A stretch of 63,939 nt of DNA, filler included, from Octopus bimaculoides (Eukaryota), in assembly GCF_001194135.2 (NCBI RefSeq). It is 6 parts of 6 records of this genome, joined end to end, with 100 filler letters (N's around TTAATTAATTAA, not from the genome) between each part and the next. Parts side by side here need not be neighbours in the genome. Positions count along the whole stretch, not along the records: positions 27,901 to 47,385 come from NC_068984.1; positions 47,486 to 58,131 come from NW_026299746.1; 4 more parts are not named here. One strand, given 5' to 3'. The position numbers and the translations under genes were made by a program. Shown here piece after piece: positions 1 through 63,939 of the stretch. The first letter of the stretch is position 1. Each line of letters starts with the position of its first letter. A model generated the notes under the pieces. That model was not told where the DNA came from. It was given only the letters and a program-made list of their open reading frames with translations, and searched no databases.

Positions 1-140
1 ATGTAAATGTATATATATATAAACATGTATATATGTATATATATATATATATATATAAAAATGTATATCTATATATAAATGTATATATATACATGTATAT
101 AGATTTATATATTCATCCATTACATACATGTGTATGTTTG

Positions 141-180
<40 letters not shown>

Positions 181-260
181 CTCACACACACATATATACA
201 TGTGTATATATACATATATATATATTACATTTCATATTCATGATATATATGTAACATGTA
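1..260. repeat. (TA)n/(CA)n/(TG)n compound microsatellite
   Basis: Directly visible dinucleotide runs; these generate the spurious Y/I-rich ORFs. Similar tracts recur at 1290-1700, 5285-5660, 16090-16700, 22110-22410, 23400-23700, 48930-49250 and 58700-59270. Confidence 0.95.
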
Positions 261-1310
261 AACATGTATGCGTACATGTGATGCGTGTTTGTGAAAGAGG
301 GAGAGAGAGGGTGAAAGAGAAGCAGTTACAGAAATTGAGGGTGAAGAAGAAAAAAGTAGTGAGAGGGAGAAATTATACACATATACTTCATTATATTCAT
401 GTGTGCTTATTCTGTAATTTGCATATAACAAGATGCAGTAGGATAGAGTGCTAATATTCCCGATGCAGATGTATAACAGAAGCTTTCCAAGGCCATGTAT
501 TGTATAATGCTATCACAATATAAAACAAAGCTCTATTGAACCAGTTATTCATCTACTTCATTGGCAATCCTCTATCTACTATTATATAATTAATTTGGTT
601 TTAAATTTTTAAAATCAGCTATAGTTTTTGCACCTACTTTAATTAAGTACTATAGGAAATTAAATAGAATGCCATAATTCATGATAAATAACAATAACTA
701 AATATTTTACAATTGAATATTACTGATTATATGTGAAAAAAAATTATACATAATGGGTAACTGAAATATTTCCTGAAATTAAATTCTTAAGACGTATTTT
801 TTCTGGTAATACTTGTGGGTATTATCGAATACACATATACACACACACACACACATACATACATACATACACATATACACATGAAATCCTTATCATCATC
901 ATTTTATATCTGCTTTCCCATGTTGCCATGGGTTAAATATATTTTCATGAATCTAGTCCTGGCTGCCAAGACAGCACAGGGAACTTATATTACTCAACCA
1001 TTCCATTTTTAGCAGCTTTTTCAGTGGCTGGATGTCCTTCCTAATGCCATCAACTTTACAGAGTGTATCACAGATAATATAGTCTGTAAATGACAACATA
1101 AGGAACTTTATCATTTCATCATGGAACCAAGACTTGAGAGGCTTTCTCAGGCAAAAAAAAAACCCAAACAAATGTTGAAAAAATCTCCATTTGTGTTATT
1201 GCTGTTGATTTGCCAAAATCTTTGTTTATCACCCAGTGTGCTATGTGAGTGAGGTGCCTTGTGGAAATATATATTTAAAACTATGTATGTAGATAGATAG
1301 ATAAGTGTAT

Positions 1311-1344
<34 letters not shown>

Positions 1345-1449
1345 GTCTACATGTATATATATATATATATATATGTCTACATGTATATATATTATCTATA
1401 TATAAATATATATATATATATATATGATAGATCGCNNNNNNNNNNTATC

Positions 1450-1482
<33 letters not shown>

Positions 1483-1654
1483 GATAGATCGCTGACCACC
1501 ACATTTATATTTTTTTCTCCTTACGTCTTTCTGTTGAAGAGCATAGCTTGAAACGTTAAAGAGTTTCTCTATTCCTAAGCGTTAAACTAATACATCCTTT
1601 TGTTGTTTACACCACCTGTCCTCGTCTGTTGTTGTTTTTTTCATAAATTCTCCC

Positions 1655-1697
<43 letters not shown>

Positions 1698-2907
1698 ATA
1701 AAATTAGCATTGGCTCAATTCACAAACAATTTGTGATAGGAAGTTTGACACAATTTCTAATCTAATGTGTTACTACAATATAGCGTTCTTTATTTTAGGG
1801 AACACTCAAACAATTTATAGATCAAACAGAGCATAAAAAAAACATTCTTCAAAAACCAACAATTTTGCAGTTGGGGTAAAGATTATCAAATTCTCAATAG
1901 GACACCATTAATTCTGGGATGTTATGTCATAAAATATTTGTTTAGTTTGGGCTTCCCCTTCACATACAATATGTGTGAATGCTAGTTTCGGTGAGACTAC
2001 TGGCAGTATATAACCAGTTGGTTCAAATTTAAATAATCTTTGTATATGTTCTGGCATTTCCCAGTCAGGAAGGAGGTTATCTGCAACAAAAGCTGACGCT
2101 TGATAAATGGAGATAAAAATCACGTACAAATTTTTTATAATATCCAGTGTACTGATATATATTTCCAGTAAAAGTACTGGCAAAAAATATGGGAAGAAAG
2201 ACTGGTGAATATTTTACAATGCCAATAGTGGTGATGTAACCACTAGAAGAATTTGTGAAATGGTTTGAAGGCAACATAGAGGAAAGAGAAAAATGTCATA
2301 ACCAACTCAGTGTTTGATTTTAAAAACAGGACAGAGATTCCCTCCCAAGTCATACAGTCTCATAACACTGGTTTCCAGTTTCCATAGCACATGTATTAAA
2401 CCCCTAGATGGGATGCTGGTCTATCACAGAATTACTCATTTTTGTCAGCCGAGTGGACTGCAGCAATGTGCAGTGAACCATTCCTTCCAGCCTGTGGTGT
2501 TTCAGTGGCTTCTGACAGTGAATTTCTTGTCATCATTGGTGGCAAGCCTTACTAAGGTGTAAGGCAATGCTTGTGAGGGTGCTTGGCTGTTCCAACAAAC
2601 TAGCCTCACTATCACCTGTTGAAATGCTGTGCGCATGTTAGCTTGCTTCAGTAGGTTCCATTGAACCTTCAATTTTTCTTTATTTTTCTTTCTTTCTTTC
2701 TTTCTTCCTCTTTTTCCTCGATTTATTTCTGCTTTTTCTCTATCTTTCTTTGCTCATGCCTGTGTTTTCTTCAGTTATGGATTTGCATTTTAATGTGGCT
2801 TTGTGTTGTATATGTATCATATACATACATGCTATATTCCAATAAAAGATAAATGTGGCATGAGCTGGATATATTTTTAAAATTTAAGTCATAGGGAGAT
2901 AAGTCAA

Positions 2908-3275
2908 ACTGTGTAATACGAAATGTGCTTCCCAACCACATGATTCCAGGTTCAGTCCCATTGTTTGGCACCTTGAGCAAGTTTCCTCCAGGGTGACTAA
3001 AGCCTTGTAAGTGGATTTAATAAACGGAAACTGAAAGCAAACAATGTGTATGTATGCGTTTGTGTCTCCTTGTCTTGACAATGTGTGATAAATGATAATG
3101 ATTAATTCTGACATACAAACAATATATGTCTCACCAGGGGGAAATATTACCTTGCTTGGAAACAGGTGGGGGTTAGCAAAAGGAAGAGCATCTGGCCATA
3201 GAAAATCTGCCTCAATAAACTCTGTTCAGCCAATGCGAGCAGGGAGAAGTGGCTGTTAAAATTATGAAGGTAATG
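2908..3275 (+). mobile_element. tRNA-derived CORE-type SINE (OR1/OR2-like head) with RTE-like 3' tail, degenerate
   Basis: Head CTTCCCAACCACATGATTCCAGGTTCAGTCCC, CORE-like CACCTTGAGCAAGT, GGAAGAGCATCTGG..AGAAAATCTG motif and a tail ending in TGAT-like repeats. Confidence 0.65.
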
Positions 3276-3344
3276 ATTAAAGTTGATAAAGAGTAGTATA
3301 AAATGTGCAAAATATGCTTTTATAGAATAATGTTACTATCACAG

Positions 3345-3580
3345 TAATCTCAGTTCTATCTTTAAGAGATGAGAGATTATGTACATTATTTACATTTAAC
3401 GGATATTTCTCCTCATCTTGTTTGTTGTTAACACAATGTTTCAGCTGATATACCCTCCAGCATTCATCAGGTGAGTTGGGGAAATTTCGAAACTGGGTTC
3501 TCATTCCTAAGGTATTTTTCAATGTTATTATCATTATTATTATCAATATTATAATTCAGGTCAAAACTTTGAATTGAACT
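3345..3580 (-). mobile_element. Body and tail of a hammerhead-bearing SINE-like repeat (inverted copy)
   Basis: The reverse complement aligns with 3645-3830 (GACCTGAATTAT..(AAT)n..ACATTGAAAAA..GAATGAGAAC..GGGTATATCAGC..AACAACAAACAAGATGAGG..AAATGTAAATAATGTA). Confidence 0.75.
3430..3475 (-). ncRNA. Minimal type I hammerhead ribozyme motif (PLE-type), partly decayed
   Basis: Minus strand reads TCAC-CTGATGA-AT-GCTG-GAGGGTATAT-CAGC-T-GAAA-C-ATT-GTGTT. Both core boxes are intact, with stem II GCTG/CAGC and stem I CAC/GTG. Stem III is imperfect (AACATT instead of palindromic AACGTT). Confidence 0.65.
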
Positions 3581-3584
3581 CGGA

Positions 3585-3830
3585 ATCTTGTGGTTAAGAG
3601 CACGAGCTACTAACTCCAAGATTATGAGTTCGATTCCAGGTAGTGACCTGAATTATGATAATGATAATAATAATAATAACATTGAAAAAAGCTTTGAGAA
3701 TGAGAACACAGGTTCGCATTTTTCCCAAGAAACCAAATGAATGCTGGTGGGTATATCAGCCAAAATGTTGTGCTAACAACAAACAAGATGAGGACAAATA
3801 TCCATCAAATGTAAATAATGTAGACAGTAA
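3585..3830 (+). mobile_element. tRNA-headed SINE-like repeat with (AAT)n linker and degenerate hammerhead tail
   Basis: GTGGTTAAGAGCAC head, B-box GTTCGATTC at 3628-3636, (AAT)n linker, then a body homologous to 3345-3580. The hammerhead boxes are mutated (CAAATGA...AAAA). Confidence 0.7.
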
Positions 3831-4461
3831 TCTCATCCTTCAGAATTGGTTATCATTATACATAATATTAAATAGCAATATAGTGTGATGTAATGTGTCT
3901 GTGTAACTAGAAATCAAAAATATCTGAGGATTATATTTTTCAGTGAAGAATAAATAAAACATAAATTCAGGAGAGGTGTGAGGTGATTTCCATATGATTA
4001 CAGCTGTTTTGTAACCTTCTTCATGTTGCATTGATTTTTGCATGCAAAAATTATACTAGCATGTATACATTAATATGTTCAACACTATACAATTGTTTAT
4101 TCAAAAATTAATGCAAATACAGAAAGCTAACACAACACATCACTGGAACATCGTGGTTACATCTAAAGCATAGATGGCAGGAATTGCATTGTAAAATAGT
4201 GAATAGACACAGTGATTCAAACATGTAGGTATCAATTTTACATATTGAAACCGATACTTGACGTTTACATGCCTATACTGATATGTATGTATATATGCAT
4301 GTATGAACATACATTCATGTATATATGTGTGTGCATATCTGCATATGCATGGTGCTTCTTGCTGATGATGTCACATATGCCTTGTCCATTGCCATATCTG
4401 GAGATTAAATGACTAATATTCAAAACAATATGCATATATGTTAGCAATTACACACTCTTAC

Positions 4462-4697
4462 CTTGTTTACAATGTACACTATGCTGTGCTTCCAACACTG
4501 TTCGGTTTTAAGTCTGTGTAACGTGCCACGTGTGCAAGTAGTTCCCGTCTGTGAATTAATTTTTGAGTGGGTAGAGTGTTTCTGAGCACAGACACCATTT
4601 TTCAGCGCAATCAGATATCATGCCAGTGGTACAAAAGAGGTTGAGGCGAGCAGAAGTTTAATGCACTTCAGGTCGATTTATAAGAGTTAACTTTCAC
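4462..4697 (-). other. Candidate exon (stop-containing or 3' UTR) of an unidentified minus-strand transcript
   Basis: Acceptor TTTTTGTTTCTAG| and donor AAG|GTAAGA. Entered in phase 1 it reads G-E-S-stop, and all three frames close early. Confidence 0.35.
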
Positions 4698-4912
4698 CTA
4701 GAAACAAAAACTAATGGGAATTGAGAGTTCTTTACTTTCAGCAGTGAAGAGTTACTTATTTCCAGCTGTTAGATATCCACACCTGAATAGATTTTTCTTT
4801 TTCATCCTGCAGGGGGTCAAATGAAGACCATTCTCTTTATTGAGCAACTTTGGTAGGGATGTGTACTTGGTCACCAATGTCCCGAAATTGTGACAAATAA
4901 TACTGGGTTACA

Positions 4913-5283
4913 TGTGAACAGTATCAATATGGTTTCCGAGCAAGAAGCTGACTGACTCAGCTGTTACAACACTATGTCTGGGTTTTGAAACAGTTGCTCT
5001 ACCATTCAAATGTTGATGTGATATATCTCGACTTTGCAAAGGCCTTCGATAAAGAGGATCATGGAATGATATGTCAAAAACTGCCTGATCTTGGCACAGT
5101 TGGGAAAGTGGTAGAATAGCTACATGACTTTCTGAAGGATACGCAAATATTGAACAGCGTTTCGCACTTAACAGCCCTCTCAGATATGCCCTCATCCAAA
5201 CTGAGATCCACGATCACAAGTTATGCAGATGATACAAAGTTTCACAGGTGATACAGAACCCTGAAAATTATGGACCTGCAATT
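4913..5283 (+). mobile_element. CR1/L2-group LINE reverse transcriptase fragment, internally deleted, with stops
   Basis: Translates QYQYGFRARS*LTQLLQHY...NVDVIYLDFAKAFDK.DHG...KL and then TITSYADDTKV. These are the RT motifs YLDFAKAFDK and YADD. Confidence 0.9.
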
Positions 5284-6426
5284 TATATATGTGTGTATAT
5301 ATATAAATGTATATGTACATGTATATCTATATGTGTATGTACATATGTATATATATATGTGTGTGTGTGTGTGTGTATGTACATGTGTATACATATATAG
5401 AAATATCTGCTTATATATATATATGTTTATGTGTATATATATATATACATGTATATGCTTATATGTATATATATGTATATGTTTATGAATATATATATGT
5501 ATATAATTATGTATATGTTTACATATGTGTATGTGTGTATATATGTGTGTATAAGCATATAAATATGTGTGTATAAGCATATAAATATGTGTATAGGTGT
5601 GTATACATATATTTATATATATATATATGTGTTTGTGTGTACATGTGTATATATATATGACTGCAGCTATGCTGGTACACTGCCTTTTTTCAAAGAAATA
5701 GACACTAGGACTTATTTTTGGTATGCCACGTGTTTATGTTATCTTCCTGTATTTTTCTGAACTACTAAGTTATAGGTACATAACCACAGCATCATCAGAT
5801 GTCAAGTGATGTTTGAGGGACAAACACAGTAACAAATAAAATATACATACATATATATATATAAATGTATATGTATATATGTATTTATGCATACGTACAT
5901 TCAAATATATATATATATATNNNNNNNNNNNNNNNNNNNNNNNNNNNNNNNNNNNNNNNNNNNNNNNNNNNNNNNNNNNNNNNNNNNNNNNNNNNNNNNN
6001 NNNNNNNNNNNNNNNNNNNNNNNNNNNNNNNNNNNNNNNNNNNNNNNNNNNNNNNNNNNNNNNNNNNNNNNNNNNNNNNNNNNNNNNNNNNNNNNNNNNN
6101 NNNNNNNNNNNNNNNNNNNNNNNNNNNNNNNNNNNNNNNNNNNNNNNNNNNNNNNNNNNNNNNNNNNNNNNNNNNNNNNNNNNNNNNNNNNNNNNNNNNN
6201 NNNNNNNNNNNNNNNNNNNNNNNNNNNNNNNNNNNNNNNNNNNNNNNNNNNNNNNNNNNNNNNNNNNNNNNNNNNNNNNNNNNNNNNNNNNNNNNNNNNN
6301 NNNNNNNNNNNNNNNNNNNNNNNNNNNNNNNNNNNNNNNNNNNNNNNNNNNNNNNNNNNNNNNNNNNNNNNNNNNNNNNNNNNNNNNNNNNNNNNNNNNN
6401 NNNNNNNNNNNNNNNNNNNNNNNNNN

Positions 6427-6459
<33 letters not shown>

Positions 6460-6932
6460 TTCTGCTGTGGAGTCATGTGGAAATAAATGTAGCTATGTTT
6501 ATTTTCCTATGCACATTGGTTTGAATGTCAGTATATCTCTATATATAGTTTTATCTATATATAATATGGGCGGTGGAAATGTATATGAGAACAATCTCAT
6601 GTGTCCAAATACTCACATAATTCCCAGTGGAAGCATAAAGTTATTAATACTTACATCCAAACATTTTCTCGTGCAGAAATTTCACTGGGTTTATAGAAGG
6701 ACCTGCTTTATGAATGCTTGGAGAGAAAGACAACACAAATTACTTCTTAAAATAAAAATATAATGGTGGCAGCCAAGCTCTTATAATTATGTAACTACAA
6801 CAAAGTTTATTTATTTGAGTATGTGCCGGCATGTGTGTGTTTTCAGAAATTTGCTTCCCAAACACAGTTTCATATTTAATGTCTCTGTGTAACAACTTTG
6901 GGAAGTGTCTTCTCCTATATCATTGGGCTTAC

Positions 6933-6977
6933 CAAAGACTTGGGAGTTTTTTGGGTGTTTTTTTCGGTGAACAGCAG
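6933..6977 (-). CDS. Candidate 45-nt coding exon (AAVHRKKHPKNSQVFG), product unknown
   Basis: Acceptor GTTTCCTTTCAG| and donor TTTG|GTAAGC. Phase 1 to 1, open and compatible with the exon at 7354-7417. Confidence 0.4.
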
Positions 6978-7353
6978 CTGAAAGGAAACTGTCATGTGAG
7001 TGTAAATACCTACGCACATACTTACATACATTTGTGTGGGTGTTTGTTACTGTCTCCTTACCAGCTTCTCATCACATGCCCTGTCTCCTTATCAGGCTTC
7101 TCATCACATGCCAGTTGTAAATGTGTGTACATAATGTTTGTGGTGTCCTTTATTGTTGGTACACTGTGGAAATATGTCTTGTTGAAGGGAAATATTTTTC
7201 TTACTTGGAAGCAGGTAACTGTTAGCAACAGAAAATCCATGTATCTGTAGCAAATCCATCTCAAAACATTCCGTCCAACCCATGCAAGCATGGAAAAGTG
7301 GACATTAATACAGCAATGATGACGATGATAATTACAATGATCAAATATCTCAC

Positions 7354-7417
7354 CTCCTTCAATCTTCAGAATTTCTTTCGGGTTACTCAATAAACAAGAA
7401 ATCACTGACAAATCTCC
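7354..7417 (-). CDS. Candidate 64-nt coding exon (GDLSVISCLLSNPKEILKIEG), product unknown
   Basis: Acceptor ATATTTTCAG| and donor GGAG|GTGAGA. Phase 0 to 1, open. Confidence 0.4.
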
Positions 7418-9094
7418 CTGAAAATATTGTTTTAAAGTTTTTTTTAAATACCCAGTCTTAGTAGATACACAGTTTTAGTAGATTCAATGTGTTTAATCAT
7501 CTTGTTAATGACACTGAAGGAACTTCCTTATATAAAGATGTGTTTACAGGCATATACCATACAAGGAGATGTGCATACAGAGAAGGACAACACACTGAAT
7601 ATGTGTTTATAGAGAAGGAAAACAATACCATATATAGAATTGTATTTACTACAAGTGATAGGCACATTATTATATATAGATGTATGTTTACAAAGCAGAA
7701 AGACATTGCCATATACAGAAATGTGTTACAAAGGGTGAATACATAACACAATATATGGGGATGGTTTTTTGGAAAGAAAAAAATGCACACAATACTTCAC
7801 ACGCAAATGCCTCCACAGAGGAGAAGGTCACAATATCATATATATGTAGGGTTGTTTAATGTGTTAAAGAAAATTTAATGACTTTATTAGTCATCACATT
7901 AATACTTGAATTTAGCAGATAACATCTGAATAGTAATGGTCAAATGATTCCTTAAGAATCACTAAGTGGCAGTTATTTATTTTTATATACATACAGTATT
8001 GTACAATAAATTGGTATAGCCTACTACTTGTAATTTTCTAGAAATACTTCCTACAAAACTCATAAACCCTTGACTAGCAACATAATTGACGAATTATTTT
8101 TGATGTAAGAGACTGTTTGGGGTCTATTTAATGTAAATTTGGACTTACGTACACAGAAATAGAATAATTTACAACATTCTTTATACACTAGAGGCATGAA
8201 CATACGTGAATATCACTAGTTAGTTAGAAATAGTTTGTAAGTAAATTTTAAGTATAAACATTGTAGGAAAAGTAGCAGTGAAAATGTACACATCTCCATA
8301 TTTATTCATGGAAACAAAATTCTGCAAAAAAACTTGTTCACATACATAATTTCACCCACACATGCATTTATATTAAATGATACTCAAACACTATGATATA
8401 TTCATTATAAAACATATACACATACACGTGTGTATGTGTGTGTTTGTGTGCACTTGACTGAGGGGATAAATTCCTACATCAGAAAATGTCAATAATTTTA
8501 ATTGTTCATTTACAGAAACAATCATAATGTTGATTCCTCCTTTCTCCATTTAAATTATCAACAACATTAACATAACATTTGTTTTTTATGTACTTACACA
8601 CATCTTACATACATACGTACCTGTGGTGTGTGTCACGCTTACTTCAAAGGAAGGGGTAAAAAGGTTGAAGGGTGAGATACAAAGAAAAGAGAAATAGAAG
8701 GTGTTAAGCAGAGGAGGCATAGAGGAGAACAGAGACGAAGTGTGAGAGACAGTGAGTGGTGATTGAAATCAAGGTAGCATTTCATTATTGTTTTTGAAAT
8801 GTTTATCACATCAAAAGAAAAATAGATACATACACACATTGTTAAAGTAAAAGTGGGAGAGAGGATTGACAGAAAGTCAGAGAGAAAGAGAGAGAGACAG
8901 TGAGTGGTGACTGAAAGGAAGGTGGCATTCGTTTTGTGTTTTTAAATGTTTATCAGTATTTTCAGAATAGACTGATACATAGATTGAATGAAAAGTAGAT
9001 ACATAGATACATAGACACCTTATTGTATCAAAGACATATAACTACAGCAAATATTGTATATCACTTTCACTTTTCATTACCACACAATGTTAAA

Positions 9095-9220
9095 ATTAAC
9101 GTGCAAGTGGCAGAGTACTCTACAGACATGCATACCATTAACGTAGTTCTCAGCCTTGCCCAGAATGTGACAATCAGGCCCCTAATTTTGGTCAGCTGAG
9201 TAGACTGGAGCAAGATAAAC
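9095..9220 (-). mobile_element. tRNA-SINE 3' fragment (same tail as 56098-56420 and 61245-61530)
   Basis: AATTAACGTGCAAGTGGCAGAGTACTCTACAGAC...CAGCTGAGTAGACTGGAGCAA matches those copies. Confidence 0.65.
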
Positions 9221-9254
9221 CTTCAAGTGGTTGGAAGAAAACGAAGAAAGATTC

Positions 9255-9520
9255 TATATAGGGGCAGGAACCCCGTTTTAGTCGCTAGGGTCAATATGGG
9301 TGCTAATCCAGTCCTAACAGTGGCATTTGTTGGTCTCACAGATCAGGATGCCAAGCCCAAGATAAACACCGAAAGGAGACACTCATTTTTTTTCCAGGTG
9401 AGTGGGCTGCAACAAGGTGAAGCAGAGTACCTTGCTCAAGACCATAGCACACTGCAGGGAATCATACTCATGACCTTAAGACCATGGGCTGAATACCCCT
9501 AACCACTAAGCCATGCACCA
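9255..9520 (-). mobile_element. tRNA-SINE with the shared head/core and a third tail type
   Basis: Ends in CCTAACCACTAAGCCATGCACC (reverse complement of the tRNA head) and carries CCTTGCTCAAG and ACTCATTTTTT, like 21340-21585. The distal part differs. Confidence 0.6.
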
Positions 9521-9971
9521 TCATTTTCTTAACCATAGAGAAAAGGAATGAAGCAAGAGAGACAGAAAAAGGAAAGCATCGGTCATTTACAATATCAGAC
9601 TGAAATACGATCGATCTTTTCTAGCTTTTTTTACTTTTAACAATGAAGAAGAGGGAAAGATATTTAGTAATGAATAGAGGGAAAGTCTTTCAGATGTTTA
9701 GGTTTTCATTCTGAGAGTTCTAGATGGATCGAATGTTGATTCTTTCTTGTTTCCCCCTTATTCGCCTTATTTGATAGTTCTCCATGTCTTTACTTGGGAG
9801 GAAAAGACCATGCTTTTTTNNNNNNNNNNNNNNNNNNNNNNNNNNNNNNNNNNNNNNNNNNNNNNNNNNNNNNNNNNNNNNNNNNNNNNNNNNNNNNNNN
9901 NNNNNNNNNNNNNNNNNNNNNNNNNNNNNNNNNNNNNNNNNNNNNNNNNNNNNNNNNNNNNNNNNNNNNNN

Positions 9972-10034
<63 letters not shown>

Positions 10035-10260
10035 TGAGTATATTTATGTGTGTGTTTGTCCCCCAACTACTGTTGCTTGACAACCAATTTTGTTGTGTTT
10101 GCATCCCTGTACCTTAGTGGTTCAGCAGAAGAGACTGATAGAATAAGCACCAGGTTTACAGAGAATAAGTCCAGGGGTCAATTTCTTCGACTAAAGGGTG
10201 GTACTCTAGCATGGCCACAGTCAAATGACTCAAACAAGTAAAGAATGAAATAAATAAAGA
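10035..10260 (+). mobile_element. CORE-SINE 3' half following a (GATA)n tract
   Basis: TGTTTGTCCCCCAAC..GCTTGACAACC..TTAGTGGTTCAGCAGAAGAGACTGATAGAATAAG..AGCATGGCCACAGTCAAATGACT matches the reverse complement of 24584-24790. Confidence 0.75.
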
Positions 10261-11393
10261 ATATCAGCAGCACGTTCCGTACCACTAAAATGTTTCTTTG
10301 AATATGTACAATGCATTTTAAGGGTAAATAGTAATCCTGTTTACATTTGCGCAACTGAGATATTTCGATTGGATTATATAGTTATCGGTTTTACACGTCT
10401 TTCTATATTCTGTGTTACAGTATTGAAACATTTCTCATGGCACTAGCACACAATTTACAGTTGCTTACATTTCCATGTTTTCTGTGAAGTTTTCACAGGT
10501 CCTGTTCATTATTATTATTATTATCATCAATTTCATATTTATATCATCAATTTGATACATATATATCATTAATAATATATATCAAATTGATGATAAAAAT
10601 AATCTAAATGAGGAAAGAAGAAACCAACAATATGATTGTTTCAGTAAATGAGCAATNNNNNNNNNNTATATGCAATGATAGTTGTGTGGTAAGGTATTTG
10701 CCTCCTAACTACATGGTTCCAGGTTTAGTTGAACTGCATGACACCTTAGGCAAGTATCTTCAACTGTATTCTCATGCTGATGAAGTCTTTGTGACTAGAT
10801 TTTATAGACAGTAACTAAAAGAAGCCTGTTGCATATATATACATATATATTGTACAAAGTAATATATATGTATGTAAATATGTATATATCTGAATGTGTG
10901 TTTGTCCACACCACTCATTCTGTTTACACCTCTGTAGAGAAACTGACTGAATAAATACCAGGCTTAAAATGTAAGTACGCAATAAATTCATGCAACAAAA
11001 AATTCTTCAAGACAAAAATAAAAATATGTATGGTCATGCGTGTGTCTCTCTGTACACACTATGGTATGACTATGTGAGTGCCATTGAGGTAAATAATTAT
11101 GTCAATACCAGGATATGTCACAATAAATGAGCAACTTGTTATTTAATCATTATATTTATTTATGGTTATTACAGCCTGTGTATCTGCATCGCATAATTAC
11201 ATGTTTAGTAACACAAATACATTTTGTGGTTGTATGCATTGGAGTGTACTGGATTATATGGAGCTTGAAATAAATGATTATGTATTGAGCTTTAAAGAGA
11301 CATATTAATGACAAATGATGTTTGCAGGTGTATGTGTTTGAGTATACAAACAAAATGTTATTCAAATGTACTAGATATTATTTATTTACTTAC

Positions 11394-11418
11394 GGTAGAT
11401 AATTCATTCACTCTGACA
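11394..11418 (-). CDS. Candidate 25-nt micro-exon (xVRVNELST), product unknown
   Basis: Acceptor CGTTTTTCAG| and donor ACC|GTAAGT. Phase 2 to 0, compatible with 7354-7417. Confidence 0.33.
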
Positions 11419-12499
11419 CTGAAAAACGTTTATCAAACTATAGGATCTTCTAGGTGGCAAAATTATTTCACTTAATGATCATACATGCAAGGCCTCTTAG
11501 CAGCATTATAAGCGCCTGAGAAATTAAATGAACTGCACCCTGTAATATTTACTTATTGACAACAAGTCACAGCTAACACAGAGCACAATTACGTCCCAAG
11601 ACCCATATAGCACCCGAGAATCTGTTCAGAGTGCCTTTAGGACAACACTGCGTGCATGGTGAGTAACATCAGAGTAAAGTTATGTACACATATATGGTGA
11701 TTGCTCCATCTTCATGGAGGATTGTCATATCCTTGTGCTTCTTCATTGTCAATGGCATTTCTGACTTTCCATTCATGACCTCTCAGATGATCATTCAGTT
11801 TTATTGTCAATCTGTGTGGTTTGAAGCATAGATGAAAGATGAAAGTTGTATCTTGATGAGTACTTCAAACTGGTTAGGTCTGCACATATCACCACTCTTC
11901 TATCACTATATGGCTTTCAGCAGATAGAACAAATGAGGTTACCATAAATAAATATCTGTATATCACTGGAATACTATTATAAATGCTTGTACAACACAAG
12001 TATCACTCTCTGAATCTCTGTGATTAGTTCTTAGTGACAAGCTGAAGTAAGATGGCCATTAATCACATGAATCTGTAGGTTTTGTATCAGACCATCCCTC
12101 TTGTAGAAGGTTGTTGTGACAGAAGCTCAGAATCCCTCATCCCTAGTGGTTTTATTGTATGCCCTAATAACTAAGTGTATTTTTACATCCTCACACTCAG
12201 ATGGATTGTCATCACATATGCTAGATATCCCACAACAGTGACCCTGACATGTACTGTTTACATATATATACCTATAGTCAGGCAAAACGTCAGGCAGACA
12301 GATAGACAAAAAGGCAGAAATGAGGATGTGAACAAATTGGAAAGAGGTTCAATAAAACATACGAAAGTCAATTAGAACCTAGTTAATGCAAGAAAGGAGT
12401 GAATTTCGATGCTAGTAGATTTTTGAGAGAGCAGGAGATTTACATCAATAGGTTTCAGTTTTTTGTTGGACAAATTTAGAAGTATTTGATTCAGTTTGG

Positions 12500-12593
<94 letters not shown>

Positions 12594-12659
12594 ACATGAA
12601 GATCAGAATAGAATACTACATGATAACATAACATGAGAAAAGACACAGACGAGAGTCAG

Positions 12660-13265
12660 TTAGTTAAATGGCCATGATGATAATGTGATGAGAAGGAGAG
12701 CGCTGGTAAGCAGGAGAGCTGCACCAGGTTCCAGTTTTGGTTTAGTTTGGTTTCTATGGCTGGATGCCCTTCTAAACATCAACCACGTTACAATGTGTGC
12801 TGGGTGTTTTTAACATGGCACTAGCATGAATGCTTTTACATGGCATCGACATCAGTGCTTTTTTTATGTGGCACTGGCACAGGGCACTTGTACGCTTCTG
12901 CTGTGGAGGACAGGTTTTCTTGAGTACAGCAAGGTGCTAGATATCTCAGTCCTTTGTTATCTTCTCTGTAAAGTTTAGTCTCCTGAAGTTGTCCATCAGT
13001 ACTTTACTTCAACCCATGTCTTCCTGGGTCTCCCTCTTCCATAAGTTCCCTCCAATTTGAGAGATCAGCACTTTTTTATGGAGCTGTCAACATCCATCCA
13101 CATCACATGACCAAACCAGCACAGTCATCTCTCTTGCAAACTGGATCTAATTCCTCTTACGCCTAACTTTTCTCTCAACACACTAGCACACTGTTGCTGC
13201 ACATGTACACTTACACTGCACATCCAGCAGAGCATATTAGCCTCATTCCTCTCTAGCCTCTAAAT
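12660..13265 (-). mobile_element. RTE LINE 3' end (ORF C-terminus plus 3' UTR), degenerate
   Basis: Minus strand gives RLERNEANMLCWMCSVSV...LREKLGVRGIR...WFGHVMWMD...GRGRPRKTW, homologous to 43500-43897. It is followed by the GCCAGTGCCACATAAAAAAAGCAC and GAAGGGCATCCAGCC 3' UTR motifs. Confidence 0.85.
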
Positions 13266-13362
13266 GTCTGCTACATGTGTCACTACCAAAATATATATAT
13301 ATATGTTTGTTGTCTACATTACCTGTTTTCATCTTTTGTTTATTTTTGTGAATTCTCCCCAT

Positions 13363-13393
<31 letters not shown>

Positions 13394-13614
13394 NNNNNNN
13401 NNNNNNNNNNNNNNNNNNNNNNNNNNNNNNNNNNNNNNNNNNNNNNNNNNNNNNNNNNNNNNNNNNNNNNNNNNNNNNNNNNNNNNNNNNNNNNNNNNNN
13501 NNNNNNNNNNNNNNNNNNNNNNNNNNNNNNNNNNNNNNNNNNNNNNNNNNNNNNNNNNNNNNNNNNNNNNNNNNNNNNNNNNNNNNNNNNNNNNNNNNNN
13601 NATATATATATAGT

Positions 13615-13850
13615 TCGAGCGTGACCATTGCCAGTACCGCCTGACTGGCCTTCATGCGGGTGACACGTAAAAGCACCCACTACACTCTCTGAGGGGTTGG
13701 CGTTAGGAAGGGCATCCAGCTGTAGAAACTCTGCCAAATCAGATTGGAGCCTGGTGTAGCCATCTGGTTTCACCAGTCCTCAGTCAAATCGTCCAACCCA
13801 TGCTAGCATGGAAAGCGGATGTTAAACAATGATGATGATGATGATGATGA
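13615..13850 (+). mobile_element. RTE 3' UTR (or RTE-derived SINE) ending in (GAT)n
   Basis: GGCGTTAGGAAGGGCATCCAGCTGTAGAAAC...CATGCTAGCATGGAAAGCGGATGTTAAACAATGATGATGATG; highly similar to 61020-61215. Confidence 0.8.
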
Positions 13851-14427
13851 GGCATATATACAAAGATCAGAATAGTGATACTATATGATGAAATGAGAAG
13901 AGAGAGAAGTCAGTTGTAGGTAGGTGAATAGTGATGATGATAGTGTGATGGGGAATAAAATAGACATCTGCTGCTATCAAAATTAATGGTATTCAATAAT
14001 CAGAATTGTGGTTAATCAGTAAAAAGTTACTGGTATTGTATTTTGTCACCAAAAGCATAGCATATTGTAAGAAACTGGCATTGGAGTGAAACATCTGCCA
14101 TTTTTAAATTCATCTCTTACCAAATTTAGTTTTGCTTTTCAAACTTTAGTCATTGATAAAATAAAGTAGTTGTTATATTCTATGATTATTTCTATCATCT
14201 AACACAATGCTACCTTCCAAAATGTAGAACATACATAGTATCTCTGTTAGAAATTGCAAATTGACAAAAAGTATAGTGATAAGATTAACAGCATTGCTTT
14301 TCAAGAGTATATGAAAATAAGAAATGTTAGTGATAATCTTCCGACAAACAAAACTCTGTAAAATCATTTCAAGTAACAGCTAATACACATCATTACATAA
14401 ACATATTAATATTATTGTCTCTGATAA

Positions 14428-14640
14428 GGAGGTGAGCTGGCAAAATTGTTACCATGCCAGAAAAAAAATTAGCAACATTTATTTCAACCATACATTCTGA
14501 GATTCAAGGCTGCCAGAGTCAACTTCGACTTTCACCATTTTGGGATTGGTAAAATAAGTACCAGTTTCACAATGGGGATGAGGCAATCAACTTAGCCCGC
14601 TCCCTTGAAATCGTTGGCTTTGTACCAACATTTGAAACCA
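14428..14640 (+). mobile_element. tRNA-SINE family A (GCCTTTCATCC..GTCGATAAA..AAGTACCAG core), old copy, tail type 1
   Basis: GGTGAGCTGGCAAAATTGTTA..TTCTGAG..AAAATAAGTACCAG..GGCTTTGTACCAACATTTGAAACC; homologous to 28008-28210. Confidence 0.7.
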
Positions 14641-16122
14641 ATAGTATAGTCTTTGGTGGCTTTTAGTATGTAGGAAATAAAGTGGGTGGTGATATTCTCT
14701 TCTCAAACAAAGCATAGTTTCAAGTAACAAATAATTCACATAATTATATTTAAATCTAAGAGTGGTCTTTGGTGGCTTTAGTATTTTGGAGATATGAGAA
14801 GTCAAGAATAATCTCTTTGCAAGTGAAGTTCAGAAACAAATGTTCCAGCAACAGCTAATATATCTATGAACGTTATATTTATAAATGTTAATTGATTTCT
14901 TGCCATTGGGATTCATGTAGCAATATCCTTGATATTTTGCTATTTAAGACTTGCTTTCCCATTCTGGTATGGGTAGCATGAATTTTTTGAGTCAGAGTTT
15001 ACAACTGGGTGCTCTTCCAGTTGCAAACACATTTTTTTAGATATGGACTATATATTCTAAAACCATTGTACACAATAATTATTATTGTCTGGCAATAAGC
15101 AAGCTTCATTAGAATGACATATCATTGGCAGCAAATATCATTATGTAATTATGTAATTATGTAATTCATTTGTGATTTAATGATAAAAGGAAGGGTATCC
15201 CCACCCCACTGTATTTTTTTCCCTATGAAATTCAAGACTACTATAAAATGAATTATAAGAATAAAACAGGACTAACGGTTTAGTGTAGCATGAAATAATA
15301 CACCTCTTCTCTGAATGGAATTCTGGTCAGAATGTTTACAAAAGAATGAATCCACAAAAGATACCTTAGTGTCAGACTGTGCTGGGGTTACTCTGGCCAA
15401 TAGGTTATCTTAATATTATTTTCATCCGAGATATTTCTTATATATAGCAGCATTCTCATGAGTTGTCATTGAGCTCACAAACATTTATTATATGTATGGC
15501 ATTGTTTCAACACTCTAATCTACTACACCACTTTCAAAAAAAGTTTGAGGAAAGAAAAAAGAACTTAGAAGTTTCCAAATAAAACTAAAACCAAAAACTG
15601 TCAGGTTTATTTATTTCTGACAATCACAAGATTCTGGAATTTATCATGGGAGTGATGCAACGTCATTCCTGTCATTCCAACAATACTTAAAATACAGTGT
15701 ACTGAACAGTAGGGAATTTAACATTGTAAGCCCTTAATCCATAGATTTTTCAGAACTCAGCAATATGACATTTGACTCTGTATCAAAGATATTTATATTG
15801 ATGTAGCAACATTTTGCTATATGGGAAGAATTGTATATAAAGAAAAGCAAAAGAAAATAACAGTAACAACAGTAGTTAAGACAACAATAAAAACAACAAC
15901 CACAAATCACATAAACAGATCAACAGGTTGGCATGCATACTCAAATGCAATTCTCAAACATAGAAACACATCTTAAATTATTCTAACACAGGACACTTAC
16001 ATGGAATATGTTAGATTTAAAAATAATTCAAAATCATGAAGTAGAATTTTGCAGTAAAACACAAGATTACATAGACACAAACAATTATATATATATATGT
16101 ATGTATATGTGTATAGATATAT

Positions 16123-16156
<34 letters not shown>

Positions 16157-16424
16157 NNNNNNNNNNNNNNNNNNNNNNNNNNNNNNNNNNNNNNNNNNNN
16201 NNNNNNNNNNNNNNNNNNNNNNNNNNNNNNNNNNNNNNNNNNNNNNNNNNNNNNNNNNNNNNNNNNNNNNNNNNNNNNNNNNNNNNNNNNNNNNNNNNNN
16301 NNNNNNNNNNNNNNNNNNNNNNNNNNNNNNNNNNNNNNNNNNNNNNNNNNNNNNNNNNNNNNNNNNATATATACATATGAATATATATAAATATATGTGT
16401 ATGTATATATATGTATCTTTGTAT

Positions 16425-16471
<47 letters not shown>

Positions 16472-17069
16472 ATTTACATTAAACATGTACAATCACACAG
16501 CAGTAAGCATGTATAATGTGAAATAAGATATATAGTTTACCTGGGAAAGGTGATATTAAAATGTAGATCTGTCTGATATATCGGTCTATATGTATACATA
16601 TGTCAGTAAATACAGCATTAGATACACAAGCATGTATATATGTGTATGCATGTGTATGTTTGTGTACATGTGTATGTGTGTGCGTGTGTGTGTGTAAGAA
16701 TAACAATGTGACTGATTAGAGATGCAACGGGAATTTAGAGGTGAGATTAAGAGCAACAGTGGAGACTTGGTTCTTAATACTTTGGTAAAGAATGAGATTA
16801 AGGAAACATCGCTGTCACTAAATGAGAGTCATCTGCAGAGACACAAAGAACTTTTGCTAACATGAAGAATTGATGTATGCATGTAAAAATAGGTATGTAA
16901 TGCTCACTACACCAACTACAACACCAAGGGCTTATAATGGAATCCATTCAGTGGTTTTAGGATGGCCGAGAGACTCCAGCATAATAGATTATCTATACCC
17001 TTTACATGATACTAATAACAACAACTGTAACAGCAACAATGATAATCTTTTCTACCATATGTGCAAAGC

Positions 17070-17255
17070 CTGAAATTTGGGGGTGAGGGGACAGCATCTT
17101 GATAAGTTCCACCTTAGTGTTCTAACTGCTACTTTTATAGATTCCCAGATGGGATGGATGAAAGGTAAATTTGAACCCAAAAGCATTTGAATGAAAAGAC
17201 GGAAGAAATGCCTCTAAGCATTTTGTCCGATGTGCTGATCTTGTCACCTTGCCAC
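17070..17255 (-). mobile_element. tRNA-SINE family A, degenerate
   Basis: GGATGAAAGGTAAA..CTAAGCATTTTGTCCGATGTGCT..CTTGCCACC is the reverse complement of the family head and core. Confidence 0.6.
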
Positions 17256-17264
17256 CTTAGTTAA

Positions 17265-17310
17265 CATAATAATAATAATAATGGTAATAATAATAACAAT
17301 AATAATACTG

Positions 17311-17345
<35 letters not shown>

Positions 17346-17532
17346 TATAATAATAATAATAATAATGATAATAATAATAATATTTCACTTTCAATCCTAC
17401 GCAAAACACTTTCAATACAGTAACCATAAGAGCATCACAGCAAACCACAGCACATACCCAAGGCACACAGAGCTACGCTCAGTAGTGAAGTGAAAGCACG
17501 TTATAAAAATAAAACTACTGAATAATAATAAC

Positions 17533-17620
<88 letters not shown>
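17265..17620. repeat. Two (AAT)n microsatellite tracts
   Basis: Directly visible; source of the poly-I/Y/L ORFs. Confidence 0.95.
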
Positions 17621-17905
17621 TATGCATGTATATATGTAATGTGCATTCACACACATATATGTATAAAATGCAAGGTATGGCATAGGATATGCATGGTTAT
17701 ATTGGTGCAGGTTTTTGCACCATAACTATGTGGGTCGGGGTTCTTATCCCAGTGTATGACACCATATTTTTTTCAATAGCGTTGGGTTTATGGTTTGTGA
17801 CTGAAATTGGTAGACAGAAGCTATATAAAGCCTGTTACATTTGGGTGTGCATGCATTTGCTTGTGTGTGTGTGTGCGTGTTTAGATATATACGTTTATTT
17901 GTGTG

Positions 17906-17950
<45 letters not shown>

Positions 17951-18424
17951 TTATGTGCTTTCGTCAGTGCATGTGAATATTATCTGCATGTCAATGCATG
18001 ACACAATCTGAGTAAAGAAGAGATGTTATTTTTACATTCCTTGAAAACAATTATCTTGAAGAGATCAGTTAAAAATGTAAAAGCATTTCTTTTACTTAAA
18101 ACAGTTAAGTGCTAGTGACAGGAAGAGCATCCAACTGTAAATGAAAGCCTCACTTAGTTTTGGTTGTACAAAAGCTAGCATGGAAAAGTGAACAGAATAT
18201 AAACAGCTGACTAATAAACACAAATGTTCATGTTCAATCTTTTCAATTAATGATTGTTTGGTATTTCTTTTTCCTGTATATTATGATTCTAAGGAGACAT
18301 TAAAATTTGATAATAAAAATACATAGATGCCATCATGTCTTTTCTACGGGTCACTGGATCATATCAAAGCACCTAACCTATGCCAGCATAGAAAATGGTC
18401 ATTAAATGTTGGGTTGGTTGGTTA

Positions 18425-18486
<62 letters not shown>

Positions 18487-20651
18487 NNNNNNNNNNNNNN
18501 NNNNNNNNNNNNNNNNNNNNNNNNNNNNNNNNNNNNNNNNNNNNNNNNNNNNNNNNNNNNNNNNNNNNNNNNNNNNNNNNNNNNNNNNNNNNNNNNNNNN
18601 NNNNNNNNNNNNNNNNNNNNNNNNNNNNNNNNNNNNNNNNNNNNNNNNNNNNNNNNNNNNNNNNNNNNNNNNNNNNNNNNNNNNNNNNNNNNNNNNNNNN
18701 NNNNNNNNNNNNNNNNNNNNNNNNNNNNNNNNNNNNNNNNNNNNNNNNNNNNNNNNNNNNNNNNNNNNNNNNNNNNNNNNNNNNNNNNNNNNNNNNNNNN
18801 NNNNNNNNNNNNNNNNNNNNNNNNNNNNNNNNNNNNNNNNNNNNNNNNNNNNNNNNNNNNNNNNNNNNNNNNNNNNNNNNNNNNNNNNNNNNNNNNNNNN
18901 NNNNNNNNNNNNNNNNNNNNNNNNNNNNNNNNNNNNNNNNNNNNNNNNNNNNNNNNNNNNNNNNNNNNNNNNNNNNNNNNNNNNNNNNNNNNNNNNNNNN
19001 NNNNNNNNNNNNNNNNNNNNNNNNNNNNNNNNNNNNNNNNNNNNNNNNNNNNNNNNNNNNNNNNNNNNNNNNNNNNNNNNNNNNNNNNNNNNNNNNNNNN
19101 NNNNNNNNNNNNNNNNNNNNAACCCATTTATTCTATCCGAAGAATTTTTATTCATTAAGATAGAAGAAATACATATAATTATATATATATATATATATAT
19201 TCTATCTTCATGTAGGAATGAACAAAAACACTAAGTAATCAGGTTGCATATCACTGAAGATTAAGACTGTATGTATATGTATATATATATATATATATAT
19301 ATTACACTTAAACATTTATAATATTACAAGTCACTTTGAAGGTTTAGGCAGTTAAACTATCATTGAACTGCAGTTGGATGATGCTTTAAATAGCCATAAC
19401 TTCGAAGTCACTGTCTATAGTATTCTTGTTTAGGAATAATAATTTTCTACTCTACAAAAGTTTATAGTAACTCATCAGATTAATATAAATTTGTTTTCTA
19501 TAAAACTAGACATAAAGACAAACATTAACACTATGCACACACACACACACACACACATATATCTGCACATATATATATAAATGTTAACAAATATGGATAC
19601 ACACTTACATATATACATGCATATACATATGTATATATATATATAACGATGAAAATGTATATTACGGAATAAAAGTATTTACATAGACACAAGCATATGC
19701 ACACACAGAAATGCATATATGTATGAAGAGAGAGAGAGATGAAAGAAAAAAAAATTCCTGAATACTTCCGATTGGATTCTAAGCTATATATGAAAACCTT
19801 GCCAGCTCTGTGTGAAAACCCATTAAAATGCATTAGAAAGCATGAGTCATCCAAGACCAATATATATCTATTTATAGAAGATATGCATAGATGCTTGCCC
19901 AGCAACTAACATTTTCTGTGGGGATATATATATTTATTACCAGTACTGAGGTATTTGCACTATTTTTTAGGTTGTTACTTTCCAGCTCTGTACCTATACT
20001 TATATGCTTGTATATATATATATATATATANNNNNNNNNNNNNNNNNNNNNNNNNNNNNNNNNNNNNNNNNNNNNNNNNNNNNNNNNNNNNNNNNNNNNN
20101 NNNNNNNNNNNNNNNNNNNNNNNNNNNNNNNNNNNNNNNNNNNNNNNNNNNNNNNNNNNNNNNNNNNNNNNNNNNNNNNNNNNNNNNNNNNNNNNNNNNN
20201 NNNNNNNNNNNNNNNNNNNNNNNNNNNNNNNNNNNNNNNNNNNNNNNNNNNNNNNNNNNNNNNNNNNNNNNNNNNNNNNNNNNNNNNNNNNNNNNNNNNN
20301 NNNNNNNNNNNNNNNNNNNNNNNNNNNNNNNNNNNNNNNNNNNNNNNNNNNNNNNNNNNNNNNNNNNNNNNNNNNNNNNNNNNNNNNNNNNNNNNNNNNN
20401 NNNNNNNNNNNNNNNNNNNNNNNNNNNNNNNNNNNNNNNNNNNNNNNNNNNNNNNNNNNNNNNNNNNNNNNNNNNNNNNNNNNNNNNNNNNNNNNNNNNN
20501 NNNNNNNNNNNNNNNNNNNNNNNNNNNNNNNNNNNNNNNNNNNNNNNNNNNNNNNNNNNNNNNNNNNNNNNNNNNNNNNNNNNNNNNNNNNNNNNNNNNN
20601 NNNNNNNNNNNNNNNNNNNNNNNNNNNNNNNNNNNNNNNNNNNNNNNNNNN

Positions 20652-20712
<61 letters not shown>

Positions 20713-21339
20713 TGCACAGACACACATGCACACATATACACCACAGGTTAGTTGTTTTGTTTTTTTTATCAGTGAATGAGCATTCTGCAATTTATTGCTG
20801 AACAACCTGTATAGATAATATTCTTTCATAGTGATCAAATATTTGTGCAGCACTTAAGCTCACTCCCTTCATCAAATCAATATTGGCCCCTGAGATGCAT
20901 GGTATTCCATATCTCAAATGTCAAAATGATCACAAATCCATGAGGGAATAAACATATTGCACAAGATCACAGTCCAGAGATCAAACCCACAACCACTTGA
21001 AATATTGGGCCACACATATGCACAGAGTAAAGAGGTGTGCATAAATCTATGTAGGAAAATATTTATTTTCACAAGATATTTAATCACTAAGAATGCACAG
21101 TGACTCAGTGAGTCATCAGTGCTATAACTTTATATAAACTAAAGAAACATTAAATACTGGACCTCAGACTTACAGTATAAAGAATGTATGAAATATTTCC
21201 CGCAAATTGACCAATTGAAATATTGTCACAATTCACTTCATCAGCCAACGTTGAATAAAGACAATTATTCAGTTACACACTATACTGCTGTTGATGAGTG
21301 TAGAAATCAATTAGGAATAAGCAAAGGAACTAATGTGTA

Positions 21340-21585
21340 GATGCATGGCTTAGTGGTTAGGGTATCAGTATCATGATCGTAAGATTCTGGTTTCGATTCC
21401 TGGACTGGGCGATACGTTGTGTCCTTGAGCAAAACACTTCATTTCACGTTGCTCCAGTTCACTCAGCAGGCAAAAATGAGTAACACTGTGACGGACTGGC
21501 GTCCCGTCCAGCTGCGGAACACATACGCCATTGAAACCGGGAAACCAGGCCCATGAGCCTTGCTAGGCTTTAAAAGGGTACTTTT
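21340..21585 (+). mobile_element. tRNA-SINE with CORE-like block and a V-SINE-like tail motif
   Basis: A-box TGGCTTAGTGG, B-box-like GTTTCGATTCC, GTGTCCTTGAGCAAAACACTT, GCTCCAGTTCACTCAGC..AAAAATGAGTA and GACGGACTGGCGTCCCGTCCAG. Confidence 0.8.
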
Positions 21586-21777
21586 TTTAAATGTTTTTAA
21601 AGGAACTAAGTAATCAGCTAAGATATCACCAAAAGATACAAACAGATTTAGAAAGGTAGTGAAAGTTTATATACCAAAACATAAAAATAAGAATTNNNNN
21701 NNNNNNNNNNNNNNNNNNNNNNNNNNNNNNNNNNNNNNNNNNNNNNNNNNNNNNNNNNNNNNNNNNNNNNNNNNNNN

Positions 21778-21811
<34 letters not shown>

Positions 21812-24583
21812 AAGTGTGTGTGTATGTGTGTGTGTATGTGTGTGTGTGTATGTGTACATATACGGCCACCATCATCAACATTTTCAATGTCTTCTTCCTA
21901 TGCTCCTCACATGTGTCTAATGCAACATTTTGGAACTGATATTCTATCATTGGATGACCTTCCTGTCATCAACCATCACCAGTTCAAAATACGGTAACAC
22001 TTCCTCATGATCAAACATGTAATGAAGGAAGACTGGAAACAATAGAAGAGACCACATGTATTATGATATCAAACAATATCAAGCCAAGGAGACAATAAAA
22101 TACACACACATACACATATCCATCTCTCTGTCTGTTTATCTATATATCTATCTGTCTGTCTGTCTGTATATCTATATACACACACACTGACATGTATATA
22201 CAAATACATATACGTACCTCACACAAATACACATGTAACACACATAACACACACACACAGATATATGTACATATGAATAACATTATACATGTATATACTC
22301 ACACACACATGTATACATATAAATATATACGCATTCATATATATGTGTACATTTATATATGTGAGTATTTGTGTGTGCTTGTTCATGCATGTGTATGTGT
22401 GTGTGTGTATGACTGACTTCTATCAGTTTCTATCTCTCAAAGCTACTCACAGGACTGTTGTCAGTCTAGGGTTAGTGTACACTATACATACTCAAAGTGC
22501 ACTTTAGTGGAACTGAACCTGAAATCATGAGATTGAGAAGCAAACTTTTCACCACTCAGCCATGTTGGCATATACAACAAACATATGAAATCAAAGGCAA
22601 TCCATCCATTACAAATTCATTTTTTTGTGTAAGTGTTTCTTGGACTACATACTACATGTCTTTTATAAAATCATAGCCTCTGATTTGAAGGAAATGCATA
22701 TGCTATTTCTAGCATTTGGAGTGACTTTAGTCTCGTCATTGTCTCTTATTTAAAATGTAGTGTTTAAATCCTAGGGTTTGATATTTTAATTATGTTAGAG
22801 AATGGTTTAAGGAAATCCAACTGAATGACTATCTTACAAAATATATTTCTGTATATCTGTCTTCTACGGTACTGTATACATTTTATAAAACGCAGCATAT
22901 ATTGTCCTGTGTATAGCACTGTATTACAAATGTTGGTCTGTTTGTGACTGTCAGTTTTTTGTATATGTGCATACGAGTGTGCCAGTCTATGTGTCTATAA
23001 GCATTGTTATTTAGCTCATCAGCAGACAGTTCTAATGTTATTGGCCAATGACCAAAGGCATTCTTGACATCGTCATCTCATGTTTGACCAATTTGCTGGA
23101 AATTTAGATTTAGAACTACATTATCCAATGTCTCTTTCACAAAGACAGGTATTCGAAGAAGATTTTGCTACTATTTGTATCAAGCTGCACAACCATATCA
23201 TGACTTGCTTGTTGGTACTTGTATGTGGATGTCTGTATAATATTTGTATATGGATATCTGCTGCAATGAAAGAGAAGAGAGCAAGATTGTTTTTCAATGT
23301 ATGTGCAAATGTGTGTATATGAGTAGGTGTCTAATGTATTTATTCATATATGTTTAAGTATCTGTCAAACTCTAATAAAATCATCTCTCAATGTGGTGTA
23401 CTTCTGTGTTGTTATCTGTATGTATGTGTGCATTTGTGTGTATTTGTGTGTGTTTAAGTGTGTATGATTGTGTGTGTCTGTCAGTTTATATGTATTTGAG
23501 TATATGTGTGTATTTGTGCACATATATGTGTATATGTGTGTGTTTATCTGTGTGAATGTATGTATGCATTTCTCTATCTGTGTGTACATGTACATATGTG
23601 TGCATTTATCTATATTCATATATGTGTGCTTATATGTGCATTTATCTGTTTATGTGTGTACTCATGTGTCTACCTGTATGTACATATGTTTATATATGCC
23701 TGTCTGCAAAAATATTATATTGACAATTAAAAACAGTATTTTAATATTTGGAAAAATAAACAAATAAATAAATAAAAGCATTGAAACTGAAGAAATCGGC
23801 TATAATATTGTTTCTTCCTCATTAGTTTACAATGGTGAGCATGGAATAAGATGGAAAATATCTAAAGTTTTATTGTTAAAGAAGCATTTCAATATTTTTC
23901 CTAAGTACTAATTGCACATCTGGGGGCAGTATTAGATTTCAATCATAACAAATACCCAACATCATGTTTCCTTCTGATACATGAAATAGGTATGGTCTAT
24001 TTAAAGTGCAGGCATGACTGTATGGTTAGAAAGGTTGCCTTACAATCACATGATTCCAGCTAGAATTTATTCTTATCATCCTATTTGTAATGTGTCATGA
24101 AGAAAAGCATTTGATTTTCTTAGGGTGTAATACAGACTGAATTCATGACCATGAGATTATGATATTTACTTCAACACTACATCCTTCTCAGTTTGATAAA
24201 CTACACAGAACCTAGAATATGTGTCTTCTATCAAGCCTCTAATTAATTGATAACTTTCAAATAGAATTTATTAAACAAAAACTGTTTCCACGTCCAGTGT
24301 GTACCTAGGATCAGAAAAAATGAGCCACATAGCTTATCACTACTTGGGTGCACTATTAGTGTACTTTGGGTCCACTTTGTTGCGAGTTGTTAGTCAGTGG
24401 TAATTATTTACCTCAGTACCTTTTGGAGATCATGTCAAATAATCATCCAAACAAAACAGACAAAAGTTTGATGTGATATTCAACTTGAGTAATAGAGTAA
24501 GATAGCTGAAATGAATAGAGGAATAGACAGAAAATACCAAGTTTGTTTCATAATATCAATGCATCATACAAACTGTGGTAAGT

Positions 24584-24800
24584 ACTCTTTTACTCTTTTA
24601 CTTGTTTCAGTCATTTGACTGCAGCCATGCTGGAGCACCACCTTTAGTCGAGCAGATCGACTCCAGGACTTATTCTTTGTAAGCCTAGTACTTATTCCAT
24701 CGGTCTCTTTTGCCGAACCGCTAAGTTACGGGAGCGTAAACACACCAACATTGGTTGTTAAGTGATGTTGGGGGGACAAACACAGACACACATATATATG

Positions 24801-24860
<60 letters not shown>

Positions 24861-25022
24861 TACAATGGGCTTCTTTCAGATTCCGTCTACCAAATCCACT
24901 CACAAGGCTTTGGTCAGCCCGAAGCTATAGTAGAAGACACTTGCCCAAGGTACCATGCAGTGGGACTGAATCCAGAACCATGTGGTTGGTAAGCAAGCTA
25001 TTTACCACACAGCCACTCCTGG
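24584..25022 (-). mobile_element. Full-length CORE-type tRNA-SINE (OR1/OR2-like) with internal (TA)n
   Basis: Minus strand: GGAGTGGCTGTGTGGTAA head, GGTTCTGGATTCAGTCCC B-box region, CCTTGGGCAAGTGTCTT CORE, internal microsatellite, and a tail ending in (TAAAAGAG) repeats. Confidence 0.85.
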
Positions 25023-25389
25023 AAGAAGAGATTAGAAATCAGGATTTTATGTAGGTGGTGGTGGTGGTGATGATGATTGGGAAATAGATGAGGAGAAGTA
25101 GGATGAAGAGGAAAATAAGGAGGAGAAGAAGGAAGAGGAGGAGAACTATAGTGAATGACATTGACATAGTTAATACACAATAAAGTATGCTGTAAGTAAA
25201 ATTTCAGTAAATCTCCTTTAAAACATAATGTAATAAAATCTAGTATAGATTCAAGCAAAACTAATCAGTTTAAAACAAAATCTGAGATTTAGTTAGAGTA
25301 CTGAACATTGTTTTCAATAAACAACACAAAAATATATATGCTAGCACTGTGATTGTAATTTCAGCTATTGTTTATGTTATTGGTGACAT

Positions 25390-25710
25390 CAGTCAGGTAT
25401 TGTTTTTCCTCAATGAATTGTTGGTTATCCTCAGTCATGTGTTGGTTACCTTCAATCAAAATTTGATTCTCTGTAATCCCGTTTGTTAATTCCAATCAAG
25501 TATTAGCTGCCCCAGTTAGGTTTTGGTTGCCCCAGTTAAGTTTTTGTTATCCCCATTCAGACACTACTTGTGTTGGTTACACTTTTATAATGAAATGTTG
25601 GTAACCTTCTGTTAGGTGTGGGTTTCCCTCAGTTATGTGTTAATGAACCTCAGTCAAGAATTGATTATCCTTGATCATGATTTTGTAATTCTTCAGTTAG
25701 TTTTCTCTCA
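25390..25710. repeat. Cryptic, decayed ~20-21-bp minisatellite (consensus approx. TGTTGGTTACCCTCAGTCAGG)
   Basis: Units such as GTTGGTTATCCTCAGTCATGT, GTTGGTTACCTTCAATCAAAA, TTGGTTGCCCCAGTTAAGTT and GGGTTTCCCTCAGTTATGTG. Confidence 0.6.
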
Positions 25711-26291
25711 GATATGGATCATAATCTTAAGCTGTCTGTTAATATATTTGGTAAAACTGATTAATACTTAGAAAATATCTTTCAATCATTACAAAGTAGG
25801 AACCATATTCAGCAAATCCATCAATATAAAATTGTGTCATAGAAAGTTGTTACTGGTTAACCACAAATAAAGCATTTGTCTTCAAAATGAGTAAAAAGTG
25901 CAAATCACTCAGATAATGTCTGTTCTCCCAATTGAATTCTTAACAGATGTTAGAATCAAATGTCATATATTTTTTATAATCCATAGTTCCTCTAATATTA
26001 AAGTCCTTCACAGTAAATTATTATAGTTTAACATGAGACAAACATTGATGTAGATGGCTCCAGTATTTAACAGAGATCCCATCATGTCTACATACTCCTA
26101 TTCCGTGACATTATGGATCTAAAACATTATATTATTCAATATTGATTTTCAAGTTGTTAGGAAGAAAGCTTTGACAGCTATTTCTGGCAGGCAAAAATGT
26201 TCACAAAGAAGTTCCTTCATTTTCCTGTTAAAGTAACCTTAGGAGACAAGGCTTTCAGTCAGTGCCTGATAGTTAATTCAGTATTGTGATA

Positions 26292-26520
26292 TTAACTCTT
26301 ATGATACCAAACCACTGAAACCAACCCTGGCTCAATGATAAAAAGTCTTTACTTTGAAATTATTTAAATTAAAATCTTCCATTAAAATTCCATGTTAATT
26401 TATATTCCCAACACCAGATTAAATTATGACAATGATATTTTACTAAATTCTTCATAAATTTCAAAATTAATTGGGAAAAAGTAGAGTATTTCAGTAGACA
26501 TATAGCAACAAAATTGTTAA
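26292..26520. mobile_element. piggyBac-type MITE, degenerate
   Basis: Bounded by TTAA at both ends, with imperfect termini TTAACTCTTATGATACCA ... TAGCAACAAAATTGTTAA. No coding capacity. Confidence 0.5.
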
Positions 26521-26889
26521 ATAGATATTATTAATGAAGCAACTAGAATGCTATTAACCAAGCAACATAACCTCTTAGCCTTATGGAAATCATAAACTAA
26601 TTTCTATCGAAGTATATTCTACTATCTTAAGAAATTGCAGGATGTATTAGAGAATATAATCCAAGATATATTTCTAAGAAAATGAGGAAATCACAGCAGG
26701 TGTGCATTTGATCACTAAGTCTCTTTAATCAAGGTTAATCTGCATTAAACTGCAGCTCTTTCAATAGCTAACAGAAGGAAATAAACTATCATTATAGAGA
26801 ATTCTATTTAATTGGATGAGTTAATAATGTGCATAATTGAAAATAAACAAATAAAACACTGGTTATATGAAGATATCAATTATGACATA

Positions 26890-27400
26890 TTTAGGTGTGG
26901 TTGTGCGCTGAAGACGTTTGTTCAGTCCCACTTTGTGGAACCGTGGGTAAGTGTCTTCTACTGTAGTCTCAGGCCAACTGAAAACTTGTGAGTGGAAACT
27001 GAAAGAAGTCTATACTGTGTGTGTGTGTGTGCATAAATATATATATANNNNNNNNNNNNNNNNNNNNNNNNNNNNNNNNNNNNNNNNNNNNNNNNNNNNN
27101 NNNNNNNNNNNNNNNNNNNNNNNNNNNNNNNNNNNNNNNNNNNNNNNNNNNNNNNNNNNNNNNNNNNNNNNNNNNNNNNNNNNNNNNNNNNNNNNNNNNN
27201 NNNNNNNNNNNNNNNNNNNNNNNNNNNNNNNNNNNNNNNNNNNNNNNNNNNNNNNTGTGTGTGTGTGTGTTTGTCCCTCCACCCAGCTTGACAGCCAGTG
27301 TTGCTATGTTTCTCACCCTGAAACTTAGCGGTTCACCAAAAAGAACAGATAGAATAATTACCAGGCTTAAAAAGAAAAAAAGTAATGCAATGAATTCATT
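26890..27400 (+). mobile_element. CORE-type tRNA-SINE spanning an assembly gap
   Basis: GTGTCTTCTACTGTAGTCTCAGGCCAAC..GTGAGTGGAAACTGAAAGAAG before the gap; TTTGTCCCTCCACC..CTTAGCGGTTC..GATAGAATAA after it. Confidence 0.7.
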
Positions 27401-27800
27401 TGAATAAACTTTTTTCATGGCTGTGCCTACAATCAAATGACTACAACAAATAAAAGATGGAAGATTGTAGATTATAAATATACACAGATAGATATACACT
27501 AATATTGTTTAATATGCATGTGTATATCATGCAAATACACTCATACACTGATATGGTATGTATAAACAATGAACTTCTGCAGTTTCTGCTTGGTAAATTT
27601 CACACTCAATAGATAGTTCAAGCATGCTATACATACATGCATGCACACATACATACATACATACATACATACATACACACATAGAGACAGACAGACAGAC
27701 GGACTGACAGAAGCCACAACGTATGTAGAATGAATAGACATTTTTGTTTGCATTTTCATTCTTTTGTGTACATAATGGAGTGTGTGTGTGTATATATATA

Positions 27801-27900
27801 NNNNNNNNNNNNNNNNNNNNNNNNNNNNNNNNNNNNNNNNNNNNTTAATTAATTAANNNNNNNNNNNNNNNNNNNNNNNNNNNNNNNNNNNNNNNNNNNN
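27801..27900. other. Assembly gap placeholder: N44-TTAATTAATTAA-N44 (also at about 47430, 58176, 60369 and 62767)
   Basis: The identical 12-mer is centred in 100-nt gaps. It is palindromic with stops in all six frames, so it is a technical artefact. Confidence 0.95.

Positions 27901-27994
<94 letters not shown>
27901..27994. repeat. (ATC)n microsatellite
   Basis: Directly visible; source of the poly-D ORF. Confidence 0.95.
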
Positions 27995-28007
27995 CTGTTA
28001 TTGTTGT

Positions 28008-28210
28008 TAAGGTGGCGAACTGGTAGAATCGTTAGCACGCCGGGCAAAATGTTTAGCCGTATTTCGTCCGCCTTTACGTTTCTGAGTTCAAATTCCGCCG
28101 AGGCTGACTTTGCCTTTCATCCTTTTGAAGAATAAGTATCTGTTGAGCACTGGGATCCATGTAATCGACAAAACCCCTCTCCCGAAATTGCTGACCTTCT
28201 GTCAAAATTT
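28008..28210 (+). mobile_element. tRNA-SINE family A, tail type 1
   Basis: AAGGTGGCGAACTGGTAGAATCGTTAGCACGCCGGGC..CTGAGTTCAAATTCCGCCGAGG..GCCTTTCATCC..AATTGCTGACCTT. Confidence 0.85.
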
Positions 28211-28379
28211 AAAACCTGTTAGAGGTTTTGCCGACGAGATGCGGTAAATAAGCACACACAAAAATTATAAATGAAAATAAATTTAGAAGTATAAAATGTA
28301 TGTTGGAGAAATATGGGAGAAATGTGACACTGAATATCTCTTGATCTGTCCAGTATGAAACTAATTAGCAGACGGTTCT

Positions 28380-29150
28380 TTAAAAAACAATTGGAACAAA
28401 TAGTAGAAGAGTAGAGCAGACAGCATGACAGCAGGTAGAAAAATGTCTGCGACAATTTGAAAGAGCAAAACTTAAATAGCCAGGAGGAGAAAAATATGGA
28501 ACTGTCAAGAAGAGACTCGCCTAAGAAGAGGAGGCAATAGCCACCCTAACGAGAGACGAATTCATCTTCATCCCAAGTAACCTTGGCTGAAGAGTGTTCA
28601 AAATAAAAATATCAACATCTACTGGTTGGTGGCAGCGGTTCCCTTCGACATGGAAGACAAAAACCAGTAATCTGCAGATAGAGAATATAGAAGCAGAACT
28701 GGTTAGAACAGAGTATACAGTTGTTAATACAGGCAGATCAACATAGCATCGAGGTCATCCCGGACCAGATGGCACAAAGCTTCACATGTATGTCTGTTGA
28801 GGACCGACGGCCGAGATGTCACCTGTGCTGGATGACATCTCAAGACCTTTTGTCCACAGCAAAGGAAGCCAACACTGCTGCCGACACTATCACCACCATA
28901 ACAACAATAGCAGCAACAGCACCAATGGAGGAAGGTAGCCACAACATCACCAACAACAGGACTGAAACTAACAACTACAAAAATAGCAGCAACAACAATT
29001 ACTGCAGCATCCACAGCAGCAGCAACACCACCTCCAACAACAACAGCATCAGAAATCTCCAAAACAACAACAACGGCTATATCAACAAAACACCGAAAAC
29101 CTCCCCGAGACATACCCCTCCCCTTTTCGAGCCACTCAGACACGTCTTGT
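28380..29150 (+). pseudogene. L1/Tx1-type ORF1 (RRM-like + zinc-knuckle region), heavily frameshifted
   Basis: Pieces QVEKCLRQF..GEKYGTV..EEAIATLTRDEFIFIPS..YWLVAAVPFDMED and MSVEDRRPRCHLC align with RGRKYGTMEV..WLVASILYNMED..VVVEGRPPTCYQC at 36350-36740. Confidence 0.65.
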
Positions 29151-29724
29151 AATAAAGGCCAAGAAAGGAAAGAGGAACGAAAGACACCAACAGAAAAAGG
29201 TGGGAGATACGAACAAACGAGGGAGATGCCTTTGAGCAACAATGCTCAAACACCACCTCCAACCACAGCTATACTAACATTGTCAACATCATCCTTGTCA
29301 CTACCACAACTGCCATCACTATCACAGATACCACCACTACCAGCACAAAGTTACGCACGCGCGCAGCATTTTGATAACCAATTTTTGATAATAAAATTTA
29401 AACATCATTAACTACACTGCCATAAACACGACCAACAAATTACTAATGCAATACATACACCACCATACAAACGTCACTCAGGGTAATTTCATTACATCGC
29501 CAACCAACATACCAAACCTACTCTTACAAATCATACAAATAACACAAAACACATAATTAACAAAAAAATACATCGATGAGGTAGGAAATTTTACAAAAAA
29601 CGTTAACAAAAGACTTTACAAAGAACTTCTTGTGGAAACGCCCACATCTGACCAGAGGGATGGAACACCTATTCCCCGTTCCTCACAAAACTACGGTAAA
29701 TAGCTCTCTTCTTCGTTTATTTTA

Positions 29725-30305
29725 TTGTCCAACATGACCTTGCTCAGAATAGGCAGTGTAAATGTATGTGGCCTGGGGTCGCTTTCGAATCAGGGCCACC
29801 TACTCAATGACCTCAGGTCTCTAAGTTTAGATGTCGTGGCTGTCAGTGAGCTATCATGCCCGTTTTCGGTGAATACGAGATTTACTTATCTCCATGAGTG
29901 GGGTGAAATTGCAGTGTTGTTCAAGAGAGGACTGGATCTGAAGATAATGGTCATCTCCCTGGACCCAGAATGTAAGTAGGCGGCCCTGAATATGAACAGT
30001 AGCAACGGGGGCGCTTTCAGATTGGTGACTATTTATACTCCGACAGGGGTAGAAGATCCAGCTTTCTCCAGATATCTGGAAGTTTTCCGACCAACGTCTC
30101 CACCTTTAGTGCTAATGGGTGACTCTGGGATGTCATCTTCGACACGTGCTTAGATCGTGTGATCGTGTGGGTCTAGCTGTTAGAAGTGCAAAAGTTTCAC
30201 AAACTTGCTCAGACGTTTTCAACCGTCTGACAAGTACCGACTGAATTTGCCGAATGTGCCAGTGTGGACATGGTCAAACCACATCGGGTCATCTAGGGGC
30301 ATCAG
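29725..30305 (+). pseudogene. L1/Tx1 ORF2 apurinic-type endonuclease (APE) domain, 3'-truncated
   Basis: LRIGSVNVCGL..LLNDLRSLSLDVVAVSE..GEIAVLFKRGLDL..FRLVTIYTP..LVLMGD..VWTWSN; these are the typical EEP/APE motifs of L1-clade ORF2. Confidence 0.85.
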
Positions 30306-30564
30306 AAATAACTTTTTTAATGAGTGAATTATTTTTTCAAATCTAGTAAATGATGTATATAAAACAATTTTGTCATATATTTGTCGCAAGGAAATTTTTT
30401 ATTTATTTACTTTTCTTCTCGAAACAAGAAAAAAGAGCAATAACAAAAACAAAAACATCAAAAGAACTGTACCCACATGAAAAGAAGTAAAATTTAATCT
30501 CTTCATAAATGCCTCTATAATAGGTACTTGTAGTTACTATTGCTGCTGCTGGCATTGCTCTTCT

Positions 30565-30770
30565 TCGCAGAATCGCTAGCACGCAGGGCAAAATGCCTAG
30601 CGACATTTCGCCCGTCTCTAAGATCTGAGTTCAAATTCCGCCGAGGTAGATTTTGCCTTTCATCCTTTCGAGATCGATAAATTAAGTACCACTTGAGCAC
30701 TGAGGTCGATGTAAATGACTTATCCCCTTCCTGGAATTGCTGACCTCGTGCCAAAATTTGAAACTACCAT
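30565..30770 (+). mobile_element. tRNA-SINE family A, tail type 1
   Basis: GCAGAATCGCTAGCACGCAGGGC..CTGAGTTCAAATTCCGCCGAGG..GCCTTTCATCCTTTCGAGATCGATAAATTAAGTACC. Confidence 0.85.
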
Positions 30771-31198
30771 TAACAATAATAATTTCTCAAATATTTTATA
30801 TTTTGAGTCGAAAACTTATTGTATTTCTAACTAAAATATTTTGGTATAATATTGAATTTTCAAATATCTTAAAATGTTTCTTTCACTTTTAATTTTTTCC
30901 TCTTTATAATGTTTGTCGATTTTTAATAAGTCAAAATTATTATTATAAATTAGTGATAGTTTCAAACAGAGGAAATGTTTGAAAAAATTAGGGTAACGTG
31001 CATATTCCGAAACTCCACGTTAGAATTATTGTAAATTAGAGTGCCAACTCAAAAAGTTTTGAAGTCCACTTGTTAAGCAGGAACACCTTGCAGTGTTCTT
31101 GCTCAATAAGTGTCATTAACTATTATATAAAATTTCTTTTAATGTCCATAGTAGTACAAATAGTACAATTTCTTACATTTAGCAGTTATCGTTTAGAA

Positions 31199-31327
31199 CA
31201 GGTGTTCTCAACCATATTTTTACCTATGGACCCCTTTGATTACTATTTTCTTCTGGTGGAACCCCATAACCAAACAAATTTCATATGTACTCCCAAGGGC
31301 TATATGGACCCTGGTTGAGAACCACTG
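31199..31327. mobile_element. hAT (Charlie-like) MITE
   Basis: TIRs CAGGTGTTCTCAACC / GGTTGAGAACCACTG; 8-bp TSD GTTTAGAA / ATTTAGAA. Confidence 0.85.
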
Positions 31328-32799
31328 ATTTAGAATAGGTGGCAAAGTGACTCCAATCCAAGGAATTACAATTTATCCTAGAATATTGGTAGTATAGTGG
31401 GCAGTATACTTTTTTTGACAATAAACCGCTGTGCTGAGTATACAATCTAGCATAGCTATAAGTGGATACTGTCTTCAGCTAAACTGTGTATATGGATTTT
31501 TGCGATGTACTCACAAATTAAAAGGTTATGTAAGAAATTAAAGAAACACTAAAACATTTTATGCACTTTTTTTATATTTAAACAGCTTCCACAGAACAAT
31601 TTCTACAAACCGATAACCGCAAACACAATTAGCTTTTGTGATAAAAGCTTTTCTTCTAATGGAGACTTCGGTTTCAGTTTTAATCTGATCCTTGAATTGG
31701 AGACTTGAATAAAACTATTCTGCACTTCTTTCATTCTTATTCACTTACCATAATCTAGCTTTGTTTTGTTGTGGATAATGAATTTTTTTTGTATTTTTAA
31801 CTCTTTGTTATTCCCAAGAGGAATAACAATGAGATTCACGAAAGTACTTAAGTGGATAGCAAGACTGCAAACTCGAGAAAAAGCGATCTGATATCATTTT
31901 TAAATGCCAAAAACCTATTAAACTATTTTGCAATTCTAGGTATATCAACACCACCACTGAAAAAAGCAAATCATAGTACACAGACGATGCTAGTTCTTTC
32001 AAGCAATTTTTAATCCACAGTTGACACTTCTGACACAATTGGTGAACGCAAGGGGGGGGGTGACTGCAGAGCATGAAAAGTCAGGGTAGAAACGTGAACC
32101 AATTTAGTGATTTCAAAGAATGCGTTAACGTCACAAACTGGCGCATAACAGTTGATAAAGATTTTGTACAAAATTATTTAATGCGATATATCGGTTTTAT
32201 TTTAAAATTAAAAGGAACAGCTTATGTTTTTAACTAATCTAGTAGGGTTTCCAAGTAGTAAAACGGATGTTTCTCAAGTATATACGGTGAAAAAAGATTG
32301 AAAGAAATCGCCAGAATGTGATGAGATTTTCGTTAGCTAACTTAAAGTAGAAATGGTTGTTTTGTTTGCAAACTGTTTTTTTAAAAGCCACACGTCACTT
32401 ATAATCGAATAATTTTCTGACTGAATCTCAGAACTGTATAAAATCATAGACAGCTTGGAATGTAGGAAGGCGATGGTATATTAAATAAAAATAACGACAA
32501 ATGAAAGCACTGTGGATCAGTAACTTGAGGGATAGATAAGAAAAAGCATTCAGTATAATTTTAAAGTATTCAAAAGAGATGTAGCTGTTATAAGGGTTTT
32601 TGCATTTAGAGATCATAAGGAGAAATGGAGTTTGCTGAATAATGACAATTTCACGAAGACTGCACTGTTACTGCTAATTAGTGTGCGTGCATATGAGTTT
32701 CCAGACTTACAAGCGGAAGTAGTCTGGCGGTCGTAACATAAAGAAACTTACACGATATCATATCTTCTGTACATATGCCATTGATAAACAATGTGAAAC

Positions 32800-34110
32800 A
32801 AAACTGTAACTGCATCATTTAGTTGAATAAAAAATGGAAAATAGCCACCTAGTTTTTTTGTTTTCATTACAACTTATTCAACTTTTGTCAAGAATTTCAA
32901 AATGCAACAGCAGCAAGGAAACGGGCAGCGACAATACGGAGTGAAGAAGTGGTGCTTTTCCCCACGTATAGAGGTATGAGAGCAATGAGAATTACTGTCG
33001 AAGGAATCCCACCAGAAATCGATGTGGCTTGGGTGGCAGATGCTGTCCTGGCCACGAAAAGGGATTGTGTAAACTGGAGAGGACAATCACTGAATATGGT
33101 AGTACAGAGATCGAAAGAAACGTTGAAAAGGATCACGATTCAATAACTATGGAAGAAGCAGTAATGACAGTCAGTGTGGAAGGAAGAGTTCCATGCTGCT
33201 TTAAATGTGGCCTGAAGGGCCACATTAGAGCTGACTGCACGATAAGGTCAAGAAAAACAGAGGAAAAACAACAAGATAATATGGAGGAGGATAAAGAAGA
33301 GAGCTTCAGAAAGGAAAAAACCAAAAAAAAAAAGAAGAGAAAGTAGCGAAAACAGAGGAAAAATGGGAAAAAGTTACAGGAAGAAAAAGGAAAAAGGCAA
33401 GTGAACTAAACTGTAAACCCCATTCCACACCCATCTCACCCACACTCTCTCAGACCCACCCTCTCCCTGCAGACACCAAGCCTACTCATTCTCATCCGAC
33501 ACAAAATCAAAAGACAAGCATACACAAAGAAGCTCAAAACTCCTCCCCCAAGGCAAAAAAAACTGCTGGGTTTGATAATATTGAGGAGTATCACAAGTGT
33601 GTGGTACCTGATAAGAAGCAGGAGGAGAGAATACCTGCGTTTAAGGTCGGATATAGTTCTTGGGAGGTGGACTGCAGCTGGAACTCACTTCCAGGTTTCG
33701 CAACTTATGATAAGTGGTTAGAGGAGACGGGAATTGGTCTTTTAGAAGGATAAGGGTTCAAAAGGTAGGGAATTAGGCTACTCGTAAGTGGGGAGGGTGG
33801 TTCCATTTCCATTTTTCATAATCATGTTTTCATGCATTATATCATACATTTTTGCTTTATTTTATGCTTTATGTCCCACATATTTTACTGTATTGTCCCC
33901 TCTGTGTGCCCGGTATGGAAAATAATTAAAAAAAAGCCAACGAAACGTTTGGTGAGGAAATAACCAATGAGTGGTCAGCTCGAAAATGGTCTAAACAATT
34001 TCGCAGTGGATATCTGAGCCTTGAAGATCGTGAGGTAGTGGATGCCCATCTGTCATCGATGACGGTCAATTAGAACAGCATTATGCATCAATCCGTCGTC
34101 TTGTGAAGAG
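32800..34110 (+). mobile_element. Mariner transposase N-terminus (HTH region), interrupted by the insertion at 32922-33935
   Basis: Left piece MENSH..LFNFCQEFQNATAARK continues after the insertion as ANETFGEEITNEWSARKWSKQFRSGYLSLEDRE.SG.PSVIDD. This matches the mariner pattern A.AAR.I...FG...V...W...F..G..SLED..RSGRP. Confidence 0.7.
32922..33935 (+). mobile_element. 5'-truncated ORF1-only (half-L1/HAL1-like) retroposon with poly-A tail
   Basis: VLFPTYRGMRAMRITVEGIPPEIDVAWVA..MTVSVEGRVPCCFKCGLKGHIRADC (CX2CX4HX4C), basic and low-complexity linker, C-terminal ..WNSLPGFATYDKWLEETGIGLLEG* ending near 33752, a ~170-nt 3' UTR and an A-tail. No APE or RT. Confidence 0.75.
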
Positions 34111-35107
34111 GGGGAGTTGACGCAGAGGAAAGTTGAGCACAATAGGGAAAAGAGGAAGCAGTGCCCCAAAATGAGAAGTAAGCACTAACAGAAAACATCA
34201 AAAACGAGTGATGGGGAGCAGCCTCTTGAAAACAACAATAATGTCCCTCTAGAGTAATCCCGGAGGCAATGGTGAGAGGACCATGAACTGAGGTTCAGCA
34301 TTCTTCGAAGATCGAACCAACATCTAAGGGACAAAAATCACATGTGGTGCTGGTGTATTCTGTAGTTGTATTGGTTACTGAATCAAAGATTGTTGGGGTT
34401 GGAATATAACAGACACTCGAAGGACATACGTTGGTACACTAGTAGAACAGTGTTGCAAAACTGAAAAAATAATGTTGTAAAAATATTGGTTATCTTCCTC
34501 AACCCGTTCATTCCATTAAAAAAAAAATGCTAACAGGCACCTACATGGCATCAGTACGAGTAATAACGGTCGGTCAGAGACCTAGAATACACTAACCCGA
34601 CCTAATCAATCACTTCTCACTTGTGTGTGAACAAAAAGTCAAAATATTCGTCGTGGTTTAATTTATCATGTTTCTATTATTGTGCTTTGTTACAATGTTT
34701 ACATTTTTATTTATTTCTCAGTAATTGTGTTTTCTGTTACCCACTTTAATCATTTTACACCTTTCTCCTATTCCTTCGTTTTTATACACCTTGTTTGTCC
34801 CATCTCACATTATATTTTATTGTATCATTTCGAGCTCTCTGTGACTAATAAAGAAAACATAATTATCATTTGACATGACAAGCAAAGCTCTGCGAAATTT
34901 TGTTAATTTTTACATCCAACGCATGTCAGCTTTATTGTCTCATTGTATTTGCAACACTCTGAGTCTCTGAGTAGACTTTTTAATAATTCCTCTGGAAGAC
35001 GATATTTCATTATTAGCAGTCACATTTGTTTACAATTAGCAACAGAAGCAGCAGGAAGATAAGATTACTACAATGGGAGCAGTCACGTACCTCTAAGAAC
35101 GATATCA

Positions 35108-35915
35108 GTTACCAGTGTGGCGTAAGGGGCCACATGAGAGCAAGGTGTCCCCAGAACGACGATAAATGTGAAAAGGAACAACAGCAGCAGGGTGAAGAAG
35201 CGACGAACCCAATATGTGAGAAGTGTCCAGAGAAGGTGGAGGAGGAGTATACGGTGGTGAATAGGAAGAAGAAAAGGAAAGAAGACGTGGACTCACCGCC
35301 AAAGAGTCCACTAAAGAAAAGAAAGGAGAGTAAACAAGAAGCACAACATGAGATACCAACAACATCAAAGGAAGCCATCGCGGAAAATCAAGTGGGACTA
35401 CAGAAACAAACAAATTAAAAAGAACCAAAACATAAATGGCATATGTAATATATGCAAAAGGTACAGAGATAGAGAAGAAAATCACAAAAATGAAATCAGT
35501 GATAAGAGTGAAACTAACGACGGAATACTATCCAGAGAGCACCAAAGCAATTGTTATTGACGACGAGAGATGTGAAAAACTATGAGAACTGTGCGAAAAG
35601 AAGATAGACCCAACGGGAGTACACGTCGAGTAAAAAGAAAAAGAAAAATAGTAAGTAAATATTTAAAAATTTGAAATTCCTGTAAAAACAGATGCAAAAA
35701 GGGGGAAAACAGAGGAAAAAAGAACTGATTTATAAACGTTAAACGAAAATCATTTAAATGATACTGCCTCCGAGTGGGAAACAGGTAAGCCATTTCATCC
35801 TCATTGTTATTATCCATCCTTCATTCGTACGTTCTGTGTTTCGCGTCCCAACTGTGGTGTTTTGTCCGTCCTTGTGCTGTCCCTTCTGTGTTACGGCCTG
35901 CGTGCCGAATAAAGG
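35108..35915 (+). mobile_element. 5'-truncated ORF1-only retroposon; paralog of 36720-37555
   Basis: YQCGVRGHMRARCPQNDDKCEKEQQQQG (CCHC knuckle). Colinear with the next copy; AATAAA at 35908-35913. No ORF2. Confidence 0.8.
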
Positions 35916-35919
35916 AAAT

Positions 35920-37555
35920 TCAGTAGCAGTAATCTTTTTCATTGTTAAATTGTTGAACTGTTGTTGGTGTTTTTTTTTTTTTCCTGTGAAATTGTAATTG
36001 CTTTCTTCCCCATTTATGGGTGAAGTAGATAAAAAGCAAAGGCTGGAGTGCGAACCAGTTCCAGCCGGCAGCTATGCCTTCAGCCACTGGAAGGTTGACA
36101 GCTGACATGTAGCAGGTACGAGTGATAAAGATGGAGCAGAGGAAGTTGAAGGAATTCAACAGACTCATAGAGAAGGATGGAACCAGTTTGAGGTTGACAC
36201 CGCCGGAAAATTTAACAACGATCGTGATGAAGCGGACAGTGGTGTATAGAACGCTGTCCACAACAACAAAAAGAATAGAAATAGACACAGTAGAGGCTAT
36301 AGAGGAGTGCTTGAAGGAGGTAAAAAGCCTCACAACATTCTATACGGGGGGAGGAAATACGGTACAATGGAGGTAAGTTTCGCTAGTGAACAAAAAGCGA
36401 TAAGCCACTCCACTGTAGCGCTAAGGACACCAGAGTGGGTACTTCAGCCATCTTACTGTGGCAAACGAATGACCAGAGTAAGGATTGGCAGAGTACCCCT
36501 GGAGAGTGAGGAGGCGTGGTTGGTGGCATCCATCTTGTATAATATGGAGGACGACATAAAAGTGTTGAAAGTAATGAGGTCAAATGAGGTAAACTAGTTG
36601 GGATACGGCCTCGAAGTGGCAATCCAGGTCAGTTTACAAGACTTGCACAAGATAGCGGAGGAGGTAATACTGCCAGAGAATGATAAATTGAGAGTAGTGG
36701 TGGAGGGAAGACCTCCAACCTGTTACCAATGTGGCGTAAGGGGACACATGAGAGCAAGGTGTCCCAAGAACGACGATAAATGTGAAAAGGAACAGCAACA
36801 GCAGGGTGACGAGCAGGAGCAAAATGCCGAAGTGACGGCCCCAGTATGTGAGAAGTGTCCGGAGAAAGTGGAGGAGGAGTATACGGTGGTGAAAAGGAAA
36901 GAAGACGTGGACTCACCGCCAAAGAGTCCGCTAAAGAAAAGGATGGAAAGTAAACAAGAGGCACAACATGAGACACCAACAACATCAAGGGAAGCCAACG
37001 CAGAAAAACAAGTGGGACTGCAGAAACAAATAAATAACAAAGAACCAAAACATAAATGGCGTATGGTAACATATGCGAAAAACACAGAGATAGAGAGGAA
37101 AATGACGAAAAGAAATCAGTAATAAGAGTAAAGCTAACTACAGAATACTATCCAGAGAGTACCAAAGCAATTGTTATTGACAACGAGAGATGCGAAAGAC
37201 TACAAGAACTGTTCGGAAATAGAATAGACCCAACGGGAGTACGCGTCGAGTTCGACGACTTGCCGCCAGTAGTATAGTATGAGGACCTGTTGTCGTACAT
37301 AAAATGGAAAACAAAGTGTAAGTAAATGATGCAAAAAAAGAAAAAGGAGAAAAAAAGAGAGAACTTATTAAAAGCATTAGACTAAAAACATTTAAATGAT
37401 ACTGCTTGCGAGTGGGGAGCAGGCAAGCCGTTTCAACCTCATTATTATTGTTCCTCCTTCATTCGGTCGTTCTGTGTTTTTGTCTCCCACTGTTGTATTC
37501 TGTCTGTCCTTGTGCTGTCTCCTATGTGATACGGCCTGTGTGCGGAATAAAGAAA
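35920..37555 (+). mobile_element. Near-full-length ORF1-only (half-L1/HAL1-like) retroposon, ORF disrupted
   Basis: ATG at about 36017; pieces RGRKYGTMEVSFASEQKA..RVRIGRVPLE..LRVVVEGRPPTCYQCGVRGHMRARCP..EFDDLPPVV*, with frameshifts and one in-frame stop (36595-36597). About 270 nt of 3' UTR to AATAAA at 37546-37551. Confidence 0.8.
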
Positions 37556-37649
37556 ATCAGTAGTAATAGAGTCATTGTACGAGTTCTCAGTTGGAGTCAG
37601 TGTCAGTTACGTGATATATACGAGTTCGAGTTAATGTCAAGGAAAACGT

Positions 37650-37970
37650 TTCAAATAAATACAGATAGATAGATAGATAGATAGATAGATGGCTTGGTGG
37701 ATCGATAAACAGACAGATACATAGATAGAGAGATAGACAGGTATATACATAGAGAGAAACATAAGAGAGAGAGAGAGAGAGAAAGAAAGAGAGAGAGAAA
37801 GAAAGAGAGAGAGAGAGAAAGAAAGAGAGAGAGAGAGAAAGAAAGAGAGAGAGAGAGATGGTTTGGTGGATCGTTAGACAGACAGACAGACAGACAGATA
37901 GATAGATACATAGATAGAAAGATAGATTGACAAGTATATACATAGAGAGAGAGAGAGAGAGAGAGAGATA
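37650..37970. repeat. Compound (GATA)n/(GA)n/(GACA)n microsatellite with an internal duplication
   Basis: Directly visible; GATGG(C/T)TTGGTGGATCG occurs twice. Confidence 0.9.
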
Positions 37971-38637
37971 CTCGGTTAGGGTTGATACGGATCTAAACAA
38001 CATAGACTTCATAATGTGTGATATGAAAAGCAAGGCAGCTATTTCTAATAGGCCTAAATGGCAACGTACAGTCTTACTGTTGGCTCGTATAGCTTTAAAT
38101 ACAATGCGCACGCAAGGACTCTCTCAAGAATGCAGCCAAATCTCCCTGAAATCATATTCTAGCGTCTTAGACGCAAATATCTGAAACAGAGAGCTCTGTT
38201 TCATCAGAGCTAACCTAGTACTAAACAGCAACAGAAAAAATGACAATAGCAGTATAATCGGAAAAAATATACAAATGGTTTACCAGAATCACCAGTCTTT
38301 CTGCTGCTGTTGTTGTTGATGCTGCTGTTGCAGTTGCTCTCGTCTTCGCTGCCGTCTCTTAGTCTTGAATGAGCAGGTAATCCCATCTTTATCTTTTATT
38401 TTTTCATTTATTTGTTTTTGTTTCTGGTCTCAATGTGTTCTTCTATTCTAAGCACATTATAGTGTGTTTGGGTGCAACTGACTAATAGTCCTCGCTGTAC
38501 ACGTGGTCCGATGTTAACTTCTTAACCGGCCTTCTTTACACTCGCTTTTGACACGCTTTGCTGATATTCCAGTCAAAAATTATACACGCTCTTGTTTCTG
38601 TAATTTAGTAACGCAAAAGCAGGGTTGAACAATTACA

Positions 38638-39040
38638 TCATTTTTAGACATAATCTCCTTGCTTTCCATTGCACTTTTTCCAGTTATCCACAAGTTTGCT
38701 TATTCCATCGGTTTCCAGCTGTTCGCGCAGCCATTTATGCTTCCTGCACTTCGTCCGTAGCAAATCGACGACCTCGTAATAGGTTTTTGAGTGGTCCAAA
38801 GAGGTTATTGTCCGAAAGGGTGTTCCAGCAACTCGAAGCCCAATTTTTCAATGGTTTCGACGGTGTGGGAGGCCGTGTGTGGACGAGCATTGTTGTGTAA
38901 CAATAACATTTGCTTTGACAAGACCTCGGCGTTTGGTACGAAATGTTGGTTTCAGTATGTTGACCAGCATTTCACTAGAGACTATACGAGATCTCTCTCC
39001 CAGGTAATGTTCCAATATAGACCTTTTGCGTCCTAAAAAT
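38638..39040 (-). mobile_element. Mariner transposase C-terminal (DD34D region) fragment
   Basis: Minus strand: LKPTFRTKRRGL..LLLHNNARPHTASHTVETIEKLGFELLEHP..NLFGPLKNLLRGRRFATDE..WLREQ..DGISKLVDNWKKCNGKQGDYV. Confidence 0.9.
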
Positions 39041-41882
39041 CAGTTAGCATAACTTATTCTGCATACAATAACAGTACATCAAGAAAATATGATTTCTGGT
39101 ACTGGTGATTACACGCTCTTTTTAACCTCTACCTACCTGACCTTACATACAGGTAATTTCTTACACAGGACTTCATACCTACAAGCTGCTTGTTTTCTCC
39201 GAATACAGTTGTATAATTTCTCCAACCCTACCCCAATCACCGAGAAACCTGGCCTCTAAAACAATAGACTTAAAGTAGAACCTACCACATCATCATTTCT
39301 TTTCTTACCAATAACACCAAAGAACACCAAATATAAACAACCAACATATTCAATAATATAAACATTCCATACTCAAGTACAATACAAAAATACTAGAAAT
39401 CACCTACAGCACCTCTATAAAACTCACAGCATACATAGAGCACAGAGTCAAAGAAGCAAAATACCGCACAAATGATCTGAGAATACTTACAAATATCATA
39501 TCTGTATAAACTTAGGAAACAACAGTACTAATACGAAAACAATTTATGTCCTCCGTGTATTATGCTTTAGCCACCTTCACCATCCCAATCTTTTCAAAAA
39601 AAATGTTATAACCAGCAAGAATCCAAATTAGTGCTTTTCACATCATCCAGATGTATGAGAACAGATGGAAATACTACTGATACTGATATTATTCATATTT
39701 CGTCAATGCAGCTATGGTAGCTGGTTGAGTTAGTGAATGGAAATATGTTTCTTGGCTGCGTGAAGAAGTAAATGAAAGACATCCACGAACATTTAACAGA
39801 AGAATTTATTGTTTCACATGAAGACAAACTGTGTTATCCATTTACAGTTAACAACAGCAATAAATACAGACTGGAAGAGAGATTCTACTCTGAGATTACA
39901 GAAAGCTATTGACACGACAATCTACCATTTGCCCAACATATCTGAAATCAATTGCGCTATCTTCATGACGACGGAGGTTCTTTGTCATCTGTTTTGGCCG
40001 TCTGTCTGGGCCATCTGCCGGGAAAGAATGGAGATACATGTTGCTCAGCCAGCTCAACATACTGGAAAGAGTTTAGGCATCAAAAGCGGTCTTTTATAGG
40101 GTACAAGAAAAAGATTCTAGAAGATTAACTCACACCATAGCTTGACGCTGATAGGTTCCTTAATAGAACCATCACGTGAAACTATAGTGGTTCGGTCGTG
40201 GTGTCTCACCAACTATCCAGTGATTAGGTTTCGAATCACTGCTACACTACCTACACAACGAAAAAATACTCAAAAGAAAATTCCACATGCATATGCGAAG
40301 ATAATAAGCTCCGGCCTTACAATACATTTCTCTACATGTTCAATTTCTTTGAAAATCTTATTCGTTAACAATATCTTAGAATAACATCCTAAAATCACTA
40401 GTCAGACACTCCATCCAGACAAACAAAAGCACATTCACAGAAAATAGTATCAATATCAATATTTCGTCAACATAAATGCTGCCGAGAAGCACACCACCAG
40501 ATATAAGTGCAAAAGAACAGCATTTGTAGTGCTTCAAATCCACCTCTGCTCTGGCTTCTACCATAATCTACAAGCAAACAGCAAAAGACTGGACAGTGAT
40601 ATAAGCCCAACGCGTCCAAGCTGCAACATTTCACCTCAAACGATATACTGCTTTATAAACTACTGCAATAAACTATTATGCGCAGCATATCCTCAACTAT
40701 ATGGAGATATATGTAAATACTCGATATGTGGATCGTGTCCGGTCATTTGACAGACTAACTGAATTCCTTAGGTTTATTCAAACGGGGCTGACTGAAGCTA
40801 CATAACAACTAATAACCAAAGTACATTACTTATGTGGCAATATTTTGCCTTGACGATGGTTATTGATTCCATCGTATTACTGTTTACATATTGAATGTGA
40901 AAAACTATATCAACCAAAATTGATTTGAATCTTATATACTTTAAAGAATTACGTATTTATTGTCTATTAGAAATATAACATCAGATCATTCTGTATTTAA
41001 TTTTTGACCACGTTTCTATAACCTCATTACAATAACAGGCTTCTAAAAGGATATTTATCTTTTAAAATTGCTGTCTCCCATTATCTTCTTCCGTCATTAA
41101 AGTCGATGCCTTCAATTTAATGAAAATGGATGTCACTTAGATTTTGAAAGCCATTCAAATATGGAACAATAATTGTCAATCCTAAATTTGTCAATCACAA
41201 GTGTCTTTGCAGAAAAATCAATAATTGTCTATACTAGGAAATCTTTCAAATTCGTTTTCAGATAATACGTCTTTATTTTTATTTGCCAGAAAGAACATTT
41301 TACTTTCTGAAAAATTTATTTTTTATCTTCGTAACAAGAGATTGTTATTTGGAGTAAGATTATTTTAGTTTTTTTTCTACTCACTTCTAAAAGATTTGGT
41401 TGCCCTAAAAATAATTTATATATATATATATACATATATGCATGTATGTATACACACACACATAAATACATACTGGATCTAGGTTAGAAAGTGACTCTTT
41501 CTCTATTGGCAAGAAATCTTGAAATAAAACTGAATAACAACACACATACATACATTTGAAAGTATAAGTAACGTTTTCATACATACTTTAAAGAGGAGTA
41601 AACTGGAAATAAAGAAGGGAGTGATATAGCACAGTCACTGCAGTAGTACACTTCACTTCAAAAAAAGGGATCGTGTCCTCTCTCAATCTTCCTTAAATTC
41701 TGACCAGACAATTCAATGAAATTATCCAAGTAACCAGTGACAGAAGTCTTTTAGTACACGCGAGCACACACATAAACACGCACGCATAAACACACACAAA
41801 CATGCACACATAAACACGCATTAACGCAGACATATATGCATTTGCATACATACCGACACGCACTTACCGATGCATGCGCGCG

Positions 41883-41932
<50 letters not shown>

Positions 41933-42667
41933 ACGTTTTGGAAGAGAAATTGCTACAACAAAATAAACAGAAGTAATCTGATAAAGTAACGATAGAAGAG
42001 AACATGGCAGCAAAATGGAGAGTAAGACTTCGAATTTTATTGCTGGACCCAGTGTTTCTCAGATTATACTCCGCAATGGTTGATATTAACTTTCATCGTG
42101 TGATAAACAGGTACCTGTATTATATTGACTTAGTTAAATCAACTATACTTATATCCACATTACAAAATGAAATTTTCCATTATGCGCAATCGAGAAATCC
42201 ATATCACCATCAGCAGCAACATGAACTACAACAACCACCGTTAAATACGTTTGACGAGTTTCACAATTCATTCATAACCATGAAACATCATACTGAATTT
42301 CATTAATCTATAATTTCAAATCATTTGTTGAACCGATTCTCTATCTGCCTCTAAGCATTTCACACAAATACAAGAATACTGACATCGAAAAGATATTTCA
42401 TCCCAAAAAATTACTCGAACAGAAACGGAATCTATTGCAAATTCAATTACAGAAAGAAACAAGTAAAATTATATAAATTTACTATAACCAGAATTTTCAT
42501 TTATATTGTTAATGAAATTTAAAACAATAACTACAAATTAGTTTTATAATCTTGATTCATTTTTATAAAAACAAATTAACAAAACTAGAATTTCTTTTCC
42601 TGAGATTATTCTTTATATCATCTTCATTACCACCATTTTTGTTATACATATACACATATACACAGTA

Positions 42668-42990
42668 ATCTATATATATAAAGATGAGAATGTGTGTTTG
42701 TCTGTCTGTCTGTGTGAATCTCTAAAACTCAAGAACTACTCAACCGATTACATTCAAATTTTACACATGCCTTATTTAGGGTCCATATAGTGTCATGGGC
42801 CAAAAACGTTTCAACTTTTTGCCTAATGCGAGCCCAGAGCAATCTCTTATATCTTCCACTATTTCAGTATTACGTGTCAAAAGTGAAACAATAATATCTC
42901 TCTATTGTAATGTCAGATACTTTCACTTTAATAGTTTCCCTATTAATACTGAAACTATTAAAGTGAAATTATTATCTCACATATATACAG
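42668..42990 (+). mobile_element. Non-autonomous Helitron-like element, 5' part
   Basis: Starts TCTATATATATAAAG, followed by (GTCT)n and AACTACTCAACCGATT.CATTCAAATTT, which is typical of small Helitron/HINE-like repeats. The 3' end is lost in the gap. Confidence 0.55.
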
Positions 42991-43092
42991 GCNNNNNNNN
43001 NNNNNNNNNNNNNNNNNNNNNNNNNNNNNNNNNNNNNNNNNNNNNNNNNNNNNNNNNNNNNNNNNNNNNNNNNNNNNNNNNNNNNNNNNNNN

Positions 43093-43130
<38 letters not shown>

Positions 43131-43174
43131 TGTATATGTATAGATGTGTATGTATACATGTATACGGGACACAT

Positions 43175-44068
43175 GAGAGGTGCAGCAACATCAAAGGAAG
43201 ATGAAGATTAACCGAGAAGATAGCTTTCTCGTGCGGCAGATGCACAGGGGTAATAAACACTACAGATGCTCAGAAAATAGATTCTATCACACTCTAGGGG
43301 AAGAAACTAGAAGTAGTTGATAGCTTCCGTTACCTAGGTGACCAAGTAAGTAGTGGGGGTAGATGCTCTGAGAGTGTTACCACTAGAATAAGAATAGCCT
43401 GGGCAAAGTTCAGAAAGCTTCTACCCCTACTGGTGACAAAGGGCCTCTCGCTCAGAATGAAAGGTAGATTGTACGATGCATGTGTGCGAACTGCCATGCT
43501 TCACGGCAGTGAAACATGGGCCGTGACTGCGGAGGACATGCGTAGGCTCGAAAGAAATTAAGCTAGCATGATCCGCTGGATGTGTAATGTCAGTGTACAC
43601 ACACAAGGGAGTGTAAGCGCTCTGAGAGAAATGTTGGACATAAGAAGCATCGGATGTGGCGTGCAAGAGAGACGTTTGCGCTGGTATGGTCATGTACTAT
43701 GGATGGATGAGGAGAACTGTGTAAAGAAGTGCCACTCCCAAACAGTTGAAGGAATCTGGGGTAGAGGTAGACTCAGGAAGACATGGGATAAGGTAGTGAA
43801 GCATGACCTTCAAACGTTGGACCTCACAGGGACAATGACGAAAGACCGAGAACTTTGGAGATATGCTGTGGCTACGAAGACCCGGGAAATAAAGTGAGTT
43901 TACGGCTGTATCCTACACCAGTTTCGCATAACTAGACCCAGCCCATTCAAAAGTACCTTGGATCGTAGGGCGACCTGCTGTGCTTGAGGAGACCTATTGA
44001 GTCAAGTACATCAACATCAAAATGAAAATCAAATGGAAATTGTAGTTGTGATACCCGTGTTGGCGGCA
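43175..44068 (+). mobile_element. RTE LINE: RT C-terminus plus start of the 3' UTR
   Basis: KLEVVDSFRYLGDQVSSGG..RIRIAWAKFRKLLPLL..KGRLYDACVRTAMLHGSETWAVT..IRWMC..RRLRWYGHV..GRGRLRKTW; two in-frame stops. The ORF ends at 43897. Confidence 0.92.
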
Positions 44069-45305
44069 NNNNNNNNNNAGACTGGCTAGATTTTTTCGTA
44101 GAATGGGGATAAACATCATTTATGAAGACCATATTTCTGTAGCTAATTTCTTGGATGTGACATTAGATATTAAAAATGAGACATATAGACCATATCATAA
44201 ACCTTTAACTTACCTAAAATATATAAATAAATCGAGTAACCATCCTAGAAGAATTATTGATAATTTAGTTTTAAATATTTCATTAAGACTCTCCAGATTA
44301 TCTGCTAATGATAAGATTTTTAATAATGAAGCTCAATTCTATAATTCGGCATTAAATAGGGTAGGATACAAAGAGAAGGTTTACTATATTGAAACTGATA
44401 GTAACAACGTTAAGACAGATAGAAATAATAGGTATAAGAATAAACTTAGTGGAAATAAGGAAGACAAAACCCAGGAATTTCCATAAACGTAACATAGGTA
44501 ATTTAAAATTTTTTAAGAATTATACTAGTGACTGTGATAACACTAAAGATGATAATGTTTGGTTCATAATCCCTTTTGGTAGGAATATTAAAACTAACTT
44601 GATTGCACAGTTTAGAGAGGTGATAAGCAGACATTTCCCAAAGAATTCACACTATGATAAAATTATTAATACACATACCATTAGATTTGGTTTTTCAAAC
44701 ACTATGAACTTAGCCCAAATAATTGCAGCTCATAGTTTTAAAATACTTAAATCAAAAGAAATAGAGGTGGATAGCGATATGAACCCTGATATAAATGATA
44801 ATAATAATAATGGCGGTATTAATAATAGTGGTAATGATAATAATAATCGGAATTTGATTACAGTAACAGAGGTCAACCCCAGAAGATTGAAGCTTGAAGG
44901 CCCTAATGCGAGAGTTAGAAATGTAGTTTATCAATGTAAGGTAAGGACTCAGACAGATGTTAGCCGATACCTGGGTGTGCTTCGGGACAAATATGTAAAA
45001 GAATATCTAATCATTATAGTACCTTTAGAGATAGAAGTAAAATAGCAAGCACTAGCCTTAGTAAATTCATCTGGGAACTGAAACAACAAAAAAAAGCAAT
45101 ATTCGTTAGAATGGTCGGTCATCGGGAGGTCGTTCCCGTACGACAAAGGTAGGAGATACTGTTCGTTATGTAATTTAGAACTATATTTCATATTATTCTC
45201 TAAGGGTAAGTTGGTAAATAAACTAACAAATAATGCTCTAAAATGTACACATTTTCTAAGACACACATTTCGCTGGTTTAAATAAATTGCAATATGAACG
45301 GGTAT

Positions 45306-45820
45306 TATAGTACATTATACTATAATAGTTGGTCTTTAGGCAGGTCATTCCATTATAAAAGAGGGTTGTTTATAATTTATAGTACATTATAGTATAGTAT
45401 TAGATCTTAAGGCAGGCCATATAAATGTATAACTTAACAATAGCAGTTGTGTTTTTTGCATAAGCTTCTAGAGATAAGATAACATAGTATAGATCTCCAT
45501 CATAATAGAAGATTGTTTATAATTTATAGTACATTATAGTATAATATTAGGTCCTAAGGCAGACCATATCAATATATAACTTACCAATAGCAGCTGTGGT
45601 TTTTGCAAAAGCTCCTAGAGATAATATAGTATAGATTCCCATTGTAATTGAGGGTTGTTTATAATTTATAGTACATTATAGTATAATATTAGGTCTTAAG
45701 GTAGGCCATATCAATGTATAATTTACCAATAGCAGTTGTGGTTTTTACAATAGCTCCTAGGATAATATAGTATAAATTTCCATTGGAATAGATGATCGTT
45801 TATAACTTATTAACATTATT
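45306..45820 (+). repeat. Tandem array of ~141-147-bp units in the PLE 3' region (3 full plus 2 partial)
   Basis: The anchor TTGTTTATAATTTATAGTACATTATAG starts at 45366, 45513 and 45655, with a variant at 45796. Confidence 0.9.
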
Positions 45821-45980
45821 GATAGGATTACGAGGGGTTGTCTCCCCTTAATGGACCTTTGCATAGAAGGAACTTATTTAACGAGTCATTTAACGACAAA
45901 TTTGAATATGGACGGAACCTAGAGAAGATGTCTTGATATTTACCTCTTGTTCTTGATCTTTGTTTTTTTGTTTGTTCTTA

Positions 45981-46082
45981 AATGTATTTCCCTGGAGACG
46001 TGTATGGCAAATTATATGTTTGACTTAAATTTGACAGTCAAATATAGCCTTATACAGAAATGTTGACATAGGAATAAATTTC
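45981..46082 (+). ncRNA. Variant type I hammerhead ribozyme at the PLE 3' end
   Basis: Stem I TATTTCC/GGAATA; core CTGGAGA (45992-45998); long stem II TGTAT-GGC..TTTGAC/GTCAAA..GCC-ATACA; GAAA (46057-46060); near-palindromic stem III ATGTTGACAT; predicted cleavage after A46070. Confidence 0.6.
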
Positions 46083-46132
46083 AATGATAATGGATATTAG
46101 CGTCAAAACTCTCTTTTAAATTTAAAACTTTC

Positions 46133-46170
<38 letters not shown>

Positions 46171-47352
46171 ATACATCTATACATATAATCTATACATATG
46201 CATCATCATCATCGTTTAACGTCCGTATTTCATGCTAGTATGGGTTGGACGGTTATATATATATATAGATACTATGATAGATACTAGTTATCGATAGATA
46301 CTAGTTATATATATGTAGATACTATCTATGACTTCTAAGTAAGTGTATGTACCCATGTAATAGATAAGTTTATAAAGCTAGAAATTTTTAGTGGTGTGTT
46401 TGGGTAAACTGACCACTCATCACAATGATATCAAATTACAACCTTATTCTATATTTCAACGAGTGGTCTAGCTAAGAAATCATTTATGACCACTACAATC
46501 TCATCCAGGGCAACATCCTGTTCTCAACTTTATAGTATTTTATCTCTTTATCTCTTATTCTACTTTGTTTTATTTCTTTTGTTACTTTATTCCAATTTTG
46601 CTAAATCTTATTTATATATGTATCTAACTTTATTATCCTTATTTATAAAGTATATTAGAATTAAGTAGAATTTAATTATATTTTAAAATGTAGAAATACA
46701 ATTGGCCGGTTTCATATTAAATTTTCAAAAGTGTATAATATATGAAGCTGTGTCACGAAATTATATTTATTCTAACTATTGTTATAAAGTTAGTTTGTTT
46801 TTCAAGTAGGAATTTGGCTCAGAGTGCTATTCCTTGACATATTGTTTAGTCAACATTCATGTACTAATTGCTGCTATATGAATTATGGTTTCCTTAAGTA
46901 GACATTCTACAACAACTAGTTCATAGGAAAAGGAGAATCATGTAATACTAGTGCATTTTATAGCCTGTTCAGCAGTGGCTGGTATTTTTGTAATATATAT
47001 ATATATCTGTAAAAATATGTGACAATTATTCGGTAGTCATGATAAAACTCCGAGTTTGAGATACCGGGGCAGAAACCCACGCCGCCATCTCTTCAGTTAT
47101 TTGGCCACTGAAAAATTCTATGAAAATGACCGTTAAACAAAGGGAAATTACTGTGTGGTTGACCGTTATTAAGACAAAAGAGCTATTAGAATGAGTACAA
47201 CAAATCCAACAGCTGTTTCTGGGGGATCAGTGGTCCAAAATAATGATTGTAAATTGTCTATCGTCTTACATCTGAGGTGTTGACAAAGATTATATACATA
47301 CATACACACACACACACATATATACATATACATAGACACATATATACATATA

Positions 47353-47385
<33 letters not shown>

Positions 47386-48169
47386 NNNNNNNNNNNNNNN
47401 NNNNNNNNNNNNNNNNNNNNNNNNNNNNNTTAATTAATTAANNNNNNNNNNNNNNNNNNNNNNNNNNNNNNNNNNNNNNNNNNNNATATATATATATATA
47501 TGCGTGTTTTTGTGTCTGTATGCATATATATTTATTATCTATACACCGGTTTATATAATATTTGTGTGTGTGTGTGTGTGTGTGTGTACATGTAAATTCC
47601 TGCGTATTTAAGAATTTGTTTCAGTCTCCGTCTCTATGTGTCTGTCTGCCTCTGTGTGCGTGTGTGTGCATATACATGTGTGTGTGTGTATTTGCATATG
47701 TGTACAAGAATAAACGTATGATATACAAAGGGAGAAACGTATCTTTAAACGATGCACTTAAAACTGGAGGAGTATAACAACTATGTAAATAATGAGTAAC
47801 ACTGAATATATAGAGACTTAGTACATTCTTCATGTTGCTTCTTAACCACATGGTTCTGGGTTCAAACCCATAGTATGGCACTCTACGCAAATGTTTTCTA
47901 CTATATTTGCTAGGAAGAAACTGTCGTATATATACATGTACAGTATGCGTAAGATATTTGAGGATAGATTTATATTTATAACAAAAACAAAACAGATATT
48001 TAAAAACTGCTATAAGGATAAAAGTAAACCTTCTTTTCTATAATGTAATTCAATAAAGCCACCTTAACCTTGAACAGATGCTTCTATATAAAATCTAAAT
48101 CATCTACATGCTTGAATCAAGTGGTCCTGGTGCATTAAAACAAATATCAAATAGATTATGGCTGGTAGA

Positions 48170-48800
48170 TAGCAGTTTACTCTGAGTAGCCACCCTCAGC
48201 TTCCACCAGGGTGTCATACGGCTCTGGAACCTGATGAATTCATTTTTCATTGTATTCCTGGGTACATCTTCGAACACCTTTTGATCTTGGTCATCAGCTT
48301 GGCCTTGATATTGCAGACAAAGCGGTTGATATGTCTCAACTGCCCCCTACATATAGCATTCCATTACAATCAAGGAATTAGGAGACCAGTATTTAGAGCT
48401 GGTTAAGTCGTACAAATTCTCTCACAACCACTTTTGACTCATTCTGGAGTTATCGCAAGGCAGTATGACAAGAATCCAAATCTTTTTCCCCACACATATA
48501 ATCTTTCAGCAGCAACCATCTCTAGCTACGATTGACCACAGTCTCTGACAGCTTCACATACTCTCCTGAACTGAGCCCTATTCAAAGCTGTGGCGGGGAA
48601 TTCCGGCGTGCGGGTGCAATCAAAACGCCTGCTGGCTTCGGCGTCTTAGTCTCCGTGGTAGCTATTTGTGTTACGCCTTACAGCCTTTACGATGTTTACA
48701 GAGCATTGCGCAGCAGACATAACGTGGGCATTTTGATACTCGCCGCAAATCGGTCTGATAGAGGTAACTTTTTTCCAATGCTCAGGTGGCATTCAGTCCT
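48170..48800 (-). mobile_element. Internally deleted Tc1/maT-like (DD37D-type) transposon
   Basis: Minus strand: N-terminal VMSAAQCSVNIVKAVRR..RRFDCTRTPEF; C-terminal KDLDSCHT..QKWL.ENLYD..YWSPNSLDCN..VGAVE..CNIKAKLMTKIKKVFEDVPRNT..VEAEGGYSE*. Confidence 0.8.
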
Positions 48801-49035
48801 ACATATCAACCAGATTTTTCTCAACTACAAATTTAATATTTATGCTCTCCATCGCTAGTCACTGTTCACCAATGAATCAAGTTATTTCTAAAGAAAGGAG
48901 ACATAAAAATAATTGCTAAATTTAGCCCTAATATGCTCTGTGTATGAGTGTGTATATGTGTGTGTGTGTATATACATATATATACATATACATATATCTG
49001 CATACACACAAAAATATATTCCTACATTGATATAT

Positions 49036-49078
<43 letters not shown>

Positions 49079-49124
49079 CATAGACACACATATATTATAT
49101 TGTATTATATTATATTATATTATG

Positions 49125-49173
<49 letters not shown>

Positions 49174-49585
49174 ATAATTACAGAGGTGTGTATTTGAACA
49201 CACTCACACACACGTACACACACGCATATACATATATACATATACATACTAACATACAAAAACCTCAAAATAAGATGCATTCTATTCAAAGCTATGAGTC
49301 TTTAAGTGAGAGACAAATTCTTCACCTCGATATAACTTTACAGACAACGGTTACATTCTCACCGACGAGATTTGATTTAAGAATCCTTCAAGTGTTAAAT
49401 GAGAAGCAATAAACAAACTTTAAAAGGCATAACCAATGATGTGACGAAATAAATCACACACAATAATAATAGTAACAACAACAACAACAACAATTTCTTT
49501 TATTTGCCGCTTGGGCAACAGACATAAAGTAAGGGAAGTTTAGCCAGTATAAAATAATAGAAAAAGATGGTATACATAATAAACG

Positions 49586-49820
49586 AAGGCGGCAAGTTGG
49601 CAGAATCATTAGCACGCCGGGCGAAACGCTTAGCGGTATTTCGTCTGCCATCACGTTCTGAGTTCAAATTTCGCCGAGGTCGACTTTGCCTTTCATCCTT
49701 TCGTGGTCGATAAATTAAGTACCAGTTACACACTGGGGTCGATGTAATCGACTTAATCCCTTTGTCTGTCTTTGTTTGTCCCCTCTATGTTTAGCCCCTT
49801 GTGGGCAATAAATAAATAAT
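49586..49820 (+). mobile_element. Full-length tRNA-SINE family A with L1/Tx1-like tail (type 2)
   Basis: AAGGCGGCAAGTTGGCAGAATC head, GAGTTCAAAT B-box, GCCTTTCATCCTTTCGTGGTCGATAAATTAAGTACCAG core, and tail TTTGTCTGTCTTTGTTTGTCCCCTCTATGT..GTGGGCAATAAA. Confidence 0.88.
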
Positions 49821-49879
49821 ACATAATAAACGAAAAAAAGAAGTGTACATTGTATATATTAGTAAAAAAAAAAAAATAA

Positions 49880-50400
49880 AAGGTGATGGCTGTGTGATTC
49901 TCCTGGTACAAAGCAGCTCCAAAGACTATCGAAGAACCCCATACAAGATCTTTTTGAGCACCCAAGACAAATGCCCTCTACAAGTCCTCTTCTCCGACTC
50001 ATAGTTCTGTACTTTGTGTCATTCACTCTTGCTGTTTTTATCACTTTCTCCCACCAATCAGTAAATTCGCTCGGGGACAGCATCTCCCTCTTTACTTTCA
50101 ATTTCCTTTTCAAGTAAAACTCGAAAGACTCGATGAGGGATCTACATAAGAGGAAAGTGTGTCCCCTCATACTTTCCAGCCTCGTCCGCCAGACCACCTC
50201 TTTTGCAATAGCAACCTGGCAAAAGAAAACTGCCTTGCTTCTACATTAAAACAAGGCGGCGAAGCAACCAGCTGAGATCTGTCCCACATGCGACAAAGGC
50301 TGTTTGACGTAACTTCACAAGTAAGCAATGCTCCAACACTGCGCGAATGCATGCAAAACAGTTTCGTCGATATGTGTGCATCTCGGGGAAATGGAGATGA
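49880..50400 (-). mobile_element. L1/Tx1 ORF2 C-terminal fragment
   Basis: Minus strand: Cys-rich piece C..CSVGALLTC..LWD, then VAIAKEVVWRTRLESMRG..LIESFEFYLKRKLKVKRE.LS.SEF...W..V; this is a Tx1-like ORF2 end. Confidence 0.7.
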
Positions 50401-50429
50401 GTCGATTACATCGAAATTTTTGGGGAGTG

Positions 50430-50560
50430 GACAAATCGATAAGATCGACCCCAGTGCACAAGAGGTACTTAATTTATCGACCCCGAAAAGGTGAAAGGCA
50501 AAGTCGACCTCGGCGGAATTTGAACTCAGAACGTGCAGACAGACGAAATGCAGCTAAGCT
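50430..50560 (-). mobile_element. tRNA-SINE family A, partial
   Basis: GGTACTTAATTTATCGACCCCGAAAAGGTGAAAGGCAAAGTCGACCTCGGCGGAATTTGAACTCAG is the reverse complement of the core. Confidence 0.85.
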
Positions 50561-50719
50561 AAATACCGCTAATAATAATGAATTTGCGTGTGTAAACTGG
50601 GAATGCGTACAATGAGTTTCTCTGCCCTAGGTGTACGGAAAACACTCGGCGAGAAATCGAGAAATGGAAGAAAATTTGAAGAAGAAAAAAACAACGTAAT
50701 AATGATGATGATGATGATG

Positions 50720-50757
<38 letters not shown>

Positions 50758-52568
50758 TCAGTAAAATTGGAATTGACAAGTTTGAGAAATATTTCGGAGA
50801 AATTGAAATTGACATGAGGGGCCAGTGGAGATTTTGAGGTTAGTACTTAGGTGTTAAGTTTCGTGGAAAGGGACCTTGTGAAACCTTTGACAAGTTGCTT
50901 TCCACTCTCACAGGATTAACCGGAGCAAGTAAATTCGAGAGCTCTGAGAAATAAAATATAGCAATAATAATAATAATCACTAACAGTTGTCCATTATTTC
51001 TAGATGTTTACAAATCAATCGACGTTTGATGCTTGTTTTTGTTTTGTTGGGGTCATCATTCGATACGGCTCGCCATTCATCTTTCGTTTAACTGAATTAG
51101 AAGGAAGATTATTTATTATTTATTTTTTTTCATATAAATCCGCCCGCTATTTCCTTGTTTACATTTGTGGTTTGTAATTCTTTACTTCAGAAATTTTACA
51201 ACATCAGACGTGAGATATATTTAGACTTGTAGCTTTTCTACTTCGTTTAGAAGTTGCAATCTTGAGATTAGTGAAATCTCAATTGCTATTTGAATATTAG
51301 AAAGGCAAATACTTCGTCGAGATTATCAAACTGAAGAAATAAACGAGAGTTTTATTTTTCCTTCTTGTTATATCTTCTTTATCGTTTTTCATTAAGTTTG
51401 AATGAATTCATAATGATTTTAATTCTAAAGTTTAAAGCGAAATAGTATTGGAGAGATTGTAAAAATAGTATGCGCACACAGCATCTTAATGCCAAGAAAA
51501 CTCCATGACAACAGGGAAGGAGAAACGCTTACGCATCGATTATCGAAACTGTTGTGAAAATTAAACTTTAAAAACAATCATTATAAATCTCTAGAATGCA
51601 TTTCGTAGAATTCAATTAAGTTTTCATCTGTAAAAATTGAAAAAAATTATCATTAATGAAGCGGAACACCATTATTCTGTATAGAGCTGAGTGGTAATAA
51701 TGCTGTCTATACCTATCTATCTAACAAGTAGACGGACTAATTGCCGCTAAGCATTTTGCCCGGCGTGCTAACGATTCTGCCCGCTCGCCGCCTTAATAAT
51801 GAAAGCTGTAGCAATGCTTCATTCCCTGACGCGACGGGCAAGTAACAACATGATCGGCCAAACTCGAGATCTTCTATGTATTCATGCATCTGTTGCGACC
51901 CAGACTGCAAAATGGATGCAACACAACATAATGCACGAAGTCCCACATGTAAGGGCCAGTAAGAGGATGGGCCGAAACGATCGTCGTAAAAAACAAAGAC
52001 TAATACCAAACCCATTTNNNNNNNNNNNNNNNNNNNNNNNNNNNNNNNNNNNNNNNNNNNNNNNNNNNNNNNNNNNNNNNNNNNNNNNNNNNNNNNNNNN
52101 NNNNNNNNNNNNNNNNNNNNNNNNNNNNNNNNNNNNNNNNNNNNNNNNNNNNNNNNNNNNNNNNNNNNNNNNNNNNNNNNNNNNNNNNNNNNNNNNNNNN
52201 NNNNNNNNNNNNNNNNNNNNNNNNNNNNNNNNNNNNNNNNNNNNNNNNNNNNNNNNNNNNNNNNNNNNNNNNNNNNNNNNNNNNNNNNNNNNNNNNNNNN
52301 NNNNNNNNNNNNNNNNNNNNNNNNNNNNNNNNNNNNNNNNNNNNNNNNNNNNNNNNNNNNNNNNNNNNNNNNNNNNNNNNNNNNNNNNNNNNNNNNNNNN
52401 NNNNNNNNNNNNNNNNNNNNNNNNNNNNNNNNNNNNNNNNNNNNNNNNNNNNNNNNNNNNNNNNNNNNNNNNNNNNNNNNNNNNNNNNNNNNNNNNNNNN
52501 NNNNNNNNNNNNNNNNNNNNNNNNNNNNNNNNNNNNNNNNNNNNNNNNNNNNNNNNNNNNNNNNNNNG

Positions 52569-52697
52569 TGGTTTCCCATCGCGCTAGAAATGGGAGTTAA
52601 ATTTCAAACCACGAAAAGGTATTCTTATTTTGGCAAAATAAGAATAGCTTTTCGTGGTTTGAGATCCAAGTCACATTTCTAGCGTGGTGGGAAACCA
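52569..52697. repeat. 129-nt fold-back (near-perfect inverted repeat); MITE-like or hairpin RNA
   Basis: Outer 24-bp arm TGGTTTCCCATCGCGCTAGAAATG / CATTTCTAGCGTGGTGGGAAACCA; inner arms TTCAAACCACGAAAAG / CTTTTCGTGGTTTGAG and TATTCTTATTTT / AAAATAAGAATA; loop GGC. Confidence 0.85.
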
Positions 52698-52817
52698 TTT
52701 AGTGGCTTTCCCTCAGTGTATAACTCTTTTCTAGGCAGTTATATCCACCATTAAATAACTGGTATGTTAATAACAATTCGTTTCATAGTTATAATGCTTA
52801 ATAGAATATATAGTCAC

Positions 52818-53050
52818 AAGTCGGCGAGCTGGCAGAAACGTTAGCACGCCGGGCGAAATGCTTAGCGGTATTTCGTCAGCCGCTACATTCTGAGTTCAAA
52901 TTCGGCCGAGGTCGACCTTGCCTTTCATCTTTTTGGGTTCGATTAAATAAGTACCAGTTACGCACTCGGGTCGATATAATCGACTTAATCCGTTTGTCTG
53001 TCCTCGTTTGTCCCCTCTCTGTGTATCCCCTTGTGTGCAGTAAAGAAATA
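52818..53050 (+). mobile_element. Full-length tRNA-SINE family A with tail type 2
   Basis: Same head, core and tail as 49586-49820. Confidence 0.88.
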
Positions 53051-53112
53051 AGAATATATCTATAAATTCTTTTAGCCAACATTACGACTAATGCAAGCAA
53101 TACGTCTTATAG

Positions 53113-53435
53113 CATAGGTTCACAAAGTGGGCGCTGCCGCGCCCGGTGGGCGTTGAGACGGTCCAGGTGGGCCCTGGTGCCTAAGAGGTGGGTGGAGCAG
53201 TAGAAAAAAAGCAGGCGTTGGGAAGTAGGTAGTGAATTGGGGGACGCTATGAATTATTTTATTATAGTATTGTATACAAATTATATAATATTATATTAAA
53301 TATCAAATGATTCGTGGTATATATAAATTAGTAAAATATAAAATATTTATTTATGCATAAAAATAGAGAAGGGGGCGCTGAGGGTATTATGTGTCCATGA
53401 GGGGAGCAGTGGCCCATATGGTTTGAGAACCTCTG
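53113..53435. mobile_element. hAT MITE
   Basis: TIRs CATAGGTTCACAAA / TTTGAGAACCTCTG; perfect 8-bp TSD TCTTATAG at 53105-53112 and 53436-53443. Confidence 0.9.
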
Positions 53436-53577
53436 TCTTATAGCTAACTAATGTGAGTTGAAACGCACAGATTGTTATTCGCACTTTTAGTGTACACGAA
53501 TATTTTCTTGACGCCTTCTTTATGCTCACATGAATGCACGGTTTTGGCCAATAAATACATAGATATATTCTATTCTA

Positions 53578-53616
<39 letters not shown>

Positions 53617-53951
53617 ACATGTCTGTTATTAATGCCGAACGAAAGAGAAATGTGTTCTCAATATATATAGTGTAGATTATATAGTTTCAATAAAAAAATG
53701 TATATATATATTATTTATACACAGACGCAGACTCTCACACGCACACGCACACGCACACGGACAGATTCACATATACGCAGATAACTATAGACATACGAAA
53801 TATAACGTTGTACGAAAAGCGTACGCAATACATTATTAACGCCTGAGAATTTTACTTTAAGCTCTAAAAAAAAAGCAGATAACCTTTTAATTGAATTATA
53901 TAAATTCATGTTTTTGCCCTTTAAGTTATTCCCCTTAGCTATGTATGTATG

Positions 53952-54001
<50 letters not shown>

Positions 54002-54383
54002 GTGTGTGTGTGTATGTATACGTATGTATATGTGTGAGGATAGACGTATCTCAAAGTATTTCCTGCTTTCAGTACGAACTGTCTCTGCCGGAGGATTGCT
54101 TGTAGGTACGAAACTTACTGTAATGAGTTGTGAAGTGTCTCGTGGTAATAAACACAATAAATTCACTGAACCCGAGGCTCTCTTGTTTCGTTCAATTGGC
54201 TCTTGAATTTGTTTTGTCTGTAGAAATACTTGAATTCACAACGCTATTTCTATCTATCTATCTGTGTATATGTCTGTCTATGTATATATCTGTCTATGTA
54301 TATATCTGTCTGTCGTCTGTCTTACGCAGCAAACTAATCTACCTATTTGCATATCATTCTACAAAATATAAACATGTATACAC

Positions 54384-54690
54384 GGCGCAGCCGTGGCTTC
54401 CCAAACACATGGTTCCGAGTTCAGTCTCACTACATGGCACCTTGGACAATTGTCTTCCACTGGGTTTTGTAGATGGAAACTGTAAGAAGCTCGTTGTATA
54501 TATATTTATTCCAATGTGTCTGTTTCTTGACAACCGATGTTGGTGTGTTTACGTCCCCTTAACAAAGCGTTTCGTGCAAATAGTCCGAGAGAATAAGAAC
54601 TAGGATAAAAGAATTAGTACTGGTTTATATTTGTTCGACTAAAACCTTTCAAGGCGGTGCCCCAGCATGGCCGCAGCCTGATATCTGCAA
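54384..54690 (+). mobile_element. CORE-type tRNA-SINE, degenerate
   Basis: GGCGCAG..CACATGGTTCCGAGTTCAGTC..GGCACCTTGGACAA..GACAACCGATGTTGGTGTGTTTACGTCCCC..GGCGGTGCCCCAGCATGGCCGCAG. Confidence 0.8.
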
Positions 54691-54914
54691 CATCTTAAAA
54701 GTAGACATACATCCATGCATACCCAGGCACCACTCACACACACACATTCGTGTGCGTTCACGTATGTATGCATATATTTGATACTAACATATACGAAATA
54801 GCAACAACATGAACTACAATGCTTGCAACTCTAGCAACGAAATGAACGGGAAACCCAAACAACAATATCAAGTGCTGCAGTGTTGTCGGGAACAAAAACT
54901 ACTTAGAAGCTAAA

Positions 54915-55010
54915 CCCTTTTTTTGCAGGTACTTGATGACAACACGATGCCCTATGTTGTCGTTTTTCCAAAAGGAGTCGCTACTAGTTACTTTTGAACA
55001 GTTAGATGTT
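54915..55010 (-). mobile_element. Short mariner 5'/N-terminal fragment
   Basis: Minus strand NIGHRVVIKYLQKKGLASK resembles the mariner start motif (R.VIKY/F...G); preceded by GCGACTCCTTTTGGAAAA. Confidence 0.5.
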
Positions 55011-55242
55011 AGCATACCTGGAAAGAAACAAGGCAGTTATAATTAAGAAACGTGGAAATTAATGCATGCACAATTTCACAGTTTTAGCATCACTCCTTCA
55101 TAGTCAGCGTATCAGCTTTCTCGTCCACCCTTATACCACCACTACTACTACTACTACTACTACCACCACTACTACTACTGCTGCTGCTGTTGCTGTTGCA
55201 GCTGGCACAACACCACCACCAACAACAACAATAACAAAAACA

Positions 55243-55273
<31 letters not shown>

Positions 55274-56097
55274 ATGATTTTTTAAAATAATGATTTTTAG
55301 ATTTTGGCAAAATTGCTGAGGAGGGGAAAAGTCGATTACATCGTCCCCAGTATTTAACTGGTACATTTTTTTTTTATCAAACCTGAAAGGATGAAAGGCA
55401 ATGTTATCCACCACCATCATCAAAAACGACAACAACTAATACTACGACTACTACTACTGCTACTACTGCCACTACCACTGTCACTATTACTGCTGCTGCC
55501 ACTAGTACTACTACTACTACTTCTACTTTAACAACAACTACTAGGACATTAACAGCAACAAAAGCAGAGATTGAGAACGCCGCAGTACGAATTGCAGGAC
55601 ACTTGAATGGTAACTGGAAGCATGAAACTGCATCATCACCAACTGTAAAGGAGACAAGAGCAACAGCTGCAGTAACAGAGACAGCATAAGCTGCAAAACT
55701 AGTTGCAGGAGATAACTGCAGTGATTGCACATCTTCAACTGCAGCATCAGCAATGCAGTGATATCAACGGCAGTTGCAGTAAAAGTAACGACCGGAAACC
55801 AAGATTGCATATCTAAGATTGTAACATTAGCAATAGTAGCTGCAAGTCTGAGCGTGAATAGAAATGCAGCGAATGCACAACAGAAACACGGTTACAGCTA
55901 AGACGAGAACGGTATCTGCAGCAAATAGAAACGATGAGAACTGCATGACAAACTGCAGGAGAAGACTTCAAGAATACACAGCTGAGATTGCAGCACGCAA
56001 CTATAACATAAAATGCAGCGTTTGTGCAACTGAAACGTCAACAACGATAGCTGCAGCTACAGTTTTTCTTGGCACTCCGTCGCTTACGACGTCGAGG

Positions 56098-56420
56098 ATT
56101 CCAATTGATCCGATCAACAGAACAGCCTGCTCGTGAACCTAACGTGCAAGTGGCTGAGCACTCCACAGACACGTGTACCCTTAATGTAGTTCTCGGGGAT
56201 ATTCAGCGTGACACTGAGTATGACAAGCCTGACCCTTTGAATTACAGGCACAACAGAAACAGGAAGAAATAGTGAGAGAAAGTTGTGGTGGAAGAGTACA
56301 GCAGGGTTCGCCACCATCCCTTAGATGTTTTCGCTCAATTAACACTCACAACGCCAAGTCTGGGAATCGAAACCGCGATCCTATGACCGCGGGTCCGCTG
56401 CCCAAACCACTAGGCCATTG
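56098..56420 (-). mobile_element. tRNA-SINE (tail shared with 61245-61530)
   Basis: TTGATCCGATCAACAGAACAGCCTGCTCGTG..GTGGCTGAGCACTCCACAGACAC..TTTGAATTACAGG and head remnant GGGAATCGAAACC..CCCAAACCACTAGGCCATTG. Confidence 0.75.
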
Positions 56421-56749
56421 TGCCTCCACAACTGCAGTAATAGAAACTGTGAAAGCTTCAACATTAACAACAGGAAACATCTTTTATAATTGCACGCCAG
56501 AGAGGGCTACGTCGGTAGTAGTAGATGCATCTGAATCAAAGACAACAAAATGAATGATTTCACGTCTGCAACTATAAAATCAAATATAATTAACCAAGGA
56601 TACAGCCTCTACGCGGTTGCTTGAAATGCTAGATATAACAGCTAAATTTTCCCTCAAATTAAATGCTCCTGCATCAATAGAAACAAGTTCAAAGTACAAC
56701 TTACATTATTAGCAATTGCAAGAATAGCTATAACATCCAGCATCTAATA

Positions 56750-57194
56750 CAGTGGTTCTTAACCATGGTCCATATAAAACCTGGGAGTCCATATAAAACC
56801 TGGGAGTCCATATAAGATTTCAGGGGTGGTGGTTAGTTGTCCATATAAGATTTCTGGGTGGGGGCAAGTGGTCCATATAAGGTTTCTGGTGGTTCATATA
56901 AGATTTCTAGGGTCCATTTAGGATTTCTGGAGCACCATATACTATTTCGGGGGGGATGGCATATAATATTTCTGGGGCCCATATAAGATTTTTGGGGACC
57001 ATATAATATTTCTGGATGGGTCCATATAATATTTCCGTGAGGTCCATTTAAGATTTCTGGGGAACCATATGCTATTTCGGGTGGGGGGTGGGGGTCCATA
57101 TAATATTTCTGGGGGCCCATATAAGATTTCTGGGGGACCATATAATATTTCTGGGTGGGTCCATATAATATTTTCGTGGGTACCTTAAGCACTG
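56750..57194. mobile_element. hAT-like MITE filled with a ~20-bp minisatellite (CCATATAA(G/T)ATTTCTGGG)
   Basis: Left TIR CAGTGGTTCTTAACC; degenerate right end CTTAAGCACTG; more than 15 recognisable CCATAT-anchored units. Confidence 0.6.
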
Positions 57195-57358
57195 GGCAAG
57201 ACTTCCAGAGACTCTGCTCCCTACTGCAACTTTAATAGCAACATCAACAAGAACGACCAATTGCGACGACCAGCTGCTACCACTTCTTCTGGTCAAGCAA
57301 CTACAATAACAACTACTATTACTACAGCTACTACTGCTATTTACTGCTGCTGCTACCT

Positions 57359-57394
<36 letters not shown>

Positions 57395-59519
57395 ATGCTA
57401 CTAGTACTAATCCTACTACATTCTATATTTCTGCTGCTGTTGCTGCTGTTGCTACTACTACTGCTGCTGCTGCTACTACTACTACTACTACTACTACTAG
57501 TAGTAGTAGTAGTACTACTACTACTCTATTCTATATTGCGCTACTGCTACTACTACCACTGCTATACTGATGCTGCTACTACTACTGCTACTACTACTAC
57601 TAACACCACCACCACTGTTGCTACTACTACTACTACTGCTGCTGCTTCTGCTACTACTACTGCTACACGGCAACTTCAATGATGTGACTACCACAAATTT
57701 ATAGTACGCAACTGTGCTTGCAGCTGATGCTGTTATTGCATCTGCTGCAACCGGCAATAAACAACAATATTTGCACATGTAGTAGTAGTGGTGGTGGTGG
57801 TTTTGTTAGTGGTGATGGATTTGTTGGTGATGTGTGGCGGTGGTTTTTGTGGTAGTGGTAGAGGTTTTGGTGGTGGTGGTGGTGGTGGTGGTGGTGCTAG
57901 TGGTGTGGTAATGGTGGTGGTATTAGTAGTAGCAACATTATGATGAAAATGGATGTAAACAAGAAGGCACTCAGTGCACGATGCTGTTTAGCAATCTGCA
58001 GCGTATGATGTAAACACCGATGTGCACTAGGAACACGCCTTTAACTACAACGCGCGTAGATGCACACTCACCCATGCACGACTATGCAGGCAGACACATC
58101 AATGACTGTGTGTGTATATATATATATATATNNNNNNNNNNNNNNNNNNNNNNNNNNNNNNNNNNNNNNNNNNNNTTAATTAATTAANNNNNNNNNNNNN
58201 NNNNNNNNNNNNNNNNNNNNNNNNNNNNNNNCACACACACACACACACACACACATGTATGTTTGTACGCCTGTGTCTATGTGTACACATGCCTGTGTTT
58301 ATGCACGCGCGTTTTTGATGCTTGTGTGTGTGTGTGCATATCTTCTCAAGAACCTCCATATCACTTTAACAGCTTCCAAAAATATTACCGTGTCGATAAT
58401 ATAAATATTGCAGGAACCGATCTGCCTTTCAATATGGCTTGTGGAGATTAGAGCCATGAGCAAACCATGTCGATATTCTTGAAACCACGTGAATAAATGG
58501 ATGATATTATCAATAAGAAATAGAAACTTAGAAATAAATATTAATCATCACCATATTTTACATGGCTGACGTCATTGTTCCTTTGTCTAGCTTACATATC
58601 TTGCTAGCTCGCTTTTTCCTTCTCTTTTTTCCCTCCTCTTCTGTCATTTTCTTTCTGTTTTTCGTCGATATTTATGTACCTACTGGAGTGTGTATGTGTG
58701 TATGTGTGTGGGTGCGTGCTCATTTGAATCTGTATATATATATATATATACCTATATATATACATACATTACATACATATAGACATACATATGCATATAT
58801 TCATATATATATACATGCATACATACATATATATATAAACATACGTCCATATACATACGTACATGTATATATATGTGTGTATATATATGTATATACATGT
58901 ATATATATGTGTGTATATATATATATATGCATGCATATATATATGCACACACACATATATATATATATATATATACATACATATATATATATATACATAT
59001 ACATATACATACATATATATACACATATATACATATATGTGTGTGTATGCATATGTACACCCCTTAATCGATACAAATATCAACAAAAATATTACATATA
59101 TCTACACTTCTGTATATATATATATATATATGCGAGTATATATACGTAAATCTCTTCTGTCCCTGTATAAATGCGTACATTCCTACATACATGCTTTTAT
59201 ATATGTGTGTACGTATATGTTTACATGTAAGATTGTATTACGTACTTAAGTACGTATGTATATGTGTTTTTGCGTAAATGCGGTAGCAGATGCTACTCAG
59301 TTCTTGATATAGAGAATATTTACTTGGCAACCATCAATGAATTCATATAAATTTTGTACACAGTCAAACACGTGAGATATTTGACTACGATTATTCATAT
59401 TATTTTGAAAAATGAAGGAATGTGCTAGATGAAATTATGTACTTGTAATGCTGTTTCGCTTTGGTTAATTTGAAGCATTTACTGAAACTTTTGTAGGCCT
59501 TTAGACCCCCTTCTATTTG

Positions 59520-59990
59520 CCAATTATAGAGAGATGAAATTCAAGGGTTTGAGCTTCAAGGGCAGTAACTCACGCTGTCACAATCTGATTTTTCATCGCG
59601 ATTTTTAGAACCAAATTCATTGTGTTATAACATCGAGTTTCTTAAAAGTTGAGAAATTTTCATCGAGAAATTACCAATGTTGATGACATTTGGATAATAT
59701 TTGAGATTTCTGGATAAGGAGATAAAGTTTACTTCAATTTCTGGAGTTTATCAGACATGCAATGTTACTGTTCCATGCTTCCAATAATGTATGTTTCAGG
59801 CCTATCAATTATGTTCCATGTTATTAGAAGGCCTACCAATTCCTGATCCCTCAGTCTGCAAACTGATTATGATGGAGGTAGAAAGTTACAGATTGTTTGA
59901 CAGTTGTGCTCTTTGATCTTGGAAGCAATGTTATCCTGTCATGATTAACTGACCTTTACGTTGTTTGAGTTACCGAACTTATGATACTTG
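59520..59990 (-). mobile_element. Degenerate Penelope-like element fragment (linker/GIY-YIG region)
   Basis: Minus strand RFSPTHKYHKFGNSNNVKVS*S*QDNIASKIKEHN corresponds to the PLE motif HFP..H...KIFN.N.VKVSYSC..NI..II..HN, also seen at 44630-44730. Confidence 0.65.
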
Positions 59991-60749
59991 TGTGTCGGTG
60001 AGAAACGCTGTTTCTCCGCAGGCGATGTAATAACTCAATTTTTTTTTATTGTCTAATCCTTCGGTCCCAGAATTTCAGCCATTTGGTATACCCTTCCTTC
60101 GCTCCCACCTACATTTTTATGCATTTATCGACAGCTCGATATATATATATATATCAAGCACATCAATCTCTCCCTATCTAGGGGAGCTTGCAAGGGTCAC
60201 GGGTGGTATCTGCTTCTTCCTGACTGAACCATTAAATGGTAATTTCAGCATTCTCTCGAGCCATCCAACCGTCCGTCCATCCATCCATCCATCCACCCAT
60301 CCGTGCACACATCCATCCATAGCCNNNNNNNNNNNNNNNNNNNNNNNNNNNNNNNNNNNNNNNNNNNNTTAATTAATTAANNNNNNNNNNNNNNNNNNNN
60401 NNNNNNNNNNNNNNNNNNNNNNNNTTTTTTTTCCTTTGTTTTTTTTTATGTTCTTAGAAAAGCTATGATTTTAGTTGATTAACAAACTTTGCCTTTGTAC
60501 AAAATTTGTGGTACCCACAAACTTTAATGCTTTCAATGATTGCCAAGTTTGTCTTGTGAATAACACTGACTCTGCAACCACTGTGAATACACATGGTGTA
60601 ATGCATCTTGAACTTCATAGAATATAGTATAACAAATAGAGGAGCATTATGCTATTAAATATAATATTAATGTGAGATAAAATAGCTTAATGTAGAATAA
60701 TATAGCATTCGATATAATATAATATGATATTAGAGGCAAGTGAAATCAA

Positions 60750-61215
60750 ATCAAAATTGCTGACATGGCCGATGACAGTACTGCTTGATTGGCACTCGTG
60801 CCTGTGGAACATTAAAAGCACATCGTTGCCAGGGCCATGGATTGGCCCCCGTGCCAGTGGCACATAAAAAGCACTATTCGAGCGTGATCGTTGCCAGCGT
60901 CGCCTTACCGGCACATGAAAAACAGCATTCGAGTGTGGTCGCTGCCAGTGCTACTGGACTGGCTCCCATGCAGGTAGCACATAAAAAACACCTTTTGAGC
61001 ATGGTCGTTGCCAGAGCCGCCTGACTGGCACTTATGCCAGTGGCATGTAAAAGCATCCACTATACTCTCGGAGTGGTTGGTGTTAGGAAGGGCATCCAGC
61101 TGTAGAAACTTTGCCAGATCAGATTGGAGCCTGGTGTAGCCATCTGGTTCACCAGTCCTCAGTCAAACCGTCCAACTCATGCCAGCATGGAAAGTGGACA
61201 TTAAATGACGATGAT
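60750..61215 (+). mobile_element. RTE 3' UTR (or RTE-derived SINE) with tandem GCCAGTGGCAC..AAAAGCAC units
   Basis: About five imperfect units, then GGAAGGGCATCCAGCTGTAGAAAC and a tail ending in ATGACGATGATG; similar to 13615-13850. Confidence 0.8.
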
Positions 61216-61244
61216 GATAATAGGCACATCGTCAGTTATGATGA

Positions 61245-61530
61245 TAAGGGTTCCAGTTGATCTGATCAACAGAACAGACTGCTCATGAAATTTAAAATGG
61301 AAGTGGCTGAGTACTCCACAGACATGCATACCCTTAATGTAGTTCTCAGGGATATTCAGCATGACATATAATGTAACAAGGCTGACCCCTTTGAATTACA
61401 GGTATAGCTCATTTTTGCCAGCTGAGTGGACGAGAGTAACGTGATATAAGTGCCTTGCTCAAGGACACAATGTGTCACCAGGAATTCCTGAGCTTATGGT
61501 CATGAATTGAATACCATTAAGCCACATGCT
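61245..61530 (-). mobile_element. tRNA-SINE, near full length
   Basis: GGGTTCCAGTTGATC..CTCATTTTTGCCAGCTGAGTGGAC..TTGCTCAAGGACACAA..CCATTAAGCCACATGC. Confidence 0.8.
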
Positions 61531-61734
61531 TTCACTAATGTAATAAAATGTAATATAATGTATTGCAGGTTGATCAGAGCCATTTGTGTGAAACTTGGGA
61601 ATTGGAAACTGTGTGGAAGCCATTACTTTGTTTTGCAAATGTTGAATTAAACTGGAATAATTGCACTGGTCTGGTAATTTGGTACATACACACATGTGTA
61701 CACACACATGTGTACACACACACACACACACACA

Positions 61735-61960
61735 CACGCCTACACACATAGGTGTATGTGCACACACACACAGACACACCTACACACATAGGTGTATGCG
61801 CACGCACACACACACATAAAGACACACCTACACACATAGGTGTATGTGCACACACACACACACACACACACAGCCACACCTATACACATAGGTGTATGCA
61901 TACTCACATACACACACACACACCTACACACATAGGCGTATGCATGCACCCCCCCACACA
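61735..61960. repeat. Minisatellite of self-complementary ACACCTA-CACACA-TAGG(T/C)GT units spaced by (CA)n
   Basis: Five CCTA(C/T)ACACATAGG anchors are visible. Confidence 0.85.
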
Positions 61961-63065
61961 CACGCACCATGCACAAGTGTGTATAACTACATATATGTTT
62001 TGTTGAGTTATAATTCTTTGTTAAGATACAACTTTGCAAACTTGAATTAAACAGAGACCAATAAATATGTAGGTGACTGGGGTTGATCTGTCCGACAAAA
62101 AACACTTAAAGCTGGAGCTCCAGCATGGCCACAGTCCAGTGACTGAAACCACTAAAAGTGTAATAAACTTGTTCATGAATTAGAGAAGAGTGAAGTTCAA
62201 TTTAGACATGTTTGTTTTTTCTCTCTTTCTCTTATGCATCAGTCCACAAAACAATGAATAATAAATGTGATAATTAAACATTAATAGTTAACATGAAAGA
62301 GAACAGAAGAAGAGTGTCTTCTTGATCTAACAATTTATAAATATTTTTTTAATTCATTGAACCATTCACCTCATTCTATAAGCACAAATTAATTTTGCCA
62401 CCATCTACATTCTGACAACTTGTCACCACCTCTCTCTCTTTCCAGCAACGCCCACCTTTAGATTATGTGAAGTAGTCATGTAACTCCTTTATAGCAAGAC
62501 ACCTGTTTCTGCCCCTATATTATTCTTTAGCCTCTCAACAGGTCTTAACCCACTCAGACCTGGACCCCTGTGTCTAACTTTACCTTCCACTTGAACTCCT
62601 GTGCATAAAAAGAGAAAAAATGTTGTATATCCAGCACAAGAGTAACAATTGCAGACAAATTAATCGACAGAGTGGAAGCGCAATGGCTCAGTGGTTAGGG
62701 CAGCAGACTCGCGGTCATAGGANNNNNNNNNNNNNNNNNNNNNNNNNNNNNNNNNNNNNNNNNNNNTTAATTAATTAANNNNNNNNNNNNNNNNNNNNNN
62801 NNNNNNNNNNNNNNNNNNNNNNATACGTACACAGACAAATATATATCTCTGCATCTAGCCATGTGTGTGTGACTGTGTGTCAGTGTGCATGTGTGAATGC
62901 GTGTAAGTGTATACATGTACGTTTTGCATGCTGTGTTTCTGTGTTGTATGCGGGTCAAACATACGTGTATCTCTTATATCATATTATGAGCCTAATACAA
63001 CAATGCACAGTTGGTGATGTTACTATCCTTGCTGATTTCCACCTGATGCAACTTTCTTGCTCACA

Positions 63066-63607
63066 GCTGCTGCAGTTATGTGGCCAACCAGTCAAAAACG
63101 TCTGCTTACTCACAGTATCTCCCTCCACAACAATCCGTCCAAGAATCCTTATGGTCACACACTGTAAATGAAAGCCATGCTTGTAATTAGCAGGGAACCT
63201 TCTAGCAACTGTAGGCCCTACATGTACTGTGTACAGGCCCAAACACGTGGTTGGGTCCTGGTACTAGTCAGCAAATACTGACCAGCTGCTCTAGGTAAGA
63301 TTTAAGACGACAAAATAATGAGGAATCCACTAAGAGTAATATGAAAGCTAATTCGGTTGACTGTGAGGTAGTTTCTGGCAGTTTCAGTGGGAATCCTGCT
63401 GCTGAGGGTATGTGACCAATCAGTGAAACATTTCTGCTAACACACACCGTCTCCCTCAACAAGAATCCTTCCAAGAACATTTATGGTCACATCACTTAAA
63501 TGAAAACCATACCTGTAATTAGCAGAGAACCTCCGAGCAACTATGGGTCTTAGATATACCGTGTACATGTCCAAACCTGTGATTGAGTTCTAGCATTTGT
63601 CAGCAAA
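63066..63607 (-). pseudogene. Two diverged tandem 210-nt copies (63066-63275 and 63398-63607) with coding-like conservation; product unknown
   Basis: 70-codon gap-free alignment: YTVHVGPTVARRFPANYKHGFHL..VTIRILGRIVVEGD vs YTVYLRPIVARRFSANYRYGFHL..VTINVLGRILVEGD. In-frame stops fall at different positions in the two copies. Confidence 0.4.
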
Positions 63608-63701
63608 TGTTGGAATAATGTTATTGACTATGAGTACGTTCTCCCAGGTTGGATTTCAGATGGTACCCTGATGTTCAGAGGATTTAGCACTGCTGCTGAT
63701 G

Positions 63702-63767
<66 letters not shown>

Positions 63768-63939
63768 CGATGACAACGTCGACAACAACGACGACGACAA
63801 CAACAACAATGACCACTAATACTCATACCACGACTACTACTATTACCAGCACAACCACAACCACCACTACTTCTGCAATATAAATCGATAGTAAAACGGA
63901 CAGACAGAAGGTGCATACAAAGATAGATAGATAGATAGA

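Follow-up and report, generated by a model that had tools for sequence, protein, structure and literature searches.

SINEs, ORF1-only elements and ORF2-bearing LINEs of L1/Tx1 type in Octopus bimaculoides end in a common tail of about 55 nt, and the site at which the elements insert tracks descent rather than tail or ORF1. The best joint explanation, to which we assign a probability of roughly 0.58, would combine recognition of the tail throughout the clade, nicking by a helper, and pairing of flanking sequence carried on the element RNA.

Elements in the window

The window, the whole 63,939-nt stretch of DNA that was analyzed, is made of joined records. Its ORF1-only elements lie on one (G000:C4) and its tailed SINEs and ORF2 C-terminal fragment on a stretch mapping to another (G000:C4889), and because they come from separate records their closeness in the window is meaningless. 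A window-wide repeat listing was dominated by microsatellites; the features under study are collected in Table 1.

Table 1. Retroelement features of the window, with positions counted along the whole stretch.
Feature	Position	Strand	Details
tRNA-type SINE with L1/Tx1-type tail	49588..49818	+	tail 49761-49812; 16-nt target duplication at 49572 and 49819
Second SINE, same tail	52819..53050	+	tail 52993-53044, its fold showing a damaged stem; exact duplication of 9 nt (52803, 53051)
ORF1-only element, near full-length	35932..37557	+	CCHC knuckle in a decayed ORF1; short 3' UTR; tail 37499-37551; without ORF2
ORF1-only element, 5'-truncated	35108..35920	+	tandem with the 35932 element; tail 35861-35913; self-BLAST 80% over 860 nt; ORF1 match 35110-35639
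11-nt repeat separating the tandem ORF1-only elements	35921..35931	+	second copy 37558-37568; target duplication
LTR-like repeat, 3' part (target 3)	37558..37655	+	empty sites at 19/20 loci
ORF1-only element, 5'-truncated, second divergent lineage (32.9-kb family)	32895..33930	+	partial tail 33871-33930; CCHC match above Pfam cut-off
ORF2 C-terminal fragment and 3' UTR, split by the 49588 SINE	49496..50400	-	own tail divergent; tblastn, E to 4e-21 (50015-50386)
Decayed AP-endonuclease fragment, L1/Tx1-type ORF2	29734..30318	+	tblastn, E to 2e-17 (29806-30318)
Control SINE, same head and body, other tail	28008..28215	+
Control SINE, same head and body, other tail	30565..30764	+
Control SINE, older copy, other tail	14428..14660	+

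The two tailed SINEs are 86% identical. In all 40 scored genome matches to the 49588 copy the tail region was 96 to 100% identical, with the SINE body present at each of the 30 loci inspected. This copy is an antisense insertion within the 3' UTR of the ORF2 C-terminal fragment, whose relatives (68 to 75%) have the shared tail, together with ATC/ATT repeats, at their ends. Both ORF2 fragments reported by the first-pass annotation proved genuine by tblastn; searched alone, the 81-aa AP-endonuclease piece gave no Pfam match. The near full-length ORF1-only element has 56 genome matches (from 40 scored candidates), its relatives having like ends, and at least 40 copies of the 32.9-kb family were scored.

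ORF1-only elements form a HAL1-like class, in that neither an AP endonuclease (APE) nor a reverse transcriptase (RT) directly followed ORF1 at any of 50 ORF1-hit loci or any of 40 in a second set, and in 35 of the 50 the tail lay 0.4 to 0.7 kb behind ORF1 with no ORF2 between. Copies are dispersed, with target duplications of 11 to 18 nt where both ends are intact. They are distinct from HAL1 proper, the mammalian L1 derivative with a poly(A) end: no A-run was seen at 125 element-target junctions examined, and ORF1 carries a CCHC knuckle. ORF1 searches returned octopus homologs only, and identity to ORF1 from loci with both ORFs was 30 to 37%, on a tree whose weakly supported branching suggests that ORF1-only elements may have arisen at least twice. 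Autonomous ORF2s carry Exo_endo_phos, RVT_1 and zf-RVT, which places them in the L1 group (L1/Tx1). We take them to be Tx1 on the basis of architecture and target specificity; no named Tx1 reference was among the protein matches, and neither protein atlas nor cluster look-ups supplied a clade name. In the SINE head, ARAGORN found 0 tRNA genes and Rfam no tRNA match, with A- and B-box-like stretches visible by eye. The MetaSINE motif had no match in supplementary files 2 and 3, and a literature search found no published report containing both octopus SINEs OR1 and OR2.

A tail and predicted hairpin common to three classes

Sequences quoted in the first-pass annotation were present at their positions, and the similarity it had drawn by eye between SINE tails and ORF1-only ends survived the shuffled-control check set beforehand as its refuter. 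The tail at 49761-49812 aligned collinearly, with one gap, to 35861-35913 (38 identities in 52 to 53 nt) and 37499-37551, with z of 8.1 and 8.7 in 2,000 dinucleotide shuffles; the 52993 tail gave 6.7 and 5.6 against the same tandem ends, and the partial tail at 33871-33930 gave 5.1 and 3.1. When AATAAA was fixed and the remainder shuffled, z was 5.1 and 5.9, a similarity reached by 0 of 2,000 shuffles. A scan of both window strands with the SINE tail placed its best non-self scores at 52991 (197), 37491 (124), 35861 (124) and 33881 (98), against a background of at most 94. The different tail ascribed to SINEs 14428, 28008 and 30565 was confirmed: these showed no match to tails of the Tx1 type (z -1.4 to 1.1) and resembled one another (z 5.5 to 8.4).

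Autonomous ends, the other place where the proposed relationship could have failed, carry the same motif. The shared tail was found at 61 of 100 ORF2-bearing L1/Tx1-type ends (the 39 without a scored tail comprising 18 with gaps and 21 without) and, among relatives of the ORF2 fragment in the window, in 23 of 29. That fragment was rejected as the helper, its own 3' end (49496-49560, minus strand) resembling the SINE tail weakly (z 1.5, p 0.08). Folding, also proposed at the outset, predicted a 4-bp stem ahead of AATAAA in 33 of 49 dereplicated tails (31 of the 49 being autonomous and 17 ORF1-only), versus 7.0 +/- 2.4 in shuffles (maximum 15, 1,000 shuffles). The stems covary, with 21 different stem sequences. 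Shared 3' sequence, a stem-loop and compensatory changes, all of them present here, are the properties of a stringent-type SINE/LINE pair.

The last 40 nt of the SINE tail match other LINE families at 35 to 37 positions, compared with 38 of 52 for the window ORF1-only ends. Its 5' part matches two families (L100/L168) and its 3' part others, and no donor turned up that matched the 5' 12 nt and the stem exactly. When LINEs with the whole 52-nt tail were sought (153 matches), ORF2 was joined to the tail at 0 of 30 loci inspected, and the SINE body lay in the flank of 27; a second pattern gave 2 candidate matches.

Because all three classes end in the same tail, the SINE and the ORF1-only elements likely use the LINE copying enzyme: both are probably copied in trans by the enzyme of complete elements, and the hairpin tail is probably recognized by ORF2 proteins across the whole clade. 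The three tiers of LINE, half-LINE and SINE suggested by the first-pass annotation therefore exist, but no single RT is singled out as their driver, because the tail is common to dozens of families. Tail conservation suggests the stringent, 3'-end-recognizing L1/Tx1 RT it had invoked.

Fixed insertion sites and their proposed origin

ORF1-only families occupy fixed sites, either about 25 to 30 nt behind TATA-like boxes of LTRs (about 30 nt in empty copies of the target-3 repeat) or at SINE nucleotide 50, a junction that occurred 141 times versus 0 for a control pattern. An autonomous family matching the last 40 nt of the SINE at 35 to 37 positions is found at nucleotide 50 in 37 of 40 copies, where more than 20% at a preferred site marks Tx1-clade targeting. 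This overturned a view that autonomous elements were absent from the SINE site, the counts of 0/30 and 0/40 having arisen because the junction pattern was too narrow. Four further targets, LTR2 included, are common to the autonomous and ORF1-only tiers; among 67 autonomous ends, 18 lie in recurring targets and 20 more ahead of microsatellites. Empty sites exist for LTR targets. The flank of a young SINE variant (97.5% pairwise) begins ACAC in 15 of 19 copies, versus 0 of 18 for two other variants; no helper for that flank was found among the 67 autonomous ends, nor one for LTR1 or LTR3, in what is thin sampling. Rfam returned only microsatellite-driven miRNA noise at target sites, and a DNA search with one element (L466) was dominated by an unrelated inserted repeat.

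Several comparisons separate target from tail and ORF1. ORF1-only tails only 26 to 29 of 40 nt like the SINE-targeting LINE are nevertheless inserted at SINE nucleotide 50, whereas of 29 incidental copies of the SINE, which matches at 35 to 37 of 40, 2 lay at that site. On DNA trees, copies with the same target group together (4 changes of target label versus 8.0, and 2 versus 6.2; 0 of 200 shuffles each), and in the 32.9-kb family five of six SINE-nested copies form a 97/96 clade among copies that have a near-identical tail and sit at a different target. Within one ORF1 clade three targets occur, at least five scattered ORF1 lineages have inserted at the SINE site, and the two tandem window elements stand apart on the tree with one common target. 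Grouping by target would also arise if every subfamily had encountered a single dominant helper at a given time.

In the mechanism we favor, the shared 3' end (a T/G/C motif, the predicted 4-bp hairpin and AATAAA) would be bound by ORF2 proteins of the whole clade, from which copying of SINEs and ORF1-only elements in trans would likely follow. A helper endonuclease would nick its own preferred site; reverse transcription would begin 5 to 7 nt behind AATAAA and be productive mostly where the read-through flank of the RNA base-pairs to the nicked strand. Full-length cDNA would anneal to the upstream target via a co-transcribed piece of that target. Given the flank-pairing requirement, a nuclease-free element would inherit the address of its source copy, and one off-target landing would switch it. 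A fuller reading, which we hold tentatively and at somewhat less than even odds, is that insertion is heritable and RNA-addressed: nuclease-free half-LINEs and SINE subfamilies may dock on any clade ORF2 via the hairpin tail, a few flank bases on the RNA may decide which nicked site is usable, and a lineage would keep its landing site, switch by one off-target jump and replace the upstream target sequence by the copy it carries. The SINE would then both travel with this LINE clade and serve as an insertion site for it.

Upstream target copies differ from 3' copies by recurring changes. Head variants seen in 0 of 143 free SINE heads occur in 3 to 6 of 10 heads ahead of nested elements, and a variant head plus leader was found at 96 sites, versus 1 free SINE with that head. 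These insertions are independent, because three distinct tail types are represented among the SINE halves that follow them. A polar conversion gradient was not found in the copied heads, 4 of 36 having a non-polar variant mix. LTR1 5'-copy variants were present at 6 of 6 filled versus 1 of 21 empty sites, which is weak support since they were chosen after seeing the filled sites. Raw RNA reads (three unstranded runs of one study, depth mostly <50) gave no usable transcript start or end on two ORF1-only elements.

The most serious alternative is that site choice lies with the helper endonuclease alone, every ORF1-only subfamily being bound to a single autonomous family, with flank RNA playing no role in first-strand priming and 5' head copying a side effect. 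Much of the pattern is accounted for by nuclease specificity on its own, because autonomous families with their own endonuclease occupy five recurring targets, including the family at SINE nucleotide 50. Truncated ORF2 pieces at the LTR2 site (7 of 20 loci) and tail-only truncated copies landing at the identical base (L472, L476) fit as well, and Kojima 2015 (PMC4494074) names the endonuclease as the main determinant of target choice. We nevertheless judge this explanation unlikely, at about one chance in four, since tail similarity, the sole visible means of choosing a helper, runs the opposite way, sub-clades with near-identical tails occupy different targets, and the two tiers join LTR2 a few nucleotides apart.

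If recognition were relaxed and of the poly(A) type found in mammalian L1, the tail would persist through descent or because it serves 3'-end processing by Pol II, and the SINE would have acquired it by template switch. AATAAA is a polyadenylation signal whose adjoining hairpin could aid processing, and 16 of the 49 tails lack the strict stem; the covariation of stems, the junctions without poly(A), and a presumably Pol III-transcribed SINE whose youngest variant keeps motif and stem while AATAAA has become AGTAAA make this improbable. Still less credible is tethering of the particle by ORF1 protein to promoter-bound factors. Three unrelated LTRs are entered at a similar distance from the TATA-like box, as this would explain, and TRE5-A ORF1p of Dictyostelium binds TFIIIB subunits (PMC3159450), but targets cut across ORF1 lineages as described above, subfamilies stay with one LTR family without mixing, and SINE nucleotide 50 is not a start site. 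Low-complexity tails with a common terminal hexamer might suggest chance likeness of T/G-rich ends, or one nested SINE-plus-insert composite amplified as a unit, an idea we give almost no weight given the z scores with the hexamer fixed, the empty sites, and flanking SINE halves of differing subfamily and tail type, each with target duplications of its own.

Comparison with known systems

The target-site layer is the more unusual part of this system, beyond the shared tail. Dozens of families offer a natural covariation series for what L1/Tx1 ORF2 reads, and nuclease-free elements that keep or change base-exact targets allow enzyme and RNA-DNA pairing to be tested against each other in retrotransposon site choice, a question that bears on the evolution of target specificity and on retrotransposon-based gene insertion tools. 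The clade is also a partner candidate for one octopus SINE expansion. A literature search found no animal case in which one tail unites a SINE, ORF1-only elements and autonomous LINEs.

Non-autonomous LINEs that retain ORF1 include HAL1 (L1), HeT-A (Jockey) and Ag-Sponge (CR1) (PMC5753468, PMC5786205), which like the octopus elements have a 5' UTR, ORF1 alone and then a LINE 3' end, with several origins; the octopus elements differ in their structured tail common with a SINE, absence of poly(A), and fixed sites in other repeats. The Dictyostelium pair TRE5-A.1/TRE5-A.2 (PMC3159450) likewise has a site-specific ORF1-only derivative moved in trans, and its 3' hairpin is essential. As described there, it is position-specific through TFIIIB and is one family pair without a SINE tier, whereas octopus has many families, base-exact sites, and targets independent of ORF1. 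Few tails of this shared kind are known in the L1 group (three SINEs in the survey reviewed by PMC3747384), and the pairs described there, maize ZmSINE2/3 with LINE1-1_ZM and Chlamydomonas SINEX-3_CR with L1-1_CR, have the same kind of shared end of about 45 to 80 nt, a hairpin with compensatory changes, and stringent recognition proposed from them.

Target-specific members of the Tx1 clade (PMC4494074) include Tx1L in Tx1D, Tx1-Mar with SINEU, Tx1-8_Crp and Tx1-4_AMi in LTR elements, and Kibi/Koshi in microsatellites. They share with the octopus LINEs an APE-RT-zinc-finger architecture, a preference for other repeats, and a SINE linked to them through common targets. The SINEU link rests on shared targets, ages and heads (PMC4494074), whereas in octopus the shared tail is seen, the SINE is itself the target, and ORF1-only tiers switch targets. 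Melanogaster-type R1 (PMC2718515), R1Bm and SART1Bm (PMC7265360) resemble our proposal in that RNA-borne target sequence anneals at the 5' junction or aids 3' priming. In the R1/R2 systems, co-transcription of the flank refines the one nuclease-fixed site of an autonomous element (PMC2718515, PMC7265360), whereas in octopus we propose that the flank may sort nuclease-free elements among many sites.

A tail common to SINEs, ORF1-only elements and autonomous elements

A SINE family, ORF1-only elements and autonomous L1/Tx1-type elements share a ~55-nt 3' tail, a T/G/C motif with a predicted 4-bp hairpin and AATAAA, and we put the probability of a three-tier dependence among them at about 0.9. 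The first-pass annotation had proposed a LINE/half-LINE/SINE system from likenesses seen by eye; that link is real, and larger than it saw, taking in a clade-wide structured tail and inherited target sites. The SINE tails and element ends it quoted are present at their positions in the window, and the SINE tail at 49761 is collinear with the 3' ends of two ORF1-only elements of one family, the window family (z 8.1 for the end at 35861, 8.7 for that at 37499; 2000 dinucleotide shuffles). The 52993 SINE tail gives z 6.7 and 5.6 against the same two ends with dinucleotide shuffles, and the end of the 32.9-kb family, a second, divergent ORF1-only lineage, gives z 5.1 and 3.1. Similarity to the tail exceeds shuffled controls even with AATAAA fixed (z 5.1 and 5.9), the second SINE tail and the ORF1-only ends named above are the top non-self matches to the SINE tail in a window-wide scan, and the SINE copies at 14428, 28008 and 30565 do carry a different tail (z -1.4 to 1.1 against the tailed type). 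The ORF1-only elements map to G000:C4 and the tailed SINEs to the C4889 stretch, the window being a pack of separate stretches. A fourth, tail-like end (table) is probably another truncated family member.

In the genome, all 40 scored SINE matches are 96-100% identical across the tail region, figures skewed to young copies because the scored matches were the best hits, and the SINE body is present in all 30 loci examined. ORF1-only elements gave 56 DNA and 144 protein matches; among 50 ORF1-hit loci (the 30 best and 20 chosen for long frames, two loci overlapping), APE or RT lay directly behind ORF1 in none and the tail 0.4-0.7 kb behind it in 35. ORF1, APE, RT and zf-RVT occur within a single locus at L157, L159, L161, L163, L165 and L168, and this autonomous ORF1 is 30-37% identical to that of the window family. 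The search for ORF1 homologs found just three UniRef entries, all named Octopus bimaculoides, from which we take the host to be an octopus. A quick ORF1 tree (108 rows, one of which, L170_8361, was labelled autonomous in error and lies behind that element's tail) groups most ORF1-only copies together with the 32.9-kb family apart, which hints that ORF1-only elements may have arisen two or more times. Ages overlap, with pairwise identities of 97.5% for the SINE variant, 93.7% for the 32.9-kb sub-clade, and up to 95.5-98.6% and 99.6% for autonomous pairs.

Of the SINE's last 40 nt, 37 match L093/L113, and 35-37 match an autonomous family that targets the SINE (the L466 family) in 31 of that family's 40 copies (z 8.9-11); the window's ORF1-only end matches the L466 family tail at 27 of 40. 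Genome pattern searches found no family carrying the whole 52-nt SINE tail.

Features of the window and related loci
Feature	Position	Strand	Observation
Window family, 3' ends	35861-35913; 37499-37551		ORF1-only
32.9-kb family	32895-33930		3' end at 33871-33930
Tail-like fourth end	34791-34856	+	After T-rich stretch; z 2.5 vs SINE tail, 5.2 vs 33871 end
ORF2 fragment	49496-50400	-	C-terminal piece
APE fragment	29734-30318	+	
Decayed ORF1 piece	28614-28828	+	Another piece, upstream of APE fragment; like autonomous ORF1 (E 1e-6)
Two open frames	44052-45045	+	Presumably Penelope-type: C-terminal RT and what follows it
Frame	43562-43897	+	Resembles what we take to be an RTE-type ORF2 C-terminus
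Piece related to that frame	13005-13259	reverse	
MITE-like inverted repeat	3382-3822		Arms of 171 nt with 82% complementarity, separated by 99 nt
Tandem or minisatellite arrays and 212-nt local duplication	45305-45819; 56767-57178; 63066-63608		
C2H2 zinc-finger frame	L179:3811-5391	+	527 aa; ~1.2 kb behind SINE-nested ORF1-only element
LTR1			152 nt; in pairs spaced by 0.45-1 kb; 6 sites filled and 21 empty
LTR2			Integrase upstream; truncated ORF2 pieces begin at site in 7/20 loci
LTR3			Window's own site; 19/20 loci empty

A clade-wide tail with a predicted stem, and fixed insertion sites

Autonomous ends are not unrelated to the tail, which was scored at 61 of 100 ORF2 C-termini (30 from the window's ORF2 fragment, the others 70 of 150 zf-RVT matches), at 46 of them with a score of at least 100; among the 39 ends without it, gaps occur in 18 and are absent from 21. 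A score of at least 95 is reached by 23 of 29 relatives of the window's ORF2 fragment, and the window copy has a divergent 3' end of its own (z 1.5 against the SINE tail). Folding predicted a recurrent stem. The 125 tails dereplicate to 49, to be counted as sequences rather than independent events, and 33 of these have a predicted stem of 4 bp that closes a loop of 4-6 nt and stops 0-3 nt short of AATAAA, against 7.0 +/- 2.4 (maximum 15) in 1000 shuffles; the 49761 SINE copy stood in for the damaged 52993 copy. A looser folding test put 35 of 49 tails below shuffle (p 0.002) and 11 of 49 upstream controls. The stem-bearing tails hold 21 different stem sequences (GATC/GATC, AACC/GGTT, TCCT/AGGA, GCCC/GGGC and CGGC/GCCG among them), and a single ancestral sequence could not have given predicted stems so different unless both arms had changed together. 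No junction among the 125 has a run of 8 A. We think it quite likely that the tail is read stringently. The youngest SINE variant (L263-L290) has AGTAAA in place of AATAAA and keeps the stem.

Insertion sites are also fixed. Insertions of the window family lie in short LTRs (LTR1, LTR2 and LTR3 in the table), 25-30 nt downstream of a TATA-like box, and 17 of 28 window-family loci are at a recurring target. TRIM-like short elements (L294, L296, L297, L299, L300 and others) lack a long frame and carry a pair of 152-nt LTRs separated by 0.45-1 kb; this LTR is one of the targets of the window family. Tx1, Inr, PBS and TRIM serve here as presumptive labels. Other ORF1-only families nest at nt 50 of the SINE, flanked by duplications of 13-14 nt; the exact junction pattern matched 141 times (control pattern, 0), and of 30 examined, 21 had ORF1 and none ORF2. 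A wider junction pattern recovered an ORF2-bearing copy at the same site, L466, whose family has 132 genome matches (control, 0). Of 40 copies fetched, 37 lie at nt 50, the other three being one at nt 50 by eye, one gapped and one at a near-match; ORF2 lies within 750 nt in 17, and the remaining 23 include 20 that consist mostly of gap. At L472 and L476 (junction near 1512) the insertion at nt 50 comprises just the final 25-30 nt of the tail and has a duplication; such products are the shortest possible.

What sets the target

Flank clustering gave four further targets common to the autonomous and ORF1-only tiers, and the specificity could come from the autonomous families present at five targets. 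The ORF1 protein is not the determinant, because at least five ORF1 lineages share SINE nt 50. Target follows descent in the trees: labels change 4 times against 8.0 when shuffled (0 of 200 shuffles; 13 unlabelled rows left out), and in a second tree 2 times against 6.2 (0 of 200), a pattern that helper dominance in time could mimic. Within the 32.9-kb family, five of six SINE-nested copies group as one clade (97/96) embedded among copies that occupy another target; their tail is near-identical up to AATAAA, and their 5' leader has been swapped for one also found on other SINE-nested lineages. Three variants of the SINE head were seen in 0 of 143 free heads; ahead of nested elements they appear in 3, 4 and 6 heads of 10, and variant head plus leader occurs 96 times against once for a variant head on an ordinary SINE. 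On these counts, the element takes its copy of the upstream target along when it moves. In one SINE variant, chosen by upstream letters alone, the flanks begin ACAC in 15 of 19 copies, and the duplication begins at the same point; two other variants give 0 of 18. At the off-target copies L441 and L510 the first bases of the site resemble the usual target. We lean slightly toward a flank checkpoint acting on top of helper nicking.

Tail likeness does not determine the target either: ORF1-only elements whose tails agree with that of the SINE-targeting LINE at 26-29 of 40 positions go to nt 50, whereas SINEs agree with it at 35-37 and lie there in 2 of 29 incidental copies. Nine of the 29 lie near nt 15 of another SINE's head, and tailed SINEs so placed form tandem arrays (L044, L058, L059, L178, L277, L286). 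A single amplified SINE-plus-insert composite is ruled out, because, behind variant-head copies, the SINE halves fall into three tail types, and two halves still have 16- and 20-nt duplications of their own.

The checkpoint can be set out beside what was directly seen, namely the shared tail, covarying stem, lack of poly(A), fixed and shared targets, target inheritance and copied 5' flank. ORF2p would bind the tail across families, and priming would begin 5-7 nt behind AATAAA. Pol II transcripts are cleaved some way behind AATAAA in 3' processing; such cleavage, or Pol III run-on for the SINE, may leave target-derived bases on the RNA, which would pair with the nicked strand.

Comparison with known systems

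Our literature search, whose scope stopped short of Repbase and subscription papers, found no published description of this tail/target system, and no print record of the three-tier combination of tail and target, of a SINE as both passenger and target, or of nuclease-free elements that change targets. L1-Tx1 and SINEs are both listed in cephalopod repeat surveys, unpaired in the available text of PMC8967140, PMC4758252 and PMC13282606; the supplement or deposited library of PMC13282606 may hold these families. Each component has precedent. ORF1-only LINEs have been named (HAL1, HeT-A and Ag-Sponge; PMC5753468, PMC5786205), and TRE5-A.2 is ORF1-only, mobile in trans and requires a 3' hairpin (PMC3159450). 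SINE superfamilies exchange tails (PMC4824008), and target sequence is co-transcribed in R1 (PMC2718515) and in R1Bm and SART1Bm (PMC7265360). The targets of Tx1 families include DNA transposons, LTR elements and microsatellites, and a shared target links SINEU to these families (PMC4494074). In most relatives of the window's ORF2 fragment (L062-L090), ATC/ATT repeats follow the tail, an arrangement like that of the microsatellite-targeting Kibi/Koshi.
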